Below the pieces are notes generated by a model. It saw only the letters and a program-made list of their open reading frames with translations. It did no database searches and was not told where the DNA came from. From positions 1-64,000 of the forward strand of contig QMRC01000006.1 in the NCBI GenBank assembly GCA_003649205.1: a stretch of 64,000 bases of DNA, in the 5' to 3' direction. Source of the DNA: Thermoprotei archaeon. Lineage in GTDB: Archaea > Thermoproteota > Thermoprotei > Thermoproteales > B15-G16. Position numbers and translations under genes: made by a program. Below, piece after piece: positions 1-64,000 of the stretch. Every line of letters starts with the position of its first letter. Position 1 is the first letter of the stretch.

Positions 1-38
1 AAGAGAGCTATTGAAGTTGGTGATGCAGTGCTCAAGCC

Positions 39-1328
39 ATGAAATGTATCCTAGCTTTCAGGTACTTCAGGGATAATGTAAACAGCATTGCATATCTCCT
101 AGCTGCAGTAGAGAAAAGTGAAGCAAGTAGGCACGTATCTACTGTGCTGATAAGTGATGTTAGCGAGGTACTCAGATTCGGCGATGCTGATGTCATTGTA
201 CTAGCGTACTCACTCATGACAACACAGGTGGTGAATTTACTAGAGGAGTTCACAAAGTTAAGAGAACTTAAGGATAGGTTAAGAGATAAGTTGCTACTTG
301 TTGCTGGTGGACCTCATGCAACAGGTGACCCAGTTGGCACCCTAGATCTGGGGTTTGACATTGTTGTTCATGGTGAGGGAGAGGAGACACTACCTGAGTT
401 ACTTAGCTGTATAGTACATGGCTTAGATATAGCAGAGGTTAGAGGCATCTGGTATAGAGATGGAAATCGAGCTGTATTCACAGGATATAGACCAAAGATA
501 GAGAACCTCGATGAGTACCCACCGTACTCGGAAACCCATGGACTTTACCCACCAATAGAAATCATGAGGGGTTGCCCTTGGGGGTGCAGGTACTGCCAAA
601 CACCTAGAATTCATGGGTTTATACCGAGGTACAGGAGTGTAGAGTACGTCGTTAAGTACTGTAGGTACTATAGATCTAAGGGATTTACTCACATCAGGTT
701 CATAGCACCCAACGGATTTGCATATGGTTCACCTGATGGTAGGAAGCCAAGGCCTGATAAGCTTGAACATCTCTTGAAGTCAGTTAGAGAAACAGGTATG
801 AAGGTCTTTCTAGGTACGTTCCCTAGTGAGGTGAGACCAGATTCAGTTACGCAGGAAGTACTTAATGTAGTTTCAAAGTATGTGTCTAATAGGAGGATTG
901 CGATTGGTGCCCAGAGTGGTAGTGATAGAGTACTGCAGCTAATTGGGAGAGGCCACACTGTTGATGACGTGTATAGAGCTGTTGATCTAGTAATCGAGTA
1001 TGGGTTTAAGCCATACGTTGATTTTCTCTTTGGATTTCCTGAGGAAACTGATGAAGATCTAGAGAAGTCAATGAATGTTATTAAGGAGCTAGTGAAGAGA
1101 GGAGTCAAGATTAGAGCACACTACTTACTACCACTACCCGGAACACCGTACTGGGGTTCAGTACCTAGAGAGTTACCTAATTGGTTCAAGCAGTTTTTAC
1201 TTAGATTGGAGAGGGGTGGTAAGTTAGATGGTTGTTGGAAGGAGCAAGAGGAGTTAGCGAGAAAAATTATTGAGTTGGAGAGGCGTAGTAGAGCAGTAGT
1301 GATGAGAGTACAGGGGTCTGAAAGGTGA
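39..1328 (+). CDS. B12-binding domain / radical SAM protein (TIGR04013-like)
   Basis: GGPHAT B12-binding motif; RGCPWGCRYC (CxxxCxxC). Confidence 0.85.
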   Translation: MKCILAFRYFRDNVNSIAYLLAAVEKSEASRHVSTVLISDVSEVLRFGDADVIVLAYSLMTTQVVNLLEEFTKLRELKDRLRDKLLLVAGGPHATGDPVGTLDLGFDIVVHGEGEETLPELLSCIVHGLDIAEVRGIWYRDGNRAVFTGYRPKIENLDEYPPYSETHGLYPPIEIMRGCPWGCRYCQTPRIHGFIPRYRSVEYVVKYCRYYRSKGFTHIRFIAPNGFAYGSPDGRKPRPDKLEHLLKSVRETGMKVFLGTFPSEVRPDSVTQEVLNVVSKYVSNRRIAIGAQSGSDRVLQLIGRGHTVDDVYRAVDLVIEYGFKPYVDFLFGFPEETDEDLEKSMNVIKELVKRGVKIRAHYLLPLPGTPYWGSVPRELPNWFKQFLLRLERGGKLDGCWKEQEELARKIIELERRSRAVVMRVQGSER

Positions 1329-1347
1329 GGAACCCCAGCTTTACTGA
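1299..1347 (+). ncRNA. Box C/D guide sRNA overlapping the 3' end of the radical SAM gene
   Basis: GTGATGA (C), 12-nt guide GAGTACAGGGGT, CTGA (D'), aag, GTGAGGA (C'), 12-nt guide ACCCCAGCTTTA, CTGA (D); canonical archaeal spacing. Confidence 0.85.
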
Positions 1348-1683
1348 TTACTCAACTAACTTAACACAAATCCAGTGATTCTGAATGAAGAAGTGAGTAT
1401 CTTCTCTCATATCCTTCCTACTTACTGAGAGACCAATTTCAGAGCTCACTTTACTCAGGATATCGTTTATGAAGTTGCTCACATTGTTGTAAGTACTACG
1501 CTCTTTAGTCTCTAAATACAGCATGAGAGGTTGCTTCTCACCTAGATCGATACTTATGGCCTTACACCTGAACTTATCCTGTACGATTTTACCCAATTCC
1601 TTGATGAATTCTCTAATGGCTCTATCTTGACGGGGAGTGGATCTCAGCTTTTCGATTAGCTGCTTAAGCTCCTCCGAATACAT
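1348..1683 (-). CDS. Hypothetical protein
   Basis: 111-aa ORF filling the gap between genes, protein-like composition. Confidence 0.6.
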   Translation of the reverse strand: MYSEELKQLIEKLRSTPRQDRAIREFIKELGKIVQDKFRCKAISIDLGEKQPLMLYLETKERSTYNNVSNFINDILSKVSSEIGLSVSRKDMREDTHFFIQNHWICVKLVE

Positions 1684-1797
1684 CGATAATACCTAGTGGG
1701 GAAACTAACAAAAGACTTTTACTCTAGGAATACTGCTCAGTTAACTAGTGAAAAGTAAAAGTAACTAGAGGACTCCCTTGATGTTATTGAAAACGAG

Positions 1798-2184
1798 TTG
1801 AGTTCTATGATACGTGAGTACTACGATGTAGAACTGCATGTGGAGAACATTGGTGTAATTGTAGCGAGATTATATCGCTTCCACTCACCACTAACACTAT
1901 CTAGATTAGTTAGCAAGTTACCCCTCTCCTCGATAATGTACAATGCGGGAAATAAGTTCCTATACATACTCTGTGACCTTGGAATTGGGAGAGAAGGAAG
2001 AATACCACATACAAAAGTTAAGGAAGGTCAACTAGCATATTGGCCACTTAGAAAGTACATAGTCATAGCTCTTCAAGAAATGACCCTCACACCTTCGTGT
2101 AATGTACTCGGTGAGATTATTGAGGGGAAAGAACTACTTAGAAATATACCGGGTAGCGTGAGAGTAACCGTAAGGTTAAGGTAG
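1798..2184 (+). CDS. Cyclophilin-like fold protein
   Basis: SPLT...LP, GQLAYWP, NVLGEI resemble archaeal cyclophilin-like family. Confidence 0.65.
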   Translation: MSSMIREYYDVELHVENIGVIVARLYRFHSPLTLSRLVSKLPLSSIMYNAGNKFLYILCDLGIGREGRIPHTKVKEGQLAYWPLRKYIVIALQEMTLTPSCNVLGEIIEGKELLRNIPGSVRVTVRLR

Positions 2185-2196
2185 TGGTGTAAAACC

Positions 2197-2568
2197 ATGA
2201 GCACAGGTAAGGATGAGAAAGTTGAGATACCACCAGTAGTCAAGATCAAGGTCAACTCACTCGAAGACCTAGCTAGATTTGCAGCAGCACTCGTAGGTCC
2301 TGGATACCTAGGACACAACGTCTACATCGTACACTACAAAGAAGGAGATAAACACATCTACGGAATCCTAACAATATACAGAGACTACTACAAGTACTAC
2401 GGAGTACCAATGTTCTACTACTACGAAACACAAGAACCAATAAATGCAAAGTACATACTAGTCAAGGTAGACGAACACGAAGTAGTAACATTTAGCGATG
2501 GCTCAAGACCTGGCTGGATCCACATACCAATAATATCACTAAGCGAAAGACCAAAATTCATAGAGTAA
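2197..2568 (+). CDS. Conserved crenarchaeal hypothetical protein
   Basis: 123-aa ORF in operon; SLEDLARF and DYYKYYGVP resemble cren-specific proteins. Confidence 0.6.
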   Translation: MSTGKDEKVEIPPVVKIKVNSLEDLARFAAALVGPGYLGHNVYIVHYKEGDKHIYGILTIYRDYYKYYGVPMFYYYETQEPINAKYILVKVDEHEVVTFSDGSRPGWIHIPIISLSERPKFIE

Positions 2569-2597
2569 TTTAAGTTAAGGTTAAGGACCGACCTAGG

Positions 2598-2611
2598 CAA
2601 AAACTTAAATA
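2598..2611 (+). promoter_or_regulatory. BRE/TATA promoter of alba
   Basis: CAAAAACTTAAATA upstream of alba; RBS AAGGAGG at 2644-2650. Confidence 0.55.
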
Positions 2612-2658
2612 AATCCCCAACCCACACCACGTGAAAGTAGTGTAAGGAGGCACCGAGT

Positions 2659-2958
2659 ATGGCTCAGCAAGCAAAACCAACTGAAGGAGTAATACTAGTA
2701 GGTCAGAAACCAACAATGAACTACGTACTAGCAACAGTAATACAGTTCAACCAAGGCTTCGATAGAGTTGTGATTAAGGCTAGAGGTAGAGCTATTTCGA
2801 AGGCAGTAGATACAGCAGAAATAGTTAGAACGAGATTCCTACCAGGTCAGGTAGAGATCAAAGACATTAAGATTGGGAGCGAAAAAGTAGGAGAACCAGG
2901 AAAGGAAAGAGTAGTCAGTACAATCGAGATAGTCCTAGAGAGAGTCAAGAAAGCATAG
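2659..2958 (+). CDS. albA: DNA/RNA-binding protein Alba
   Basis: [29 protein letters not shown]. Confidence 0.97.
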
Positions 2959-3051
2959 ATCCACGACGAACAGCGAGTTTAAAGTAAGTCAAGTCAGGTA
3001 TTTTTACTCCTTTTAACCACCCTCCTCACTCCATCATATTGGGGGAGTAGC

Positions 3052-3627
3052 ATGGTTGCTAAAGCCCTCGTCATTGGTGATTTCCACATACCAACAAGAG
3101 CAAAGTACATACCAACACCCATAAGGGAAGTCATTGAGAGGAATGGATTTGACTACGTACTATGTACTGGTGACTTTGTTGTTGAGGAAACGAGAGAGTA
3201 CGTTAGGAAAGCTGGTAGAAACTTCATAGCTGTTAGAGGTAATATGGACTACATTGAGGATTTACCAGCTAGAGCCGTAGTTGAGATAGAGGGGTTTAGA
3301 GTTGGTCTCACTCATGGATCAGAGGTGTATCCTAGAGGAGATGTGAGGAAGTTAGCGAGAATAGCTGAGGAGATGAATGTCGATATACTAATTCACGGAC
3401 ATACACACGTCCTCTCGATTCAGGAGGTAGCACTGAGTAATGGAAGGAAAGTACTGCTCGTTAATCCAGGTTCAGCAACTGGAGTCTACAGCGGAGGTGG
3501 AGGTAGCTTAATACCATCGTACGTAATTATGGAGTTTACACAAAGTGAAGTCCAAGTACATGGATACGAGCTACTTGGCGATAGAGTTACAGAGAGGAGG
3601 TACGTATTTAAGAGACTTGTAGGTTGA
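3052..3627 (+). CDS. YfcE/Vps29-family metallophosphoesterase
   Basis: GDFH, TGD, GNMD, THG, GHTH, NPGS. Confidence 0.92.
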   Translation: MVAKALVIGDFHIPTRAKYIPTPIREVIERNGFDYVLCTGDFVVEETREYVRKAGRNFIAVRGNMDYIEDLPARAVVEIEGFRVGLTHGSEVYPRGDVRKLARIAEEMNVDILIHGHTHVLSIQEVALSNGRKVLLVNPGSATGVYSGGGGSLIPSYVIMEFTQSEVQVHGYELLGDRVTERRYVFKRLVG

Positions 3628-3643
3628 GAAGTCAAGTGAGAAA

Positions 3644-3994
3644 ATGTATGGAAGAGTAACGTTCAAGGCAGTAGTTACCAGTAAGACCTTGGTAACGGAT
3701 ATCACCGGTACGAAGTACATAAGGATAGAGTTAGCAGAGGAACGTGAACTGCCCGGACCTATAATAGTTGCTGAAGATAAGGAGGCATCTAACCTAGTTA
3801 GGGAGATAGCACCAGTAGTTCGTCAAGTACTTAGAACACTACCAACACCCTTCGGTGCAGGTAAGGTAATGACACCTAGATTAACCATTTGGTTAACTGA
3901 AGATGAGTGGGAAGCGCTACCAGATAAGCCAGATATAGGTGATGAGGTTGAGGTTGTTGTTGAGGGTACGAGAATTACTGTGAGGAAAGCCTAG
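3644..3994 (+). CDS. Arcadin-1-like protein
   Basis: Strong resemblance to Pyrobaculum arcadin-1 (SKTLVTDITGTKYIRI, EERELPGP, PRLTIWLTEDE). Confidence 0.75.
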   Translation: MYGRVTFKAVVTSKTLVTDITGTKYIRIELAEERELPGPIIVAEDKEASNLVREIAPVVRQVLRTLPTPFGAGKVMTPRLTIWLTEDEWEALPDKPDIGDEVEVVVEGTRITVRKA

Positions 3995-4281
3995 GGATCA
4001 GAGAGTAGGTACTCCTTCTCTGCTTCTAGAAGCACCTTAACGGGAATATCCTGGTACCTCTTACCAACTCTCCTCCTAATGATAAATGGAACAACACCAC
4101 TCTTAACTTCGAGAGTAGCTATAGTTATTGGATCTGTTACTCCTGGAGGTACCTGAATTAGTACTGGAGCACCTAGAGCAATCTGTAGTGCTCTAGCACC
4201 AATTATCCTAGCTAGCTCGTATTTGGTTAACTTAGCTGGTCCAAGCTTAATCTTGGATACAAGTCCTCTGTTTAGTGGCAT
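3991..4281 (-). CDS. rpoK: RNA polymerase subunit K (Rpo6)
   Basis: LTKYELARIIGARALQIALGAP. Confidence 0.96.
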   Translation of the reverse strand: MPLNRGLVSKIKLGPAKLTKYELARIIGARALQIALGAPVLIQVPPGVTDPITIATLEVKSGVVPFIIRRRVGKRYQDIPVKVLLEAEKEYLLSDP

Positions 4282-4347
4282 AGCGGGTGAGGGGAGTTCA
4301 CTAAATAAAAACTTTATCTCTTTTAATTAGGAAATGGGGTTGGGAAT

Positions 4348-6003
4348 TTACTCGAATTCAGTCTTCTCCCTTTCCTCTTCCTTCTCCTCTTTCTTCCTCT
4401 CCTTTTCCTTTGGTGGTGCTGCAGCTATTACATCATCAATCCTCATCACCATTGTTGCTGCTTCAACAGCCGCCTTAAGCACTTGCTTCTTCACGATAGC
4501 TGGTTCTAACACCTTTAACTCGAACATGTTAGCTATCTTACCAGCCATGACATCTACTCCAGCCCACAGCTCGCCTTTTGCATGTCTCGCTCTTAGCTCT
4601 ACTAGTACATCAACTGGCTCCATACCTGCTGTTAGTGCTAGTACGCTTGGTATGTGTTCAAGTGCTTCAGCGAACTTCATGACTGCAAGCTGCTCCTTAC
4701 CTGGTAGTGACCTAGCAAATTCTCTCAACCTTAGAGCTAGCTCTACCTCAACTGCTCCGCCACCAGCAACAACAGCTGGTTCGCGAACGATGTCTCTAAT
4801 CACGTTGAGTGCGTCCTGTAGCGACCTCTCAGTTTCGTCTAGAATTCTATCAGAGCTACCCCTCACTAGTATGGTGACAGCTTTCGGATTCTTACAACCC
4901 TCGATGAACACCATTTTCTCCTCTCCAACTTTTCTCTCCTCAACTAACTCTGCATAACCTAGGTGCTCTGGTGCTAAGTCATGTATGCTCGTGATAATTC
5001 TTGCTCCTGTTGCTCTAGCTAGTTTCTCGATATCTGACCTCTTAACTCTCCTAACAGCTAGTATGCCTTTCTTTGCTAGGAAGTGCTGAGCTAGATCATC
5101 AATACCCTTCTGTGTAATGACTACATTTGCACCAACCTCAGCAATCTTATCAACCATTTGTTTCAGTATCTTAGCTTCCTCATCTAGGAATGCCTTCAGC
5201 TGGTCCGGGCTCGTTACCCTGATCTTAGCTGTCCATTCAGGCTTCTCTACTTCTAGTGGGCAATCTAGTAGAGCTATCTTAGCCTTCTCAACCCTCTTAG
5301 GCATCTGAGGATGAACAACCTCCTTATCTAGCACAATACCTCTAACTAGCTGTGTCTCCATTACTGACTTGCCGCGTTTCTTCTCGATCTTAATATTATC
5401 CAGGTCTAGGTATGGCTTACCACCTCTCTCCTCTAATGCGATAAGTGCTGCGTTCACAGCTAAGTTCGCTAGGAAGTCTCTATACTCAGCAACAATCTTC
5501 GTGTGCATTGCTGTTGATGCTACTTGTGTCAGTATTGCTTTATCCCTTGGATCCACCTTGACAGCTATTTCATCAATTACCTTCATTGCGAAGTCAAGTG
5601 CCTTCTTGTAACCATCGATTATTATTGTTGGGTGGACACCTTGGTCTAGGAGTTCCTGAGCGAACTCCAGTAGCTTACCAGCTAGGACTACTGATGATGT
5701 AGTACCATCACCAACCTCTGCATCTACTGCCTTAGCTACCTCAATCATTAGCTTTGCTGCTGGGTGCTGTACCTCCATCTCCTTCAGTATCGTAGCTCCA
5801 TCAGCGGTTATAGTAACGTCACCAAAAGCATCAATCAGCATCTTCTGCATTCCACGTGGACCTAGTGATGTCGATAAGATCTCTGCAACTACTCTACATG
5901 CTAGTATGTTGCTCCTTCTTGCCTCTTCACCATAGGTTCTCTGTGAACCTTCTTTCAGTATTAAGACAGGTATCGCTGTTCTAGATGGGGCTGACATACT
6001 CAA
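4348..6003 (-). CDS. Thermosome (group II chaperonin) subunit
   Basis: LGPRG, DGATIL, GDGTTS, GGGAVE. Confidence 0.97.
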
Positions 6004-6135
6004 CTCACCACGTCCGCTATGACCCTCTAGCGCTTCTATATAAACATTTCTACATACCTACTACCAGCGTAGCTAAAGTTCACTATGCACGGAGCATTGC
6101 TTATCTATAAATTACTTCCCTGTGTAGAGTTTTAG

Positions 6136-7431
6136 TTGGTAGGGAAGGTGCGTACTTCAGCTGCTGCTCGTAGTGAGGTACTTAGTAAGTTAGCGGTTAT
6201 AGTCATTGCTCTAGTTATCTTACCTACTCTAATGGCGTACAGCGCACCTCAACCGGTGAGTAAGTCTACTACGTACATCTTCCGGGATGTGATTGTTGTG
6301 GAGAATAGAGGGGGGAGAGTAGTATCGCTATCGGATATACAGTTGAATTACGTGAATGTACCTTCTGGGTTCTATGGTCAGAAGGTTAAGCTCATTAAGG
6401 TGTACGTCAATGGTAGTGAGGTAAAGTACTACTGGGGTAGGGATATTGATGGTAATCCTGTAGCATTTTTTGAGCGTGATCTCGAGTTGAGACCTGGTAC
6501 TACTGTTAACGTGACTGTGATTATGGAGATTGAGGTACCTGTAAACAAGAGTATACCAGAGGTTAACTATGATGGAGGGTTCGTGACAGAAATCCCAGAG
6601 GAGTACATGAACTACACAGTAGCGACTTCGCTCTGGAATTACAGTGACCCAATCTTTAGCAAGTACGTACTTGAAGTTAAGGAGAGAGGAGATGTCATGG
6701 AGATCATTACGTGCGTGCTCAAGTGGATTGAGAGTACGTTCTGCTACGAAACTCATATGCCACCTCTTAAACCAAGTGAAGTTGTTAAGAGAGGTGCAGG
6801 TGACTGTGATGAGTTAGCTAATGTCATGATAACAGTACTACGTAGTGCAGGAATACCAGCATTCCTCGAGGTAGGTGCTGTATACTTACCAAGTCCTAGA
6901 CCTATACGTGAGATCTTCGCTGAGGGTCACGTAGTGTTATATTTATGTAATGTGAGCTGGCATGCATGGGTTGTAGCGTATACACCAAGATGGGGATGGG
7001 TACCTATCGACCTTACGTACTTCCGTGGTAGTCATATCGAGAGTAGTGGCTCAGGTATACGCATTAGGTCTACTAACATCCTTGATCACATAAACGGTGC
7101 AGCTGTGAGGAGTAGTCACGTAATTGCCTTTACACGTGTGACAGTTACTGACTATATTGAGGAGTATCTGAAGCAAAGGAGATTTCTGATAGAGAACTCA
7201 ATCTATATAACCGAGTACCAGAGACTCACCATAAAGAAGGTAACTAGAGAACCACTACCTCAATACTACTACGTGTTAGCTATCTCTACTCTAGCCGTAT
7301 TAGCTACCTTCCTCTCTCTTAATCTGTGGAAGAGATCTCGCCCGCTCAAGAAGAATCTCACGAAAAGCTCTGTAAACAGCATCGTGAACTGCTCTGTAGA
7401 TCACATTGAGGAGGAGTGTACCCCTATCTAA
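6136..7431 (+). CDS. Membrane-anchored transglutaminase-like protein
   Basis: N-terminal signal/TM; GDCDE, HAWV, WVPID triad; C-terminal TM. Confidence 0.85.
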   Translation: MVGKVRTSAAARSEVLSKLAVIVIALVILPTLMAYSAPQPVSKSTTYIFRDVIVVENRGGRVVSLSDIQLNYVNVPSGFYGQKVKLIKVYVNGSEVKYYWGRDIDGNPVAFFERDLELRPGTTVNVTVIMEIEVPVNKSIPEVNYDGGFVTEIPEEYMNYTVATSLWNYSDPIFSKYVLEVKERGDVMEIITCVLKWIESTFCYETHMPPLKPSEVVKRGAGDCDELANVMITVLRSAGIPAFLEVGAVYLPSPRPIREIFAEGHVVLYLCNVSWHAWVVAYTPRWGWVPIDLTYFRGSHIESSGSGIRIRSTNILDHINGAAVRSSHVIAFTRVTVTDYIEEYLKQRRFLIENSIYITEYQRLTIKKVTREPLPQYYYVLAISTLAVLATFLSLNLWKRSRPLKKNLTKSSVNSIVNCSVDHIEEECTPI

Positions 7432-7587
7432 CTCAAGATCGGGATTTCTAGCTCTAAGCACTCTAATACAACTAGCAAGCTTATCCTCTAGAAAATCCCT
7501 AACAGCCCAGTAAACAGCTCTATACAGCTCCTCCTCACTAATCAGTTTCTTAAGCTCTTCACGTAATTCCTCGTACTTACCAGACAT
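7300..7587 (-). CDS. Hypothetical helical protein
   Basis: 95 aa, internal repeat YRAVYWAV/YRAVHDAV; overlaps the convergent gene by 132 bp. Confidence 0.55.
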   Translation of the reverse strand: MSGKYEELREELKKLISEEELYRAVYWAVRDFLEDKLASCIRVLRARNPDLELDRGTLLLNVIYRAVHDAVYRAFREILLERARSLPQIKREEGS

Positions 7588-7618
7588 ACGTTCATTATTT
7601 GCGTAGTCTCATGAGTAT

Positions 7619-9061
7619 TTAGCTTTTCCCCCATTTCATCAACTTAACTCTCTCACGAAATTCAGGTAGAGAGAACTTAAGGAGAACATATAGCAGTGAT
7701 ATAGTTAGGAGAAGGCAGAGAGGTACTAGAGGTAGTGCTTTGAGTATGGAAAGTGCAAGCCCTAGAGTTGAGTACGCTAGGGCTACTACCTCTAGGATGA
7801 ATTCAGTAGTTGTCACAGGGACATACCTACGACTACCTTTCGGTGTTACTTTGAACTCTAGTCTCCTCGATATCGAGTACTTGATGAGCGCTGTGAGGAG
7901 ATGAGGAGAGAGCGATATGTAGAGGAGAATTGCTCTAGCTACATCACGGATACTAGCTCCTCCATGTACTATCCTGGGTTTACTCCTCAAAGCATCTACA
8001 ATTTGTGGCGTACATACAGCAAAGAGAGTAAGAAGCGTAGTCGCCGTCAAGTTCATGGAGTTCACACCGAGGGTGAAAGCTAGTATAGCAAGGAGAGGAA
8101 ATAGCGATAACACCGTGAGAGGCAGGTATGCAATACCCTGAATGAGGAGAGCCAGCTTGGTCATTACGTTAATCCTAGCTCTGAGTAGGTCACGGATACG
8201 GTAGAGTGTAACCAGGAATCTACCTAAGAACCACCTCTCGTTCTGTATGACGAAGCTATGGTATGTATGGGGAACTTCACCCCAGCACAGTTTCTCACCG
8301 ACGTACACACCCTTCAAACCAGCTATGGCACCACGAACCATGAGATCGTAGTCTTCAGCAAGAGATCCCTCCCTCTCATTCCACCCACCGATAGCTCTAA
8401 GAACATCAGACCTAATAACTAGACCAAAACCAAAGAGAGGAACACCAAAACATGAGAGATAACGAGCAACACCAAACTTCAGATCTTCAAATGCCTCACA
8501 AGCTCGAGCAATGAGCGAGTTATCCCTAGCTCTTAACTTAGCTCCAACCTGAACGTAGTCATAGTTACCTAGCTCAAGAAATGGTATTGCCAACCTTAGG
8601 AAGTGAGGTAGAGGAGTAGTATCGACATCGAAGACCGCTACGTACTTACCACTAGCATGCTTTAGAGCTAAGTTTAGTGCTCCTGCCTTAAAACCATCCC
8701 TACTACTTCTCTTAAGAACTCTCAGCTTAAGGTATTTCGAGTAGTGATTAAACACCTTACTCAATCTAGCACTATGCTCAACCTCACTATCGTCAATAAA
8801 GACTACCTCTAGTCTATCCTTAGGCCAGTCAAGCTCCATTAATGACCTCAACATCTCCTCAACTAAATCCTCAGGCTCATTTCTAAGAGGTACCTGAATA
8901 GTAACTAACGGCTCATTACTACATAGTTCAGATATCTGTAATGATACAGCAGTAGACCTCTTCCTACCAATGTAGTACAGCACCTGATACAGCACTACAT
9001 GTACGATAATGACTAGGAGAAGGATTGACGATACTAGGTCTAGCAGTAGTGAGCAATTCAT
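7619..9061 (-). CDS. Processive GT2 glycosyltransferase (cellulose-synthase-like)
   Basis: DDS, KAGALN, DVD, ED, QNERW (QxxRW) plus multiple TMs. Confidence 0.88.
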   Translation of the reverse strand: MNCSLLLDLVSSILLLVIIVHVVLYQVLYYIGRKRSTAVSLQISELCSNEPLVTIQVPLRNEPEDLVEEMLRSLMELDWPKDRLEVVFIDDSEVEHSARLSKVFNHYSKYLKLRVLKRSSRDGFKAGALNLALKHASGKYVAVFDVDTTPLPHFLRLAIPFLELGNYDYVQVGAKLRARDNSLIARACEAFEDLKFGVARYLSCFGVPLFGFGLVIRSDVLRAIGGWNEREGSLAEDYDLMVRGAIAGLKGVYVGEKLCWGEVPHTYHSFVIQNERWFLGRFLVTLYRIRDLLRARINVMTKLALLIQGIAYLPLTVLSLFPLLAILAFTLGVNSMNLTATTLLTLFAVCTPQIVDALRSKPRIVHGGASIRDVARAILLYISLSPHLLTALIKYSISRRLEFKVTPKGSRRYVPVTTTEFILEVVALAYSTLGLALSILKALPLVPLCLLLTISLLYVLLKFSLPEFRERVKLMKWGKS

Positions 9062-9141
9062 TGGAAGATAGCCCCCAAGAACTAGACCTAATGGGCAAAA
9101 CTAACGGAATTACATATAAGAGTTTAAAAATGAATTAACAC

Positions 9142-9930
9142 GTGTCGCTACTACGCACCTTACTTAAAGTACTCGGTATCTACAAGCTATACGAGTACTG
9201 GTTGATGAAACAGATCAAAGGTAAACCACTACCACAGCACGTAGCTGTCATACTGGATGGAAATAGGAGATGGGCTAGAAAACGTGGACTACCACCTTGG
9301 CTTGGGCACGAGAAAGGTGCGCAAAAAGTTGAGGAATTCCTTAACTGGTGTCTCGAGCTGGGTATAAAGACCATAACGATATTCGCTTTCTCAACAGAGA
9401 ACTTTCAACGAGATATTAAGGAAGTTAATGAGTTATTCAAGATCTTTCACAAGTACCTAAGCAAAGCAATAAATGATGAGAGAATACACAGATACGGCGT
9501 ACATGTCAAGGCCATTGGTCGAGTACATCTACTACCTCCATACCTTCAGCAAGTAATTAAGGAGCTTGAGGAAAGAACCAAGAACTATAGCAACTACTAC
9601 CTCAACATAGCTATTGCATATGGTGGTAGAGCTGAGATAGTTGATGCTGTTAAGAAGATCTGTAGAGATGTGTTAGAGGGTAAGCTCGATGTTGATAGAA
9701 TTGATGAGGATGCCATAAAGAAGTACCTCTATACAGCACACTTACCTAATCCAGACCCTGACTTAGTGATTAGAACAAGTGGGGAGGAGCGAATAAGTAA
9801 CTTCCTACTATTCCAGATAGCATATAGTGAGTTAGTTTTTCTAGATGTTTATTGGCCAGAATTTAGAAAAATTGACTTCTTAAGAGCTATAAGGACTTAT
9901 CAGCAGAGACAGAGGAGGTTTGGTAGGTAG
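9142..9930 (+). CDS. uppS: cis-polyprenyl diphosphate synthase
   Basis: DGNRRWA, FSTENF, YGGR, RTSGEERISNFL, RRFG. Confidence 0.96.
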   Translation: MSLLRTLLKVLGIYKLYEYWLMKQIKGKPLPQHVAVILDGNRRWARKRGLPPWLGHEKGAQKVEEFLNWCLELGIKTITIFAFSTENFQRDIKEVNELFKIFHKYLSKAINDERIHRYGVHVKAIGRVHLLPPYLQQVIKELEERTKNYSNYYLNIAIAYGGRAEIVDAVKKICRDVLEGKLDVDRIDEDAIKKYLYTAHLPNPDPDLVIRTSGEERISNFLLFQIAYSELVFLDVYWPEFRKIDFLRAIRTYQQRQRRFGR

Positions 9931-10449
9931 CTACTCCTCAGCTGGTTTTGCCATTAGGTACGCATCTTCACCATCGTGGTAGTAACCCTTTATTACGTTT
10001 ATTATTTGGAAACCCAACTTCTTGTACAGTGATATTGCTGGTGTATTGCTTACTCTAACCTCAAGGTAGTATTCCTTTGCCCCATAGTACTCCTTCATGT
10101 GCTTCATAGCGTACATCATGAGATGCGTAGCTATACCCCTCCTCCTCACTTCAGGTCTAACAGCAAGCGATATTACGTGGCCTTTCCGGACGAGAGTAGC
10201 TTTCTTGAAGAAGGAGAAACCAAGCTCAACTCTACACATTATGTAACCCATTACCTCTCCACCAACTTCAGCAACGAGGAAAGCCTTGGGAAAACTTCTG
10301 TGATGTTCTATGAAGAAGTATGCTGGATAATTCTCTGGTAGACAGGTCCTGTTTATCCATATGACCCTCTCTAAATCCTCTAGTCTGAACTCTCTAATTG
10401 TGTAGGTAAAGCCATCAGGTCTCGTTATGTCCACTTTAAACATGCTCAC
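9931..10449 (-). CDS. N-terminal acetyltransferase (Ard1/RimI family)
   Basis: CLPENY, GHVISLAV, RRRGIA, LEVRVSN, YYHDGEDA. Confidence 0.92.
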   Translation of the reverse strand: MSMFKVDITRPDGFTYTIREFRLEDLERVIWINRTCLPENYPAYFFIEHHRSFPKAFLVAEVGGEVMGYIMCRVELGFSFFKKATLVRKGHVISLAVRPEVRRRGIATHLMMYAMKHMKEYYGAKEYYLEVRVSNTPAISLYKKLGFQIINVIKGYYHDGEDAYLMAKPAEE

Positions 10450-10485
10450 GTTAAGCCACCTGATAGTTAACAGGTGAGGACTTAC

Positions 10486-10992
10486 TTACAAATTACTCCG
10501 TTTAATATCGATGTCTCGTGAGCTGGTGATGGACCTAACAATGATGAGTACTAGGTAAGTCACCAGCAACATTATTATGAGGATTAAAATCCAAGGTCTA
10601 TACTGCACTAAGAGTGAAAAAGCACCTATGTACGGTACAGCAACAACGACCTTACCAACTACATTACTCATTCTTGGTGGAGGAACATCAGGAACCAAAT
10701 TCGCATCACCTTTCGTAATCACGACATCACCTTCAACAGCTAGCACCCTATGAACAATCAACGTAGTACCTCTCCTATACAGGACAAGTTCTTCAGGATT
10801 AACACTATTGATTACTGGATTTATCACGAGTAGATCACCAACCATGAGAGTAGGCTCCATAGAGTAAGATGCTACCACAGTTAGAATGGGTTTTCCAATG
10901 TGTGAACTGATCACAGAAAGTATTGTTAAGGAAAGTAGAGAAAGTAGGAGTGCGTACTGTAGCACTTTACAGAAGATTCTGCTAATAGACAT
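10486..10992 (-). CDS. Signal peptidase I (Sec11/SipW type)
   Basis: SMEPTL, IVHRV, TKGDAN. Confidence 0.9.
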   Translation of the reverse strand: MSISRIFCKVLQYALLLSLLSLTILSVISSHIGKPILTVVASYSMEPTLMVGDLLVINPVINSVNPEELVLYRRGTTLIVHRVLAVEGDVVITKGDANLVPDVPPPRMSNVVGKVVVAVPYIGAFSLLVQYRPWILILIIMLLVTYLVLIIVRSITSSRDIDIKRSNL

Positions 10993-11048
10993 CTCTATCC
11001 CAGTGACTTCCTAAGAGAATCAATATAACTATTTCACGTACATCAACA

Positions 11049-11162
11049 CTAAGCTACTTTCCTGAGTAGTATCCAGTAGTACGCTAACTCTACTGAAGAC
11101 CATACTCTTGCAGTGGGATCATGCGATGAATACACGTGGTTCACAGCACGTGGTTCTGCCAT
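11049..11162 (-). CDS. Putative 37-aa small protein (not in ORF track)
   Basis: MAEPRAVNHVYSSHDPTARVWSSVELAYYWILLRKVA; GGAGGTGG RBS and TATATAAA upstream. Confidence 0.4.
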   Translation of the reverse strand: MAEPRAVNHVYSSHDPTARVWSSVELAYYWILLRKVA

Positions 11163-11370
11163 TCTTCCCACCTCCAAGACATACTCTGTGTAGTTCTTTA
11201 TATATCTGCTATGTACAATAGTGAAGAAGTTAGGTTTATGTATACCTAGATTTACGTCACCTAAGAGCTGAGATCTACCTTACAGAGGGCTCGATACTGT
11301 TTGCTAAATAGCAAGCATATGCTAGGTTCCGGTGAGGGATTTAGAGGGAGATCTATACCTTAGTCATCTG

Positions 11371-11419
11371 TCAGCTTCTAGCCTGTTCATCAGCATTCAG
11401 AACTCATAATCTTCATCAT
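11371..11419 (-). ncRNA. Box C/D sRNA, predicted guide for Cm34 of a CAU-anticodon tRNA (tRNA-Met)
   Basis: ATGATGA, guide AGATTATGAGTT, CTGA, atgc, TGATGA, guide ACAGGCTAGAAG, CTGA; guide 1 is complementary to ACUCAUAAUCU with the N+5 base on the C of CAU. Confidence 0.88.
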
Positions 11420-11473
11420 GTACTACTTGAGTGAGGGGTTTCTGCCTCTTTATGTATCTTGCTTGGTGTGATC

Positions 11474-12580
11474 TCACGGGAGTATCTTGTTCTCTTCATA
11501 TATGCTCTCGAGAACTTCCCTATGAGGACCAATCCTGACGTTCCTACCAATGTATACGTAGTCACTTATGTACGTGTAGTCTCCAATTACAGCACCTGAC
11601 TCAATTCTAACCCACTTACCTATGTACACACCTTCACCTACAATAGCTTCGCTTATGTAGGTACCTCTTGAAATCAGTACATTACCTAGCAATATGCTTG
11701 TAGATATTCTCACGTTTTCCTCTGCCTTAACTCCACTCAGTATCACGGTGTAAGGTCCTATCTCAGAGTTCTTCCCTATGTAGACATTGCTACCTACGTA
11801 GCACGGACTTATGACTTCACCATCAACTTCACCATCTATTTTTGAATTGGGGTAGTAGTACTTTAGTGCCTCGATATTAGCTCTGAGGTAGTCCTCTGGT
11901 GTACCTATGTCGAACCAGTAGCCTCTATGTACGAAGCCATATACGTCACAGTTTTCGAGTAGTTTAGGTATTAGGTCTATCGATATCTTTAGTCGACAGG
12001 TAAGCTTCTTCGGTAGGTACTTGATAATCTCTGGTTCAAATACGTAGATACCTGCATTCACAAATCCTCTACCTACAAGACCACGTGGCTTCTCAATGAA
12101 CTTCGTAATTCTTGAGTCTGAGTTAAGTGAGGCAACGCCAAATCTAGATAGATCACCTTTAGCCTCGACTAAGACTACAGTTGCTACTCCCCCTTTCTTC
12201 CTATGGAATTCAAGTACCTTCTCCAGATCTACATTGCTAAAGACATCGCCATTTATGACGAGTATTGTTGTGTCTGTGAAGAGAGACTTCAGGTTTGCTA
12301 GTACTATAGGTCCTGCGTCACCTAGTGGTCTATCTTCTATTAGGTACGTTATCTTGTTCTCAAGGGTTCTCCAGTTCTTCTCTACGTGTGTCTTCACTAA
12401 ATCGGCCATGTACCTTAGTGAGAGAATTACGTTACTTATCGGTAGCTTAGTTATGGCTTCGAGTATGTAGTCGATTATTGGTTTATCGAGTATTGGGAGG
12501 AGGACTTTTGGTTTTGTGTAGCTTAATGGTCTCAGTCTCGTAGCGAATCCACCGGCTAGTATCATGGCGACTACGTCCAT
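11474..12580 (-). CDS. NDP-sugar synthase (mannose-1-phosphate guanylyltransferase-like)
   Basis: LAGGFATRLRPL, PK, EKP, WFDIG; C-terminal hexapeptide repeats. Confidence 0.92.
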   Translation of the reverse strand: MDVVAMILAGGFATRLRPLSYTKPKVLLPILDKPIIDYILEAITKLPISNVILSLRYMADLVKTHVEKNWRTLENKITYLIEDRPLGDAGPIVLANLKSLFTDTTILVINGDVFSNVDLEKVLEFHRKKGGVATVVLVEAKGDLSRFGVASLNSDSRITKFIEKPRGLVGRGFVNAGIYVFEPEIIKYLPKKLTCRLKISIDLIPKLLENCDVYGFVHRGYWFDIGTPEDYLRANIEALKYYYPNSKIDGEVDGEVISPCYVGSNVYIGKNSEIGPYTVILSGVKAEENVRISTSILLGNVLISRGTYISEAIVGEGVYIGKWVRIESGAVIGDYTYISDYVYIGRNVRIGPHREVLESIYEENKILP

Positions 12581-12693
12581 AGCTATCGCCTATAGCTCAT
12601 AGGTACTATATAACAGTTCTGAGCTTGCTGTGATTCTTGAGTTATTGTTTTTACTGTCTCTACGTACTTCATTCTCGAATTGGGTGTTGAGTT

Positions 12694-13107
12694 ATGGGTA
12701 CTGCTAGGATCTCCATATCGTTACCTACTGAATTGCTTAGGAGGTTGGATAAGTTCGTTAGTGAGTATGGGGTTGAAAGTAGGTCTAAGGTCATTGTTGA
12801 TGCCCTTCTATCGTACCTAGGTAGTAAGGGCTTCTTTGAAGGTACTGAGCAAGTATTTGGTACTCTACACCTTGTGTACGATCACCGAGCCTCTGTTCAA
12901 GAGCTCCTCGAAATCGAGCACAAATATCTTCACCTCATTAGGTCTACAATCCACATTCATGTTAGTGAGCACATATGTTTTGAAACTATGGTTGTTCAGG
13001 GTATTGCTAGTGAGATTAGGGAGTTGGTATCTAAGCTCAGTAAGGTTAGAGGTGTCAAAACTATTCAATGTGCTCTCTATCGTGAAAGCGATATTAGATC
13101 TCTATAA
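12694..13107 (+). CDS. nikR: Nickel-responsive regulator NikR
   Basis: N-terminal RHH (RISISLP), YDH, HIH...C; adjacent to hyp genes. Confidence 0.88.
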   Translation: MGTARISISLPTELLRRLDKFVSEYGVESRSKVIVDALLSYLGSKGFFEGTEQVFGTLHLVYDHRASVQELLEIEHKYLHLIRSTIHIHVSEHICFETMVVQGIASEIRELVSKLSKVRGVKTIQCALYRESDIRSL

Positions 13108-15438
13108 TTGTCGATTTATCGTATGGTCAAGGCGTTCAGGATAACGGTATCAGGTATTGTACAGGGTGTTGGTTTTAGACCCTTCATCCATAGACTAGCT
13201 CTATCACTGGGACTAACTGGTTACGTACGTAATTTAGGTGGTTCAGAGGTTGAGATCTGGATTGAGGGTAGTGAGGAGGCAATTAGGAAGTTTATTGAGA
13301 GGTTGAGATCTGAGAAACCACCCTCTGCAAAAATTGAGGAGTTACGTATTGAAGAGGTTGAGTGTAGGGGATTTACTGAGTTCAAGATCTTGAGGAGCAG
13401 TGAAGAGATCTCAGGTATATCCATGATCCCACCTGACATAGCTATCTGTAGGTACTGTCTTGAGGAGATTCTCAATCCATCATCTAGATGGTATCGATAT
13501 CCATTCAACTCATGTGCTTGGTGTGGACCTAGGTTCTCAATGATAGAGAGAGTACCGTACGATAGAGAAAATACGTCTATGAGGGATTTCCCGCTATGCG
13601 ATGAGTGTTTGAGAGAGTATAGTGATGTGGGTAATGTCAGGAGATACCACGCACAAGGCATATCCTGTCCCAAATGCGGTCCCAAGGTAACTCTACTCGA
13701 TAAGCATGGTGAAGTAGTTGATGTCAAGGACCCCATATCTGTAGCAGCTAGGTTAATAGATGAGGGCTACATCATTGCTGTCAAGGGCTTAGGTGGTTAC
13801 CACATAGCGTGTCTAGCGACTGATGACGATGTTGTGTTGAGATTGAGGATGAGAAAGAAGAGAACGAGGAAACCATTTGCACTAATGGTACTTGACGTGA
13901 GTGTTGGTATGAGACTTTGCTACCTAACTAGTAAACATGTTGAGTTACTAACATCACCTGAAGCACCTATAGTCATTGCACCTAGGAGAGAGGATGCACC
14001 TGTATCACCCTACGTTGCGCCCAATATGAGTACCCTAGGCATAATGCTTCCATACACCGGTCTACACTACCTACTACTTAGTGAGCTGAGAGATAAATTC
14101 GCTATCATGACTAGTGGTAACATACATGGCAAGCCAACGATAATTAGTGACGATGTTGCACTGAAGGAGCTTGGGAATGTAGTTGATTACCTCCTAGTAC
14201 ACAACCGCAGAATAGTTAATCGAGTTGATGATAGTGTTGTGAGGTTAACCGATGGTGAACCAACTATTCTGAGAAGAAGTAGAGGATATGCACCAACTTG
14301 GCTGAAACTACCCTTTAAACTACCTAGACCGGTTATTGCCTTTGGTGCTGAGTTGAGTAGTTGTGGTGCTATTGGTATTGATAGGTACGTAATACCGACA
14401 CAGTATGTTGGTGATGTGGATGAGTATGAGAACTTAGTATTTCTAGAGCAAGCACTGAGGTTCCTGATTAGGAACTATAGGGTAGATCTAGGGAGATCGG
14501 TTCTGGTATCTGACCTACATCCAAGGTATACAAGTACGTACTTAGCTAGGAAGTGGAGTGAAGAAAATAAGGTACCCTTAATGCAGGTTCAACACCATCA
14601 CTCTCACATCGTTGCTGTTTTGGTTGATCACGGTATTGATCCTGACGAGGAGGTTATAGGTATTGCAATCGATGGTTTAGGGTATGGGATAGATGGTAAC
14701 GCATGGGGTGGCGAGGTCCTTAGGGTGACATACCGTGGATTTAGGAGAGTTGGTCACCTTCGTTACCAGGTAATGCCTGGTGGTGACCTAGCGGTTAAGT
14801 ACCCAATAAGGATGTTAATCAGTATACTCGCTAGTAAGCTGGAAGAAGATGAGGTAAAGAAGTTCATTAAGGAGCTAGGCTACAGGAACTACCTTGAGTC
14901 GTTGGAGTTTGAAACTATTCTGAAGCAGGTTAAGATGGGAAGTCCAGTGACATCTAGTATGGGGAGAGTGCTCGATGCGATATCAGTAGCTCTCGGTATT
15001 TGTTGGGAGAGAACATACGAAGGTGAACCGGCTATCTTATTGGAGGAACATGCTAGGGGTGGGAAGCTACTTGATGGCATCCGCGTACCGATACATTACA
15101 TGGATGATAGCTACATCATTGATACGACAGAACTGCTCTATCAGGTCATAGAGCATGCTATTGAAGGATACGATACTAAGTCTATTGCATTAACAGCTCA
15201 GTACGAGCTAGGTAGAGCACTTGGTGATGTTGCTAAGAGGTGTAGCACAAGAGGTATAACTTACGTGGTCGTCTCCGGTGGGTGTGCTGTTAACGACTAC
15301 ATAGTTAAAGGTATTAGAGAAGCCCTCACCAGTACATCCCTCAAATTGCTCAGAGCGCGAAGGATACCACCTAATGATGGTTCCATAGCTGTGGGTCAAG
15401 TAGCTATTGTAGGTGCTGAATTGCTTAACGAGAACTAG
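13108..15438 (+). CDS. hypF: Carbamoyltransferase HypF (likely start ~13123)
   Basis: VQGVGFRPF, two CxxC zinc fingers, KGLGGYH, QHHHSH, PPNDG. Confidence 0.96.
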   Translation: MSIYRMVKAFRITVSGIVQGVGFRPFIHRLALSLGLTGYVRNLGGSEVEIWIEGSEEAIRKFIERLRSEKPPSAKIEELRIEEVECRGFTEFKILRSSEEISGISMIPPDIAICRYCLEEILNPSSRWYRYPFNSCAWCGPRFSMIERVPYDRENTSMRDFPLCDECLREYSDVGNVRRYHAQGISCPKCGPKVTLLDKHGEVVDVKDPISVAARLIDEGYIIAVKGLGGYHIACLATDDDVVLRLRMRKKRTRKPFALMVLDVSVGMRLCYLTSKHVELLTSPEAPIVIAPRREDAPVSPYVAPNMSTLGIMLPYTGLHYLLLSELRDKFAIMTSGNIHGKPTIISDDVALKELGNVVDYLLVHNRRIVNRVDDSVVRLTDGEPTILRRSRGYAPTWLKLPFKLPRPVIAFGAELSSCGAIGIDRYVIPTQYVGDVDEYENLVFLEQALRFLIRNYRVDLGRSVLVSDLHPRYTSTYLARKWSEENKVPLMQVQHHHSHIVAVLVDHGIDPDEEVIGIAIDGLGYGIDGNAWGGEVLRVTYRGFRRVGHLRYQVMPGGDLAVKYPIRMLISILASKLEEDEVKKFIKELGYRNYLESLEFETILKQVKMGSPVTSSMGRVLDAISVALGICWERTYEGEPAILLEEHARGGKLLDGIRVPIHYMDDSYIIDTTELLYQVIEHAIEGYDTKSIALTAQYELGRALGDVAKRCSTRGITYVVVSGGCAVNDYIVKGIREALTSTSLKLLRARRIPPNDGSIAVGQVAIVGAELLNEN

Positions 15439-15667
15439 TTTTAGGAACCTTAATTGAGTTAACTACCTCACTGAGCAACTTCAGCATCTCAAGAGCCTCT
15501 TCCCTACTGATCTTTGATATTGCGAAACCTGCATGAACAATTACGTAATCACCTGGTTGAACATCTGGAGTCAACACTATGGATACCTCCTTCCGTAGAC
15601 CACCGAAGTCAACTATAGCTGTATCTCCTCTAACCTCGAGGACTTTACCTGGAATACCCAGACACAT
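15425..15667 (-). CDS. hypC: Hydrogenase chaperone HypC
   Basis: MCLGIP, GDYVIVHAGFAI. Confidence 0.96.
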   Translation of the reverse strand: MCLGIPGKVLEVRGDTAIVDFGGLRKEVSIVLTPDVQPGDYVIVHAGFAISKISREEALEMLKLLSEVVNSIKVPKTSSR

Positions 15668-15671
15668 GAAA

Positions 15672-16553
15672 TTACATCACCAGTACTAAATCAGGTACAT
15701 AGCCCGGATTAAATTTAACTGCCTTTACATCAACATACTCTGATAAGGTCTCTGGCACATCACCATGGCACCTGAGGTATCTTAGTACCAATTCCGGGTC
15801 ATAGCATATAGCACTCAATTTAGCTCTACGTGAAGTCGTAGACTCGTTATGTCTTAGGGAAAGGAGACAGAGGCTACTTGCTAACTCATCCATGTCAGTG
15901 GATATGAGGAGGAATGGAGGAATAACAGGTAGAGTTAGGTACTTCCCAGCTCTCTTATCAAAATACATACCGTACTCCCTGCCAAGTACCTGTGGCGTAT
16001 TGTTGAGTATTAGGGTCGGTATACAGAGTGCGAGTAGTGCAAGTACTTCACTTAGCTCAAAGTCGTCCTTAATGACCGTAATCGGTATGTTGAGTAGTAT
16101 TAAGTGAATTGCTCTTGAGAGATCTAGGTACGTACTATAGCTCCAGAGACAGCAGAGGTACAGTACAAGAGCAAGAAGCTCGATGATGCTTTCGCACCTT
16201 ATCACAACCACTCTACTGGCTAACCTACCTAGGTCAATTGAGGGATCTTCAGTAAATAAAAAGGTAGTGAACTTACCAAGTAGTACGTGAGGTGTGTACT
16301 TCCTCAGTAATCTTCTCTTACATAGAACCTCTTCGCCAAAGTTAGTACGCTCGCAACATCTCAACATTGATATCAGGGTGTTGATGTCTATAGCATAAAC
16401 CTCGTGCTTCGCAAGCTTGCAGAAGACCTTGACACCCATGACCTTGAATTTCGCATGCTGAACAGGAGGTGCATTCTGTAGACAGTACCTAATCTCTGGC
16501 TCAACCTCGTAGTACTGTGTGTACACTGCCCTCAACACATCGTCTAAGTACAT
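15672..16553 (-). CDS. Hypothetical protein within hyp operon
   Basis: 293-aa ORF between hypD-like and hypC; no family recognised. Confidence 0.55.
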   Translation of the reverse strand: MYLDDVLRAVYTQYYEVEPEIRYCLQNAPPVQHAKFKVMGVKVFCKLAKHEVYAIDINTLISMLRCCERTNFGEEVLCKRRLLRKYTPHVLLGKFTTFLFTEDPSIDLGRLASRVVVIRCESIIELLALVLYLCCLWSYSTYLDLSRAIHLILLNIPITVIKDDFELSEVLALLALCIPTLILNNTPQVLGREYGMYFDKRAGKYLTLPVIPPFLLISTDMDELASSLCLLSLRHNESTTSRRAKLSAICYDPELVLRYLRCHGDVPETLSEYVDVKAVKFNPGYVPDLVLVM

Positions 16554-16564
16554 GAGAGCTTCCT

Positions 16565-17578
16565 CTAGCTACCCTTAAGCCACCAGTACCAGATGCTACA
16601 AGTGCCGTCTGGAATGGCCATAGGTAGCCCTAGAGGGTTATGTGGATTACATCTCACATTGAAGTGAGGACAAGATATAGGGAGCTCCCTACCCTCAATA
16701 ACACCCCTACAGTGGGTGAGATGGGGGAAATCTTCGAGATCAAGTTCATCGCGTAGATGTAGGTATTGATGAACATCATAGATTGAGAACTCATCCCTGA
16801 ATGAGAAACCACTCAGCGGTATCTCTCCTATAGCAAACCAAGGTATATCACAACGTTTAAACACCTCATTAATTACGGCATCTAGAGAACGTGGCGTGGA
16901 GGTACTAGGGGTGAGGGAACTCAATTCCTCTAATACACTTGATATAGCTAGTAACACATCAGTACAGCAAGTAAGTGAGGATATCACGTACTTACATCTA
17001 TACACGGAGATCAACCTTGAGAAGTCACTTAGATTCTCAAGAATGTTGAAAGTTCTTGGAAAAATAAGTCCTCTAATGGTGGAACCCTCACGAGCTATCA
17101 AGTACTCTAGGAATGTGATGAGAGATCTACAGGAAAGATAGAACTTCACATTGCTAGGAACTTCACCTCTCAATATCGAGTAAGCTAACTCAATTACTTC
17201 TGGTTCAAATCCGGGATAAAATATAACGACTAACTTATGACTAAATCTCTTAGCTAATTCAAGCGCTTCTGCTAGATTACTGAAGGAGACTACGTTACCG
17301 AGCTCTCTCAGGAGATTAACAGTACCTAACCTTGAGGGGTACAAAAGTACAGTGCCTGACCTACATAATGTAGCTACGTTACGTAACTCACTTATTGTGC
17401 AACACGTGTACGGTGACGTTGGCCCTGGCATTATGGTTAAATTCTGTGGTAAATATGCTCTGAGGTAATGCTTAAGGAGTTGGTACTCACAACTGCTTGA
17501 GAAGTGAAGTATCTTCACCTCACTCTCTGAATATAGACCATGTATCTTCCTGAGTAGCTCATCAACTTTACCAGCCAT
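16565..17578 (-). CDS. hypD: Highly divergent HypD-like protein
   Basis: Position between hypE and hypC; GFE motif; C-terminal CPHF...CNPHNPLG...GTCSIWY; CGxHxH and GPGCPVC degenerate. Confidence 0.75.
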   Translation of the reverse strand: MAGKVDELLRKIHGLYSESEVKILHFSSSCEYQLLKHYLRAYLPQNLTIMPGPTSPYTCCTISELRNVATLCRSGTVLLYPSRLGTVNLLRELGNVVSFSNLAEALELAKRFSHKLVVIFYPGFEPEVIELAYSILRGEVPSNVKFYLSCRSLITFLEYLIAREGSTIRGLIFPRTFNILENLSDFSRLISVYRCKYVISSLTCCTDVLLAISSVLEELSSLTPSTSTPRSLDAVINEVFKRCDIPWFAIGEIPLSGFSFRDEFSIYDVHQYLHLRDELDLEDFPHLTHCRGVIEGRELPISCPHFNVRCNPHNPLGLPMAIPDGTCSIWYWWLKGS

Positions 17579-17590
17579 GGTATAACCTAG

Positions 17591-18610
17591 CTAGCAAATT
17601 CTAGGTATAGGTGCGCCAATTGGAGGTTGAAGAATTCTGGCGCTACCAATACTTGTTCTAAGCAGTACAGTCCCTCTAGGCTCCTCCCTTACCTCACCTA
17701 TCACCGAAGCTTCACTAAATCCATATCTCTTAAGCTCCTCAATCAATTCATCAGCAAATTCCGCATCAACAGACATCACCATCTGACCTTCACATGCTAA
17801 CTCAAGGTAATCTACACCAGTTAACTCAGCTAACGAACGTACGGACTCCCTCACAGGTATATACTCCTCATAAATCACTATGCACACATTAGATTTCCTA
17901 GCAAACTCATTGAGAGCCATAGCCAAGCCACCTCTAGTAGGGTCCTTACATGCATGTACGCCACCAACTCTCTTCATAACATCAATTAGCTCATACAGTG
18001 GTCTACAGTCACTACTGATACTGACCTCACTAAGCATGTTGAGTTGATGGGCTAGTACCATAGCACCGTGATCACCAACAGGACCAGTGATAACAATCTT
18101 ATCACCTACCTTAACATTGGAGTCAGATAGAGGACCAACCTCACATACACCAAGACCAACCATAGTCACAACAACTCCATCAAGAGAGCCCTTAGGCATA
18201 ACCTTGAAGTCACCGCCGAGCAAAGCTATGTTGTACCTATTGGCTATATCCTGGATAGACTTCGCAATCCTAGCTAAATCACCTAGGGGAAACCCCTCTT
18301 CAACAACAATAGAGTCTAAAACAGCTACTGGACGAGCACCAACAGCAACTAAGTCATTTATCGTACCGGAGATAGCTAACTTACCGATATCACCACCTGG
18401 AAAGAATACTGGCTTTATGGTGTAGCTATCGACTGTGATGGCTACCTTAAACTCACCAAACTCAACCACAGCAGAGTCATCAAAGTCATCGAGACCTAGA
18501 GGACCTAGTCTCCTCTTAACAACATCACTAATAAGTGAGGTAACTAGCTTCTGAGTCTCCACACCACCAGCACCCATTACTAACGTAATGACATCACCTA
18601 ACTCACTCAT
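17591..18610 (-). CDS. hypE: Hydrogenase maturation protein HypE
   Basis: FFPGGDIGKLA, DPTRGG, C-terminal PRIC. Confidence 0.96.
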   Translation of the reverse strand: MSELGDVITLVMGAGGVETQKLVTSLISDVVKRRLGPLGLDDFDDSAVVEFGEFKVAITVDSYTIKPVFFPGGDIGKLAISGTINDLVAVGARPVAVLDSIVVEEGFPLGDLARIAKSIQDIANRYNIALLGGDFKVMPKGSLDGVVVTMVGLGVCEVGPLSDSNVKVGDKIVITGPVGDHGAMVLAHQLNMLSEVSISSDCRPLYELIDVMKRVGGVHACKDPTRGGLAMALNEFARKSNVCIVIYEEYIPVRESVRSLAELTGVDYLELACEGQMVMSVDAEFADELIEELKRYGFSEASVIGEVREEPRGTVLLRTSIGSARILQPPIGAPIPRIC

Positions 18611-18659
18611 CGCAGATCCCAGAAAATGAGAAATAACTCTTCTGAATTAAGTAATTCCC

Positions 18660-18815
18660 ATGAAGGAGCTGAAGAAGAGAGCTATATCACTCGTCATAGC
18701 ATCCATAGCACTCTCCACACTCGCACTAGCATACACACTGAGCGAACAGTACCTAGTATCAACCATTACACTTGCATTACTATTACTACTCCTCACATTG
18801 CTCCTCCTCAGGTAA
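18660..18815 (+). CDS. 51-aa two-TM small membrane protein (not in ORF track)
   Basis: MKELKKRAISLVIASIALSTLALAYTLSEQYLVSTITLALLLLLLLTLLLLR; precedes the SDH protease gene. Confidence 0.55.
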   Translation: MKELKKRAISLVIASIALSTLALAYTLSEQYLVSTITLALLLLLLTLLLLR

Positions 18816-18861
18816 CTTAATTAACGTAGTTAGGTAACTAAGAGTAATGAGGGTTTAGTAC

Positions 18862-19770
18862 ATGGATGAGATTAGTTGGTTAATCGGTTTCCTCTTTTGG
18901 TTCCTACTAATAGCTCTAGTCTTCACACCATCACTACAGCATAGAGCACTAAAAGCCGCGAGATTGAGGTTAATTAGCGAGATAGAGCGTAAGTACGGTA
19001 TTAGAGTGATAACACTAATACATAGACAGGAGAGAGTTAGCTTCTTCGGTATACCTGTCTACAGGTACATAGATATAGAGGATTCAGAGGAAATCATTAG
19101 AGCAATTAAGACAACACCACCAGACAAGACAATTGCTCTTATACTACACACACCAGGTGGCCTAGTACTAGCAGCCGCGCAAATAGCAATGGCCCTTAAA
19201 CGTCATCCAGGTAGAAAAATAGTGGTTATTCCACACTATGCAATGAGCGGTGGGACCCTAATCGCACTAGCAGCTGATGAGATATGGATGGATCCAGATG
19301 CCGTACTGGGACCCCTTGATCCACAACTAACGCTAGGTCAAGGACTAGCTGTACCAGCTCCATCAGTTATCAAGGTAGCTAAGATGAAGGGTAAAGATGC
19401 AAGTGACCAATTACTAGTGATGGCTGACATAGCTGAGAAGGCAATAAATGAAGTTAGAGAACTAATCATTAGACTACTTAGCGATAAGCTACCAAGGGAA
19501 AGAGCAGAGGAAATAGCTAGAGCACTAACAGAGGGTAAATGGACACATGACTATCCACTAACAGTTGAAGAAGCGAAGAAACTCGGGTTACCGATAAGGG
19601 AGTACATACCACCTGAAGTCTATGAATTAATGAAGTTATATCCACAAGCACAACCAAGTAGACCAGGTATCGAGTACATACCGTACCCCATGCCAACACC
19701 TCAGGTACCTAGGAGAGTAGAGAGGAGGGGAGAGACAAGTAGCGTAACAGTACTAGGTTGGGTACTCTAG
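18862..19770 (+). CDS. SDH-family Clp-fold serine protease
   Basis: LIHRQE, HTPGG, AMSGGT, LGPLDPQ, WTHDYP. Confidence 0.92.
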   Translation: MDEISWLIGFLFWFLLIALVFTPSLQHRALKAARLRLISEIERKYGIRVITLIHRQERVSFFGIPVYRYIDIEDSEEIIRAIKTTPPDKTIALILHTPGGLVLAAAQIAMALKRHPGRKIVVIPHYAMSGGTLIALAADEIWMDPDAVLGPLDPQLTLGQGLAVPAPSVIKVAKMKGKDASDQLLVMADIAEKAINEVRELIIRLLSDKLPRERAEEIARALTEGKWTHDYPLTVEEAKKLGLPIREYIPPEVYELMKLYPQAQPSRPGIEYIPYPMPTPQVPRRVERRGETSSVTVLGWVL

Positions 19771-20493
19771 AACACCCTCTATCTCAAATCCTCGATCTGT
19801 TTGTCTGTACACATACCTATCCTTCGAGTACACTGTCTTAACACACTTCTCAATCCACATAACTCTATATGCTCTACCCTTCTTCCAAAATCTCTTCAAC
19901 CTAATAACTACGTCAGGTAGCTGCCTTAGGAATACCTCAGTATTCTCATCCAAGACCCCTTCAGTATAAACTAAAAGGTAGATAGCATTGTACTTCCTAG
20001 CTTCAGCATGTAGCTTAGCCATTAGGTGGTATATTCGTTCTCTATCCATTGTAAAGAGAAGCGTAGAGAGATGCGATAGCACTAATCGACCGTAAGAACC
20101 ATCACTATAGACCTCAGCTTGAGCCAGTGATAGAGTCTCTAACAGCTCATCTACATTAAATGGATTTTCCACGACGTACTGAGCCTTACTCTCGTGACCT
20201 ACCCTAGGAGAGAAACAGTCAACAAATATCAGGTGCTCACGTTCAAAGTACTCTCTAACATTCCAACCAAATCTCTCCATACTCTCTAGAACATCTTCGG
20301 GAAACATATCAATAGTCACGTAGATACACTTCTCACCAGACATTAAACCATACCACAGTATTTGCTGTGCTAGTAAGTTCTTTCCAACACCTACATCACC
20401 ACTGATCATCACAACAGCAGGTCTAGGCAGACCACCTTCAAGAATATTGTCAAGTAAGTTAACTCCTGTAGCTGCTCTCAAGTACCTCACCAA
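19753..20493 (-). CDS. KaiC/RAD55-family ATPase
   Basis: TGVNLLD..LEGG, Walker A GDVGVGKN. Confidence 0.85.
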   Translation of the reverse strand: MVRYLRAATGVNLLDNILEGGLPRPAVVMISGDVGVGKNLLAQQILWYGLMSGEKCIYVTIDMFPEDVLESMERFGWNVREYFEREHLIFVDCFSPRVGHESKAQYVVENPFNVDELLETLSLAQAEVYSDGSYGRLVLSHLSTLLFTMDRERIYHLMAKLHAEARKYNAIYLLVYTEGVLDENTEVFLRQLPDVVIRLKRFWKKGRAYRVMWIEKCVKTVYSKDRYVYRQTDRGFEIEGVLEYPT

Positions 20494-20580
20494 TTAAATA
20501 CCTTAGGAATACAGGTAAATTAAGTTAGTAGTTTGGTGGAACTGATATACAGAATTTGTGACTAAAGCACGTGAAACATC

Positions 20581-21075
20581 ATGTTCTCAAATCTTAGCCT
20601 ACTCACGTCAATACTCACTGTGTTGCTGCTATCTCTAGTACCTAGCTTTGAAGGTAGGTACGCGCTAGTGATTGGAATTGCTATGGGATTGCACCCACTA
20701 CTATCCTTCACTATAGCTAGTCTAGGTATCGTGATTCTCTCCCTCCTCGTACCCAGGTTGATAGAGTACATAGACCAACTCATTAGGAAGCTAGGTAAGA
20801 GATCCTCACTTAAATCCATAGCGTCGATGTACTTCAACTACTTAAACCGTGTTAGGAGAAAGGTAAAACCCTATGTAGATAGGTATGGATTCATTGGACT
20901 CGTAATATTTGTTGCTTTACCTATCCCAGGTTCAGGTATTTGGACCGGGTCTATTGCTGGTTATGTACTTGGATTTGAAAAGAAGAAAGAAGTACCAGCC
21001 TTGATACTTGGTGGAATGCTATCTAATCTGATAACACTACTTACTGCACTCGGTTCTGCAGTTATCTTAGATTGA
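20581..21075 (+). CDS. COG2426 small multidrug export-family membrane protein
   Basis: PSFEGRYA, FVALPIPGSGIWTG. Confidence 0.85.
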   Translation: MFSNLSLLTSILTVLLLSLVPSFEGRYALVIGIAMGLHPLLSFTIASLGIVILSLLVPRLIEYIDQLIRKLGKRSSLKSIASMYFNYLNRVRRKVKPYVDRYGFIGLVIFVALPIPGSGIWTGSIAGYVLGFEKKKEVPALILGGMLSNLITLLTALGSAVILD

Positions 21076-21106
21076 AAGGGATTAGAGGTTGGATGAAAGC
21101 TTAATT

Positions 21107-22069
21107 TCAAGCTAGTCCAACTAGTTGCTTTGCTATCTTAAATGCCTCGTCGTAGCCATAGAAGCCTCTCTCGCCCTTTATGAGCGCTCTCACTATTAGC
21201 TCCTTTTCAACTTCATTCCTCAACTTACCTATAGCTAGTGCACCATAGACGAAGGTCCCAGGTTTCTCAGGATACTCCTTACAGTCCCAAGATGGTTTAA
21301 TACCTTCAATACCTAGTGGTGGAACTGCATTCACATCAGCTAGTACCTTACACTTCTCAGCTTTCTTCACGACGTCCTTAGGTACTAGCTGTAGTCCTGG
21401 TGGTCCTGTTGTCAATACTATATCGGCGTCCTTACAGATTTCTGCGAGCTTTTCTGGATACTCCTCGGCAACCCTCACTCTTTCAGCTCCAACCATCTTA
21501 TTTATCTCTTCAGCTCTCTTCCTAGCTACATCCTTAAGTACATCAGCTATCACCACATTGGCCCCTTCCTTAGCCAGTAACCTACATGCTACAGTACCAA
21601 CTCTACCAGCGCCACCAACCACAACAACCTTGAGACCTTCTATACCCATGTTAAACTTAGTCTTCAGACCATGCTCAACCTTAGCCACTAACGCAGCAGC
21701 TGTCGTATATGCACCAGCTGGATCAGCAATAACACTCATTACAAATGGCTCAAACATAGTCTTCTTAGCTAGTTCAAACATCTGCTCGACTAAGTCCATA
21801 TTTCTACCACCTATGAATAGTAGTGTGTGCTTAACACCTTCAGGTCCTCTGGGAAACATAGCATCGAGAATCAGTGACTTAGCCTTATTCAGCGCGTTCA
21901 CATTTCCGTAGTAGAGAACCGCGTCAACACCAATATCGTACATGAACAGTATGTCAAAGGGACTAGGGTGCTCGTCCGTACTTAGGACTATTGCTATCTT
22001 CTTAAAGCCCTTCTCACTCATATAGATCCCTAGGGTAGGTATGGAATGACACGATATATCAATTTCCAC
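21107..22069 (-). CDS. NAD(P)-dependent methylene-tetrahydromethanopterin dehydrogenase (Mtd family); likely start 22021
   Basis: HPSPFD, DAMFPRGP, FIGG, DPAGAYTTAAA, DVNAVPPLGIEG, YGALAIG. Confidence 0.88.
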   Translation of the reverse strand: MEIDISCHSIPTLGIYMSEKGFKKIAIVLSTDEHPSPFDILFMYDIGVDAVLYYGNVNALNKAKSLILDAMFPRGPEGVKHTLLFIGGRNMDLVEQMFELAKKTMFEPFVMSVIADPAGAYTTAAALVAKVEHGLKTKFNMGIEGLKVVVVGGAGRVGTVACRLLAKEGANVVIADVLKDVARKRAEEINKMVGAERVRVAEEYPEKLAEICKDADIVLTTGPPGLQLVPKDVVKKAEKCKVLADVNAVPPLGIEGIKPSWDCKEYPEKPGTFVYGALAIGKLRNEVEKELIVRALIKGERGFYGYDEAFKIAKQLVGLA

Positions 22070-22306
22070 ATAGTATTCACTTCATAGATCTTTAAACTTT
22101 GAAATTAGTGTGAGTATAATTCGTAGAGGGTCATTAAGCTCGGAAAATCATACCCATCAATTCTGCAGTAATCTCAATGCTGATATAGGTTAGTTCTCGC
22201 TTCACTTTAGTAATGTACCTTAGTTAATGCTGATTCCAACTTAATGGTGCACGAGATCTAGGTTGAGAATTTGGAATTAGAGTAAGTATAACTGATATTA
22301 GCACCT

Positions 22307-23680
22307 GTGCTTTTTTCCTTCAGTTGGTGGGTCTCCATGAGAGTTGATGTTGTGGTAGTTGGTGGTGGGCCTGGTGGTTACACAAGTGCTCTAGTGACTA
22401 AGAGACTCTATCCCGAGATGAGTGTTTTGCTGATTAGAAGGGATGAGAAAGCTATCGTTCCTTGTGGTTCACCATATATCTTCGCTACACTTGGTACTGT
22501 TGACAAGAACCTCCTACCTGATGATCCATTGAAGAAAGCTGGTGTTGAGATACTGATTGATGAGGTTACTGACATTGATAGGAGTGGCAAGAGAGTGAAG
22601 CTGAAGGGTGGACGTGAAATCGAGTATGGTAAGTTGATACTGGCTACTGGTTCAGTACCTAAGGGACTTAAGGTACCAGGTGCTGAACTCGATGGTGTAT
22701 TTTACGTGTATAAGAGCTATGATTATCTGAGGAAGTTGAGGGGGGCTATTGAGGAAGCTAGTAAAATAGTTATCATTGGTGGTGGGTTTGTCGGCGTTGA
22801 GTTTGCTGATGACATAGCTGCTATGGGTAAGGAGGTTACTATTGTTGAGTTGCTACCACATTGCCTATTGCTGAATTTCGATGAGGAATTCGCTGTATTA
22901 GCTGAGGAGGAGTTGAAGAAGCGTGGAGTAAATATCGTGACAGGTGTTAGGGTTAAGGAATTGAGAGGAGACAAGAGAGTTAAGGCTGTTGTTCTTGAGG
23001 ATGGTAGAGAGATACCCTGTGATCTCGTCATTATTTCGGTAGGTACTAGACCAAATGTCGAGCTAGCTCAGAAGTGTGGTCTTAAGATTCATGAGTTAGG
23101 TGCTATAGATGTTGACGAGTATCTGAGAACTAGTGATCCAAACATATTCGCTGTCGGTGATTGTAGCATTAAGAGAGATTTCCTCACAGGCAAGCCGATG
23201 ATAGCTATGTTAGCATCCATAGCGGCTATGGAGGGTAGAGTTGTCGCGAGTAACATACTTGGGCTAACTAAAGCTCGTAGAATGCCAGGTGTAGTCTTTG
23301 TCTGTAGTACTCAAGTTGGTGAGCTATGCCTAGGTGCTGCTGGCTACACCGAGAGGAGAGCTAAGGAGGAAGGTCTAGATTACTTAGCTGTGACATACAC
23401 TACGGTTAACAGACATCCAGGTGCTATACCTGACGCTAGGAAGATAACTATGAAGTTACTATTCCTGAAGAGAAGTGGGCAACTAATAGGTGCAGAGGTA
23501 GCAGGTGGTAAGGAGGTAGGTGAGTTGATTAACTTACTGGCGCTAGCTATACAGGACAAGGCTACTGTTGCTAACTTACTTGATCTACAGTTCGGAACAC
23601 ATCCAAAGCTCACACCATCACCAATAGCATACCACGTGGTTAACGCTGCTGAGGAAGCAATTAGGAAATTAAGAACTTAA
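22307..23680 (+). CDS. FAD-dependent pyridine nucleotide-disulfide oxidoreductase (CoADR/NADH oxidase-like)
   Basis: GGGPGG, PCG redox Cys, LATGS, GGGFVG, FAVGD. Confidence 0.9.
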   Translation: MLFSFSWWVSMRVDVVVVGGGPGGYTSALVTKRLYPEMSVLLIRRDEKAIVPCGSPYIFATLGTVDKNLLPDDPLKKAGVEILIDEVTDIDRSGKRVKLKGGREIEYGKLILATGSVPKGLKVPGAELDGVFYVYKSYDYLRKLRGAIEEASKIVIIGGGFVGVEFADDIAAMGKEVTIVELLPHCLLLNFDEEFAVLAEEELKKRGVNIVTGVRVKELRGDKRVKAVVLEDGREIPCDLVIISVGTRPNVELAQKCGLKIHELGAIDVDEYLRTSDPNIFAVGDCSIKRDFLTGKPMIAMLASIAAMEGRVVASNILGLTKARRMPGVVFVCSTQVGELCLGAAGYTERRAKEEGLDYLAVTYTTVNRHPGAIPDARKITMKLLFLKRSGQLIGAEVAGGKEVGELINLLALAIQDKATVANLLDLQFGTHPKLTPSPIAYHVVNAAEEAIRKLRT

Positions 23681-23790
23681 ACCACCCCTACCTCTATTCC
23701 ATCCCTCACTTCAATTCTAAGTTACGTAGTTTAGTGACTAATCTATAGGTTGACTTAAAACATATAACCTACTAGCTACTTATCAATTGA

Positions 23791-24090
23791 TTGAGGGAGA
23801 GGATGAGGATTAAGGTAGTTAAGAGGGATGGTCGTGAGGAAGAGTTCATACCTGAGAAAGTTGTTGTAAGCTGTCTCAAGGCCGGTGCTCCTGTTGATGT
23901 TGCTAGGAAGATAGCTAAGATTATTGAGGGTAGGTTACTTGAGTCAGGTAGAGATACCGTAACTGCAAAGGAATTAACTAAGTGGATTCTTGAGCTTTTG
24001 AGAAAGGAGAATGAGGAGTGGTATAGGAACTGGATCTTATTTGATAGAGCTGTAAAGAGGAGGAGGACTGAGGAAGAACTGAAGGAGTAG
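23791..24090 (+). CDS. Stand-alone ATP-cone domain protein
   Basis: KVVKRDGREEEF. Confidence 0.85.
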   Translation: MRERMRIKVVKRDGREEEFIPEKVVVSCLKAGAPVDVARKIAKIIEGRLLESGRDTVTAKELTKWILELLRKENEEWYRNWILFDRAVKRRRTEEELKE

Positions 24091-24093
24091 CTA

Positions 24094-25158
24094 CTAGATG
24101 TAACCTAGCTTAACCATTGCTTCAGCTATGAGGACTGCTATTCCAGCAGCACCTCTAGCCAGATTATGACCAAGTAATACGAATTTTACTCCCTTTTTAA
24201 AAGCGCTTTCCTTTCTAATTCGTCCAACGACAACTGCCATACCTTCGTAGATCCACCTGTCTAGTCTTGGTTGTGGTCTATTCACCTCGTACCTTACAAC
24301 TATGGGTTTTTCAGGAGCTGTTGGTAACTTCATCTCTTGTGGAGGTCCACGGAATTCCTCAAGTACCTTAGTTATCTCCTCAATGGAACAGTCTTTCTCG
24401 GTCTCAACAAACACTGTCTCTAGATGACCCTCAAGAACTGGAACGCGCGTACAGGTTGCTGAGATCCTTATGTTAGCCCACTCAATACCTTCACCAGTTA
24501 GCTTACCAAGTATCTTCCTACTTTCATTCTCTACCTTCTCCTCCTCATTCGGTATGTAAGGTACTACGTTGTCTATTATATCTAGACTAGATACTCCAGG
24601 GTATCCAGCACCTGAAACTGATTGCATGGTTGCAACTATGACTTTCTTAATACCGAAGTTATCTAGTATTGGTTTGAGTGCTAGGGTTAGGATTGCTGCT
24701 GTGCAGTTTGGATTCTTCACTAACTTACCTCTCCAACCTCTATTCCTCTCTTGTAGCTTCAGCAATTCTAAGTGATCGAGATTGACTTCAGGATTTATTA
24801 GTGGTACATCTGAGTCAAGTCTGTAGGGACTAGCGTTTGATACCACGGTAAATCCTCTTTTAACTAGCTCTATCTCTATGTCCTTAGCAATGTTGGGTGG
24901 TAGTGCGGAGAACACGATATCCAGTTCCTTAGGTATCTTCTCAGGAACAATCTCCTCAACTACTAGGTCACCCACCTCATCAGGTATTGGTTTTGGTACG
25001 TACTTCTCCTGTACTACTTCACGGAGTTTTTTCCCAGCTGATGCCTTCGATGCGCCTAGGTACATGACCTCAAACCATGGATGCCTAGATAGGTAGTACG
25101 TCATTAGTTGACCTACAAGACCTGTAGCACCTAGGATACCAACCTTGAGCTTACTCAT
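24094..25158 (-). CDS. asd: Aspartate-semialdehyde dehydrogenase
   Basis: GATGLVG, NPNCT, QSVSGAG, HNLARGAAG. Confidence 0.96.
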   Translation of the reverse strand: MSKLKVGILGATGLVGQLMTYYLSRHPWFEVMYLGASKASAGKKLREVVQEKYVPKPIPDEVGDLVVEEIVPEKIPKELDIVFSALPPNIAKDIEIELVKRGFTVVSNASPYRLDSDVPLINPEVNLDHLELLKLQERNRGWRGKLVKNPNCTAAILTLALKPILDNFGIKKVIVATMQSVSGAGYPGVSSLDIIDNVVPYIPNEEEKVENESRKILGKLTGEGIEWANIRISATCTRVPVLEGHLETVFVETEKDCSIEEITKVLEEFRGPPQEMKLPTAPEKPIVVRYEVNRPQPRLDRWIYEGMAVVVGRIRKESAFKKGVKFVLLGHNLARGAAGIAVLIAEAMVKLGYI

Positions 25159-26315
25159 TCAATCACCTCCTCTACAATACTGAGAACGTCCCTCACATGG
25201 GTATCATTAGTCACTAGCTTCAAGCTAAATCTGGTTATCGATACGTGGTACACCTTACCCTCATATAGTAGGTCTCGAATTCTCTCAAGAAGACTACACA
25301 CCTTACTATATGTCAGGTTACTGACAATAACTAGGGAGCAGTTCTCGATAATTCTGAGGAGCTTTGCAAGACCTCTCTCCAAAATTTCACTCACTAGCTC
25401 TCTACTTGGACTACACTTCAGCAAAGTCACCACTGACTCGTGTTCTAGGATCACATCTACAATATCTCTAGCTCCTCTCACTATCGTAGCTAGAAGTGTA
25501 CCCACATCGAGAACACCGATACAGAGTAGTAAGCTCAGGTTACTGTACGTGAGTACTCTCGGTTTCTCATGGATCTCTACGTAGCTACCTTTAAGTTCAG
25601 GTAACTTATCTGGTGATGTCACAACTAACTTCATACTAGAGGATACGTAGTCTAGAGTAGCTGGGTGTACTACCCTTGAACCATAGTTAACCATTACCTT
25701 AAGGTACTCTACAGGCACCTTCTCAAGACATGCACTACTACCTACGTTATGGACATGTATCTCACCATCCTTAGTCAGTACTAAGTACTCAGCCCCTAAT
25801 GCATACGCTATGAGCGCAGCAGTTACGTCCGATGTATTCCTCCCTAGTGTCGTTACCTTAAAGTCACTGTGGCTCACCCCAATGAACCCCGGTACTATGA
25901 CAACACTCCTCTCTAGAAGTTTGGGAACGACCTCCTTTACCCTAGATACAGTCACCTCAAGAATTGGCTTCGCTCTAAGATGCTCACCAGTAGTTACTAT
26001 AGGCCACGTACCGGTATCAGCTGGATCCAAGATCACTGCTGGCACACCTCTAGATTTGAGAGCAAGTGCAAGCAATCTAGCGCTCAATCTCTCACCAAAG
26101 CTAAGTACTTCATCGAGTAGTTCAGCATCTGGACTACCACCACTAACCTCGTGAGAGAGCTTTAGAAGTTCATCAGTACTACCCTTCATAGCTGATACCA
26201 CAACAACTAGCTTGTAACCACCTTCGTATAGCTTTTTGATTGATTCAGCAATCCTACAGTAGTCACTGGGAGATCTCAGAGGAGACCCGCCAATCTTAAC
26301 AACTAGGATGCTCAC
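25155..26315 (-). CDS. lysC: Aspartate kinase
   Basis: KIGGS, VVSAM, GERLS, TTLGR; between hom and asd. Confidence 0.85.
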   Translation of the reverse strand: MSILVVKIGGSPLRSPSDYCRIAESIKKLYEGGYKLVVVVSAMKGSTDELLKLSHEVSGGSPDAELLDEVLSFGERLSARLLALALKSRGVPAVILDPADTGTWPIVTTGEHLRAKPILEVTVSRVKEVVPKLLERSVVIVPGFIGVSHSDFKVTTLGRNTSDVTAALIAYALGAEYLVLTKDGEIHVHNVGSSACLEKVPVEYLKVMVNYGSRVVHPATLDYVSSSMKLVVTSPDKLPELKGSYVEIHEKPRVLTYSNLSLLLCIGVLDVGTLLATIVRGARDIVDVILEHESVVTLLKCSPSRELVSEILERGLAKLLRIIENCSLVIVSNLTYSKVCSLLERIRDLLYEGKVYHVSITRFSLKLVTNDTHVRDVLSIVEEVIE

Positions 26316-27406
26316 TCATCATCACCTCCAAGACAGGGGTACCAGTTCCCTAGTAGTACCTGAACAAGATCACTAAGTATGGTAGATGCGGTGGGTAAAC
26401 CACCAGCTCCAATACCCTTCAGGAAAACCCTATTCCCAATACCAGTCTCAATCAACACAGCATTGTACTCCCAATCAACACTAGCTAGTGGATCATCACA
26501 GGACACGACAGTAGGCTTAACACACAGCTCCTTAACTCCACTCTTCTCGAGTGCAGCACTTGCTAAGTACTTCACAACCTTACCTTTACTCTTAAGCTCC
26601 TCAACATCTAGCTTACTAACTTCCCTCAAACTAATCCTCTCAACATCGTGAACCCTGTAATCTGTACCGAGAAGAGTATTGACTAAGATCACTAGCTTAG
26701 CTGCAGGATCCCAACCATCTACATCAAGAGATGGATCAGCTTCTGCAAAACCCCTCTCCTGTGCAACCTTAAGAGCTTCTTCAAAGCTTCTCCTCTCAAC
26801 AAACATTGAGGTCAAGATGTAGTTAGTAGTACCATTGAGTATACCCTTAATTAGCTTGATGCCCTGAACCCACAGAGTATGACCTAGCAAATCGAGTACC
26901 GGTGTACCAGCCATGACAGTTGCTGAGTACCTGAGTAGTGCACCGTGTTTCTTAGCTAGATTAATCAAGTATCTAAACCTCAGTGCTAGAGGTGCTTTAT
27001 TTGAGGTAACTACGTGAATACCCCTAGACAGCGCAGCTTCAATATGCCTTAAACCTGGTTCACCAGTTACATAGTTTGCCGGTGTAATCTCGATAACTAC
27101 ATCGGGTTGAGTTACATCAATGACATCAAGTGTAGTTGCTCCCGGCTTACCATAGGTAGGGTATGTAGATACAGCACTTCGAGACAATTTGAGTATCTCA
27201 GAGAGTTCACTATAGGTGAATCCACTCTCTTTTATAACAGCACCTCTCGAATCAACGATACCAACGATAGATATTTCAGCACCAGTACACCTCTTAACTG
27301 TGTTAAAACCTACATCAATCAGTAACCTAATAAATGCCCTACCCACTGTACCGAAACCCGAGACTGCAACCTTCACTACCTTACCCTTGACATCAATGGT
27401 AATCAC
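26312..27406 (-). CDS. hom: Homoserine dehydrogenase
   Basis: GFGTVG, GILNGTTNYIL, AEADPSLDVDGWD. Confidence 0.95.
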   Translation of the reverse strand: MITIDVKGKVVKVAVSGFGTVGRAFIRLLIDVGFNTVKRCTGAEISIVGIVDSRGAVIKESGFTYSELSEILKLSRSAVSTYPTYGKPGATTLDVIDVTQPDVVIEITPANYVTGEPGLRHIEAALSRGIHVVTSNKAPLALRFRYLINLAKKHGALLRYSATVMAGTPVLDLLGHTLWVQGIKLIKGILNGTTNYILTSMFVERRSFEEALKVAQERGFAEADPSLDVDGWDPAAKLVILVNTLLGTDYRVHDVERISLREVSKLDVEELKSKGKVVKYLASAALEKSGVKELCVKPTVVSCDDPLASVDWEYNAVLIETGIGNRVFLKGIGAGGLPTASTILSDLVQVLLGNWYPCLGGDDE

Positions 27407-27491
27407 CTAAACACTAAGAGTGGAAACCCTATATAACCTTATTCCTACTACTCATAATTAAGCAGTTAAAGAGATGAGTCTTAGTAATCAA

Positions 27492-28472
27492 TTACTTCCT
27501 AGCATAGAGCCAGCAGGCTACGTAGTGATCACGTTCTATCTCAATGAGTGGTGGTTCCTCTCTTGCACAGAGAGAGCATGCTTGCGGGCATCTTGGGTGG
27601 AATCTACAACCAGGCGGTGGATTTATTGGACTTGGTGGTTCGCCTTTTGGTCTTAGCTTCATTCTTGACCTAGCTATCTTGGGGTCTGGTATGGGTATTG
27701 ATGAGAGAAGGACTTGAGTATAGGGGTGTAGAGGTGCTTCGAAGATCTCATCTGATGGAGCTATCTCAACAATCTTACCTAGGTACATGACAGCTATTCT
27801 GTGGCTCATGTACTTGACAACAGCTAGGTCGTGAGATATGAAGAGATATGTGAAGTTGTGTTCCTTTTGCAAGTCCTTCAGCATGTTCAGTATCTGCGCC
27901 TGTACTGAGACATCTAGTGATGATGTTGGTTCATCTAGGACTATGAACTTAGGTCTTACAGCAAGGACTCTAGCTATTGCAATCCTCTGTCTTTGACCAC
28001 CACTGAACTCATGTGGATACCTATAGAGGTGTTCTCTAGAGAGACCTACCTTCTCGAGGATAGAAGCAACGTAGTCTTCCATATCTTCAGGAATTTCCTG
28101 CTGTGTAGCCTTAATAGCTTCAGCAACTATGTCAAAGACCATCATCCTGGGGTTAAGTGAGCTATAGGGGTCTTGAAACACTATCTGCACCTTCCTTCTA
28201 AATTCCTTCAACTCCCTACCCCTTAACCTAAATACATCCTTACCCTCGAAGTACACAGTACCACTTGTCGGTTCAAGTAACCTAACAATCAACCTACCTA
28301 GAGTTGACTTACCACAACCCGATTCACCAACTAGACCAAAGGTCTCTCCCTCACGTATGATGAACGATACACCATCAACAGCTCTAACCCAACCCTTTGT
28401 GAAGAAGAGCTTCTTTATCGGGAACCACTTCCTGAGATTATCAACAACAACTATTGGATCCACATACCTCAC
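27492..28472 (-). CDS. Oligopeptide ABC transporter ATPase (OppF/DppF)
   Basis: [21 protein letters not shown]-terminal Fe-S cysteines. Confidence 0.95.
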
Positions 28473-29446
28473 CTCTTAGCATACATCCAACAAGCAACAT
28501 AGTGATTAGGTTCGACCTCAATCATTGGTGGTTCCTCCCTTGCACAGATATCCTTCGCAAATTGACACCTAGGTCTAAACCTACAACCTGGAGGTAGATT
28601 CACTGGACTAGGTATCATACCAGGTATCGAGTATAGTCGCTCTACCCTCTTTAGTGGATTAGGTATTGCCTTGAGTAGGCCCTGAGTGTAGGGATGTAGG
28701 GGTTTCTCGAATAGTGTATATACATCAGCTACCTCAACAATCTTACCTAGGTACATGACAGCAACTCTATCGCAGTACTCAGCTACTAGACCTAGGTTAT
28801 GTGTTATGAGTAGTAGCGTTGTGTTGTAGAGCTTCTTTAACTCCATTATGAGGTCCATGATCTGGGCTTGTATGGTTACGTCAAGAGCTGTTGTTGGTTC
28901 ATCAGCTATGAGTAGCTTAGGTCTATTAGCTATAGACATAGAGATTACGACTCTCTGCTTCATACCACCAGATAGCTCATGAGGGTAGTTCTTAATTCGC
29001 TTCTCCGCTTCAGGAATAGCTACTTGCTTTAATAGCTTAAGTGCGTACATCCACGCATCTCTCCACTTAACAACACCTTGGTGCGATACTATGGTCTCAG
29101 AAATCTGGTAACCACATGTGTATAGAGGATCAAGTGCACTACTCGGATCTTGACAGATATACGCTATATCAGCTCCTCTAATAGCTCTCAACTCCTTCTC
29201 AGGAAGTGACAGGAGATCTCTACCCTCGAAGAAAACTCTACCTGACACTATCCTACCTGGTGGTGGTATCAATCTGAGAACTGCTCTAGCTACCGTAGAT
29301 TTGCCACAACCAGTCTCACCAACAAGGGCAAAACTCTCACCACGATACACCTCTAGGTCAATACCATCGACAGCCTTCACTACACCAGCATAGGTGTAGA
29401 AGTAGACTCGTAGATCCTCAACTCTTAAGAGAACCTCACCACTCAC
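28469..29446 (-). CDS. Oligopeptide ABC transporter ATPase (OppD/DppD)
   Basis: [24 protein letters not shown]. Confidence 0.95.
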
Positions 29447-30378
29447 TACCTACCCCTCCTCTCTTTGAACTCTAATCTCCTCCTATAACGAGGATCAAGT
29501 ACATCACGAAGCGCATCACCAAGGAGATTCCAACCAAGTGCTGTAAGGAATATAGCTAGACCAGGGAAGAACACATACCACCACTTCTCAGGAAAGTAAG
29601 CTCTACCATCAGCAACTAACCTACCCCACTCAGGAGTTGGTGGTTGAGCACCCAAACCAATGAAGGACAGTGCTGCAGCTACCAGTATCACACTACCGAA
29701 ATCCAACGTAGCTAACACTATGACAGGAGTAAGAGCATTTGGAAGAATGTGCCTGAACATTATCTTCAGCGGATTGAGACCAAGAGCCTTAGCAGCTTCA
29801 ACGAATAGAGATTCCTTAATCTGTAGCACTTGACCACGAACAACTCTGACATAGGGTGGCCACCAGACCAATGCTATAGCAGCCATAGCGGACCAAATAC
29901 TTGCACCAAATGCAGCACTGAAGGCAATAGCCAGTATGAGTCCTGGAAATGACAGGAATACATCGGTTACCCTCATAATTACCTCATCAACTACACCACC
30001 GAAGTAACCAGCTATGAGACCCAGTACAATACCTAGGGGAATAGCTATACTCAACACAACTATAGCCACCATGAGAGATATCCTAGCACCACACAGCACT
30101 CTACTGAATAGATCTCTACCGAACTCATCTGTACCAAATGGATGCTCCCACGAAGGTGGTTGGAGTCTAAGTTCATGCATCTTCTCGAAGTCTATCTCGA
30201 TGGGGTTGTACGGTGCTATGTAGGGGCCTACGATCCCGAGTATGATAAACGACATCGAGAGCACTAGACCAGCGATAGCTGTAGGTGATCTAGTTAGTGC
30301 TGTGAACATTAGCTTATACTCACGTAATCTAGCTCTATTCCTCTTCCTCCAATTGTGAAGGATATGAAGCAGCCTCAT
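29446..30378 (-). CDS. Oligopeptide ABC permease (OppC/DppC)
   Basis: HPFGTDEFGRD, EAA loop, PEWG. Confidence 0.95.
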   Translation of the reverse strand: MRLLHILHNWRKRNRARLREYKLMFTALTRSPTAIAGLVLSMSFIILGIVGPYIAPYNPIEIDFEKMHELRLQPPSWEHPFGTDEFGRDLFSRVLCGARISLMVAIVVLSIAIPLGIVLGLIAGYFGGVVDEVIMRVTDVFLSFPGLILAIAFSAAFGASIWSAMAAIALVWWPPYVRVVRGQVLQIKESLFVEAAKALGLNPLKIMFRHILPNALTPVIVLATLDFGSVILVAAALSFIGLGAQPPTPEWGRLVADGRAYFPEKWWYVFFPGLAIFLTALGWNLLGDALRDVLDPRYRRRLEFKERRGR

Positions 30379-31379
30379 AGTCTAATCCTCGGATCGATAA
30401 TTGCGTACAGGATATCAACAATTAGATTTACCGTAACGTAAACTAGCCCAATTATCAAGGTAACACCCATTATAGCTGGGTAATCTATGTTCGATATAGC
30501 GGCGACAGTGTACGTACCTAGACCAGGCCAAGAGAATACGGTCTCAGTAATTACAGCACCACAGAGGAGTGAACCGAAGAGAAGACCAAGTATTGTTATT
30601 ATTGGTATAGATGCGTTCCTGAATACATGTCTAAATACGAAACTAGGCTTGAGACCACGTATGCGTGCGTAATCTATGAAGTCAGCTGATAACACATCGA
30701 GGACACTACTTCTGGTAATCCTAGCAACAAGACCAATACATGGATATGCAAGTGTGAATCCGGGGAGTATTATGTGCTGTAGATTACTCCGAAAAGCCTC
30801 GAAGTCACCACATAGCAAGCTATCTAGTAGGTATAGACCTGTGTAGGTTATCCTTGGTGGAATCCCTCGACCTGTAGCTGGTAGTAGACCTAGACTGTAG
30901 TAGAAGATCCACTGAAGTATTATACCGAGCCAGAATACCGGCATGGAGGCGCCGCTTATAGCTATGATCCTGACCACGTGATCAATCCAGGTATCTTTCT
31001 TAAGCGCAGATATCACACCGAGAGGTATACCAATGAAGATTGTGACAAATAGTGAGAAGAGTGCTAGTTCAGCTGTTGCAGGAAAGTACGTAGCTATATC
31101 GGCTATGACTGGTCTATGTGTTACAGGTGAGATACCCCAGTGACCAGTAAATATGTCCTTAAGGTAGTAAAAGTACTGAATGTGTGGTGGCTTATCTAGA
31201 TGGTACTTCTTAATGAGCAGCTGGACAACTTCTGGTTTCGCCTTTATACCACCAGCCCAGAGAACAGCTGGGTTAGCTGGTATGACTCTAGCTATGAGGA
31301 ATGTGAGAAGAGTAACTCCAATGATCGTGGGTATAAATGTGAGCAACCTCCTGATTAGGTAGTACTTCAATTCACCCAT
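30375..31379 (-). CDS. Oligopeptide ABC permease (OppB/DppB)
   Basis: PATAEL, PVFW, ETVFSWPGLG, DPRI. Confidence 0.95.
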   Translation of the reverse strand: MGELKYYLIRRLLTFIPTIIGVTLLTFLIARVIPANPAVLWAGGIKAKPEVVQLLIKKYHLDKPPHIQYFYYLKDIFTGHWGISPVTHRPVIADIATYFPATAELALFSLFVTIFIGIPLGVISALKKDTWIDHVVRIIAISGASMPVFWLGIILQWIFYYSLGLLPATGRGIPPRITYTGLYLLDSLLCGDFEAFRSNLQHIILPGFTLAYPCIGLVARITRSSVLDVLSADFIDYARIRGLKPSFVFRHVFRNASIPIITILGLLFGSLLCGAVITETVFSWPGLGTYTVAAISNIDYPAIMGVTLIIGLVYVTVNLIVDILYAIIDPRIRL

Positions 31380-31473
31380 GGATTATCACCAAATCCATCA
31401 TTAGCTAAACATACAATTGTGAATAGTATAAAAGAGTTTCGCAAAAATTTAATTAGTAAAGAGGTTAGGAGGG

Positions 31474-33543
31474 TTACCCTCTTGCTTCACCTACTATTAC
31501 GAGCCAATCATGGTACGTTAACTTCTTAGCCGTCTCTAGCTTTATGTACTTAGCAGCTTCCTCAAGACTCTTGACTTCGTACACCTTCACTTCAGTAAAC
31601 CGGTAACCACCATATGAGAGAGGCCCTGCGTAGTCGTCTGGATCTATGTAGTCTGGACCCCATCCTAGTAAGTTAATGTCGAAGTCTCCAGTCATTATCT
31701 TCTGGTTGAACACTGGTCTCGATAGTACCTGTATCTTCACCTTGAAACCTAGCTGTGACCATGCTGCCTGTAGTATTGTTGCCATGTCTTGGAACTCCTT
31801 ATAGCCTTCACAGATCAGTATCGTGATCGTGTACTTTGTTGGGTCTATTCCTGCCTTCTTCAGCAATTCCTTAGCCTTCTCAATATCGTACTTGTAGTCA
31901 ATGACGTCATCACACTGGAATCCAAACATACCCTTTGGTATTACTCCATATGCCTTGAATGCTAGTCCGCCATGTGCGACCTTTATGATCTGATCATATG
32001 GTGTTGCGAATGCTAGTGCTTGTCTCACCTCAAGTATGTTGATTGGTTCTCTCTCACAATTTGGTACTATGTAGTCTATGACGAGTGTTTCCTGCTCCTT
32101 AATCACTAGCTTCCATGTCTTACCACCGTACTTCAGTGTGACACCCTTGACCTTGAATAGCAGCGATGGTGGTACTGCTGCATAGTCTAGGTCACCCTTC
32201 TTCAACAACATTATTCTAGTCTCATCCTCTGGAATTAGCTTGATAATCACCTTCTTGATCTTTGGCTTGTCCTTACCCCAGTAGTATGGGTTAGCTCTGA
32301 GCTCTAGGTACTGCTTGTGTACCCACTTAACTAGGTAGTACGGTCCTGTACCCACTGGGTGCTCATACACCCATGGATTGATCTCACCAGGTTTGATACC
32401 ACCGTGAGCTTCAACAACGTCCTTACATACTATACTTGCTGGTGATGTAGCTAGTATATTGAGTATTGCTGGGTATGGTGACTTCAGTACCAACTTCACA
32501 ACACCAGCTATCTTACCTTCATAACCGAAGAACTTCAGTAACTCGTCTAGGGACTTAACGGTAGCTACCTTATCTTTGAACTCAGTTACCAAACCTTTAG
32601 CTATGATCTTCTCAAATTTCTCGAGTGGTACAACAGCACACTTATTTACATCAATGAACGTCTCTATTAACCAGCATGGATCCTGATGCATTATGACTAC
32701 TCTCCTCAGTGAGTAAACTACGTCCTCTGGTTCAAGTGGATAAGTCTTGTTCTCCCATGGATCGTAGAATACTACACCACCTCTGATAACGAAGAACCAC
32801 ACTGTAGCATTCTCTGTATGAGCCCATGCAGCAGCTAGACAGGGTACTACGTACTTCGTCTCCTCCTTCTCATAGGTCACTAACTTGTCATATATCTGGT
32901 GCATTATCCACCAGTCAAAGCCCCAGTAGCTAACTGCTGGGTCTAGGCTATGTGGTTCCTCCGTTGCACCTACTCTGAAGATACCTGGTTCTGGTGCTGT
33001 TGGGTCTTTCTCTAGGTGATTGATCCTGAATACCAGTGTTGGGTGGAAGTAAATTCCCTTAACCCACTCCCAGTACACTCTAGGTCTCTTAAGCTGTGCT
33101 ACCCATATCAGTGGTAGCTCGTAGTTCGTTACCTTCTGAATGACCTTGTAGATGACCTCTCTCCACTCAGGATTTGTCGTGTATCTACCAGCCCAAATCA
33201 ATGCATCTAGTGTTAGATTGCTGTAGAAGCTAGGTGATATCGTTGAGTATGGCACTAACTTGTCCTTGGGCAGCTTCGTAGCGTTCTTGTAAGCTATGAC
33301 GAGGATTCTCTTAGCTACGGTAGGTTTTGCTGGTGGCTTCTTTGGTGGTGTTACAGCAGGTTTTTCCTCTTCAGGCTTAGCTGCTGGCTTTTTAGCTGCA
33401 GGTGGTGCTGGTGGTGTCTTTGGTGTTAGCAGTATCAATGCTACTGCAGCAATGACTATGATCACCGCTACTGCTACAGCAATCAGTACTTTAGACAAGG
33501 CGATATTTTTCCTACTTCTCATGAATGATTTACCTCCTCTCAT
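31474..33543 (-). CDS. Family 5 ABC substrate-binding protein, circularly permuted
   Basis: N-terminal anchor and Pro/Lys linker; SLDPA, GTGPY, WGPDYIDPD; the usual C-terminal segment lies near the N-terminus. Confidence 0.9.
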   Translation of the reverse strand: MRGGKSFMRSRKNIALSKVLIAVAVAVIIVIAAVALILLTPKTPPAPPAAKKPAAKPEEEKPAVTPPKKPPAKPTVAKRILVIAYKNATKLPKDKLVPYSTISPSFYSNLTLDALIWAGRYTTNPEWREVIYKVIQKVTNYELPLIWVAQLKRPRVYWEWVKGIYFHPTLVFRINHLEKDPTAPEPGIFRVGATEEPHSLDPAVSYWGFDWWIMHQIYDKLVTYEKEETKYVVPCLAAAWAHTENATVWFFVIRGGVVFYDPWENKTYPLEPEDVVYSLRRVVIMHQDPCWLIETFIDVNKCAVVPLEKFEKIIAKGLVTEFKDKVATVKSLDELLKFFGYEGKIAGVVKLVLKSPYPAILNILATSPASIVCKDVVEAHGGIKPGEINPWVYEHPVGTGPYYLVKWVHKQYLELRANPYYWGKDKPKIKKVIIKLIPEDETRIMLLKKGDLDYAAVPPSLLFKVKGVTLKYGGKTWKLVIKEQETLVIDYIVPNCEREPINILEVRQALAFATPYDQIIKVAHGGLAFKAYGVIPKGMFGFQCDDVIDYKYDIEKAKELLKKAGIDPTKYTITILICEGYKEFQDMATILQAAWSQLGFKVKIQVLSRPVFNQKIMTGDFDINLLGWGPDYIDPDDYAGPLSYGGYRFTEVKVYEVKSLEEAAKYIKLETAKKLTYHDWLVIVGEARG

Positions 33544-33665
33544 TGACTTTTTAGTTCCATGACAAAAGGATTATATAAAAGTTCTCTAAATTACATACGT
33601 TACAGTGACATGGTACAGTAGTAAATATTAGATATAGGGATCTATGTGTTGGTGCTGGTGGTTGT

Positions 33666-34403
33666 ATGGACTTAGTTATCAGGGTTGATGAGGACTCAAT
33701 ACGTAGCTTATTTACGAGGTATGGTATTCGTGTTGTTAAGCACGTTGTGTTGCTACATAGGTTGCTTCGTGTTAAGTATGTTGTTGGGTGTGGGAATTCT
33801 GCTAGGTTCTGTGACTTGGTGTTTGATACATCTCTTCTTGAGGTGTTGAGAAATGGGTGGTATGTCCTTTTCTGTCTTCGTAGAGGGGTTGATGTTGAGG
33901 GTATTGTTTGTAAGATTGATGAGAATGTCCCGTATATTGTCTTTGGTGGTAAGTTACGGGGTGTTGATGTTCTTTCATTGATTAAGGGTCTCTATGTTGA
34001 TTTAGTTGAGGAGTTTGGGTGCTATAGGTCGAAGGTGTTTAGATTTCTTAGGTCTATATCGCTTTCCTCAATTCTTAGAATGTTCATGATACCACATCTA
34101 TCACCTGTTAGGAGGGTTGATGTTGTTCGTAAGGAGGTAGTTGATAAGCTAGGTGCTGATAAGCTTCATGCAATCTCCATCATTGAGGAGGTAGTTGGTT
34201 TCTCTAGGGATGCTCTCGAGTTTAGAGTTCTTGAAGAGAGCGAGATTAGTTACCCAATGCTCTATGCTCTAGAGCGAAGTGGGAGAATTACTGTATTTGA
34301 CTTAGTTCGAGGTATTGAGGATCGTAGGTATGTAGTAATCCTCGAGAGAGATCAAGGGTATAGGGACTTCGTAGTTAATGCACTACGTGCTCAGAGGACC
34401 TAG
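33666..34403 (+). CDS. Hypothetical protein
   Basis: 245-aa ORF, no motif recognised. Confidence 0.55.
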   Translation: MDLVIRVDEDSIRSLFTRYGIRVVKHVVLLHRLLRVKYVVGCGNSARFCDLVFDTSLLEVLRNGWYVLFCLRRGVDVEGIVCKIDENVPYIVFGGKLRGVDVLSLIKGLYVDLVEEFGCYRSKVFRFLRSISLSSILRMFMIPHLSPVRRVDVVRKEVVDKLGADKLHAISIIEEVVGFSRDALEFRVLEESEISYPMLYALERSGRITVFDLVRGIEDRRYVVILERDQGYRDFVVNALRAQRT

Positions 34404-34439
34404 CACACATCACCTATCAGCGTTGACTGCGTTCATCAC
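34391..34439 (-). ncRNA. Box C/D guide sRNA
   Basis: GTGATGA, guide ACGCAGTCAACG, CTGA, tag, GTGATGT, guide GTGCTAGGTCCT, CTGA; two 12-nt guides. Confidence 0.85.
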
Positions 34440-34536
34440 TACTATGCTGTAGTTTAGGAGAAGAGTTTTTCTCTATACCTCTATCTGACGCTATGGATAA
34501 GTACTTCCTAGTTGAGTTAGATTTTGGTGAACTGTA

Positions 34537-36324
34537 TTGAAATCTAGCTCACTACTCACTCTAGCTCTTTTATGTCTTTTCCTTGTACTTAATGTAGGTG
34601 TTGTTGAGCCGATTATCTGTAACGGGGAGGAGTCACCTGGTGCTGTAATGAGTACCTACGTCTCTAGTATTGACTTGGGTCCTGGTATTGTAGTCATGTA
34701 TAGTGCTAATGAGTACGTACTTGTGTTGATTACTGAGCAACCGCCTAGGTACTTCTCTGAACCACTCCTCTATGTGTTGATCTATCTCGTGAATGCACGT
34801 ACAGGTCGTGTAATTGAGAGTTACTCAGGAGTTCTAAATTTGAGGTCGCGTACATTTAGTTCCTTTTCAGGTAAGTTATTCTGGTACTTCTATCCTCTAG
34901 CTATACCGAAGGGATTGAATATAGGGGACACGATTGCTTTGTACAATGGGACTAGGTTTAGAGTCTATGGTGTGGTTACTAAGGTCTTGCGAATTGGTGA
35001 AGTGAGTTACCCTGTCAAGGGTATTCCGAGGATTAAGGGTAAGCGAGTGATGCTTCTTAGGTGCTTGATGTTGAGTAATGGTAGTGATGTCATGTATTTT
35101 GACGAGTTTTCAGGTATCTTCGTGGAAGGTACACTTAGACTTCATGGTAGAGTACTGAGGCTAAAGCTCATTGCGACTAATGTAAAGTGGAGAATTAGTG
35201 AGTACTCCATACTAATTGATTGGTATAGGTTGAGAGATTTCGTACTGGAGCTAGAGCGTAGGTATCGAGATTTAGTTCACGTTAACGTAATAGGTCACTC
35301 AGTTCTTGGACGTGAAATCTACGTAGTTGAGCTAAATCCTGGGGCACGTTATACGATACTGATTACTGCGTGCATTCACGGTGATGAAGTTATCACAGCA
35401 GTTACCTGTCTACACACGCTCAAGAAACTATGCTCTCTAGTTCTGAACAATACAAGCTTTCGAGAAGAATTAATTAGATGCAATGTAGCTATAGCATTCA
35501 TACCAATGCTAAATCCTGATGGTGTTGAACGTGCGAAAATTCAACCACCAAACTTCCTCTTCCTATACTCTAGATGTAATGCTAGGTACGTAGATCTCAA
35601 CAGAAACTTCCCACAGTACTGGTTAACAAAGTATACAGAGAAATGTGTATATGGTACGGTAACGTACAGAGGACCTAAACCAGCATCTGAACCCGAGACT
35701 AGAGCATTGATGAGGTATGTTGAGAGTAGAGATGTGGTGCTCCATATTGATCTCCATTCAGGTATTAAGCTTATACTAGTACCATATGAGAATAGTGTAC
35801 GTGACAAAGTACTTAAGGAATTGATTCATGAAGTAGCTTCATCACTAAGTATAAAGGTAGTGCTAACAGCTCCTTCTGGAGAAGCTATTTGGTGGACCTA
35901 CCTAGGCGTAGAACCCACTAAAAGAGCACTATCGCTAATATATGAGATCTATCATGGTGAAGGTAAGGAAGACTACTTCCAAATATACAATCCAGTATCT
36001 AAAGAGGAAATAGAGAAAGTATGCGAGGAAACTTCTCAAGTACTCATCACAATAATTAGAAAGACCTTGAGAAATCTAGATGAAATAATTAAGATCAGAA
36101 AAGAGATCTCAACAAAGACAAAATATAGAGGTACTGCATTAGAGAGCCACAAAGTAGAGGAGACGAAGCAAATAACCTACATAGCAGCTTTAACCTTAGC
36201 ACCAATCCTCACAGTGATAATAGCTGTAGTGATTATGAAGTACGTAAAATCGTCACGAAACAACAAGGTATTTAAGGAGTACCTCAGTAGTGTGGAGGGG
36301 GGCCGAGGGCTAAGGTACCCCTAA
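34537..36324 (+). CDS. Membrane-anchored M14 zinc carboxypeptidase
   Basis: HGDE, NPDG, RCN..VDLNRNF, SEPET, DLHS; signal peptide and C-terminal TM. Confidence 0.88.
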   Translation: MKSSSLLTLALLCLFLVLNVGVVEPIICNGEESPGAVMSTYVSSIDLGPGIVVMYSANEYVLVLITEQPPRYFSEPLLYVLIYLVNARTGRVIESYSGVLNLRSRTFSSFSGKLFWYFYPLAIPKGLNIGDTIALYNGTRFRVYGVVTKVLRIGEVSYPVKGIPRIKGKRVMLLRCLMLSNGSDVMYFDEFSGIFVEGTLRLHGRVLRLKLIATNVKWRISEYSILIDWYRLRDFVLELERRYRDLVHVNVIGHSVLGREIYVVELNPGARYTILITACIHGDEVITAVTCLHTLKKLCSLVLNNTSFREELIRCNVAIAFIPMLNPDGVERAKIQPPNFLFLYSRCNARYVDLNRNFPQYWLTKYTEKCVYGTVTYRGPKPASEPETRALMRYVESRDVVLHIDLHSGIKLILVPYENSVRDKVLKELIHEVASSLSIKVVLTAPSGEAIWWTYLGVEPTKRALSLIYEIYHGEGKEDYFQIYNPVSKEEIEKVCEETSQVLITIIRKTLRNLDEIIKIRKEISTKTKYRGTALESHKVEETKQITYIAALTLAPILTVIIAVVIMKYVKSSRNNKVFKEYLSSVEGGRGLRYP

Positions 36325-36355
36325 CCAGGGGGTTGCCTCTACGCCCTCGGCTCCC
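36297..36355 (+). ncRNA. GC-rich long hairpin, candidate small ncRNA or terminator
   Basis: GGGGGCCGAGGGC pairs with GCCCTCGGCTCCC; inner AGGTA/TGCCT and CCCCT/AGGGG; G-U pairs favour + strand; TATTTAAG ~25 nt upstream. Confidence 0.5.
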
Positions 36356-36377
36356 TACACAAGTTCTCACAAGTTCT

Positions 36378-36974
36378 CTATGATGAAAGTACGTAGAGTA
36401 GGTATATCAGATCTGTGAGTATTAACATGTCCCCCGCTCTTTTCCCTAGACCTAAATCCTCTACCTGTTTGACTAGGTCTTCTAGTTCTGTTTCTAGTGG
36501 TATTGACCACTTGCTAATGAATTTACAGAGTTTAATTGCTAGTTCTGATGTGTATCTACTACTTAGCTTAAGTACGTGCTCTAGCTGCCATACATAGAAC
36601 TCTAGCTTTTTGCTCTTCTCCATAATTGTTATCTTAGCTAGTGGTTTGTAGCCTCTCTGTAGTAGGATTACGAGTGATAGTAGGAGTAAGGGAGTTAGTA
36701 TGCCTGGTGTGCACAGTATATCGAGTACTGGGTTTTGCTCTATTGCTGACTTCACTATCGCTAGAACATCCGCTAGTAATTTGATGAAGCCTCTATCTAG
36801 TGAGAGTATGTGGATGCAGATCCTATGTTGTAGGGAGCTTGTGCTTAGCGTGCTCTCTGTCTTCTCTTGCTGTAGTGTTATGACTATTGTTCTCGGTAGA
36901 TGTCTCTCCTCTATCTGTTTAATTAACTTCTCTGCGTCTGCTATGTGATCGCTGACTACGAGGTATGAGAACAC
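36378..36974 (-). CDS. Hypothetical protein, possibly degenerate CARF + wHTH (Csa3-like architecture)
   Basis: Rossmann-like alternation, then a wHTH-like end (VEDLGLGKRAGDMLILTDL). Confidence 0.4.
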   Translation of the reverse strand: MFSYLVVSDHIADAEKLIKQIEERHLPRTIVITLQQEKTESTLSTSSLQHRICIHILSLDRGFIKLLADVLAIVKSAIEQNPVLDILCTPGILTPLLLLSLVILLQRGYKPLAKITIMEKSKKLEFYVWQLEHVLKLSSRYTSELAIKLCKFISKWSIPLETELEDLVKQVEDLGLGKRAGDMLILTDLIYLLYVLSS

Positions 36975-36977
36975 GTA

Positions 36978-37190
36978 CTACACCTTTTGTATTTGTTTCT
37001 CCTGTGATTGTGGTCTAAAACCTCTTATATATGGACACCAGTCTAACGTCCATGGGTGTACAGGTCTCAGCTTGATTGGTCTTCTACCGTATTTCTCCTC
37101 TATTCTCCTAATGCATTCCGAAGGTCCTATTGGACAGATCTCACATCTCTTATCTATCTTCTTTGGTCTCTTCATGGTGTTTATCACCAT
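36978..37190 (-). CDS. Small Cys-containing basic protein
   Basis: CEIC...C...C; co-oriented with the adjacent gene. Confidence 0.5.
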   Translation of the reverse strand: MVINTMKRPKKIDKRCEICPIGPSECIRRIEEKYGRRPIKLRPVHPWTLDWCPYIRGFRPQSQEKQIQKV

Positions 37191-37247
37191 TCTCTTGGCT
37201 TTACCTATATATTGAGCACTTGATTTATTTAGTTTCTCGGTGTTACT

Positions 37248-37580
37248 ATGGTTCTTGAGTTACTTAGCTCTGTACTCACCAATCCTCGTGTAGTGATTGT
37301 TGCTCTCATTCAGTTTGCTCTTGGTTTTGCTCTTGGGTACCTAATGGTTAGGGTTGCTAAGTACTTACTCGCTTTAATTGCTATTTTTGTTCTTGGTACT
37401 GTTCTCAATGTTTGGTCTCTTGGTGGTAGTGTTGAGCAGGTGTTGAAAGAGCTTGGTCTTTATGCTGTGAAGGTCAAGGATGTTGTGCTTAGGTTCCTTC
37501 ATGTATTGGGTCTCTTGGTTGTAGGTCCTCTAACTCTTGGTTTTTTAGTTGGTTTGTTAGTTGGTGTCTTGAGGAGGTAG
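37248..37580 (+). CDS. Small membrane protein (FUN14-like)
   Basis: Three hydrophobic segments; LGFALGY, GFLVGLLVG. Confidence 0.65.
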   Translation: MVLELLSSVLTNPRVVIVALIQFALGFALGYLMVRVAKYLLALIAIFVLGTVLNVWSLGGSVEQVLKELGLYAVKVKDVVLRFLHVLGLLVVGPLTLGFLVGLLVGVLRR

Positions 37581-37584
37581 TTCG

Positions 37585-38448
37585 ATGAAGTTAGTCTTGG
37601 TTGTTGTTAGTGATGTTGTTTATCTAGATCGTTCAAGGGATAGGGTTGCTGATTGTGTTCGTGAAGTGCTGAGGGATTTTCCTGATGTTGTGCTGACTGA
37701 AGTGCTCTATGTGCCTAATGATGTTGCTGAGATTAGGAGGGCTGTTGTTGAGGGTTGTCGTTTAGGTGATGTTGTTGTTGTTTGTGGTGGTACTGGTGTT
37801 GGTGTTTGGGATGTGAGTGTTGAGGCTGTTAAGCCACTCTTTGATAGGGAGTTAAGTGGTTTTGGTGAGTACTTTCGATATGTATCGCTTAGGCAGGTTG
37901 GTGCTAGGGCTGTTCTCTCTCGGGCTGTAGCTGGTGTTGTTGGTAATTCTATTGTGTACGTGATTCCAGGTAGTCCTGAAGCTGTGTCATTAGCTCTTCG
38001 TGAGATAATCATTGAGATTTCTAGACATATCCTTGATTTACTTCGTGGTGTTAAACATTGGGAGATAGGTAATTGCATTGTATTTGTTAGAGATAGGTTG
38101 AGGGTACAGGATTTGCTTGCAGTCAATAGGGTTGTCTACTCATTGACTAGAGGTTCGGGTTGTGTTGTTTCGTTTACAGGTGTTGTCAAGGAGAGAGTTG
38201 GTGAAAGGATCGTTAAGTCTCTTCGTGTGGAGATTGATGTGAAAGAATTTGAGAATTTTTGTAGAAAGTTAGCTAGTGAACGTAGGTGCTCTATTGTAGC
38301 TGCTCTCTCACTTGGTGAGTTGATGCCTGGTGACTTCATTATTCACGTTGCTGTTATAGCTGAGAGCAGGCAGGTTGGTTTTTCTGTCTTAAGGGAAATT
38401 GTCGAGTTTTATAAGTCGAAGGGTATTAAGAAGGAGATAGTGGTCTAG
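37585..38448 (+). CDS. MoaB/MogA-MoaE fusion protein
   Basis: N-terminal GGTG, GFGE.FR, LSRA, PGSP; C-terminal SFTGVV, GEL.PGD, KKE. Confidence 0.8.
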   Translation: MKLVLVVVSDVVYLDRSRDRVADCVREVLRDFPDVVLTEVLYVPNDVAEIRRAVVEGCRLGDVVVVCGGTGVGVWDVSVEAVKPLFDRELSGFGEYFRYVSLRQVGARAVLSRAVAGVVGNSIVYVIPGSPEAVSLALREIIIEISRHILDLLRGVKHWEIGNCIVFVRDRLRVQDLLAVNRVVYSLTRGSGCVVSFTGVVKERVGERIVKSLRVEIDVKEFENFCRKLASERRCSIVAALSLGELMPGDFIIHVAVIAESRQVGFSVLREIVEFYKSKGIKKEIVV

Positions 38449-38918
38449 GCCGTATTCTGTACGTTCATGAATTTCTTCTGCTTTTCCAGTACTCTGATAC
38501 TCGTGATCTCAGTATAGGGGTATTGTCCGCTCTCATCCTTCTCATACTTCTTGACCATATCCCAAATCGCTATTAACGCCATTGCTGTCGCTACAAGCGC
38601 TTCCATTTCAACACCTGTCTTAGCAATAGCCTTGACCCTACACCTAACCACTACTTCACAGGTCTCCTCTCGTATCTCAATATCGGTATCAACACTCGTT
38701 ATAGGTATTGGGTGACAGAGGGGTACTAGCTCCGAAGTCTTCTTAGCAGCGAGGATAGCTGCTATCTTTGCCACTGAGATAACGTCACCTTTCTCTACCT
38801 GTCCCTTCTTGATAAGCTCCAGTGTGCTTGGTCTAAGTCTTATCCTACCTTCTGCAATAGCTTCTCGGTAAGTAACCTCCTTAGAACTAATATCAACCAT
38901 CTTGACACACATACGCAT
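38445..38918 (-). CDS. moaC: Cyclic pyranopterin monophosphate synthase
   Basis: MVDISSK, PLCHP, TGVEMEAL, WDMVK. Confidence 0.96.
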   Translation of the reverse strand: MRMCVKMVDISSKEVTYREAIAEGRIRLRPSTLELIKKGQVEKGDVISVAKIAAILAAKKTSELVPLCHPIPITSVDTDIEIREETCEVVVRCRVKAIAKTGVEMEALVATAMALIAIWDMVKKYEKDESGQYPYTEITSIRVLEKQKKFMNVQNTA

Positions 38919-39860
38919 TCACCTCGTGAAGTATGGTCTTCTCAACTTATTAGCTACCTCTATCCTCTTCATAACCTCAAGAACCTTCTCCTCAGGAGAA
39001 AGATTTGAGTAGAGTACGGGTGCTAGATCAACTTCAGGTTCTCGAAAGAGACAAGTCTTTAGCTTAGCATCGTGAGTCACCCTTATCCTTGTACAACGTG
39101 AACAGAACTCCGGATTCCTGTAAGACATTATCAATTCAACTCTTGTCCCTGTAGGGAGTATGTATACAGGTCTATTGTGAAGTTCTCTTCTAAGGACTTT
39201 AGTAGCTACCTTCTCGAGGTAAAGTGCTAGATCTCTTAAGCTCACATAGTACCTACTGAAGACTGTAGGGTTGAGATTTAGAGGTATTAACTCTATGATA
39301 GCTACATTAATACCTCTCTCACTGAAGTAGTTAATCATATGTTTTAACTCGTTATCGTTAATCCCTCGTAAAGCAACTACATTAACCTTAACCCTCAATC
39401 CATGGTCAAGAGCTAATTCTATACCGTGGAGTACTCTATTCAAGGCATCGACACCTGTAGCAACTCTGTACTTCTCTCTACTTAGCGAGTGAATACTAAC
39501 ATTGACTCTATCTAGACCAGCATCAACTAAGCTACGAACGTAGTTAGGTAGGTAGTACCCATTTGTTACCAGCGATACCTCACCAAGACCTCTAACCTTG
39601 AAGATCCTCACAATATCTACTACATCAGGTCTAATAAGTGGTTCACCACCAGTTAACTTGAAGTACTTAATACCCAACCTCTTAGCAGCTTCAGCAAGGA
39701 TCTCAAAATCAGTAACTCTTAGTAAGTCAGTACCATAGCTCTCACCTTCTCTATGGCAGAAGAAACACCTGTAGTTGCACCTAGAGGTAATGGAGATCCT
39801 CATATGAGTTAGAGGTCTACCATATACATCGATGAGTACCATGGTGCTGTCCTCCTTCAA
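38919..39860 (-). CDS. moaA: GTP 3',8-cyclase
   Basis: CNYRCFFC, TGGEP, FCSRC.RIR...LKTCL. Confidence 0.95.
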   Translation of the reverse strand: MKEDSTMVLIDVYGRPLTHMRISITSRCNYRCFFCHREGESYGTDLLRVTDFEILAEAAKRLGIKYFKLTGGEPLIRPDVVDIVRIFKVRGLGEVSLVTNGYYLPNYVRSLVDAGLDRVNVSIHSLSREKYRVATGVDALNRVLHGIELALDHGLRVKVNVVALRGINDNELKHMINYFSERGINVAIIELIPLNLNPTVFSRYYVSLRDLALYLEKVATKVLRRELHNRPVYILPTGTRVELIMSYRNPEFCSRCTRIRVTHDAKLKTCLFREPEVDLAPVLYSNLSPEEKVLEVMKRIEVANKLRRPYFTR

Positions 39861-39914
39861 GCACTCACAACATAGACCAAGCTACAATGTAAAAAATAAG
39901 TATTAACGCAATTG

Positions 39915-41891
39915 CTAGGCTTCAAAGATCACGGTACCAGTATCCCTATGCACCTTGTAACCCGAGTACTCCCTTATTAATTCTTTAAATGCGGAACTAC
40001 CCATGAACTCTACCACATTCCTAATGTATTTCTCGCTCATAGCTGATCTACTGATGACTAAGTCAAAAACCTCATCTGCTACGTACTTGAAGCCTAGACC
40101 ATACTTCTCAGCTACGTACCTTATACCGAATCCAACATCTGCTCTACCCTGTGCTATCGCAATTGCAACAGCTTCATGAGTAGTGAACTCTACGTGGAAT
40201 CCCTTAATCCTAGAAGCTAGTTCCTTAGGCTCCATACCTAGTTCCTCAGCTTCTTTACGTAGGATCTCCTCGATCAGTACTCTAGTACCGGAACCTCGAT
40301 TCCTATTTACAAATCTCAAACCCAAATCCACTATATCTCTGAATGAGCTCACCTTACCCGCCAGATCCCTTCTAAATATGAAACCTTGCTCCCTAACGTA
40401 ACCTCTAACGACAACGACATCACGTAGACCTAACCTACGTACGTACGGTACATTGAACTCCATAGTCTCCGGATCTAGGAGATGTGAACCAGCCACATCA
40501 CAGCCACCATGGAGAAGTGCTCTAAGACCTCCTAAACTACCTACGTAAATCAGCTTTACATTAGGACCTAGGACCTTTCTAAGGATCCTCTCAGCTAACG
40601 GACAGTGACTACCGATGTACAGTACGTCACTTATGCTAAGTTGCTGATTTATGAGAATTACGTCAACCAACGTACCGCGTTTAATGACTTCAGTACTCGG
40701 TTCAGTAAGGATAAAACCATCACAAGAGAGAAAGTGAGCTATCGAGCTACTCTTGATCGGTATTGGGTACGCAAGTAATTCATTTCCACGTCTACTCACT
40801 ACTACTGGCACTACACGTCTAAAACCAATTATTCCCCTCACTTCTGTTAGTAACCTAGCTCTCACAGTAGGTCCTTCTGAAGAGAATCTCGCACCAGCAA
40901 GCTTCATGAGAACTGGCTCAACAACTAGCCTATAGGCTATGTAGCATGATACTGGGAAACCTGGTAGACCAAAAACTACCTTATCACCTACCACAGCTAC
41001 AATAGTTGGCTTACCAGGTCTAAGCTTAACACCGTGAGCTACTATGCCTGGTTCATACTGACTTAGTACTCTGTAGGTTATGTCATCTACCCCTGCTGAA
41101 GTACCAGCAATGATGAGAACTGCATCCACTTCATCAAGTACTTCGTCTAAAACTGCTTTGAGCTTACTAACCTCATCAGGGACAATACCTTTGAGTACGT
41201 AAGTGAAACACCTCCTGCTAGTGAGTAATGAAGCTAGTAGGTAAGTATCTACATCGTATATACACCAAGATTCCAGCTCTGTTCCTGGAGGTCGAATTTC
41301 CCTACCTGTTGCTATGATAGCAACACGAACGCGCTGAAATACCTTAACCTTCCTGATACCTGTTGCAGCAAATAACGCTACATGTGCTGGAGTAATAACC
41401 GTACCTCTCTCAGCAAGTAGCTGCCCTCTGACAACGTCTGAAGCGGCAAAATCAATGTTCTCACCAGGTGCCACTCTACGGCGAATGAATACAGTATCGT
41501 TACTCACTTCATCACAATACTCAACAGGTACTACAGCATCTGCTGGGTACGGTATAGGTGCACCAGTTGCTACTTCAACACATTCACCTCTACTGAAGGT
41601 AGGTGGTTGAGAAGCAACACCAATACGAGCGATAACCCTCAGAGGTACAGGTCTATCCTCCTGCGCTCTCGCAACGTCAAGAGCACACACAGCATAACCA
41701 TCAACTAAACTCCTATCGAAGGGAGGTACATCAGAAGGGGCGTAGACATCTTCAGCTAGGACCCTACCAATGGCATCCTCAATAGGTACCTCCTCAATAC
41801 CCTTTGGAGATAACCTAACATACCTCTCCACTATATCGAGTACCTCTCTGTAATCAACTAACCTGTGGAAGACCTTCCTCGACATGACCAT
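39915..41891 (-). CDS. moeA: MoeA with C-terminal periplasmic-binding-like domain
   Basis: PPFDRSLVDGYA, RPGKP, GLPGFP, GSH, NRNRGSGTR. Confidence 0.93.
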   Translation of the reverse strand: MVMSRKVFHRLVDYREVLDIVERYVRLSPKGIEEVPIEDAIGRVLAEDVYAPSDVPPFDRSLVDGYAVCALDVARAQEDRPVPLRVIARIGVASQPPTFSRGECVEVATGAPIPYPADAVVPVEYCDEVSNDTVFIRRRVAPGENIDFAASDVVRGQLLAERGTVITPAHVALFAATGIRKVKVFQRVRVAIIATGREIRPPGTELESWCIYDVDTYLLASLLTSRRCFTYVLKGIVPDEVSKLKAVLDEVLDEVDAVLIIAGTSAGVDDITYRVLSQYEPGIVAHGVKLRPGKPTIVAVVGDKVVFGLPGFPVSCYIAYRLVVEPVLMKLAGARFSSEGPTVRARLLTEVRGIIGFRRVVPVVVSRRGNELLAYPIPIKSSSIAHFLSCDGFILTEPSTEVIKRGTLVDVILINQQLSISDVLYIGSHCPLAERILRKVLGPNVKLIYVGSLGGLRALLHGGCDVAGSHLLDPETMEFNVPYVRRLGLRDVVVVRGYVREQGFIFRRDLAGKVSSFRDIVDLGLRFVNRNRGSGTRVLIEEILRKEAEELGMEPKELASRIKGFHVEFTTHEAVAIAIAQGRADVGFGIRYVAEKYGLGFKYVADEVFDLVISRSAMSEKYIRNVVEFMGSSAFKELIREYSGYKVHRDTGTVIFEA

Positions 41892-43116
41892 AGAGAGTCA
41901 CCTCAACAACATCACCAACATCATAACCCTCAACATCTTCAGGAACAACGAGGTACCCATTACCTAGGACCAAGCTACGTAGTGACCCAGAACCACCGAC
42001 CATGATGGGCTCAATAAAGTACTCACTACTAATACGACGAACAATAACGCGAACAAAGCACCTATAACCAACAACACCAGCAACCTTCTTAACCAACTTA
42101 CCACGAACAACAGCTCTAGGAGGAGCTCTAACACCTAACCACTTGATTAAGATACTCCTCAAAATAAGCTCTAGAACAGCTAACGCAGCAACAGGTAGAC
42201 CACTCATAGCAATAACCAACCTACCATCAACAGAGCTGACACAGGTAGTCCTTCCAGGTCTAATAGCTAGTCCATGCACCATGTACTCAGGTTCAAGCAA
42301 CTTAATAGCCTTAACGCTGTAGTCCTTCCTACCTAGAGCAGTACCACCCACAATCAGCACCACGGAGTAATCACGAGAAATAAACTCTTTGACCTTACTA
42401 ACAATTATACTCGTGTCATCAGGTACTACACAGGTAGTAACCTCAGTAAACCAGTTCTCACGTAGCCAACCAACGATCAGCCACATGGTGTAAGGTATTG
42501 CTAGACTTCGAACAAACTCGTCACCAGTAATGACAACACCGCACTTAAGGTCGTAGACCTCAATTGAGGAAAGACCTTGTGAGGAGAGAGCAGCTAGGTG
42601 CCAAGGCCTAATGACATCACCTACACTTACTATGGTATCCCCAGTACTAAGCTCCTCCCCAACCAGAGACACATTACCGTACTTCGGAACACTGCGGTAC
42701 ACAGCAACAGTACCATCAGCAACCTCAACATCCTCAAGCCTAACAACAGCATCTGCACCACGAGGAAGGTAACCACCAGTCTCTATCAAGACACACTCAC
42801 CTTCACGAAGCTCAAAATTAGGAAGTTCACATGCGTGAACTACCTCATTACTCCTTAACTTAAGGTAGATGGGATTCACCTCACTAGCATGAGCAACATC
42901 ACTAGACCTAACAGCAACACCATCCATAGTAGCCTTTAGGTGGGGCGGTATAGGTTTGCTACAGGTAATCGTACAGCTAGACACCTTACCCAATGCATGT
43001 AGTAGATCTAGAGTACATGAAGGAGGTAAATGTAGATACTTCACAACTTCACTAACCACCTCATCAACTCTAGCGAATCTACCTAGTACCTCCACACCAA
43101 CCCCCCTACCTAACAA
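41854..43116 (-). CDS. moeA: Molybdopterin molybdotransferase MoeA paralog
   Basis: MDGVAV, TGGYLPRGADAVV, TGDE, RPGR, SGLPV. Confidence 0.9.
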   Translation of the reverse strand: MLGRGVGVEVLGRFARVDEVVSEVVKYLHLPPSCTLDLLHALGKVSSCTITCSKPIPPHLKATMDGVAVRSSDVAHASEVNPIYLKLRSNEVVHACELPNFELREGECVLIETGGYLPRGADAVVRLEDVEVADGTVAVYRSVPKYGNVSLVGEELSTGDTIVSVGDVIRPWHLAALSSQGLSSIEVYDLKCGVVITGDEFVRSLAIPYTMWLIVGWLRENWFTEVTTCVVPDDTSIIVSKVKEFISRDYSVVLIVGGTALGRKDYSVKAIKLLEPEYMVHGLAIRPGRTTCVSSVDGRLVIAMSGLPVAALAVLELILRSILIKWLGVRAPPRAVVRGKLVKKVAGVVGYRCFVRVIVRRISSEYFIEPIMVGGSGSLRSLVLGNGYLVVPEDVEGYDVGDVVEVTLYGHVEEGLPQVS

Positions 43117-43676
43117 TCCTCAATCCTCACACTACCTACAGGTCTCAACTCTAAAGCCTTTGGATTAGCTGGACATGAACGTACACAGTGACCACAGCCA
43201 ACACAACGACTCTGATCAATTACAGGACCTGAAGAACCTTTGGAAAAAGCGTTGAGAGGACAAACCTCAACACAGACAAAGCATTCACCACCTCTAAAGG
43301 CAATACACCTCTCTGGAAACCACACAACACTACCCAACTTAACTCTCGAGCTAATCTGCTTGAGAGCACCAGTTGGGCATGCAGAAGTACAGGGATATGG
43401 AGGAGAACAAACACCAATCGATATACCACAGAAACCTCTAGCTACATCGAGTTTGGGTGTCCTCCATATTTTCAAACCATCTCGTAATGACGTGAAGGTC
43501 AGGACCCCAGTTCCATACACCTTACAGGCCTCAATGCAGTGGCCACAGCCAATACATAACTTGAGAAATTTATCCTCTACAACAGCGCCTGGAGGTCTAA
43601 TGACCGGTTTGCAGGGAAATAGCTTACCAATTGCTCGAACAATCCTGATGAGAACTCTCATAGCTATGGAAGACAT
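43110..43676 (-). CDS. NapG/MauM-like polyferredoxin
   Basis: RPPGA, multiple CxxCxxCxxxCP motifs. Confidence 0.85.
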   Translation of the reverse strand: MSSIAMRVLIRIVRAIGKLFPCKPVIRPPGAVVEDKFLKLCIGCGHCIEACKVYGTGVLTFTSLRDGLKIWRTPKLDVARGFCGISIGVCSPPYPCTSACPTGALKQISSRVKLGSVVWFPERCIAFRGGECFVCVEVCPLNAFSKGSSGPVIDQSRCVGCGHCVRSCPANPKALELRPVGSVRIEDC

Positions 43677-44602
43677 AGGTCAATTACCTCGATCTCATCT
43701 ACATTACATGTACCCACTCCTCTCTCAGCAGCATACTTAATGTGCTTAACCTCTAATGCCTTCTCTAGCGGGTTGGCACATCCCTCTAATTCGAAGAGAT
43801 ACGTAGCAGCTATCAAATCTGCCGCAACAGGATCACCAGACACAAAGATAGTATTCGCTTTGACGAGATTACCGTGCTGTGGTCCGTGACGTATCATGAC
43901 TTCAGTAGCATCAATGACGACTAGATCAGGTCTAATAGCTGTATTCAGATCTGCAATGCAGCTACTGAGACCAGCTAAGTGGAAGAGAGATTTCTCACTA
44001 TCCGGTATAGCCCCCATCATGTTCTTCAGCGATATTGTGACTGTTGCCTCGACATGTCTCTTGAGCTTTGGTACTGATATCAGTACGTCACAGTCGTAGA
44101 CCTCCTTATACACTTTAACACTCCTCAACGCACCCCCTCTCGTAGACACCTTAATTGGGTGACCAGATCTCTTCAGGTCAATTAGCTCAACACCTAACTC
44201 CTTAGCTAGCTCATGGTAACCACATAGCTTGAAACAAAGTGAAGTATCTAGACCACTTACAGCGCTCTCTGCAATGACTATATTAACATCGCTAACCTCG
44301 CTCTTTATCAACTCAATCAAAGCCCTAACAACTGCTGGATTAGTCACAGCATCCAACTTAGCGAAACCAACATTTGGTTTAATGACAACTCTATCACCAG
44401 ACCTAATTAACTTAGATAAACCACCAAGAACCTCAAAACAGGACCTCAAACCGCTTCTGATATCAGTACTACGGACCTTAGCAACTAGAACCCTTCCATC
44501 CCTAATGTAGGGATTTAACCTACCTACTCTCGGTGGAAGAACAGTAGACCCACTAACCCTAACGTAATTCAGTACCTTTCTCAGAAAGTAACCACAACAC
44601 AC
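43664..44602 (-). CDS. DUF362 family protein
   Basis: IKPN, PKLKRH, LKNMMG, D.VA.D. Confidence 0.88.
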   Translation of the reverse strand: MCCGYFLRKVLNYVRVSGSTVLPPRVGRLNPYIRDGRVLVAKVRSTDIRSGLRSCFEVLGGLSKLIRSGDRVVIKPNVGFAKLDAVTNPAVVRALIELIKSEVSDVNIVIAESAVSGLDTSLCFKLCGYHELAKELGVELIDLKRSGHPIKVSTRGGALRSVKVYKEVYDCDVLISVPKLKRHVEATVTISLKNMMGAIPDSEKSLFHLAGLSSCIADLNTAIRPDLVVIDATEVMIRHGPQHGNLVKANTIFVSGDPVAADLIAATYLFELEGCANPLEKALEVKHIKYAAERGVGTCNVDEIEVIDLCLP

Positions 44603-44749
44603 AACAAAACACCACTCAAAAATGATACAGCACTAACAACTCAATAACTTATCGACTTAGTAAATCAGTAATCAGAGCCCCATATCGAGAGTAAAACTCA
44701 ACATACTCATCGAGAGTACGGCAGAATGGCAGCAGTGGCTTCTCAACAT

Positions 44750-45170
44750 AACAGCTATTAAAGCTGTAGACGATACTTAAGGGCATCCAGATTTAGGACG
44801 CAATTCAGACTTAAGGCCGTGAATAAATCCATCAATGACCTTAACACATTCCGTATATGTAGTACATACGCCAAGGCCTTGTCACTACGTACCCAACCCT
44901 CCAATAGTCAGTACCGAAGAACAGAACCCTACCATCAACACCACGAAGCACAGTAACAACAGGAATACCCAACGTAAATTCTTCTGTAATCTTGGATGAG
45001 GTTCAAGTACTAAGAAAACAGCACAACACCACCAATGTAGGTACCTTAAGCGATTTCAGAATAGACCTTGATTAACGGCACTTACACTACGTGAAGACCA
45101 CGTAATGAGGTCTACACCAAGTTCTTTAGCAATTTTCATAGCACCTAACTCAATAAACTTTAGATACACT
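44750..45170 (-). pseudogene. Possible decayed gene remnant in an ~800 bp ORF-free gap
   Basis: Short protein-like fragments in different frames (KIAKELGVDLI; IPVVTVLRGVDGRVLFFGTD; ECVKVIDGFIHG). Confidence 0.25.
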
Positions 45171-45422
45171 CACGTGAAGTACTGATTTGACAAGTGGTGA
45201 CAAGTCTCTACTCTCTGCTAATGTGCTTGAGAATTTTGAGGAGCACTATGAGTAGGATCACTGATCATTAATGTAGTTGGTTTTAGTTTCCTCATGTACC
45301 CTCAATCCGCGAAGGTACGTACTATCGTGCCTATCCTTAGCGTTGCACCATTACCCAATATGAGCGATAACTTAATTTGTAGGATCTCTAGAGCACGTGT
45401 TTTCGTCTATTTAGGGTAGGTA

Positions 45423-46763
45423 GTGCACTTTATGAGATTTGGAGAGAAGCTAGGTGCGCTCTTAATGGTTGAAGCTGCATTTGCTGGAGCATACGTTAGC
45501 ATTACTCGTGGTTTCTTCTACTTGATGATGGTTGAACGTGGTTATAGTGTTAGGGATCTAGCTGTAGTTAGCCTAGTGGCTTCACTATCTATGGTGCTTG
45601 TGAGCTACCTACTGTACAGGAGACCTGAGCTACTTGAGAGAAGCGTCAAGGTTAAACTCCTCACCATGCACATACTCGAGAGAATTTTCTGGTGCATTCT
45701 ACCATTCATAGTGTTTAGATTTAGCTACATGTTTATCCTCCTAGCTTACTCACTAGCACAGGTCATTACTGTACCTGTGTGCGTGCTGCTGAATACTGTG
45801 TTACTCTCTCAGCTAAGTGAGGACGAGTTCAAGAGCGTTACTGGGTGGAGGAATTCCCTTGGCCTAATCTCGTCATTAAGTGCTCAGCTATTGGCGGTCC
45901 ACGTGTTAGCATCTATGAGGAGTCCAGTACGGTACTACTACCTTTACACAATTGCTCTACTCCTTGGCTTCCTCTCATGGATTCCACTTACTATTGCTAG
46001 AGTTAGGGACTATGTGAGGAAGGTTAGTGGTTACTCTAGTGAGGAGGTTGAGGTTATTGCTGGTACTACGTTCATATACTTGGTCCTTCTACTTGGATCA
46101 GCTAACATGCTCAGCATCCTCTGGGTACCATATCTGGTGAATGACCTAGGTGCACCGAGCTACCTAGTAGCTATCATGAACGCTGCTGGTACGATCTCTG
46201 GTTCCATATCGTCAGTTCTCTGGATTAGAGTTGTGTACAGGTACTATCTCTGTGGACTAGTTATTGACTCAGCTGTACCAACCTTAGTCATGACATTACC
46301 ACCAATATTCCATCCAGCTCTAGCTGGGCTCTCAGCTTTTGGCTTTACAGCAGGTAACTTCATTGGCTACTTCATGTACTCGAAGATAGCGGAGAAAAGC
46401 GACCCCATAAAGAACTCCACTAGGTTAGCTGCTGCTAATGCACTGGGTCTCCTAATATCATTGATACCAGTTGCTATCTTGAATTTGAGCGCTAGGGATG
46501 GACTAATTCTCTGTAGTTGCTTGAAGGTACTAGCTCTCGTAATTGCTCTGCTGAGTATTAAGGAAGTATCGCCACTTCCTGATCCACGTATCAGGACTTA
46601 TAGTAAGGTAATCTTCGAGACAGGTATGTTCTCATACAGGTTAACGCTCGAATTCACTACTCACTACGTACTATATACCTTGAAGATAGTAGCTGTTGTC
46701 CTTATAATGCTCTTCATGTACTTCATCTACAGGACAGTTACCATACTGATTAGTGGTGCGTAG
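45423..46763 (+). CDS. MFS-like multi-pass membrane protein
   Basis: About 12 hydrophobic segments. Confidence 0.7.
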   Translation: MHFMRFGEKLGALLMVEAAFAGAYVSITRGFFYLMMVERGYSVRDLAVVSLVASLSMVLVSYLLYRRPELLERSVKVKLLTMHILERIFWCILPFIVFRFSYMFILLAYSLAQVITVPVCVLLNTVLLSQLSEDEFKSVTGWRNSLGLISSLSAQLLAVHVLASMRSPVRYYYLYTIALLLGFLSWIPLTIARVRDYVRKVSGYSSEEVEVIAGTTFIYLVLLLGSANMLSILWVPYLVNDLGAPSYLVAIMNAAGTISGSISSVLWIRVVYRYYLCGLVIDSAVPTLVMTLPPIFHPALAGLSAFGFTAGNFIGYFMYSKIAEKSDPIKNSTRLAAANALGLLISLIPVAILNLSARDGLILCSCLKVLALVIALLSIKEVSPLPDPRIRTYSKVIFETGMFSYRLTLEFTTHYVLYTLKIVAVVLIMLFMYFIYRTVTILISGA

Positions 46764-47424
46764 TATGGAGTTATTGAACATGAGCAATGGCGAGGTAGCA
46801 TTTGAGAGAATAATTCAAGCATTTAAGTTGGCACTAAATGAATTGATAGCACTGGTACCTGTAGTACTAGCATCTGTCCTCATAGTTGCACTCATGCTAG
46901 TAATTGCTAAGTACGTAGGTTCTCTTGTCAAGAGGATACTGAAGGTAGTTGGTCTAGATAGGATACTTGAGAGGTACGTAGGTACACCACCGATATCTGT
47001 CGAGAACTTCATCGTCGTATTCATACAGCTGGGCTTCGTAATACTTGGCGTAACAATATCCGTGACAGTATTCGCACCTGAGTACCTAGCTACCTACAAC
47101 ATGTACCTATCCTATATACTGAGGTTGATGTCGGCTGTAGCACTCATAATAATAACGCTCTTCTGGATAGAGGTACTAGTGAATAAGATTCGTGGTGAGA
47201 GCAAGGTAAAGGCATTTGCCTCACTAATAGCCTTCCTCCTAATACTCACCTTCATAATCGACGTAACAGCACTATCTGAAAGCGTTAAGTCATCACTCGT
47301 ATTCGGAATATCCCTTGGACTTGGATTGACAATAGGAGTATTCTCCATATGGTACTTCATGCATGAATACCTTGAGCACTACATCAGCAGAAAGCATGGA
47401 GAGAAAGAGGTCAGACAAGGCTGA
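46753..47424 (+). CDS. Membrane protein with MscS-associated TM-helix-like region; 3' end overlaps attL
   Basis: Multiple TMs, KRILKVVGLD; its stop codon is the last 3 nt of the 17-bp repeat. Confidence 0.7.
   Translation: MVRSMELLNMSNGEVAFERIIQAFKLALNELIALVPVVLASVLIVALMLVIAKYVGSLVKRILKVVGLDRILERYVGTPPISVENFIVVFIQLGFVILGVTISVTVFAPEYLATYNMYLSYILRLMSAVALIIITLFWIEVLVNKIRGESKVKAFASLIAFLLILTFIIDVTALSESVKSSLVFGISLGLGLTIGVFSIWYFMHEYLEHYISRKHGEKEVRQG
47408..47424 (+). repeat. attL direct repeat AGGTCAGACAAGGCTGA
   Basis: Identical to 58195-58211; 10 nt upstream of the integrase ATG. Confidence 0.92.
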
Positions 47425-47434
47425 TTGAGTTCTC

Positions 47435-48598
47435 ATGGAAGAAATCACACCTGATAGCCCTATCTATCAGGTGAGAATAGGTCTCAATTCGATGGAGTTG
47501 CTGAAGCACTTTGAGAGTTGGTTAATTGCTCAGAACCTGTCCGTGGCTACGGTTAGGTCTCATGTTAGACAGGTTAGGTCTTTCCTCACGTGGTTTGGTA
47601 GGTCTATCGAGGATTTGAGTAGTTTCGATATTGCGTGTTACCTAGCTGAGTGCCGTAAGCGTGGTCTATCTGAGGCTAGTGTGAATCGCTATGCTTCTGC
47701 TCTCAAGAAATTCCTGAGGTTCCTAGCTAGTTACTTCAGAGCTAGGAGAAGGGTTGAGTTAGCTAATTACTTTGAGCAGGTGTACCGTGAGGTCAAGGTA
47801 CCTAAGTACGACCTAGTTGAGGTCAGCATTAAGCGACACATGGAGCCTGATACAGCGAGGAAAGTCATAGACTTAATTCATGACCCCTACTGGAAGTGCT
47901 TTTTCGCTGTGCTGTATGAGACAGGTCTGAGGTTGAGGGAGCTTAGACAGGTCAAGGTAAGTGATGTTCACGAGAACAAGCACGGGTTCGAGATAGTTGT
48001 CAGAGATAGCAAGACACCTGAGGGAGTTAGGAAAGTGTACGTGGTTGAGTACTATCAGCTACTGAGGTACTACCTAGAGCATGTACGTCCGAGAGATAGC
48101 GAGTGGTTGTTCCCTGCTAGGAGAGACCCAAGGCAACCAATCTCCGAGAAAGCAATCTACAGCTTTCTAAACCGCTTCAGAAAGCGGACAGGTATCGTGA
48201 TTAGTCCACACCGCTTTAGACACGCTAGAGCTACTGAGCTTTACCGCAAGGGAGTATCTGAGCAGTCGTTAATGAGGTTGTTTGGTTGGAGGACAAGGAC
48301 AATGATTGATGTCTACAGTAAGCTTTCACAGCGAGATGTGGAGTCTGAGCTACTGAGCAAGGTCTACGGGCTATCCCCTGTAGAGAGTGAGAGGTCTCAG
48401 ACTCGTAAGTGCCCGAGGTGTGGTGCTGAGGTAATACCCACAGCTAGGTACTGTCCATACTGTGGTCTAGCCCTAGATATTGCGTCAGTATTAGGCAAAG
48501 AGGAACAGGTACGGAAATACGCAGAGCTCATTGAAGCACTGCTGAGGTACCTAGAGGAACACCCAGAGTACCTGTCGAAACTATTCTCAAGGACTTAA
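47435..48598 (+). CDS. Tyrosine integrase with N-terminal SAM-like domain and C-terminal zinc ribbon
   Basis: ETGLR (R), DSKT (K), HRFRH, FGW, VYS (Y); CPRC/CPYC; not split by integration. Confidence 0.95.
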   Translation: MEEITPDSPIYQVRIGLNSMELLKHFESWLIAQNLSVATVRSHVRQVRSFLTWFGRSIEDLSSFDIACYLAECRKRGLSEASVNRYASALKKFLRFLASYFRARRRVELANYFEQVYREVKVPKYDLVEVSIKRHMEPDTARKVIDLIHDPYWKCFFAVLYETGLRLRELRQVKVSDVHENKHGFEIVVRDSKTPEGVRKVYVVEYYQLLRYYLEHVRPRDSEWLFPARRDPRQPISEKAIYSFLNRFRKRTGIVISPHRFRHARATELYRKGVSEQSLMRLFGWRTRTMIDVYSKLSQRDVESELLSKVYGLSPVESERSQTRKCPRCGAEVIPTARYCPYCGLALDIASVLGKEEQVRKYAELIEALLRYLEEHPEYLSKLFSRT

Positions 48599-48741
48599 AA
48601 GCGGACATGAAACACAGGCAGAGAACACCAAGACCCGCCCTATAGTCCAGAGGAAATGTTGCCTGAATTCAACAATAGTCTAATATGCGTATACGTGTGA
48701 GTGAACAGCGAGCGAGGTAATACACCACTTGAGGATGAATA

Positions 48742-48834
48742 GGGGCTCCTCGGGGGATGATGAAGGGCTTAGCGGAGCGACCCCGCAAGGGGGTATGGCT
48801 GGACCAGGCTAGCTGACCCCTACCCCCTCGCCCC
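48742..48834 (-). ncRNA. Provirus-encoded 93-nt structured RNA with a K-turn
   Basis: Very GC-rich; 5' GGGGC pairs 3' GCCCC; GGGGC-GA-GGGGG / CCCCC-GAG-GA-GCCCC fits the K-turn consensus; GAAACTTAAATA promoter ~25 nt upstream. Confidence 0.65.
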
Positions 48835-48870
48835 GTGATAATGGGTTATTATCACCAATATTTAAGTTTC
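48835..48870 (-). promoter_or_regulatory. TATA/BRE plus palindromic operator GTGATAAT-N5-ATTATCAC
   Basis: Perfect 8-bp inverted repeat 48835-48855 between TATA (48859-48865) and predicted TSS. Confidence 0.55.
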
Positions 48871-48942
48871 TATGCAATTACAGTGAAATTACCATGGTTA
48901 CTTTCTCGTGAGGGGGTTTAAGAACCCTTGATACGTCTTTGC

Positions 48943-49290
48943 TTAGCCTTTCTTTCTGATTAGTCCTCCTATTGCTCCTCCTATCATTGATAGGAATGCT
49001 GAGGCTAGCATCATGAATATTATTGCTAACCCTGCTAACCCACCTGCCCATGCTCCTAGGAATCCAGCTACTGAGAAGCCTAGTACTGTCAGCACTATTG
49101 CTGCTAGTATTCCTCCAATGATTCCACTGAGGAACCCTGCTGCTGCTCCTCTACCTGCTCCTCCTCCAGCTACTAGACCTGCTATGAAGCCTCCAAGTAC
49201 TGGTGCGAAGATGTGTAGTATGGGTGAGAGTACGGCTGTAGCTAACATACCTGCAAAGACACCAGCTATGAAACTCAGTACACGACCCAT
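48943..49290 (-). CDS. Gly-rich membrane protein (DUF5518-like)
   Basis: PVLGGFIAG, GAAAGFLSG, IGGAIGG. Confidence 0.75.
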   Translation of the reverse strand: MGRVLSFIAGVFAGMLATAVLSPILHIFAPVLGGFIAGLVAGGGAGRGAAAGFLSGIIGGILAAIVLTVLGFSVAGFLGAWAGGLAGLAIIFMMLASAFLSMIGGAIGGLIRKKG

Positions 49291-49560
49291 GTAGGGAAAA
49301 CCCCGAGGAAACCAGATACAGAGAGGACATAAAGCAGTTCAGAACATAGAGAGCAATGAACCTAGCAACCTCAGAGGACAGAAAACAAGAACGCTCCTCC
49401 GGTCGGTGATGAATACTTGTACTTTTCTCTCGGTGACTTTCCTCAAGGCACTAAATAAGAAATTGCTCTACTCTACAGTGGTATGGATTCTGAGGATTTT
49501 TGGATTGGTTTTCTCCTTGGTTACAGTACTGGTCTTATTCATGCGAAAAACTTAACAACT

Positions 49561-49944
49561 TCAGAACTTGTCTTCAGGCTCATTTCCTGTTCCTTCATGC
49601 TCAGTGAGTTGTTGGGTACTAGACTTAATGAGTTCTTCAGCTCTTTGGAGAAGTTCAGCGACTTCACGACCCTTCTCAGTGAGCTCAATGTACCTAAGAC
49701 CGTGCTTGGTATACGTCCTAACAAGACCGTACTGAAGACAGGTACTGAGGGCTCTGTAAGTACTGACAGGTGAGATACCGTATCTCTGAAGTTCTCTAAT
49801 GTGCATAGCTCTACCTGTTTTGTGAAGAATTAGCAGCAATTTAATTCCCGGTCTACCTAAGTCATCAGCTAGAGCTGACATTTTCCTCTGTCGTTTTCTG
49901 GTGATAAACCTAATAACGATATCTTCGAGCATTCGTAACCTCAT
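49561..49944 (-). CDS. Winged-HTH regulator (MarR/SSV1 F93-like); likely start ~49881
   Basis: STYRALSTCLQYGLV...IELTEKGREVAELL. Confidence 0.8.
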   Translation of the reverse strand: MRLRMLEDIVIRFITRKRQRKMSALADDLGRPGIKLLLILHKTGRAMHIRELQRYGISPVSTYRALSTCLQYGLVRTYTKHGLRYIELTEKGREVAELLQRAEELIKSSTQQLTEHEGTGNEPEDKF

Positions 49945-49975
49945 TCTCAGTCTATACCCGATTTAGAGGTATCAC

Positions 49976-50039
49976 GTAATAATATTACAACGCTATATCT
50001 CGAAACTGATAAATTGTTATAACGTTACAGAGTTGTAAC
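49976..50039. promoter_or_regulatory. Divergent control region with three palindromes
   Basis: GTAATAATATTAC (49976-88), GTTATAAC (50016-23), GTTACA-N4-TGTAAC (50024-39) between divergent wHTH and RHH genes. Confidence 0.55.
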
Positions 50040-50042
50040 AGG

Positions 50043-50240
50043 GTGAGAGAGGTGCCTAAGAGTAAGGTGCCTATGGTCTTGGTTACCTTCCATATCCCGA
50101 TACCACTCCTTAGAGAACTTGACAGGTTGGTGGAGGAGGGTAAGTTCCCGAGCAGGAGCGAGGCGATAAGGCACGCAATAATCCAACTCCTAGCTCGTGA
50201 GCGTCAAAGAACACAAATACACGAGGTGTTGGTAGCGTGA
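50043..50240 (+). CDS. Ribbon-helix-helix (CopG-like) regulator
   Basis: VTFHIP..LLRELDRLVEEGKFPSRSEAIRHAI. Confidence 0.9.
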   Translation: MREVPKSKVPMVLVTFHIPIPLLRELDRLVEEGKFPSRSEAIRHAIIQLLARERQRTQIHEVLVA

Positions 50241-50485
50241 CCATTGTCAACTATGTCGAGGTAATTAGGAACATCATACTCAATGCTTTGAAGGAGCATG
50301 GCTACATTAGTGACCTAGAGCTTGTTAGGGCTGTCAAAGAGGCTACGGGACTCAGCTACGTAGACTTTGCTCCCATTCTTGAGCAGGTACTGAGTGAGCT
50401 AATGAGGTCTGGCGCAATTAGACGTGTAATGTCAGCAAGCAACCCGAGAAAGGTCGAGCATGGGTGGGAGCTGTGTACACAATAA
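50237..50485 (+). CDS. Small wHTH-like proviral protein
   Basis: LEQVLSELMRSGAIRR; GTGA-coupled to the RHH gene. Confidence 0.6.
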   Translation: MTIVNYVEVIRNIILNALKEHGYISDLELVRAVKEATGLSYVDFAPILEQVLSELMRSGAIRRVMSASNPRKVEHGWELCTQ

Positions 50486-50829
50486 AGCCGAATGGATTCT
50501 ACCTCAGGTTGGTTTTGGATGCACTGAAGTACTGTGCTAGGACTGAAAGAGGCTCTATTGTGTCTATTTACCCAAAGAAAGTCGCTAAGTTAAATGGGTA
50601 CAGTGTTCGTGCATGTGGGAGGTATAGAGATGACAGTGAGGTAGAGAGGTCGCTATCCCCTGCCGAGCTATCTATCATTAGGTACTGGCTGGATTACCTC
50701 TGGGTCAATGGGCTGTGTAGCCGTGAGAAGACTAGTCGTGACAGGTGGAACTACGTATTCCCGAGGGAGAACTTGCCTAAGGCTATCAAGCTACTTGAGG
50801 AGGTGCTCAATGGTGAAGTACAAGATTGA
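50464..50829 (+). CDS. Hypothetical proviral protein
   Basis: 121 aa in coupled operon. Confidence 0.55.
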   Translation: MGAVYTIKPNGFYLRLVLDALKYCARTERGSIVSIYPKKVAKLNGYSVRACGRYRDDSEVERSLSPAELSIIRYWLDYLWVNGLCSREKTSRDRWNYVFPRENLPKAIKLLEEVLNGEVQD

Positions 50830-50950
50830 GGAGATAGTCAAGGAGTTGAAGGTTGCTCTCAGGGATAGAGAACTCAGAGAAGCATTGCTGAAGCACTTCT
50901 CCAACAACCCAAAGGCTCAAGCAATCATACTACTCCTGTCAGGTGAGTGA
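50810..50950 (+). CDS. 46-aa proviral protein (ATG at 50810)
   Basis: GAGGAGGTG RBS before ATG; MVKYKIEEIVKELK... Confidence 0.6.
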   Translation: MVKYKIEEIVKELKVALRDRELREALLKHFSNNPKAQAIILLLSGE

Positions 50951-51189
50951 GCATGATTGAGCTGAGTTTCAAGACGAAGCGGGACTTCGATAACTGGGTT
51001 AAGGCGCTGTATGACTTCGGTTCGAATCACTGTGTTGAGCCTGTCGTCATCAAGCTAGATGGTAATGACCTCTACGACAGGTACATGGTCTGCATTGTGT
51101 ACCATGCTTGGACTGAGGAAGGTGCTTACGCAGTGACCTGTCTAGCCCGCATAGTAGCGATAGTGTACAGGGAAGGTGAGCAGAAGTGA
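50947..51189 (+). CDS. Hypothetical proviral protein
   Basis: GTGA start/stop overlap, AGGTGA RBS. Confidence 0.55.
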   Translation: MSMIELSFKTKRDFDNWVKALYDFGSNHCVEPVVIKLDGNDLYDRYMVCIVYHAWTEEGAYAVTCLARIVAIVYREGEQK

Positions 51190-51368
51190 GTCGCTACCAC
51201 GGGCACAAGGTAACTATCACGATTATTGCGACAACAGGTTCTGGACTACCGACAGGTGAGCGAAAGAGCGATTTCATTAGATTCATGGTCGAGCAGGTAC
51301 TGGAACGTGAGCTTTCTAAGAGGCTCCGTGATTTCCGTGTCCTCAAAGTCATGGTGAAGGTGATGTAG
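51186..51368 (+). CDS. Hypothetical proviral protein
   Basis: GTGA overlap, AGGTGA RBS. Confidence 0.55.
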   Translation: MSRYHGHKVTITIIATTGSGLPTGERKSDFIRFMVEQVLERELSKRLRDFRVLKVMVKVM

Positions 51369-51447
51369 ATGGTTCCTGCTACTACTACCTATTCTATTTC
51401 TAGTAATTCGTTTAGACAAAATACGCGGGACATTAAACGCGGTTCAG

Positions 51448-51572
51448 ATTGGAACCAATGTTCCCTCTCAGAGGAATCATTGAAACCAATCATTGGAATC
51501 AATGTCAGTGGTATGATTGGAACCAATGATTGGAACCAATCATTCCACTCGCTTAGTCTCATTGGTTCCAAA
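51448..51572. repeat. Array of six quasi-palindromic ATTGGAACCAAT units (candidate origin or operator)
   Basis: Copies at 51448, 51479, 51492, 51516, 51529 and inverted at 51561. Confidence 0.8.
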
Positions 51573-51583
51573 AACGGAGAGAG

Positions 51584-51907
51584 GTGTTGAGTATCCCCCG
51601 AATAACTATCTACATCCATGAGAGCGATTGGGAAAAGCTGACGAAAATAGCTGAGCAGAGAGGACAATCAATGTACAGCATAGTGAAGCAAGTAGTACTT
51701 GAGTTCCTGAAGCTAAGTAACCCAATTGTTGCTCATGGTAAGCTTTCTAGGGATTTAGCTACCTGTCGGAGCATTATCAAGCGATTTGGTTGGTGTGCTC
51801 TCTGCATACATGCTGAGGTTGTTGGTGATAGGTTAGTCTGCAGAAAGACAGGCAAAGTCATAGAAAAACCCATATGGCAATGCCCACACCCCATACCCAA
51901 GGTGTAA
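51584..51907 (+). CDS. RHH protein with C-terminal Cys-rich (Zn) domain
   Basis: RITIYIHESDWEKL..IAEQRGQSMYSIVK; CALC...C...CP; GAGAGGTG RBS. Confidence 0.75.
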   Translation: MLSIPRITIYIHESDWEKLTKIAEQRGQSMYSIVKQVVLEFLKLSNPIVAHGKLSRDLATCRSIIKRFGWCALCIHAEVVGDRLVCRKTGKVIEKPIWQCPHPIPKV

Positions 51908-51983
51908 ATCATGCTTTTTACACAGCTGCAGCTGTGTAAATGATTTTTACTCACTGACAGGTGCGTAAATTTGGTGAGAATTC

Positions 51984-52352
51984 ATGTCCGAGATGGAGAA
52001 GTTAATTAGGAACCTGAACATACTGCGAAACTACTTCAGCAAGGTACCACCTGAAGTCATTGAGGCTCTCATGTACTTTGAGGATAGGTTCTTCACTGAG
52101 AAATACCATGTTGTTCGCTCTAAGACAGGTAGGGAGTATCGCTACAGGTACCTCTACATCAGGTTGAATGACTACAGGACACTAGGTTACTTCAGGATAA
52201 ATGATAGCAATGATGAATTGCTGCTACACGAAATTAGGCAGGTCAAGGCATTTTCACAAGCACTACTACAGTACATAGCAATGCTCAGACACAGCAAACT
52301 AGCAAACCTCACCAAAATTTACTCAAGGACCTTGAGTAAAAACAACCAATAA
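51984..52352 (+). CDS. Hypothetical proviral protein with a basic beta-hairpin
   Basis: HVVRSKTGREYRYRYLY; GGTGA RBS. Confidence 0.6.
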   Translation: MSEMEKLIRNLNILRNYFSKVPPEVIEALMYFEDRFFTEKYHVVRSKTGREYRYRYLYIRLNDYRTLGYFRINDSNDELLLHEIRQVKAFSQALLQYIAMLRHSKLANLTKIYSRTLSKNNQ

Positions 52353-52413
52353 CACATCAGCAATTGGGGAAATTGAATTGGGGTGATGCCCCCTGAACCT
52401 CAAGGTCTATTTC

Positions 52414-53400
52414 GTGAAGAAAACTAGGCAATACGAGGTCTATGAGGGCTCTAGGAGAATCCTCAGGACTAAGGTACATGCAAAAGCTCACGAGTACCTA
52501 TCGAAACAAATCAATTCAAGTTTTGAGTTCTACTTTGTTTGTTGCAATAGGGAGCACCTGTTAGCATGTTCACGTTTCTTTGAACTCACAGGTCGCAGGC
52601 TCAATGTGTTGATTAGTTACAACTTCATACGTGACAGGTACCTCACACAGGTGCTTCAGCAAGTTAGACCACACCTAAGCAAAGTCATGATTGATTCAGG
52701 TGCTTTCCATGTACTTATCCGCAAGGTACCCCTGGAAAAGTTCCAGAGCTACATAGGTGAGTACGTGAATTGGCTCAACAACCACACAGAGCTTTACGAC
52801 TACTGTGTCGCACCTGACGTACCCTGTGATGAACGACCCGCAGAAAAAATCCAGAAACTACCAAACAGGTACAAGATAGAGCTAACCATAGCTAACACAG
52901 TTCACTGGATAGATAGGTTGACAGACCCTCGCAAGGCTGTGGCTGTAGTTCAGGGTTATTTCGTGAATGAGTACCTGCTCTGTGCTGAGAAGCTGAAAGA
53001 ACTCGGGCTCACAACAGCAAAGACAGGTGTCGGCTCTTTATGTGTCAGGAAATACAGTAGACAACAAGCACGTGAAGTACCACAGATACTAGCTAGCATA
53101 AGACAGGTCTTACCGTCATGGGTGAAACTTCACGCATTCGGTCTTCAGCTAGATTTCTTACCGACCTGTCTCAAGTACCTACACAGCTCAGACAGTGCCT
53201 CATGGCAATTAAGTTACTCAAAGTTCAATAGGATACGAATAGCGAACCTGTCGACAGGTCAAACAGTTGAGCTTGATTTAGTTAGTCATGGCGGAGCGAG
53301 GAAAAAGAACCTAGACCAAGTCACGATATACACATACAACCTCTTAGCCTACTGGAATAGAGTTCAGCAACTAACGAGACAGGCAGCACAGACAAAATAA
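52414..53400 (+). CDS. dpdA: TGT-fold DpdA-like deazaguanine DNA transglycosylase
   Basis: IDSGAF, APDVP, VVQG, GVGS, LHAFG, SSDSASW in TGT order; no Zn-binding or PUA domain. Confidence 0.8.
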   Translation: MKKTRQYEVYEGSRRILRTKVHAKAHEYLSKQINSSFEFYFVCCNREHLLACSRFFELTGRRLNVLISYNFIRDRYLTQVLQQVRPHLSKVMIDSGAFHVLIRKVPLEKFQSYIGEYVNWLNNHTELYDYCVAPDVPCDERPAEKIQKLPNRYKIELTIANTVHWIDRLTDPRKAVAVVQGYFVNEYLLCAEKLKELGLTTAKTGVGSLCVRKYSRQQAREVPQILASIRQVLPSWVKLHAFGLQLDFLPTCLKYLHSSDSASWQLSYSKFNRIRIANLSTGQTVELDLVSHGGARKKNLDQVTIYTYNLLAYWNRVQQLTRQAAQTK

Positions 53401-53419
53401 AGTAAGTGTTGAAAACTGC

Positions 53420-54184
53420 TCAAGTCCCCATGTTCTCTATCTCATGTCCTGTAGGGTATAGGTTCAGTTTCTTTATGTACTTGTACACTGTTTGACGTGA
53501 AACACCGAGTGCTCTAGCTATATCACTTATACTGTAACCTTTCTTCAACATATCCTCAATAGTCTTCTCCCTATTAGCAGTCTGGATAGCTACCTGTAAG
53601 TCCATGAACACCTTCTCAACAAAGAGCCTCCTCATTTCCTGATACTTCACATAGATGTCGTGGTCTAGCTTAGGCACGAAGGTATCTACACCAATTTCCT
53701 TCACCACGAACTTACCCGTAGGAGTCCACGTAAACCTGTAGATGTGTGCCTCTCTCTCACCTTGCTTACTCTTCCTAATGTGTACATGTATCCAACACAT
53801 CTCACGTAGTGCTCTTAAGAGCAGGCGATAGGTAGGTACCGTGAATATGACAGCACCTGTCACAGTCCTAGCAACCTCAAGGAACTTTACAAATAGCTGA
53901 CGGTCTTCTTTAAGAAAGTCATATTTGCTTATCCACACACCAGCATCATCATAGCACAGACACTTAACACGCTTACGATACCTAAGACACTCCCTAATAA
54001 TTGGGAAAGACTGCTTAACATCGAAGAATACGTAGTTGAGAGCAGTCTCCCTACAATACAGCTCACTCAAGACCTTGATAGCGTAGGTAGTCTTACCAAC
54101 CCCTTGCTGACCCTGAATAACAATAACCTCAAATCCATTGTTCCTGAAAGCACGCTCAATTATCTTAGTTAGGACAAACGGCAT
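53420..54184 (-). CDS. P-loop ATPase with C-terminal HTH (fusellovirus B251-like)
   Basis: NNGF..IVIQGQQGVGKTTYA, YDDAGVW, IFTVP; SISDIARALGVSRQTVYKY. Confidence 0.8.
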   Translation of the reverse strand: MPFVLTKIIERAFRNNGFEVIVIQGQQGVGKTTYAIKVLSELYCRETALNYVFFDVKQSFPIIRECLRYRKRVKCLCYDDAGVWISKYDFLKEDRQLFVKFLEVARTVTGAVIFTVPTYRLLLRALREMCWIHVHIRKSKQGEREAHIYRFTWTPTGKFVVKEIGVDTFVPKLDHDIYVKYQEMRRLFVEKVFMDLQVAIQTANREKTIEDMLKKGYSISDIARALGVSRQTVYKYIKKLNLYPTGHEIENMGT

Positions 54185-54187
54185 ACC

Positions 54188-54490
54188 TCACTCCTCCTCA
54201 ATCTCCTCCTCACGACCAACAGGTATGAACCTCTTACGACCCATTACATGCGTTATAGTCCTGAAGAACTTAGCAAACGATAGCAGAGCTGAGTAACCAC
54301 GACCGCCCTCAGCTAACCTCAACTCAAGGTAAGGTATGATGAATGAGTCTCTCAAGTCCTGAAGGTTGTACCTGTCGCATATGAAGAGCAACGTAGCTAT
54401 CTTACGAGCCTCACCATACTGCAACCTAGTTAAGCGAAGTATGTTCCCCGAGGTAAGAGCCTCAATTAGTTCCTCTGACATGAGCCTCAC
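54188..54490 (-). CDS. Hypothetical proviral protein
   Basis: ~100 aa in coupled operon with ATPase; GAGGTGA RBS. Confidence 0.6.
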   Translation of the reverse strand: MRLMSEELIEALTSGNILRLTRLQYGEARKIATLLFICDRYNLQDLRDSFIIPYLELRLAEGGRGYSALLSFAKFFRTITHVMGRKRFIPVGREEEIEEE

Positions 54491-54491
54491 C

Positions 54492-54947
54492 TCACAGGTG
54501 AATGATACCGAACTTCACGAGCATGAACATGATGTACGCACCTATGATTAACCCACAAATCAGAGCAATGATGACAGGAGTAGCCCTAACAGGTACCTTC
54601 TCCGTTAGCAGAGCCCTCAGTACCTGTCCCTTGATAATCTGCGATATAGTGTCACTATCAATGTAGGGGTCTTGATATTGACCACAGAAGTACACTATCT
54701 TTCTGACAGGTGCCCACACCTTCACGTCTCTAAACACCCTAACCCTACCCCCAGCAAGCACCAGCTTCCTCTCCGGATTGAGCAATTTAGCAGGCGTAAT
54801 CTCGACATGCTTATCGTTCACGATAATAGCTATGTGCTTTGACCTGAAGATACGTCCTTCAGGTCTCGCTAGGAACATCATGATGAATGTGACAGGTATA
54901 GCTACGCAGTATATTGCGACTAGGATAGGGCTCAACATAGGGCTCAC
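54492..54947 (-). CDS. Proviral membrane protein (N- and C-terminal TM)
   Basis: Two hydrophobic segments flanking a soluble beta region. Confidence 0.65.
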   Translation of the reverse strand: MSPMLSPILVAIYCVAIPVTFIMMFLARPEGRIFRSKHIAIIVNDKHVEITPAKLLNPERKLVLAGGRVRVFRDVKVWAPVRKIVYFCGQYQDPYIDSDTISQIIKGQVLRALLTEKVPVRATPVIIALICGLIIGAYIMFMLVKFGIIHL

Positions 54948-55469
54948 CTACAGAGTCTTCTCAGCTTCAGCAATGAGCTTGTTCAGGACCTGCTCAACCC
55001 TCTCAATTCGCTTAGCTAACTCACTGAGCCTATCCTCACTATGATTTGAGCCTAGCTTACTCACGTCGATAGCGTCTAGGAATATCGAGAGCGGAACAGC
55101 AATAGCGTACTCAAACCTCTCAACCTTACCACTCTGCTCGACAGGTATCGTAACTTGCTGAGCCTCCCTCTCCCTCACCAAAATCAGAACACGGTCAGGA
55201 TTCCTAACCGCAGAGACAGGTAGCTTAGACAGGTACGGTCTCCTACCTGTCTCACTTTCGGACGTGTACGGTCTACCTCTCTGAAAGTGAAGTACTAAGC
55301 ACAGAGCACCGAGACTAGCTAGAGCAATGAAACCAACCCACTTCAGCGTAAAGACCGCTCCAGAGGATATCTTAGCAGTCAGTGGTGACAGGTATGGGTC
55401 ATACCAAATCAAGTACATGACTGCACCTGTGAGCAGTGCTGTGCTCAGGTAAAGGAAACGAGTACTCAC
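54948..55469 (-). CDS. Proviral membrane protein with C-terminal coiled coil
   Basis: Two N-terminal TMs; LSELAKRIERVEQVL. Confidence 0.65.
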   Translation of the reverse strand: MSTRFLYLSTALLTGAVMYLIWYDPYLSPLTAKISSGAVFTLKWVGFIALASLGALCLVLHFQRGRPYTSESETGRRPYLSKLPVSAVRNPDRVLILVREREAQQVTIPVEQSGKVERFEYAIAVPLSIFLDAIDVSKLGSNHSEDRLSELAKRIERVEQVLNKLIAEAEKTL

Positions 55470-55594
55470 TTACAACCCACCTCACTTATGTAAACTTTTT
55501 CACAAAAACCATAAGGTCAACTTGCGAGATATCCTGAATAATCACTGAACACGGAGCAAACCTGAGACAGGTCGAAAAGTAGGAGGTGAAGTAG

Positions 55595-55954
55595 GTGGAC
55601 ATAGACCTAGGGAACATCCTGAGAGCTGTCCTGTTTGTAGCCCTAATACCCACGCTATTCGGAGCTATAGCTGGATTCGTTGACCCTTCACTACAACCAA
55701 TGATACAGCCCCTACTCAGCCTAGTACCAATGCTCATAATCCTCAACCTAATCAAAGACCTGTTCTCAGAAGCTGGAGCAAAGGGATTCGTCAAGATATT
55801 CGATATCCTACTGCTCGTAATGATGTTACCTGTCCTAATCAACATGTTCGGAGCAGCCACAGGACAAAACGAAGCACTAGCACAAGTCTCAGGACTCCTA
55901 CAGCAACTCCTACCAATCCTACTATTCATCAAGCTCATCGAAGAGATGGTTTAG
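55595..55954 (+). CDS. Putative major capsid protein with two tandem fusellovirus VP1/VP3-like hydrophobic hairpins
   Basis: Two ~55-aa repeats, each helix(LIP/LP)-linker-helix(LLSLVPMLII / LLQQLLPILLF); strong GGAGGTGA RBS. Confidence 0.65.
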   Translation: MDIDLGNILRAVLFVALIPTLFGAIAGFVDPSLQPMIQPLLSLVPMLIILNLIKDLFSEAGAKGFVKIFDILLLVMMLPVLINMFGAATGQNEALAQVSGLLQQLLPILLFIKLIEEMV

Positions 55955-55975
55955 TTCCTTCGAGGTGATTAAGCT

Positions 55976-57730
55976 ATGAAACCCAAGCCCCTTTTTGCAA
56001 TCTTAACAGTACTCACTCTAGTGCTCATAGTGGCGGTTGTTAATGCTGGTGAGTACACGCTATACGATGTACTTCAGTACGCTCATGAGGTACATGTCTT
56101 CGGAAAGACATACAACACAGCAAGTTATGGCACCACAACTTACTCTGGGACATGGAATCTAACTGATGTTGTGTCGGGGAGGAAAGTTACATTTGGCTAC
56201 AGGCAATACCTACAAGACCCAGATAGCTCCGACACAATCGTTATTGTGTTTCAGAAGAATACAGCTATCGAGGTCGGTACTGGTAGCGGGAAGTGTGTCT
56301 ACGGTAAACCTGTCGTAATTACGTATGATACTGAAACAGGAAGGAGGACTATGTACTACATTGATGGCGGTGAACTGAAGAAAGTAGGTGAATTCACTGG
56401 TGGTACCTACGTCTACTGGAACGGTACAAAGTTATGTCAAGCACTACGTTTCAAGGACTGGTTAGATTTCCACAAGTTCTTTAACAACACATGCATGTTA
56501 ATACTCCCAGACATCACGACATACGACTACAGGATAATTGATGGGTCTTCCGAGCTATTAAAGGATAAGTGTGGTGGAAATGGTTTCCACACCCTCATTA
56601 TCTTCGGTGGTGAGTACCTAAACAAATCGATAATTGTTGAAGTTGCTGGAGCCTACGGAATCAAGAACATAACGCTCACTACAGAACTCAACACAGTCTA
56701 CACGATTGACCCAAAGCACTTGAAGTTAGCTGTGTTCACAGGTAACCTAACGGAGACGCTATCGAGGGCGAGCCAGAGCACAGAGGAAAGTACACAGGAA
56801 AGTACAACTAACACGACAAACGAGACCTCAACACCAACCACAGCACCAGAGACGAAGGTGTACAAGGTCACGATACATGTCTACGATGTGGATACCAATG
56901 AGGAAATCACATCAGCAATGGTTAAGGCGGGTTGGTTCACGAAGACAGGTTCACCTGTTACCTTTGAGTTCAAGTGGAAGGAACCACAGTGGTTACCTAT
57001 CTCAGCTAGTGCTACAGGTTACAAGTCCTTCAGCACAACTATCTGGGTCGATACCAACATGACGCTGTGGGTAGGGCTAGTCAAGGAAACCTCGAACAGC
57101 ACCGAGCAATACAGTAAATTACTGAGGCTCGGTGTCTCAATTGCGGGTGTTGGTTCAACTCCATATTGGGCTCAGGAAAACAAGACATTCACAGAGTGGG
57201 CTAATGAGGTTGAGCAGTTACTATCCTCATCACAGGCTCCTGAGGTTAAGTATGAGACTACGTGGTATGGTTTGAAGATAGTCGCTGTGAAGGTACCTTC
57301 AGGTAGACCAGCATACGGAGTAGCGACTATTGTCGCTGTTAAGAAAGGATTTCTCGGTACCCTAACATGGGAAGAAGAACTCGGTACTGTGCAAATAGTG
57401 AATGGTACGGGTTATTTCCATGTTGACTACGAGACAATCAAGAACAAGCTACAACTCAAAGAGTGGGGAGGGGAGTACTTCTACGGTTTCAAGATTGTAT
57501 GGAAGGTCGGTGACCTAGACCCAGAGGTCGAGGTTGTACCTGTCAAGAATACATGGACGCCTGTCTACATTCAGGTGAATGAGCAGACAGGAACCTACTC
57601 AGCAACAACACTACCACAGACAGCATTAACGAATGTCGGAACATCACTAACACAGATGCTCATAACCCTACTACCACTGTTCATCATATTCGCACTCATT
57701 GGAGCTATTACAGGTCGTAGAAGGCGATAG
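55976..57730 (+). CDS. Virion spike/adhesin-like glycoprotein
   Basis: Signal peptide, beta-rich domains, S/T linker, 12 N-X-S/T sequons, C-terminal TM plus RRRR. Confidence 0.7.
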   Translation: MKPKPLFAILTVLTLVLIVAVVNAGEYTLYDVLQYAHEVHVFGKTYNTASYGTTTYSGTWNLTDVVSGRKVTFGYRQYLQDPDSSDTIVIVFQKNTAIEVGTGSGKCVYGKPVVITYDTETGRRTMYYIDGGELKKVGEFTGGTYVYWNGTKLCQALRFKDWLDFHKFFNNTCMLILPDITTYDYRIIDGSSELLKDKCGGNGFHTLIIFGGEYLNKSIIVEVAGAYGIKNITLTTELNTVYTIDPKHLKLAVFTGNLTETLSRASQSTEESTQESTTNTTNETSTPTTAPETKVYKVTIHVYDVDTNEEITSAMVKAGWFTKTGSPVTFEFKWKEPQWLPISASATGYKSFSTTIWVDTNMTLWVGLVKETSNSTEQYSKLLRLGVSIAGVGSTPYWAQENKTFTEWANEVEQLLSSSQAPEVKYETTWYGLKIVAVKVPSGRPAYGVATIVAVKKGFLGTLTWEEELGTVQIVNGTGYFHVDYETIKNKLQLKEWGGEYFYGFKIVWKVGDLDPEVEVVPVKNTWTPVYIQVNEQTGTYSATTLPQTALTNVGTSLTQMLITLLPLFIIFALIGAITGRRRR

Positions 57731-57733
57731 AGC

Positions 57734-58036
57734 ATGACTAACCGCTACGTCTACCTTGGAAAGAAAGTGAAGGACATAGGCAAGAAAGGACTAGACCGAC
57801 CAAGCGAGTACCTAGCAATAGCGAGAGCTATAGCACAAGACTACAAGGCTGGTAGGATAAGTAAAAAGACTGCTCACGGACGCTTTTTACTACTTTACAG
57901 GCTCGTGGATAAGAATAGCAAGCTGAAGGTACCTAAGTCAGTTAAGGAACGTCTCAAACGCAAGATTAAGGAAATCTGGATGAAGACCATTGGAGGTGGG
58001 AAGGTGGCTCGAAAGAGGAAAAGAAAGAAAAGGTAG
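57734..58036 (+). CDS. Highly basic protein, putative virion nucleoprotein (VP2 analogue)
   Basis: K/R-rich, ends RKRKRKKR; in the structural operon. Confidence 0.65.
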   Translation: MTNRYVYLGKKVKDIGKKGLDRPSEYLAIARAIAQDYKAGRISKKTAHGRFLLLYRLVDKNSKLKVPKSVKERLKRKIKEIWMKTIGGGKVARKRKRKKR

Positions 58037-58194
58037 GCTCAAGTCACATCACCTGTATGTCGCTCTAACTACCTAATTTCTTGAGCTTGCTCTAGTCCTC
58101 AAGAATTCTTTACACATGTCTCATGTCCTGCGACCTGTCACCTAGACCTGAACTAGCTCAAGACAGAAGGTGGGTGACTTCTCTCAACTTATTT

Positions 58195-58211
58195 AGGTCA
58201 GACAAGGCTGA
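58195..58211 (+). repeat. attR direct repeat AGGTCAGACAAGGCTGA
   Basis: Identical to 47408-47424. Confidence 0.92.
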
Positions 58212-58246
58212 ATTCTTCACGGATCTGCCTCGCCTGGGCTCATCAT
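58198..58246 (-). ncRNA. Box C/D sRNA predicted to target 16S rRNA; integration target of the provirus
   Basis: ATGATGA, guide GCCCAGGCGAGG, CAGA, tcc, GTGAAGA, guide ATTCAGCCTTGT, CTGA; guides complementary to conserved archaeal 16S CGCCUGGG and GCAAGGCUGAA. Confidence 0.88.
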
Positions 58247-58290
58247 AAAGCAGCCAATTACCTACTCTCGAGACCCTCTAATAAAGATCA

Positions 58291-59049
58291 CTAATCAGCA
58301 ATCACATACCTAACCTCACCAGTGAAGCACCACTCACTCTCATCACTACGTTTGAGATCCACATCTACACACTTCTGCTGAAGATACAGTATTAGTTCTC
58401 GACTCGGGATTGCCTCACTAGGTAGTGAATCAAGAACACGTCTATACTGTACAGCTATGATTCCATCGAAGTACTTACTTAGCTCCTCAACTGACTCAAC
58501 AACCTTACTCTCTGGAATTAACTCAATACCGAAGAGGATGTAAGCAATGAAGCTAACCTCATCACCATAAACTTCACGACATTTCTCCCTAAGAGCATTC
58601 AACCTCACAATCTCACTCTGAGGAATACCCTTACACAACACAGCATTTCTCAGGTACTCATCCCAAACCTCAATACCAACCCTAATAACGAGCCTACTAG
58701 GTTTAAGCAGCTCAAGCACCTGTCTCACAGAGTCAAAACTTAGGTACTCAGGTCTAGACTCAATATCCACAATTCTACCACAGGTAAATCTAGAGAGCTT
58801 GAGCACGGTATCCAGAGGTAGCTCAAAGAATGAACCACCATTAAATACAGTAATTCTCTCAATACTAAACCTCAGGGTAGCATCTTCCAGAAGCGACAAT
58901 ATCTTGTCATTTGTCTGAATTACATCGGATAGTGAGTTACCTGCCTCAAGGAAGAAGGGACAGAAGACACATCTACCCCAACGACATCTAAATCCCTTGA
59001 GTATCACGATAGCTCTCTTCCTAGATCTCTCAATCACAACACCTAGCAC
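58291..59049 (-). CDS. Radical SAM protein, RaSEA/TIGR01210-like (archaeosine pathway), compact
   Basis: CRWGRCVFC, FNGGSFF, ESRPEY, GIE, LCKG. Confidence 0.7.
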   Translation of the reverse strand: MLGVVIERSRKRAIVILKGFRCRWGRCVFCPFFLEAGNSLSDVIQTNDKILSLLEDATLRFSIERITVFNGGSFFELPLDTVLKLSRFTCGRIVDIESRPEYLSFDSVRQVLELLKPSRLVIRVGIEVWDEYLRNAVLCKGIPQSEIVRLNALREKCREVYGDEVSFIAYILFGIELIPESKVVESVEELSKYFDGIIAVQYRRVLDSLPSEAIPSRELILYLQQKCVDVDLKRSDESEWCFTGEVRYVIAD

Positions 59050-59746
59050 TGAGAATCTCCCTCAAACCACTAATTAACTTACTCAAACTAGTTGGAGTTA
59101 TGAGTATGAGATCTGGATCATCGTAGTAACCACCTAGAGATACCTCATCAAGCTCATGAGGAGGTACCTCATTAACTCTCGCAGCTAAGTTCTTAACCTC
59201 AATACCTAGCATGGAACAAGCACGCTCTAGAGCAGCATAGCTATCTGAATCCCACCTTAGATACGACACAAAGCACTCATAATAACTCCTAAATCTACTC
59301 AGGAACAATCTCAATCTCTCACAGGTAACCTCCCTATAGAGTACCTTCACTTCACTAGTTTCATACTTAGGATTCCAGTCATACGCACAATAGGGGTAGT
59401 ACTCTTCAAGCTCTCTCGGTACGATACCGGCATTCGTTATAATGACTTGATGAATATCCTCGTAGTACCTACCTAACGACTTCAAAGCCCTAATTATGAA
59501 GTAGTGTATGTAGGATTGAGAGTACGGCTTACCGTAAGCACATGGTAGGAAGAGACAGACTCTATACCTCTTCCTTGGCTTCCACTCAGTTAGTAATCTC
59601 TTAAAACCCTCTTCAAAGAATGGGTGCTTAAGGTACCTAAGACCTACACCTCTGAGGAATTCCCTACCATCACCAGACCAGATAAGTTCGTGACCATCCC
59701 AAATAACGTACAAGCTAGATCCCTCAAGAAGTTCTCCACAAACCAA
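59030..59746 (-). CDS. Stand-alone ArcS core-like (DUF5591) protein
   Basis: LFLPCAYGKPYSQSYIH, GIVPRELE..YP..YD; no TGT-like or PUA domain. Confidence 0.75.
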   Translation of the reverse strand: MVCGELLEGSSLYVIWDGHELIWSGDGREFLRGVGLRYLKHPFFEEGFKRLLTEWKPRKRYRVCLFLPCAYGKPYSQSYIHYFIIRALKSLGRYYEDIHQVIITNAGIVPRELEEYYPYCAYDWNPKYETSEVKVLYREVTCERLRLFLSRFRSYYECFVSYLRWDSDSYAALERACSMLGIEVKNLAARVNEVPPHELDEVSLGGYYDDPDLILITPTSLSKLISGLREILSARCCD

Positions 59747-59799
59747 TACACTCTAATAATTCTTAGCAATTCTTCCCCTAAAGAATAGGTCAAGACGAG

Positions 59800-59997
59800 G
59801 TGATGTATTTGTCAACTAAGAAACGTGAAGAGAGATGGGGTACGTGCCCGAAGTGTGGTGGAGGATTGAGAAGGAGAAATCACCCAGAGATATTCCAGTG
59901 TAGGAAGTGTGGTACGTACTTCTGTGGTAGGTGTTGGAAGGCAGAATTCATGTCCTATGCAGAAGCTTTAGAGCACTTAAAGGACTGTACTGGTTAA
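59800..59997 (+). CDS. Small zinc-finger protein
   Basis: CPKC, CRKC, CGRC, H..C; GAGGTGA RBS. Confidence 0.65.
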   Translation: MMYLSTKKREERWGTCPKCGGGLRRRNHPEIFQCRKCGTYFCGRCWKAEFMSYAEALEHLKDCTG

Positions 59998-60026
59998 GGT
60001 GATGTACTCTGAATAACTTATCCTAT

Positions 60027-61778
60027 GTGCTTGGCAGTGTATTTAGGGATTCTGGTGTCCAAGTACTTGCTGTTGAGGGTAGAGCACTACAGAGTAAGAT
60101 CGTTAGTGCAATTATCCAAAGTTGTAGGGAGATGAACATCAATGTCATTGTGCTACCTAGTGGTAGAGACGTGGTCCTATCATCAGTCGCTACTTCAAGT
60201 ACTTTCCTGCGTACTCTAGCAGTGATATCTCATGAAGGTTTTGCAGAGTCTCTCGATGTACTTGAGAAAGTGAGTAGAGTAGGTTGCAGAGGTGCTTTAG
60301 TGATAACAGTTGTCGATGAATTTAGACAAGATATCCGTGTACTGGCTTCAGCCCTAAAGCTTCCAGTACTAGAGCTATCAACAGCTAGCTACATCCCGTT
60401 GATCTACAGTAATTGCTTTGAGTGGAGTGAAGCAGCAGAGCTACCATACGTAGTTAGGTTGTTATGTCCCTTAGTGTGGTCTAAGGTTGAGTACCGTGGT
60501 GAAGGTATTGAGAGGTTACCTAGAACACCTGTCTTCAACAAGCACTGGCACAGAGTGTATAGGTGGGTACCTGAGCTACATGATAGGTACTCTGTGAATC
60601 TGCAGGAGGTTGATAGGTGTCGCGATGTTGCTAGAGCTTTTGCAGAGTTGGGTACTCTATGTAGGGAGTGGGGTAGTGGTGATACCTGTGTTATTAGTAG
60701 TGGCTTTGCTAGGTTCTGTATTGAGTTAGGTGGTGTCTGTTTCCTAGATGTACCTTACGTGTATCCTTTTCCTCGGGAACTTCTTAGGAAGCAACTTCAT
60801 GAGTATCGTAGAGCTATTGTTGTTGAGATTGGTGTTGCTTCCTACCTCAGTGATTTGGTTAAGTCTATTTTACCGAGTGGAGTTGATGTAGTGACTATTA
60901 TTGGCAATGATATTGTTGATGCTGTGAATAAGTTGTCAGCTGTACTTAGGTGTACCGTGAAGGGTGTTGAGTTGATTAATGGTCTCGAGAGGTATAGTGA
61001 GGCAAGGAGTACAGTTAGTGAGGAGTGTTGTGGTTGCGGTTTAGTTGCTCTTGCTTATGCTCTGTACCGAGTACTTAGGGATAGGGGTGATGTACCTGTT
61101 ATCGTATTTGATAGGGGGTGCCTCGGTAGGCTGTTAATGAGATTTAGAGGGGATTTGAAGCCAAATTACTCAATACTTTCAACATCGTACTCGATTGATG
61201 ATGTAGGGGATATAGGGGATATTTCTCTAGCACCTAGGTCAGCAATTACGACATCTATTGGGTATGCAGTAGCTAGGTATCGTGATGGTCCTATCCTCTG
61301 TGTATCTGATGGTCTTAACTTCCTCACTCAAATCCATAGTATTAAGGTGTTGAGGAGGGTTGGTGATGTTAAGTTACTTATTGTGGTCACTAGAGGGTAC
61401 AGTGGATCTGAGCTGTTTGAGGATCTTGACGCTGTGAAGTTGCTTGAGGTCCTTGGGTATTCTCGTGAGGAGGTTCTGGTTACTGATTCAGGTAGTGTTA
61501 ATGAGCTAGTTGAGTTCTTGAGTAAGTTACTTAGTAGGCCTGAGGTTAGAGCTATGGTGTATCTAGTCAATTGTCGTAAGGGTAGAGAAGTTGTTTGTAG
61601 AGGAGTTGTCGAGTTTATTGCTGAGAACTGTGATGCTTGTGGTGAGTGCCTTAAGGTCCCTTGTCCTGCTATCGAAATTTCTGAAACAGGGACACCAGTA
61701 ATTAAGCGTGAGCTCTGTATTGGTTGTGGTATATGTTGTGAGGTCTGTACTAGAGGTGCTTTGAAACTTGCGCAGTAG
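60027..61778 (+). CDS. Divergent IorA-like 2-oxoacid:ferredoxin oxidoreductase alpha subunit
   Basis: Overall layout, DRGC, SDG in place of GDS/GDG, C-terminal 2x[4Fe-4S]. Confidence 0.65.
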   Translation: MLGSVFRDSGVQVLAVEGRALQSKIVSAIIQSCREMNINVIVLPSGRDVVLSSVATSSTFLRTLAVISHEGFAESLDVLEKVSRVGCRGALVITVVDEFRQDIRVLASALKLPVLELSTASYIPLIYSNCFEWSEAAELPYVVRLLCPLVWSKVEYRGEGIERLPRTPVFNKHWHRVYRWVPELHDRYSVNLQEVDRCRDVARAFAELGTLCREWGSGDTCVISSGFARFCIELGGVCFLDVPYVYPFPRELLRKQLHEYRRAIVVEIGVASYLSDLVKSILPSGVDVVTIIGNDIVDAVNKLSAVLRCTVKGVELINGLERYSEARSTVSEECCGCGLVALAYALYRVLRDRGDVPVIVFDRGCLGRLLMRFRGDLKPNYSILSTSYSIDDVGDIGDISLAPRSAITTSIGYAVARYRDGPILCVSDGLNFLTQIHSIKVLRRVGDVKLLIVVTRGYSGSELFEDLDAVKLLEVLGYSREEVLVTDSGSVNELVEFLSKLLSRPEVRAMVYLVNCRKGREVVCRGVVEFIAENCDACGECLKVPCPAIEISETGTPVIKRELCIGCGICCEVCTRGALKLAQ

Positions 61779-62577
61779 GTACCTGTATGGCTATCCTGTG
61801 ATTGCTGTTCTTGGCTACAAGAATTCCGGTAAGACAACCCTGATATCTCTACTAGTTAATTCACTACAGAGACGTGGGGTTAAGGTTGGTGTCATAAAGC
61901 ACATTGCTGATAAGTACTTCACTATTGATACACCCGGTACTGATACATGGAAGTTTAGGGGATGCGGTAGCAGTGTTGTTGGGTATGTTGCAGATAGTGG
62001 TGAGGCTGGTCTCTATGGTGATCTTGGTGATCTAGGTATGTTACTTAGGTTCTTCCTTGAGCTAGGTTGTGAGGTTGTTTTTCTTGAGGGGTTCAGTAGG
62101 TGGGTTAGGGATAGGGGTGATGTTGCTAAGATAGTGTGTGTAAGAGGTTATTCTGAGGTTTCAGAGCTTACTGAAGGTGTTGTGAATGTAATTGCGGTGT
62201 GTAGTCCATACGTTTCTGGTGATGGTATTGTTAAGCTACCTGAACAATTTAATGAGGTTTTAACGAGAGTTCTAAAGTACGTAGAGCTTCAACGTAAGGT
62301 ACGTGAGGTACTAACTCAGCTACCAGGTCTGGACTGTGGGAAATGCGGTTTACGATGTTGCGGTGAGTTTGCTCTTGCTGTGGTTAGGGGTTTAAGGAAG
62401 TTAGAGGAGTGTAGAGCTAGAGGCGGAAGTTTATCTAGGGTCACTGTTAGGGGTCGTGAAGTTGCTCTTAATAGGTTTGTATCTAAGCTACTTCACGATA
62501 TTGTGCTTGCTATCTTGAAGAATTTGAAAGGTGTTGAGGTAACAGGTGCTGAACACATTGAGGTGATTGTAGAGTGA
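61768..62577 (+). CDS. mobB: Molybdopterin-guanine dinucleotide biosynthesis protein MobB with Fe-S domain
   Basis: GYKNSGKTT, IKH, DTPGTDT, LEGF, LPGLDCGKCG. Confidence 0.9.
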   Translation: MRSRYLYGYPVIAVLGYKNSGKTTLISLLVNSLQRRGVKVGVIKHIADKYFTIDTPGTDTWKFRGCGSSVVGYVADSGEAGLYGDLGDLGMLLRFFLELGCEVVFLEGFSRWVRDRGDVAKIVCVRGYSEVSELTEGVVNVIAVCSPYVSGDGIVKLPEQFNEVLTRVLKYVELQRKVREVLTQLPGLDCGKCGLRCCGEFALAVVRGLRKLEECRARGGSLSRVTVRGREVALNRFVSKLLHDIVLAILKNLKGVEVTGAEHIEVIVE

Positions 62578-62582
62578 TGTAG

Positions 62583-63350
62583 TTAGAACAGTGGAGCTAG
62601 TACGTAGCATGCCGCAGAGACCACTAGTGGAAGTGTTAAGTTATCTTCTGGACTGTATGCTTCTGTCACTACGGCTATTGAAGCTACGATTACCGATACT
62701 GTTGGTTCCAGACCAAGTGCTACTAATATCACAGCGAATACGAATGCTGTTATGAACATCGCTGGTAAGCTAGTCTTCGAGTGGGGTATGGTGTACCCAT
62801 TTAGCACCCTTGTGAGTATTGGTGAGAGAGCATCCACTATAGCTAGGGATAGAATTCCGTACATGACATATTCATTAAACAGTATATAGGAGATGAGAAC
62901 TGAAAGAGAGCCAAAGGTCGCTCCAATATAACCTGTTTTCTTCTCGTAATCACGCTCTATACTCGAAATAATTGATGTAACTGTGGTCTCGAACTTAACT
63001 ATGTGCATCTCCACGTCACGAATTAACTTACTCAATTCCTTAATCGGTACTGGAGTTCTCTGAAGACTCACTTGAAGACCTTCAAAGATCTTTCTACGTG
63101 CTTCCACAATTCTCCTTCTCAATTCCTCTGTGAGTAAGGGTGCTCTTACCTGGAAACTATTTACGAAAGCACATGAGAAGCAAACTAATGAATAGATGAG
63201 GGTTGTTACCTCATGTGGTGAGGACCCATACTGCGCAAGTACTCCAGCATACAGCTTCGGAGCTATGAGTGCTACAAGTAGTAGGAGACACAATGTTGTG
63301 TGAATGCTCTTTCTAATAATTAGCGTCTTAAGCGAGTCCGACATGACCAC
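62583..63350 (-). CDS. Dolichol/phytol kinase-like (CTP transferase family) membrane protein
   Basis: RKSIH, ERDYE, VDAL, SKT, EDNLTLP. Confidence 0.75.
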   Translation of the reverse strand: MVMSDSLKTLIIRKSIHTTLCLLLLVALIAPKLYAGVLAQYGSSPHEVTTLIYSLVCFSCAFVNSFQVRAPLLTEELRRRIVEARRKIFEGLQVSLQRTPVPIKELSKLIRDVEMHIVKFETTVTSIISSIERDYEKKTGYIGATFGSLSVLISYILFNEYVMYGILSLAIVDALSPILTRVLNGYTIPHSKTSLPAMFITAFVFAVILVALGLEPTVSVIVASIAVVTEAYSPEDNLTLPLVVSAACYVLAPLF

Positions 63351-63419
63351 TAGTCAGTATCACTACAGCAAGGTACTATTAAATGTGACCTACCTTAGAC
63401 CTAGCTTTGCTGAACTGAA

Positions 63420-63471
63420 TCAGACAATAGCCCCCAGCTCCTCATCGCTCAGTGGTAGGTCTCTTCATCAC
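63420..63471 (-). ncRNA. Candidate box C/D sRNA overlapping the glycosyltransferase stop codon
   Basis: GTGATGA, guide AGAGACCTACCA, CTGA, GCGATGA, GGAGCTGGGGGCTATTGT, CTGA; second guide longer than usual. Confidence 0.6.
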
Positions 63472-64000
63472 CTACTAGAACTAACTTCCTGAGGTACTTA
63501 ATGTACATATCGCGGAGTTGCATAATAACCTCCCTAACCCGTGTAGCACTAGATCTAGCTCTCTGAACTAGTGATTCATCACTCGAGAGCACAAGTAGAA
63601 GGCTCAACAACTCACCAATATTACTCGCTACCAGTAGAGCACCATTACCCAGGAGCTTGAGGTATGGATCGGGTACTGCTCTAGCTAAAGCAACTACAGG
63701 AAGACCTAGATAGAGAGACTTAACGATCTTAGACCTAGAACCAAATAAACCCTTAACCTGAGGAATGACGACAATACTACCCCCAACAACATCCTCTAAA
63801 CTAGGAACCTCACCAACTAATTCACAGAACTTAACAAACTTAGAAACCAACCTAGTAACCCTACCAACAACTCTACATCTCAACGCAACACCAACACGCT
63901 TCAAAGCACCTACAACACGATCCAACACAAAAACAGCCTCAACATTAGGCTCAAAATCACTACCAAAGAAAACAAAAGTAGGTTCAGCAAATCTAGGACC
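63449..64000 (-). CDS. GT4-family glycosyltransferase, C-terminal part (5' end outside window)
   Basis: Frame open to window edge; FFGSDFEPN, KIVKSLYLGLPVV. Confidence 0.65.
   Translation of the reverse strand, partial: GPRFAEPTFVFFGSDFEPNVEAVFVLDRVVGALKRVGVALRCRVVGRVTRLVSKFVKFCELVGEVPSLEDVVGGSIVVIPQVKGLFGSRSKIVKSLYLGLPVVALARAVPDPYLKLLGNGALLVASNIGELLSLLLVLSSDESLVQRARSSATRVREVIMQLRDMYIKYLRKLVLVGDEETYH

Follow-up and report, generated by a model that had tools for sequence, protein, structure and literature searches.

A probable box C/D guide RNA gene of a MITE-like family, carried as cargo in an integrated element of a Thermoprotei archaeon

A stretch of 64,000 nt from the genome of a Thermoprotei archaeon (the window) contains a short GC-rich island that an earlier note, made from the sequence alone, had described as a provirus-encoded kink-turn (K-turn) RNA, transcribed from the minus strand under an operator-controlled promoter of its own. 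The locus raises the question of which strand carries the functional product, what kind of element the island is, and how it is related to the mobile element around it. The comparative analysis reported here suggests, with good though not full confidence, that the island is a plus-strand box C/D guide RNA gene that belongs to a MITE-like family and is carried as cargo by the integrated element.

The proviral setting was borne out. The island is located inside a 10.8-kb integrated element which ends in a perfect 17-nt direct repeat and encodes a tyrosine integrase, and no copy of the repeat other than these two was found in the genome when up to 2 mismatches were allowed. The insertion contains the integrase gene, the RNA element, a gene for a DUF5518 membrane protein, a DpdA-like gene, an HTH/ATPase gene, and many small ORFs; the island lies 143 nt downstream of the integrase gene on the same strand. 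In a relative from sequencing run X2, the element is joined to the DUF5518 gene, with 62 other letters replacing 126. The features of this part of the window are as follows.

47408 to 47424, no strand assigned: 17-nt direct repeat AGGTCAGACAAGGCTGA, putative attL; right copy at 58195-58211, 100% identity, 10,787 nt apart.
47435 to 48598, plus strand: tyrosine integrase with a C-terminal zinc ribbon, 387 aa (PF00589, 3.4e-24; PF02899, 1.8e-13; PF13240, 1e-07).
48599 to 48660, no strand assigned: 62-nt block just 3' of the integrase stop codon, 100% identical at a second locus of the genome (G000:C2).
48742 to 48834, plus strand: GC-rich island of 93 nt, an inverted-repeat-bounded element with a box C/D sRNA-like core and G/C-rich arms.

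The G+C content over the island was 68-70% in model matches, against 43.2% genome-wide. Reading of the sequence showed that the ends of the island can pair, GGGGC (48742-48746) with GCCCC (48830-48834) and GGGGG (48752-48756) with CCCCC (48823-48827). The simple K-turn consensus consists of a C-stem, a 3-nt bulge, tandem G-A and A-G pairs, and an NC-stem, and the minus-strand sequences GGGGC-GA-GGGGG and CCCCC-GAG-GA-GCCCC fit it. The tRNA D-loop-like stretch described earlier, CUAGCCUGGU, is present on the minus strand of the island, as is the CCCC-N4-GGGG hairpin (CCCC-GCAA-GGGG, 48781-48792). Neither strand folded more stably than expected from its composition: z was -0.07 for the minus strand, with 86 of 200 dinucleotide shuffles as stable, and -0.27 for the plus strand (71/200). 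The island does not encode a tRNA, in agreement with the earlier note. ARAGORN called 0 genes in the window and, with introns allowed, 50 tRNAs in the genome, none of them at the island, and no Rfam tRNA family matched the region 48500-49100 even at E ≤ 10. A tRNA on the minus strand, split or intron-bearing forms included, was also rejected by manual inspection, as there is no T-arm and the loop of the hairpin has 4-5 nt, not 7.

The island had also been said not to be a canonical C/D RNA. This is correct for the minus strand but not for the plus strand, which carries consensus C and D boxes in the following arrangement.

48742 to 48756, plus strand: 5' arm, GGGGC-UCCUC-GGGGG, identical in both genome copies.
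48757 to 48763, plus strand: C box, AUGAUGA, a perfect match to RUGAUGA.
48764 to 48776, plus strand: D' guide, AGGGCUUAGCGGA, 13 nt.
48777 to 48780, plus strand: degenerate D'-like box, GCGA (GAGA in the second copy).
48781 to 48792, plus strand: central hairpin, CCCC-GCAA-GGGG, 12 nt, capped by a GNRA loop.
48793 to 48799, plus strand: degenerate C'-like box, GUAUGGC (GAUGGC, GAUGAGC, or GAUAAAG in relatives).
48801 to 48812, plus strand: D guide, GGACCAGGCUAG, 12 nt.
48813 to 48816, plus strand: D box, CUGA.
48817 to 48834, plus strand: 3' arm, composed of CCCC (C/D terminal stem), UA, CCCCC, UC, and GCCCC.

In an alternative pairing of the arms, GGGG at 48752-48755 pairs with CCCC at 48817-48820 and G48756 stays unpaired. 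This places a terminal stem directly beside the C and D boxes on the plus strand, which is the normal arrangement of a C/D kink-turn. The internal D' (CUGA) and C' (UGAUGA) boxes of a K-loop were not found; GCGA and GUAUGGC occupy these positions, with the hairpin replacing the loop. Rfam at gathering thresholds yielded 0 matches in the whole window. A permissive search of 48500-49100 produced five weak matches, all of them to plus-strand C/D families, the best sub-threshold match being sR21 (RF01137), which was covered over the full model at 19.5 bits (gathering score, 45). No Rfam match was obtained at the loci of the relatives described below at E ≤ 0.1. The host genome encodes fibrillarin, Nop5, and L7Ae. 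The description as a K-turn RNA stands insofar as all box C/D RNAs are K-turn RNAs, but the conserved signal sits on the plus strand, not on the minus strand.

The D guide is complementary at 12 of 12 positions to nucleotides 12-23 of the host tRNA-Ser(GCU), and 13 nt of the island (48800-48812) match the D-loop of the tRNA-Ser(GCU) of this genome. Among the 50 tRNAs called by ARAGORN, tRNA-Gly(UCC) could form 11 pairs plus one G-U with the D guide, and four further tRNAs could form 10 pairs with one G-U and one mismatch. The 12-mer of the D guide, with at most 1 mismatch, occurred 8 times in the genome, and the reversed sequence, used as a control, gave 0 occurrences. Counted from box D, the fifth pair involves C16 of tRNA-Ser(GCU), which is therefore the predicted position of methylation. 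It is the same position as that given as 'tRNA C16 L' for the D guides of sR131, sR133, and sR137 in Table S4 of Lui et al. 2018 (PMC6009581). Aligned by hand, the D' guide forms 10 contiguous base pairs (one G-U) with the anticodon arm (32-41) of the same tRNA-Ser(GCU), with a pairing score of 9.5 that equals the top matches of the background and is weak taken alone. The D' guide of the second genome copy matches the same anticodon-arm site at 11 of 12 positions, and its D guide found no good partner among the called tRNAs.

These pairings bear on the suggestion that the minus-strand RNA could mimic a tRNA, since they explain the tRNA-like stretches as complements of guide sequences. In one relative (L013), the two tRNA-like blocks apparently stand in the opposite order (judged by eye, targets not found), which guides would permit and a tRNA mimic would not. 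Nothing in the analysis supports the roles of decoy, antitoxin, or mimic for TGT-fold enzymes that had been offered along with it.

The second copy of the element, at G000:C2:53775-53869 (the C2 copy), is 80% identical to the island. It is the only paralogue: BLAST of the 181-nt region against 41 related genomes matched the genome of origin alone, and neither a motif scan nor a covariance model search of the genome detected copies beyond the two. Both copies keep the arms, the C and D boxes, the hairpin, and the AUGGC that follows the hairpin. The divergence is located exactly in the two guide blocks, which are almost unrelated between the copies. Homology between the two loci is confined to 47421-48837, in pieces, and ends just past the outer edge of the island at 48834. 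The C2 copy is flanked by a decayed integrase gene with one TGA and two TAG codons in the matched frame. A Cro/CI-type HTH gene lies beyond the promoter at the C2 locus. Two base changes affect paired positions. Where CCCC has become CCCU after the D box of the C2 copy, the pair is G-U if read on the plus strand and A-C if read on the minus strand; where GGGG has become GGGA in the hairpin, it is C-A and U-G, respectively. Individual substitutions of this kind do not discriminate between the strands.

A covariance model built from the two genome copies (R1) was used to search 62 genomes of the order, and matches were obtained in the genome of origin and in one other genome (G007) only, in the latter at 264436-264516, 101413-101490, and 1470511-1470593. 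These three coincide with coordinates published by Lui et al. 2018 (PMC6009581), namely copy3 (264434-264511) and copy1 (101411-101488) in their Table S6 and sR139 (1470522-1470572) in their Table S1. The published elements comprise sR131, sR133, sR137, sR139, and sR141 plus ten further copies, the 15 copies in Pyrobaculum calidifontis that are described as 'MITE-like elements resembling sRNAs' (Lui et al. 2018, PMC6009581). As described there, their C and D boxes are close to consensus, their D' and C' boxes highly degenerate, and their guides moderately similar; the boxes are flanked by highly conserved imperfect inverted repeats; the guides are orphan or directed toward non-conserved tRNA positions; and the authors did not detect such elements in five other Pyrobaculum species (PMC6009581).

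In a small search restricted to the 15 published G007 copies, R1 matched 13 at E ≤ 0.11, every one in the C/D orientation, and missed copies 2 and 7; a script found no recognisable core in copy 7. Genome-wide in G007, R1 yielded 2 matches at E ≤ 0.01 and 4 at E ≤ 10, three of the latter being published copies. The D guide of the island, ...CCAGGCUAG-CUGA, is also present in copies 6 and 10 of G007, and its D' block GGCUUAGC resembles GGCUUGGC of the same two copies. At the sequence level, the likeness to the G007 copies goes beyond generic boxes.

Pattern scans extended the family. The scan of genome contigs revealed two members, L013 in a MAG recorded as Desulfurococcales and L014 in one recorded as Thermoproteales, and the scan of metagenomes revealed nine loci. 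Five of the nine represent a near-identical, fully canonical C/D sRNA with a CUGA-CCC-NNA-CCCC tail and an extended stem; L041 is an orthologue of L013 in which both guides are different; and L042 and L043 are duplicates of L014 and L013. L044 was set aside as a probable chance match, showing no family features beyond the search pattern in its 226-kb contig. A further member, L054, was recognised in G102, a genome from another family of the class. The scan of viral contigs gave 0 matches, and no relative of the integrase was found in them.

AUGAUGA and CUGA are invariant in all seven members outside G007, and 14 of the 15 G007 copies have the C box, exact or with a one-base variant, together with CUGA. 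Next to the boxes, 17 of 21 scored members have Watson-Crick pairs at the first three GGG/CCC positions. Among 112 box-adjacent stem cells in 14 G007 copies, 90 are Watson-Crick, 12 are G-U (wobble on the plus strand), 6 are A-C, and 4 are other combinations; the G-U and A-C cells (12 vs 6) are few, and register slippage accounts for part of them. The island shares the form CUGA-CCC-NNA-CCCC(C) with the C2 copy, L013, L014, L041, and L037-40/45, a form imposed by the search patterns for genome contigs and metagenomes and not for the C2 copy.

The members fall into a long form with a central hairpin between D' and C' (island, C2 copy, L013, L041, L014, and L054; the hairpin folds in all six) and a short form without it (G007 copies and the canonical metagenome sRNA). 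The hairpin stem varies in sequence (CCCC/GGGG, CCCUCC/GGAGGG, CCGCC/GGCGG, CACUCC/GGAGUG, and a 10-bp stem in L041), and the D' tetramer before it reads GCGA in the island, GAGA in the C2 copy, UUUA in L013, GCUA in L014, and CUAA in L054. A proper internal K-turn is therefore not conserved. The terminal stems are unbroken in L013, L041, and L038, L014 has no outer stem, and the G-run stems of the G007 copies pair directly at the boxes. Taken together, the conservation of AUGAUGA, CUGA, and the adjoining GGG/CCC and the confinement of variation to the guide positions favour the plus strand.

The same family invites a second reading, in which the island is a selfish or decaying repeat, either MITE-like DNA or a relic of a guide gene, with its RNAs as by-products and the tRNA match as an inherited remnant. 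We regard this as unlikely, though it deserves to be weighed. None of the nine loci matching the D guide of L054 (in G102) or the two guides of L013 (in G120) at up to 1-2 mismatches lay in a tRNA called by ARAGORN, a check confined to ARAGORN-callable tRNAs. By sequence, then, the guides of the relatives look orphan, as expected of a selfish repeat, and the differing guides of the orthologous L013 and L041 make a conserved methylation role for the family doubtful. The degenerate D' and C' boxes, the decayed integrase adjoining the C2 copy, and the judgement that 10 of the 15 published copies are too diverged to be sRNA genes (PMC6009581) point in the same direction. A selfish or decaying repeat would, however, not be expected to keep its C and D boxes and hairpin stem across the Desulfurococcales and Thermoproteales MAGs, G102, and this genome, nor to carry a D guide whose 12 nt all match a tRNA of the host that harbours it; moreover, the genome has just two copies, with no sign of a target-site duplication.

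The minus strand was examined in view of the promoter that had been proposed to drive it, and two features outside the 3' arm are relevant.

48835 to 48855, no strand assigned: palindrome GTGATAAT-N5-ATTATCAC, between the TATA box and the predicted antisense start.
48858 to 48871, minus strand: BRE/TATA-like promoter, AGAAAC-TTAAATAT, pointing into the element.

The 11-mer AAACTTAAATA, on the minus strand at 48859-48869, occurs twice in the window, compared with 0.02 occurrences expected, and the other copy is located 48 nt before the ATG of a gene which scores 6.8e-25 to Pfam Alba; the promoter is thus shared with alba as had been stated. The 8-bp palindrome is likewise present, with GTGATAAT at 48835-48842 and ATTATCAC at 48848-48855, and an unrelated palindrome, TTATGCATAA, occupies the corresponding place at the C2 copy. 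The motif AAA[CG]TT[AT]A[AT][AT], a pattern chosen after both sites were seen, occurs 68 times on both strands of the 2.07-Mb genome. Each of the two copies has one of these motifs beyond its 3' arm, at a distance of 24 nt in one and 25 nt in the other and facing inward, and the sequence between motif and arm is unrelated between the island and the C2 copy. For 39 of the 68 motifs, an ORF of at least 60 aa begins 28-70 nt downstream, compared with 464 of 2000 random places. In archaeal promoters, the TATA box is spaced about 23 nt from the transcription start. By this rule the antisense start is predicted at 48833-48835, in agreement with the start near 48834 predicted before. On the plus strand no good promoter was seen, only a weak TATA-like GTAATACA at 48717-48724.

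Similar signals accompany the relatives. By a script criterion, 11 of the 15 G007 copies and at least five of seven other members have antisense TATA-like 8-mers that end 30-45 nt from the D box; by eye, L014 has TTATATAA at 37 nt from the D box. L038 fails the criterion, and L013 has its TATA with the A-rich side turned in the opposite direction, followed by a plus-strand ORF. When the G007 copies are aligned, conservation reaches past the repeat and takes in TTAGAWAAACTTTTCTCC, which reads GGAGAAAAG-TTTWTCTAA on the other strand; the opposite-strand motif at the P. calidifontis loci is GAAAAG-TTTATCTA. From these sequence patterns, the minus-strand promoter is probably real, and an antisense RNA is therefore likely.

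Whether the functional product is a minus-strand RNA, with its own operator-controlled promoter and an L7Ae-binding K-turn, acting as decoy, regulator, or tRNA mimic, is a separate matter, and we consider it quite improbable. Such a product would account for a strong promoter motif identical to the 11-mer of the alba promoter, for the 24-25-nt spacing kept at both copies across unrelated intervening sequence, for the antisense TATA-like 8-mers in most G007 copies and other members, and for the 39% antisense reads at the published loci, where the average for other sRNAs is 9.3% (PMC6009581). It would also fit the K-turn consensus found in both genome copies and the U-G (against C-A on the plus strand) produced by the hairpin change in the C2 copy. 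Against it, the GA/GAG-GA bulge is absent from the relatives (L013, L014, L041, L054, L038, and the G007 copies), and the two genome copies, being identical there, count as a single observation. Furthermore, AUGAUGA, CUGA, and the adjoining GGG/CCC are meaningful on the plus strand only, the variable blocks sit at guide positions, and the C-to-U change after the D box of the C2 copy gives G-U on the plus strand, where the minus strand would have A-C. The bulge of the minus-strand K-turn may have been gained in this lineage by an antisense RNA that is real, or may have arisen by chance.

The two readings could be combined in a two-strand mobile module, in which the C16 guide is accompanied by an operator-controlled antisense RNA whose own L7Ae K-turn titrates the guide or L7Ae. 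We hold this to be equally doubtful. If true, the integrated element could switch a host tRNA modification on and off with its life cycle, and a convergent design would underlie the high antisense fraction of the Pyrobaculum MITE-like elements.

A site acting at the DNA level, either an attachment or arm site of the integrase or a replication origin of the integrated element, would fit the 143-nt distance between island and integrase gene, the end of interlocus homology at 48837 near the island edge, and the L054 member ~100 nt from an integrase 3' end, but is very improbable, as the insertion is bounded by a different 17-mer (47408 and 58195), the C2 copy is the only other place in the genome where any part of the island recurs, no integrase lies within 2 kb of L013 or L014, the published account places the G007 copies far from genes (PMC6009581), and L054 has the reverse orientation to its integrase. 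L054 was the only family member found near the integrase 3' end among 28 other integrase-homologue loci in the class, and it is convergent with the integrase, the orientation being reversed relative to the window. Since L054 is convergent and L013 and L014 lack a nearby integrase, the element is cargo here, and neither a fixed partner of the integrase nor its attachment site. An att-site was also sought in the form of a partial island copy, and none was present elsewhere in the genome apart from the C2 copy.

Under the favoured reading, a plus-strand guide RNA gene carried as cargo, strand usage, RNA ends, abundance, methylation at C16, and the antisense role are all predictions from sequence and would take the following shape. 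The sense RNA would probably arise by read-through from the integrase gene or from the weak upstream TATA, and a mature core of approximately 48752-48820 is expected. L7Ae would bind the C/D kink-turn, and Nop5-fibrillarin would then assemble. The D guide would pair with positions 12-23 of tRNA-Ser(GCU), almost as well with tRNA-Gly(UCC), and with others sharing the D-loop, directing ribose methylation to C16. This residue adjoins position 15, the archaeosine site in archaeal tRNA. The D' half, with its degenerate internal boxes, may merely hold the tRNA or be inactive. The convergent promoter at 48858-48871 would initiate transcription at the repeat's outer edge, giving an antisense RNA that spans the entire guide and heads toward the 3' end of the integrase gene; given this course, it would most likely damp the guide RNA and perhaps integrase expression.

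The island shares with canonical archaeal box C/D sRNAs the RUGAUGA and CUGA boxes, the K-turn terminal stem, guides of ~12 nt, and a target at the fifth pair from box D. It differs from them in scoring below every Rfam threshold, in its non-consensus internal boxes, and in its unusual hairpin insertion and long arms; its core with the inserted hairpin measures 64-69 nt, whereas the sRNAs in the table of Lui et al. 2018 (PMC6009581) have ~50 nt.

The ribosomal Kt-7 is a simple K-turn bound by L7Ae. The minus-strand helix resembles such K-turns in its order of C-stem, 3-nt bulge, G-A and A-G pairs, and NC-stem, and differs from them in that a Watson-Crick G-C follows the tandem G-A pairs.

With tRNA-directed C/D guides the island has in common a guide complementary to a tRNA loop and possibly a dual guide to one tRNA. 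In Pyrobaculum, 32 of 110 sRNA families target 23 tRNA positions, dual tRNA guides are rare (four families), and a guide in a tRNA-Trp intron is cited (Lui et al. 2018, PMC6009581). Going by the wording used for the MITE-like elements in the parts of that paper cited here, position 16 is not a conserved modification site (PMC6009581). For a mobile element, a provirus-borne guide directed at a host tRNA would be an unusual means of reaching the translation apparatus of the host, and no report of such a guide in archaea was found in a literature search of limited coverage.

The closest known counterparts are the MITE-like elements of P. calidifontis. Both have consensus C and D boxes, degenerate D' and C' boxes, and a G-rich/C-rich imperfect inverted repeat, as well as similar D guides pointing to C16 of tRNA (from the cited parts of PMC6009581), and both have an opposite-strand BRE/TATA-like motif approximately 35-45 nt from the D box. 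They differ in copy number, two here and 15 in P. calidifontis, and in location, beside an integrase or its remnant here and in gene-poor regions there, as far as the published description was consulted (PMC6009581). Furthermore, the island carries a 12-nt hairpin between D' and C', its arms carry a 5x2 internal loop, and it does not share the flanks (~60 nt each side) that are conserved among the G007 copies. Repeat-flanked guide elements, previously described from one Pyrobaculum species in the work as cited, thus now appear in another family of the same order, with further relatives in MAGs recorded as Desulfurococcales and Thermoproteales, in G102, and in metagenomes. Their presence as cargo in an integrase-bearing element suggests a route by which a guide RNA gene could spread between archaea. 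An antisense promoter is not mentioned in the parts of Lui et al. 2018 (PMC6009581) drawn on here, and the inward-facing promoter of the present element offers a testable cause for the high fraction of antisense reads in that study.

The integrase gene at the C2 locus, which holds the second copy of the RNA element in this genome, is decayed, with one TGA and two TAG codons in the matched frame (G000:C2:53994-54785; approximately 9995-10786 in L015, the extract around this locus), and could be aligned in pieces only. At the DNA level these pieces match the window's integrase gene with just 72-89% identity, against 100% for the 62 nt immediately 3′ of the integrase stop codon (window 48599-48660), and approximately 80 nt beyond this block show no alignment between the two loci. 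This identity could mark the 62-nt block as a regulatory site, or an RNA, that has been conserved; recent gene conversion could also have produced it. The promoter side of the C2 copy holds two genes:

C2 locus, promoter side: Cro/CI-type HTH gene, 74 aa (PF01381, E 3.4e-20)
C2 locus, promoter side: DUF2178 membrane protein gene

In one contig from the hydrothermal-vent metagenome run X2, the RNA element and the DUF5518 gene are joined by 62 letters of other sequence, where the window, in the region 48821-48948, has 126; the promoter region of this relative is thus unlike that of the window.

Two further family members, L013 (2001-2084) and L041 (2001-2087), come from a pair of related Desulfurococcales-like records, in which they occupy orthologous loci. 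The TATA downstream and the ends of the flanking genes are the same in both, but their hairpins and both guide blocks are wholly unlike each other. Near-identical copies of one fully canonical C/D sRNA were found in the metagenome contigs L037-L040 and L045, with internal boxes at consensus (D′, CUGA; C′, UGAUCGA), an 11-bp stem (GGGGCCCGGGG) and the shared tail CUGA-CCC-UAA-CCCC. The sequence AAAGTTTATATAA lies approximately 55 nt upstream of this sRNA, and a terminator-like palindrome, CCAAAAA-N-TTTTTTGG, lies downstream. Elsewhere in the window's own genome, C/D-like sequences (GGGGATGATGG... and GGGAGATGATGAATAGATCCTGAGC...) were found as weak motif matches at G000:C8:75700-75880.

The family member in G102 (L054 273-358, contig C61) carries a run of 12 C 3′ of the D box and is convergent with an integrase homologue; TTAAATTA is located on the sense strand 24 nt upstream of it. 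In Pyrobaculum calidifontis (G007), a fourth match to the covariance model built from the two copies of the RNA element, at G007:C1:1871207-1871302, is weak (E 0.92) and falls outside the 15 published places of the MITE-like sRNA elements. The junction TCATT-GGGGG is common to the G102 member and the P. calidifontis copies.

Follow-up and report, generated by a model that had tools for sequence, protein, structure and literature searches.

Phages that encode DpdA only form the largest group in the 2019 catalogue of Hutinet and co-workers (76 phages; PMC6884629) and also the least understood one, for which the use of host preQ0 or the uptake of an exogenous precursor was proposed there. In the same account, the DNA of mycobacteriophage Orion is reported as unmodified, with no 7-deazaguanine, and Mycobacterium as carrying none of the Q genes (PMC6884629). 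The phages CAjan and 9g, whose DpdA1 enzymes are validated for dPreQ0/dG+ insertion, are described as encoding the full preQ0 pathway, and the archaeal viruses with pathway genes include 12 Ligamenvirales and 2 Bicaudaviridae (PMC6884629). STSV2, a non-tailed crenarchaeal virus of the Bicaudaviridae, is reported to have a lone DpdA and an ArcS C1 domain but to lack genes for preQ0 synthesis; its host is without the pathway, and dCDG amounts to 0.04% of G in its DNA, the source of the base being given as unknown (Cui et al., 2023; PMC10516641). For the DpdA of the Salmonella Montevideo Dpd system, a requirement for the DpdB ATPase has been described, with Asp95 as acid/base, Asp130 in base recognition and Asp256 as nucleophile (PMC10164549).

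The locus described here is a DpdA-family gene in a small integrated element of a heat-loving archaeon, whose assembly is 2.07 Mb long and 93.8% complete. It lies in a 64-kb window, which is the whole stretch of DNA analysed, and the features of the element and its surroundings are listed in Table 1. The initial annotation of the locus, which described viral DpdA as known mostly from tailed viruses, overstated its novelty, as the Ligamenvirales and Bicaudaviridae catalogued in 2019 (PMC6884629) and the dCDG reported for STSV2 (PMC10516641) were already on record. A locus of this kind is already known, and the novelty lies in three points: the type of carrier, the lineage of the host, and a background that is explicitly limited to salvage.

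Table 1. Features of the integrated element and of the host DNA at its borders (positions in the 64-kb window).
Feature	Position	Strand	Basis or remark
attL core, 17 nt (AGGTCAGACAAGGCTGA)	47408..47424	.	last codons and stop of host membrane-protein gene 46753..47424
Tyrosine integrase, C-terminal zinc ribbon, intact, unsplit by integration	47435..48598	+	Pfam Phage_integrase 3.4e-24; phrog_1 7.9e-39
Gly/Ala-rich membrane protein (DUF5518)	48943..49290	-	Pfam PF17647, 3.7e-10
Ribbon-helix-helix (CopG-type) regulator	50043..50240	+	Pfam RHH_1, 4.1e-9
Four copies of a 14-nt motif (GATTGGAACCAATG-like; inverted arms ATTGG/CCAAT)	51447..51541	.	repeat search, family D2
Small protein, Arc/RHH-like N-terminus (weak), Cys-rich C-terminus	51584..51907	+	phrog_582, E 0.0051, weak
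122-aa protein, directly upstream of DpdA gene	51984..52352	+	no family in Pfam, PHROGs, PADLOC
DpdA-family guanine transglycosylase ORF	52414..53400	+	GTG start, 328 aa
SSV B251-type 'DnaA-like' AAA+ ATPase, C-terminal HTH	53420..54184	-	phrog_5484 at 5e-41
Three genes upstream of ATPase, same operon: 173 aa (TM), 151 aa (2 TM), 100 aa	54188..55469	-	ORF reading; no family found
119-aa hydrophobic protein, possible membrane protein of the virion (position like that of VP3)	55595..55954	+	sequence and position only
584-aa candidate spike/fusion glycoprotein	55976..57730	+	topology: signal-like N-terminus, C-terminal TM anchor ending RRRR
100-aa highly basic protein	57734..58036	+	sequence; no family found
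attR core, second copy of 17-nt repeat	58195..58211	.	direct repeat and empty-site overlap
Host RaSEA-like radical-SAM protein, just outside attR	58291..59049	-	NCBIfam RaSEA 43 bits, below cut-off
Host standalone ArcS C1-domain protein, near attR	59030..59746	-	PF17884 1.9e-14; NCBIfam ArcS 54 bits, below cut-off

The 328-aa product carries six motifs in the N- to C-terminal order IDSGAF (D94), APDVP (D135), VVQG (Q180), GVGS (G207), HAFG (H240) and SSDS (D260). In a 60-homologue alignment with a mean column identity of 12%, the only invariant columns are D94, D135, Q180, G181, H240 and D260, and in the profile alignment these residues are in register with the motifs of DpdA 7UI4 and arcTGT 1IQ8. 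The three invariant aspartates typical of the TGT superfamily are present as D94, D135 and D260, and align with the corresponding motifs of 10 reference proteins, phage DpdAs included. Because these columns are invariant at so low a mean identity, and because the same motifs recur in the reference proteins, the six motifs are judged not to be chance matches. Relatives that are 42-47% identical to the protein retain its full length.

The Zn-binding Cys/His motif of tRNA TGTs and arcTGT sits in the C-terminal part, after the nucleophile. The cysteines of the 328-aa protein are at residues 43, 44, 52, 131, 138, 190, 210 and 252, so that no Cys lies beyond residue 252 and the TGT-type Zn motif is absent; a Cys cluster is seen in arcTGT 1IQ8 within the profile alignment. 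PUA and C-terminal arcTGT domains were not found either, as a Pfam search at E up to 1 returned PF23859 alone, and the Pfam TGT family PF01702 gave no match at E up to 1.

The AF2 model of the protein, built from 11 sequences, has a pLDDT of 83.4 and a pTM of 0.86. Its best PDB matches in Foldseek were bacterial and eukaryotic TGTs, DpdA 7UI4 and arcTGT 1IQ8, and VIA-align superposed 273-282 of its residues on TGT structures with Z of 20-21 and rmsd of 3.8-4.0. Among the top viral matches, from BFVD, are mycobacteriophage and rudivirus proteins that carry the name queuine tRNA-ribosyltransferase, and also proteins from Vibrio phage nt-1 and from Cellulophaga phage phiST. The protein is predicted by the model to have a TGT-type (beta/alpha)8 barrel, the fold of the Salmonella Montevideo DpdA (7UI4), with which it also has the three aspartates in common. 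That enzyme needs the DpdB ATPase, as described in PMC10164549, and has His181; in the element, no DpdB/ParB-like gene was recognised in Pfam and PHROGs scans and in a PADLOC scan of 4 element proteins.

Profile searches placed the protein in the DpdA family. Pfam DpdA (PF23859) just passed its cut-off of 27, with 27.0 bits over residues 156-269, and the same family is precomputed on ten close homologues. NCBIfam bacterial DpdA (NF041059) gave 31.2 bits, which falls short of its equivalog cut-off of 200. The protein is also matched by phrog_1279, 'queuine tRNA-ribosyltransferase', at 4.1e-11 and by the PADLOC DpdA model at 1e-6. A PADLOC match to KwaA (E 0.0087) was dismissed as noise. When PF23859 was run on nine reference virus records, it detected Orion alone, at 468 bits, and no DpdA in CAjan, 9g, Rosebush, 7-11, nt-1, HVTV-1, STSV2 or SIRV2. 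A broad profile (A3) reached 161 bits in Orion, 38.5 in STSV2 (1.9e-11 for its DpdA) and 13-23 in CAjan, 9g, 7-11 and Rosebush, with no match in SIRV2, nt-1 or HVTV-1. Against the PDB, the broad profile matched DpdA 7UI4 at 1.5e-7 and arcTGT 1IQ8 at 2.6e-7, while a narrower one (A2) retrieved no TGT. Judged by profile, the family is equally distant from the DpdA and the arcTGT of the PDB.

For the phylogeny, a maximum-likelihood tree was computed from 39 rows by 287 columns, with the host arcTGT as its root. Besides 27 of the roughly 150 homologues listed, it includes 6 reference proteins, 3 paralogues from the host and 3 proteins from metagenomes or MAGs; several branches are long, and the bootstrap is not fully settled (correlation 0.978). 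The validated DpdA1 proteins of CAjan, 9g, Rosebush and 7-11 join a clade of 31 rows in one branch with 99/96 support, and this 31-row clade (93/98) holds the 328-aa protein together with the DpdA of Orion and that of a Hydrothermarchaeota MAG contig (L007). The host arcTGT is excluded from the 99/96 branch, as are a paralogue on host contig 11 and the STSV2 DpdA, which pairs with another host paralogue, on contig 13 (99/93). On this evidence the protein is placed as a DpdA-family enzyme of the mycobacteriophage Orion-type clade, whose single tested member, Orion, is reported to have unmodified DNA (PMC6884629). With Orion DpdA it has in common the PF23859 match, membership of the 31-row clade, the short length, the lack of Zn and PUA domains and a Gln at the position of residue 180, although the two are only about 25% identical. 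The CAjan and 9g DpdA1 proteins belong to the sister group (99/96), are likewise single-protein enzymes without DpdB, and have nearly identical DSGAF, KLHAFG and SDSxSW motifs; pairwise, however, they are barely detectable (E 0.003 and 0.076).

The base-contact position sets the protein apart from the validated enzymes. Residue 180 is Gln in the 328-aa protein and in the Orion and L007 DpdAs, as in arcTGT and bacterial TGT, whereas the position is occupied by His in CAjan, 9g, Rosebush, 7-11 and STSV2, as by His181 in bacterial DpdA; the His found there in validated DpdA1 is thus lacking. The target could be RNA (tRNA or viral RNA) and not DNA, as this TGT fold has the Gln of arcTGT and bacterial TGT, the profile matches arcTGT 1IQ8 and DpdA 7UI4 with similar strength, and the label given to relatives by database annotators is queuine tRNA-ribosyltransferase. 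This is very unlikely, in view of the missing PUA, C-terminal tRNA-binding domains and Zn subdomain and the lack of a PF01702 match at E up to 1. The tree, moreover, splits the protein from arcTGT with 99/96 support and sets it beside DpdA1 enzymes validated as DNA-modifying, and the host already has a complete arcTGT. That arcTGT (like 1IQ8) agrees with the 328-aa protein in the TGT barrel, the aspartates and the Gln, and takes preQ0 as its substrate, but differs in its Zn motif, C-terminal domains and PUA and in its separate place in the tree; BLAST between the two gave no significant match (E 16). Thus the six ordered TGT-fold motifs, the lack of Zn and PUA domains and the DpdA-like identity, all proposed in the initial annotation from the letters alone, are borne out by the invariant columns of the 60 homologues, by the Cys positions and Pfam, and by HMM matches and a phylogeny that group the protein with phage DpdAs; a clustering with tRNA-specific TGTs, named there as the outcome that would speak against this identity, is not seen in the tree.

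The DpdA gene sits in a precisely bounded, integrated and mobile element of 10,787 bp. Both borders carry an exact 17-nt direct repeat. In a sister genome of the same genus (G001), whose sequence is 90-92% identical here, the left and right flanks adjoin each other and have just these 17 nt in common. In an independent metagenome of another study (run X2), a 1,152-nt contig of depth 36 joins position 47407 to 58195 and skips the 10,787 bp, with 17 letters that fit either side. Fragments of a related element occur in run X2 at depth 3-23, fragments of the DpdA gene in runs X2 and X3, and a fragment of the gene for the 122-aa protein, with 4 differences over 236 nt, in run X3. A further joint in run X2, from 51470 to 54219, was rejected as unreliable, since one of its sides is only 45 letters long and 20 foreign letters intervene. 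Within the element, the gene for the ribbon-helix-helix regulator opens a plus-strand block that the DpdA gene closes, and the 14-nt repeats may act as an operator or an origin.

The integrase and the ATPase relate the element to small viruses of archaea. The integrase aligns with those of Archaeoglobi pleolipoviruses over about 394 aa, at 26% identity. In tblastn the ATPase matched 70 records of the phage collection, all of them viral, most from fuselloviruses and others from pleomorphic viruses of Archaeoglobi, with SMF1 as the best match (35%). The element thus has the pairing of a B251/VP8-type ATPase with an integrase that marks Fuselloviridae/Pleolipoviridae-like genomes. The Archaeoglobi pleolipoviruses GacPV1 and ThalV2 and the fusellovirus SMF1 resemble it in the integrase (26% identity, about 1e-27), in the B251-type ATPase (26-35%), in genome size (theirs being 13-16 kb) and in module layout; BLAST against these genomes found no structural-gene similarity, the integrase and ATPase being the only matches. 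No Rep gene was recognised in the element, and DpdA had no BLAST match in the three viruses.

For the envelope-like module, the likeness to fuselloviruses and pleolipoviruses lies in topology and gene order only. VP1/VP3 or VP3/VP4 structural homologues gave no sequence match in Pfam, PHROGs, tblastn or BLAST against SMF1, GacPV1 and ThalV2. The 119-aa protein had no Pfam match and no BLAST match to SMF1, GacPV1 or ThalV2. The 584-aa protein, which has 12 N-X-S/T sequons, had no homologue in Pfam, PHROGs or the phage collection (tblastn, E up to 0.01), and a structure-atlas search was uninformative (best feature score 0.77, TM <=0.29).

Since no capsid or envelope protein was recognised in Pfam, PHROGs, tblastn against 50,697 phage records or BLAST against the three virus genomes, the element could be integrative and plasmid-like and not a virus, in which case DpdA would protect transferred plasmid DNA. 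We give this a fairly small chance: every one of the 70 records matched by the ATPase is a virus record, and no conjugation or plasmid replication genes were found in the element. The pair of 119-aa and 584-aa proteins, followed by membrane proteins and the ATPase, also mirrors the VP3-VP4...ATPase core of GacPV1 and ThalV2, and the L007 locus shows the same layout. A fusellovirus- or pleolipovirus-like virus is, in our estimate, quite probable, and a non-tailed one likely, because an ATPase and an integrase of the fusello/pleolipovirus type stand together with a module that is envelope-like in topology only. The small, non-tailed, temperate virus of the initial annotation is a real integrated element, with att sites and empty sites, whose nature as a non-tailed virus is likely but not proven; the formation of virions by it would be expected on this reading.

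The supply of precursor was examined in the host genes. Six-frame searches of the whole assembly, the 64-kb window included, found no FolE, FolE2, QueD or QueE, although each of these search models gave matches in archaeal control genomes. Two weak QueC matches in the host cover the PP-loop only, one of them being LarE (291 bits) and the other an AsnB-like fusion. The 29 other genomes of the order all have a full-length QueC (29 of 29), which both genomes of this genus (the host and G001) lack; QueD was also not found in G001, which is 71% complete. As the host assembly is 93.8% and the sister genome 71% complete, a clustered que operon could lie in a gap. The host has an arcTGT (TgtA) of 540 aa, which scores 546 bits at a cut-off of 350, and two YhhQ-type queuosine-precursor transporters, at 190 and 131 bits with a cut-off of 51. 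Members of the YhhQ family are annotated as transporters of preQ0 and preQ1 (NF008406 description). The ArcS C1 and RaSEA-like genes that adjoin attR adjoin the empty site in G001 too.

From this gene inventory the host appears to salvage preQ0. Because it is without the five de novo families and has an arcTGT and two YhhQ transporters, any precursor pool would have to be imported. The lack of preQ0 synthesis genes in the element, noted in the initial annotation, thus extends to the whole assembly. The proposal made there, that the virus draws on the archaeosine precursor pool of its host, holds in part: a host-made pool is not supported, given the missing families, and an imported one agrees with the arcTGT and YhhQ genes.

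A host without the synthesis pathway may offer little or no substrate for DpdA. The enzyme would then be silent cargo, intact but without substrate, in DNA left unmodified as in Orion, which is described as a carrier with DpdA only and no preQ0 genes, in a host without the pathway and with <6 modifications per million nucleotides (PMC6884629); the absence of all five synthesis families searched puts the present host in a similar position. This outcome is nevertheless unlikely. In contrast to Mycobacterium, which is without Q genes, the present host keeps the arcTGT, the ArcS-like and RaSEA-like genes and two YhhQ transporters, which implies preQ0 entry, and the catalytic residues that are invariant throughout the clade, with the full length of relatives at 42-47% identity, argue for selection. 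The carriers differ as well, Orion being a 68-kb tailed phage and the present element a 10.8-kb archaeal provirus on the preferred virus reading.

The enzyme could also be an active DNA transglycosylase that uses a base other than preQ0, such as CDG, preQ1 or another scavenged 7-deazapurine. The precedent is STSV2, with DpdA and ArcS only, which is reported to carry dCDG in a host without pathway genes, and for DpdA3 the inserted base is presumed to be CDG or ADG (PMC10516641). YhhQ is annotated for preQ1 as well as preQ0 (NF008406), and the Gln in place of His at residue 180 could shift specificity. We consider this rather unlikely, as the DpdAs characterised until then all insert preQ0 according to the same study (PMC10516641), preQ0 is needed by the host arcTGT itself and is the likeliest imported base, and the 328-aa protein falls outside the STSV2 branch of the tree. 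STSV2 further differs in its genome of 76 kb, in a DpdA that is paired with the contig 13 host paralogue (99/93) outside the 31-row clade, and in an ArcS C1 gene of its own, where in the present case a host ArcS C1 gene lies just outside attR.

Insertion by DpdA of a 7-deazaguanine, derived from salvaged preQ0, into the DNA of the element is the best-supported mechanism, and we give it about an even chance of being correct. The element has inserted at the 3' end of the gene for a host membrane protein, through the tyrosine integrase that it encodes. In the likely course of the reaction, modelled on the chemistry of TGT and DpdA, D260 would attack C1' of a guanine nucleotide in the element DNA, with D94 as general acid/base, and the guanine would leave. 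In its place a 7-deazaguanine would be installed, with D135 and Q180 holding this base and F98 and F242 stacking against it. This base must be imported if the host is without FolE, FolE2, QueD, QueE and QueC; it would most likely be preQ0, entering through the two host YhhQ-type transporters, and the imported pool would be common to DpdA and to the host arcTGT, which uses it for tRNA archaeosine. Once installed, the 7-deazaguanine would blunt host nucleases and so have an anti-restriction role.

Related loci were found outside the host. On the Hydrothermarchaeota MAG contig L007, a DpdA gene (phrog_1279 at 1.8e-26) occurs together with genes for a small membrane protein, a 787-aa protein, two membrane proteins, a 100-aa protein and a phrog_5484 ATPase, and the order of gene types upstream of the ATPase is common to this contig and the element. 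Among loci L006-L008 and L019-L027, DpdA alone is in common with the element, except for the weak match to the L007 ATPase. In L008, a 46-kb IMG/VR contig in which no preQ0 genes were found, the DpdA gene has as neighbours a methyltransferase, a sulfotransferase, glycosyltransferases and a tail C-terminal domain. A class-wide search at E up to 1e-18 matched 9 of 120 genomes. Three of the 9 were set aside (two arcTGTs, 45% identical to that of the host, and one TGT-like paralogue), leaving about 6 of the 120 as true DpdA matches, two of these incomplete in length. The 110 phage-collection records matched by DpdA at E up to 5 include no fusellovirus or pleolipovirus, and a literature search found no report of DpdA in these families. 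The L007 contig, as a second small element with this ATPase and a DpdA, suggests that the trait recurs in viruses of this type.

The locus extends the range of DpdA to fusello/pleolipovirus-like proviruses of very small size, in Thermoproteales-like archaea and in Hydrothermarchaeota, and the Pfam 'DpdA' label (PF23859) is seen to cover only the unvalidated Orion-type branch. The locus is a clean natural case of a DpdA-only carrier in a host without synthesis but with arcTGT and two importers, and the combination of such a carrier with a salvage-type host makes the 'exogenous precursor' hypothesis directly testable. A minimal envelope-type provirus might in this way tie the hypermodification of its DNA to a community metabolite, its Orion-type DpdA competing with arcTGT for preQ0 imported by YhhQ, a possibility that we put forward tentatively and regard as doubtful. 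If true, protection from restriction would follow the environmental supply of 7-deazaguanine, the change from the carrier to the productive state might do so too, and the locus would provide the first evidence of the Orion-type 'DpdA-only' clade as a working DNA-modifying family.

When nine reference virus records were scanned with the Pfam DpdA family PF23859, only the branch typified by mycobacteriophage Orion was matched. The DpdA1 and DpdA2 proteins in these records that have been validated by experiment all went unmatched, as did HVTV-1 (DpdA4). DpdA is thus under-reported in annotations built on this family. The PF23859 match of the protein in question is to the least characterised DpdA branch. 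DpdA is also carried by a second small element, located on a contig of a Hydrothermarchaeota MAG, which has a pleolipovirus-like gene order and an ATPase of phrog_5484 (the SSV B251-type family). The two DpdA proteins are 28% identical, and the nearest relative of the Hydrothermarchaeota protein among virus records is that of a Methanofastidiosa tailed virus (42%).

The host assembly encodes a chromosomal TGT-like protein (locus L016), which was paired with the DpdA of STSV2 in the tree (support 99/93). Next to its gene lie those for a PP-loop ATPase (PF01171) and for another protein, whose C-terminal domain is of the Thg1 type. The TGT-like gene may serve tRNA modification or be a second one for DNA modification.

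Features in the window and at related loci
Feature	Location	Strand	Remark
TGT-like protein, 346 aa	host contig C13:30665-31204 (L016, ORF 1174..2214)	-	chromosomal
Standalone ArcS C1-domain gene (DUF5591) and RaSEA-like radical-SAM gene	window 58291-59746	-	~80 bp past attR
14-nt motif, four copies, inverted arms ATTGG..CCAAT	window 51447-51541		within ~95 bp, between two small element ORFs
Membrane-protein gene, MscS-type TM helix (PF05552)	window 46753-47424		integration target
Second small element (L007)	Hydrothermarchaeota contig 217-10756		

The ArcS C1-domain and RaSEA-like genes beyond the element are host genes, because both adjoin the empty site in the sister genome of the same genus. 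In STSV2, the DpdA gene is adjoined by the virus's own ArcS C1 gene, whereas that of the window belongs to the host. That it lies so near the DpdA element is curious and may be coincidental, or the genes may form a functional neighbourhood. The integration target is the 3′ end of a gene that codes for protein, not a tRNA gene, and a search of all 64 kb of the window found no tRNA genes. The four-copy motif inside the element may be an array of operators or an origin of replication.

In two relatives of family f2 (G014 and G024), a long QueC frame of about 500 aa, presumably a Gat-QueC fusion, lies at most about 3 kb from the gene for YhhQ, the preQ0 transporter type. In the window's genus, YhhQ is kept in two copies and QueC has been lost. 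GTP cyclohydrolase I of either type (FolE, PF01227; FolE2/MptA, PF02649) was not found across the whole host genome, which also poses the question of the organism's pterin source.
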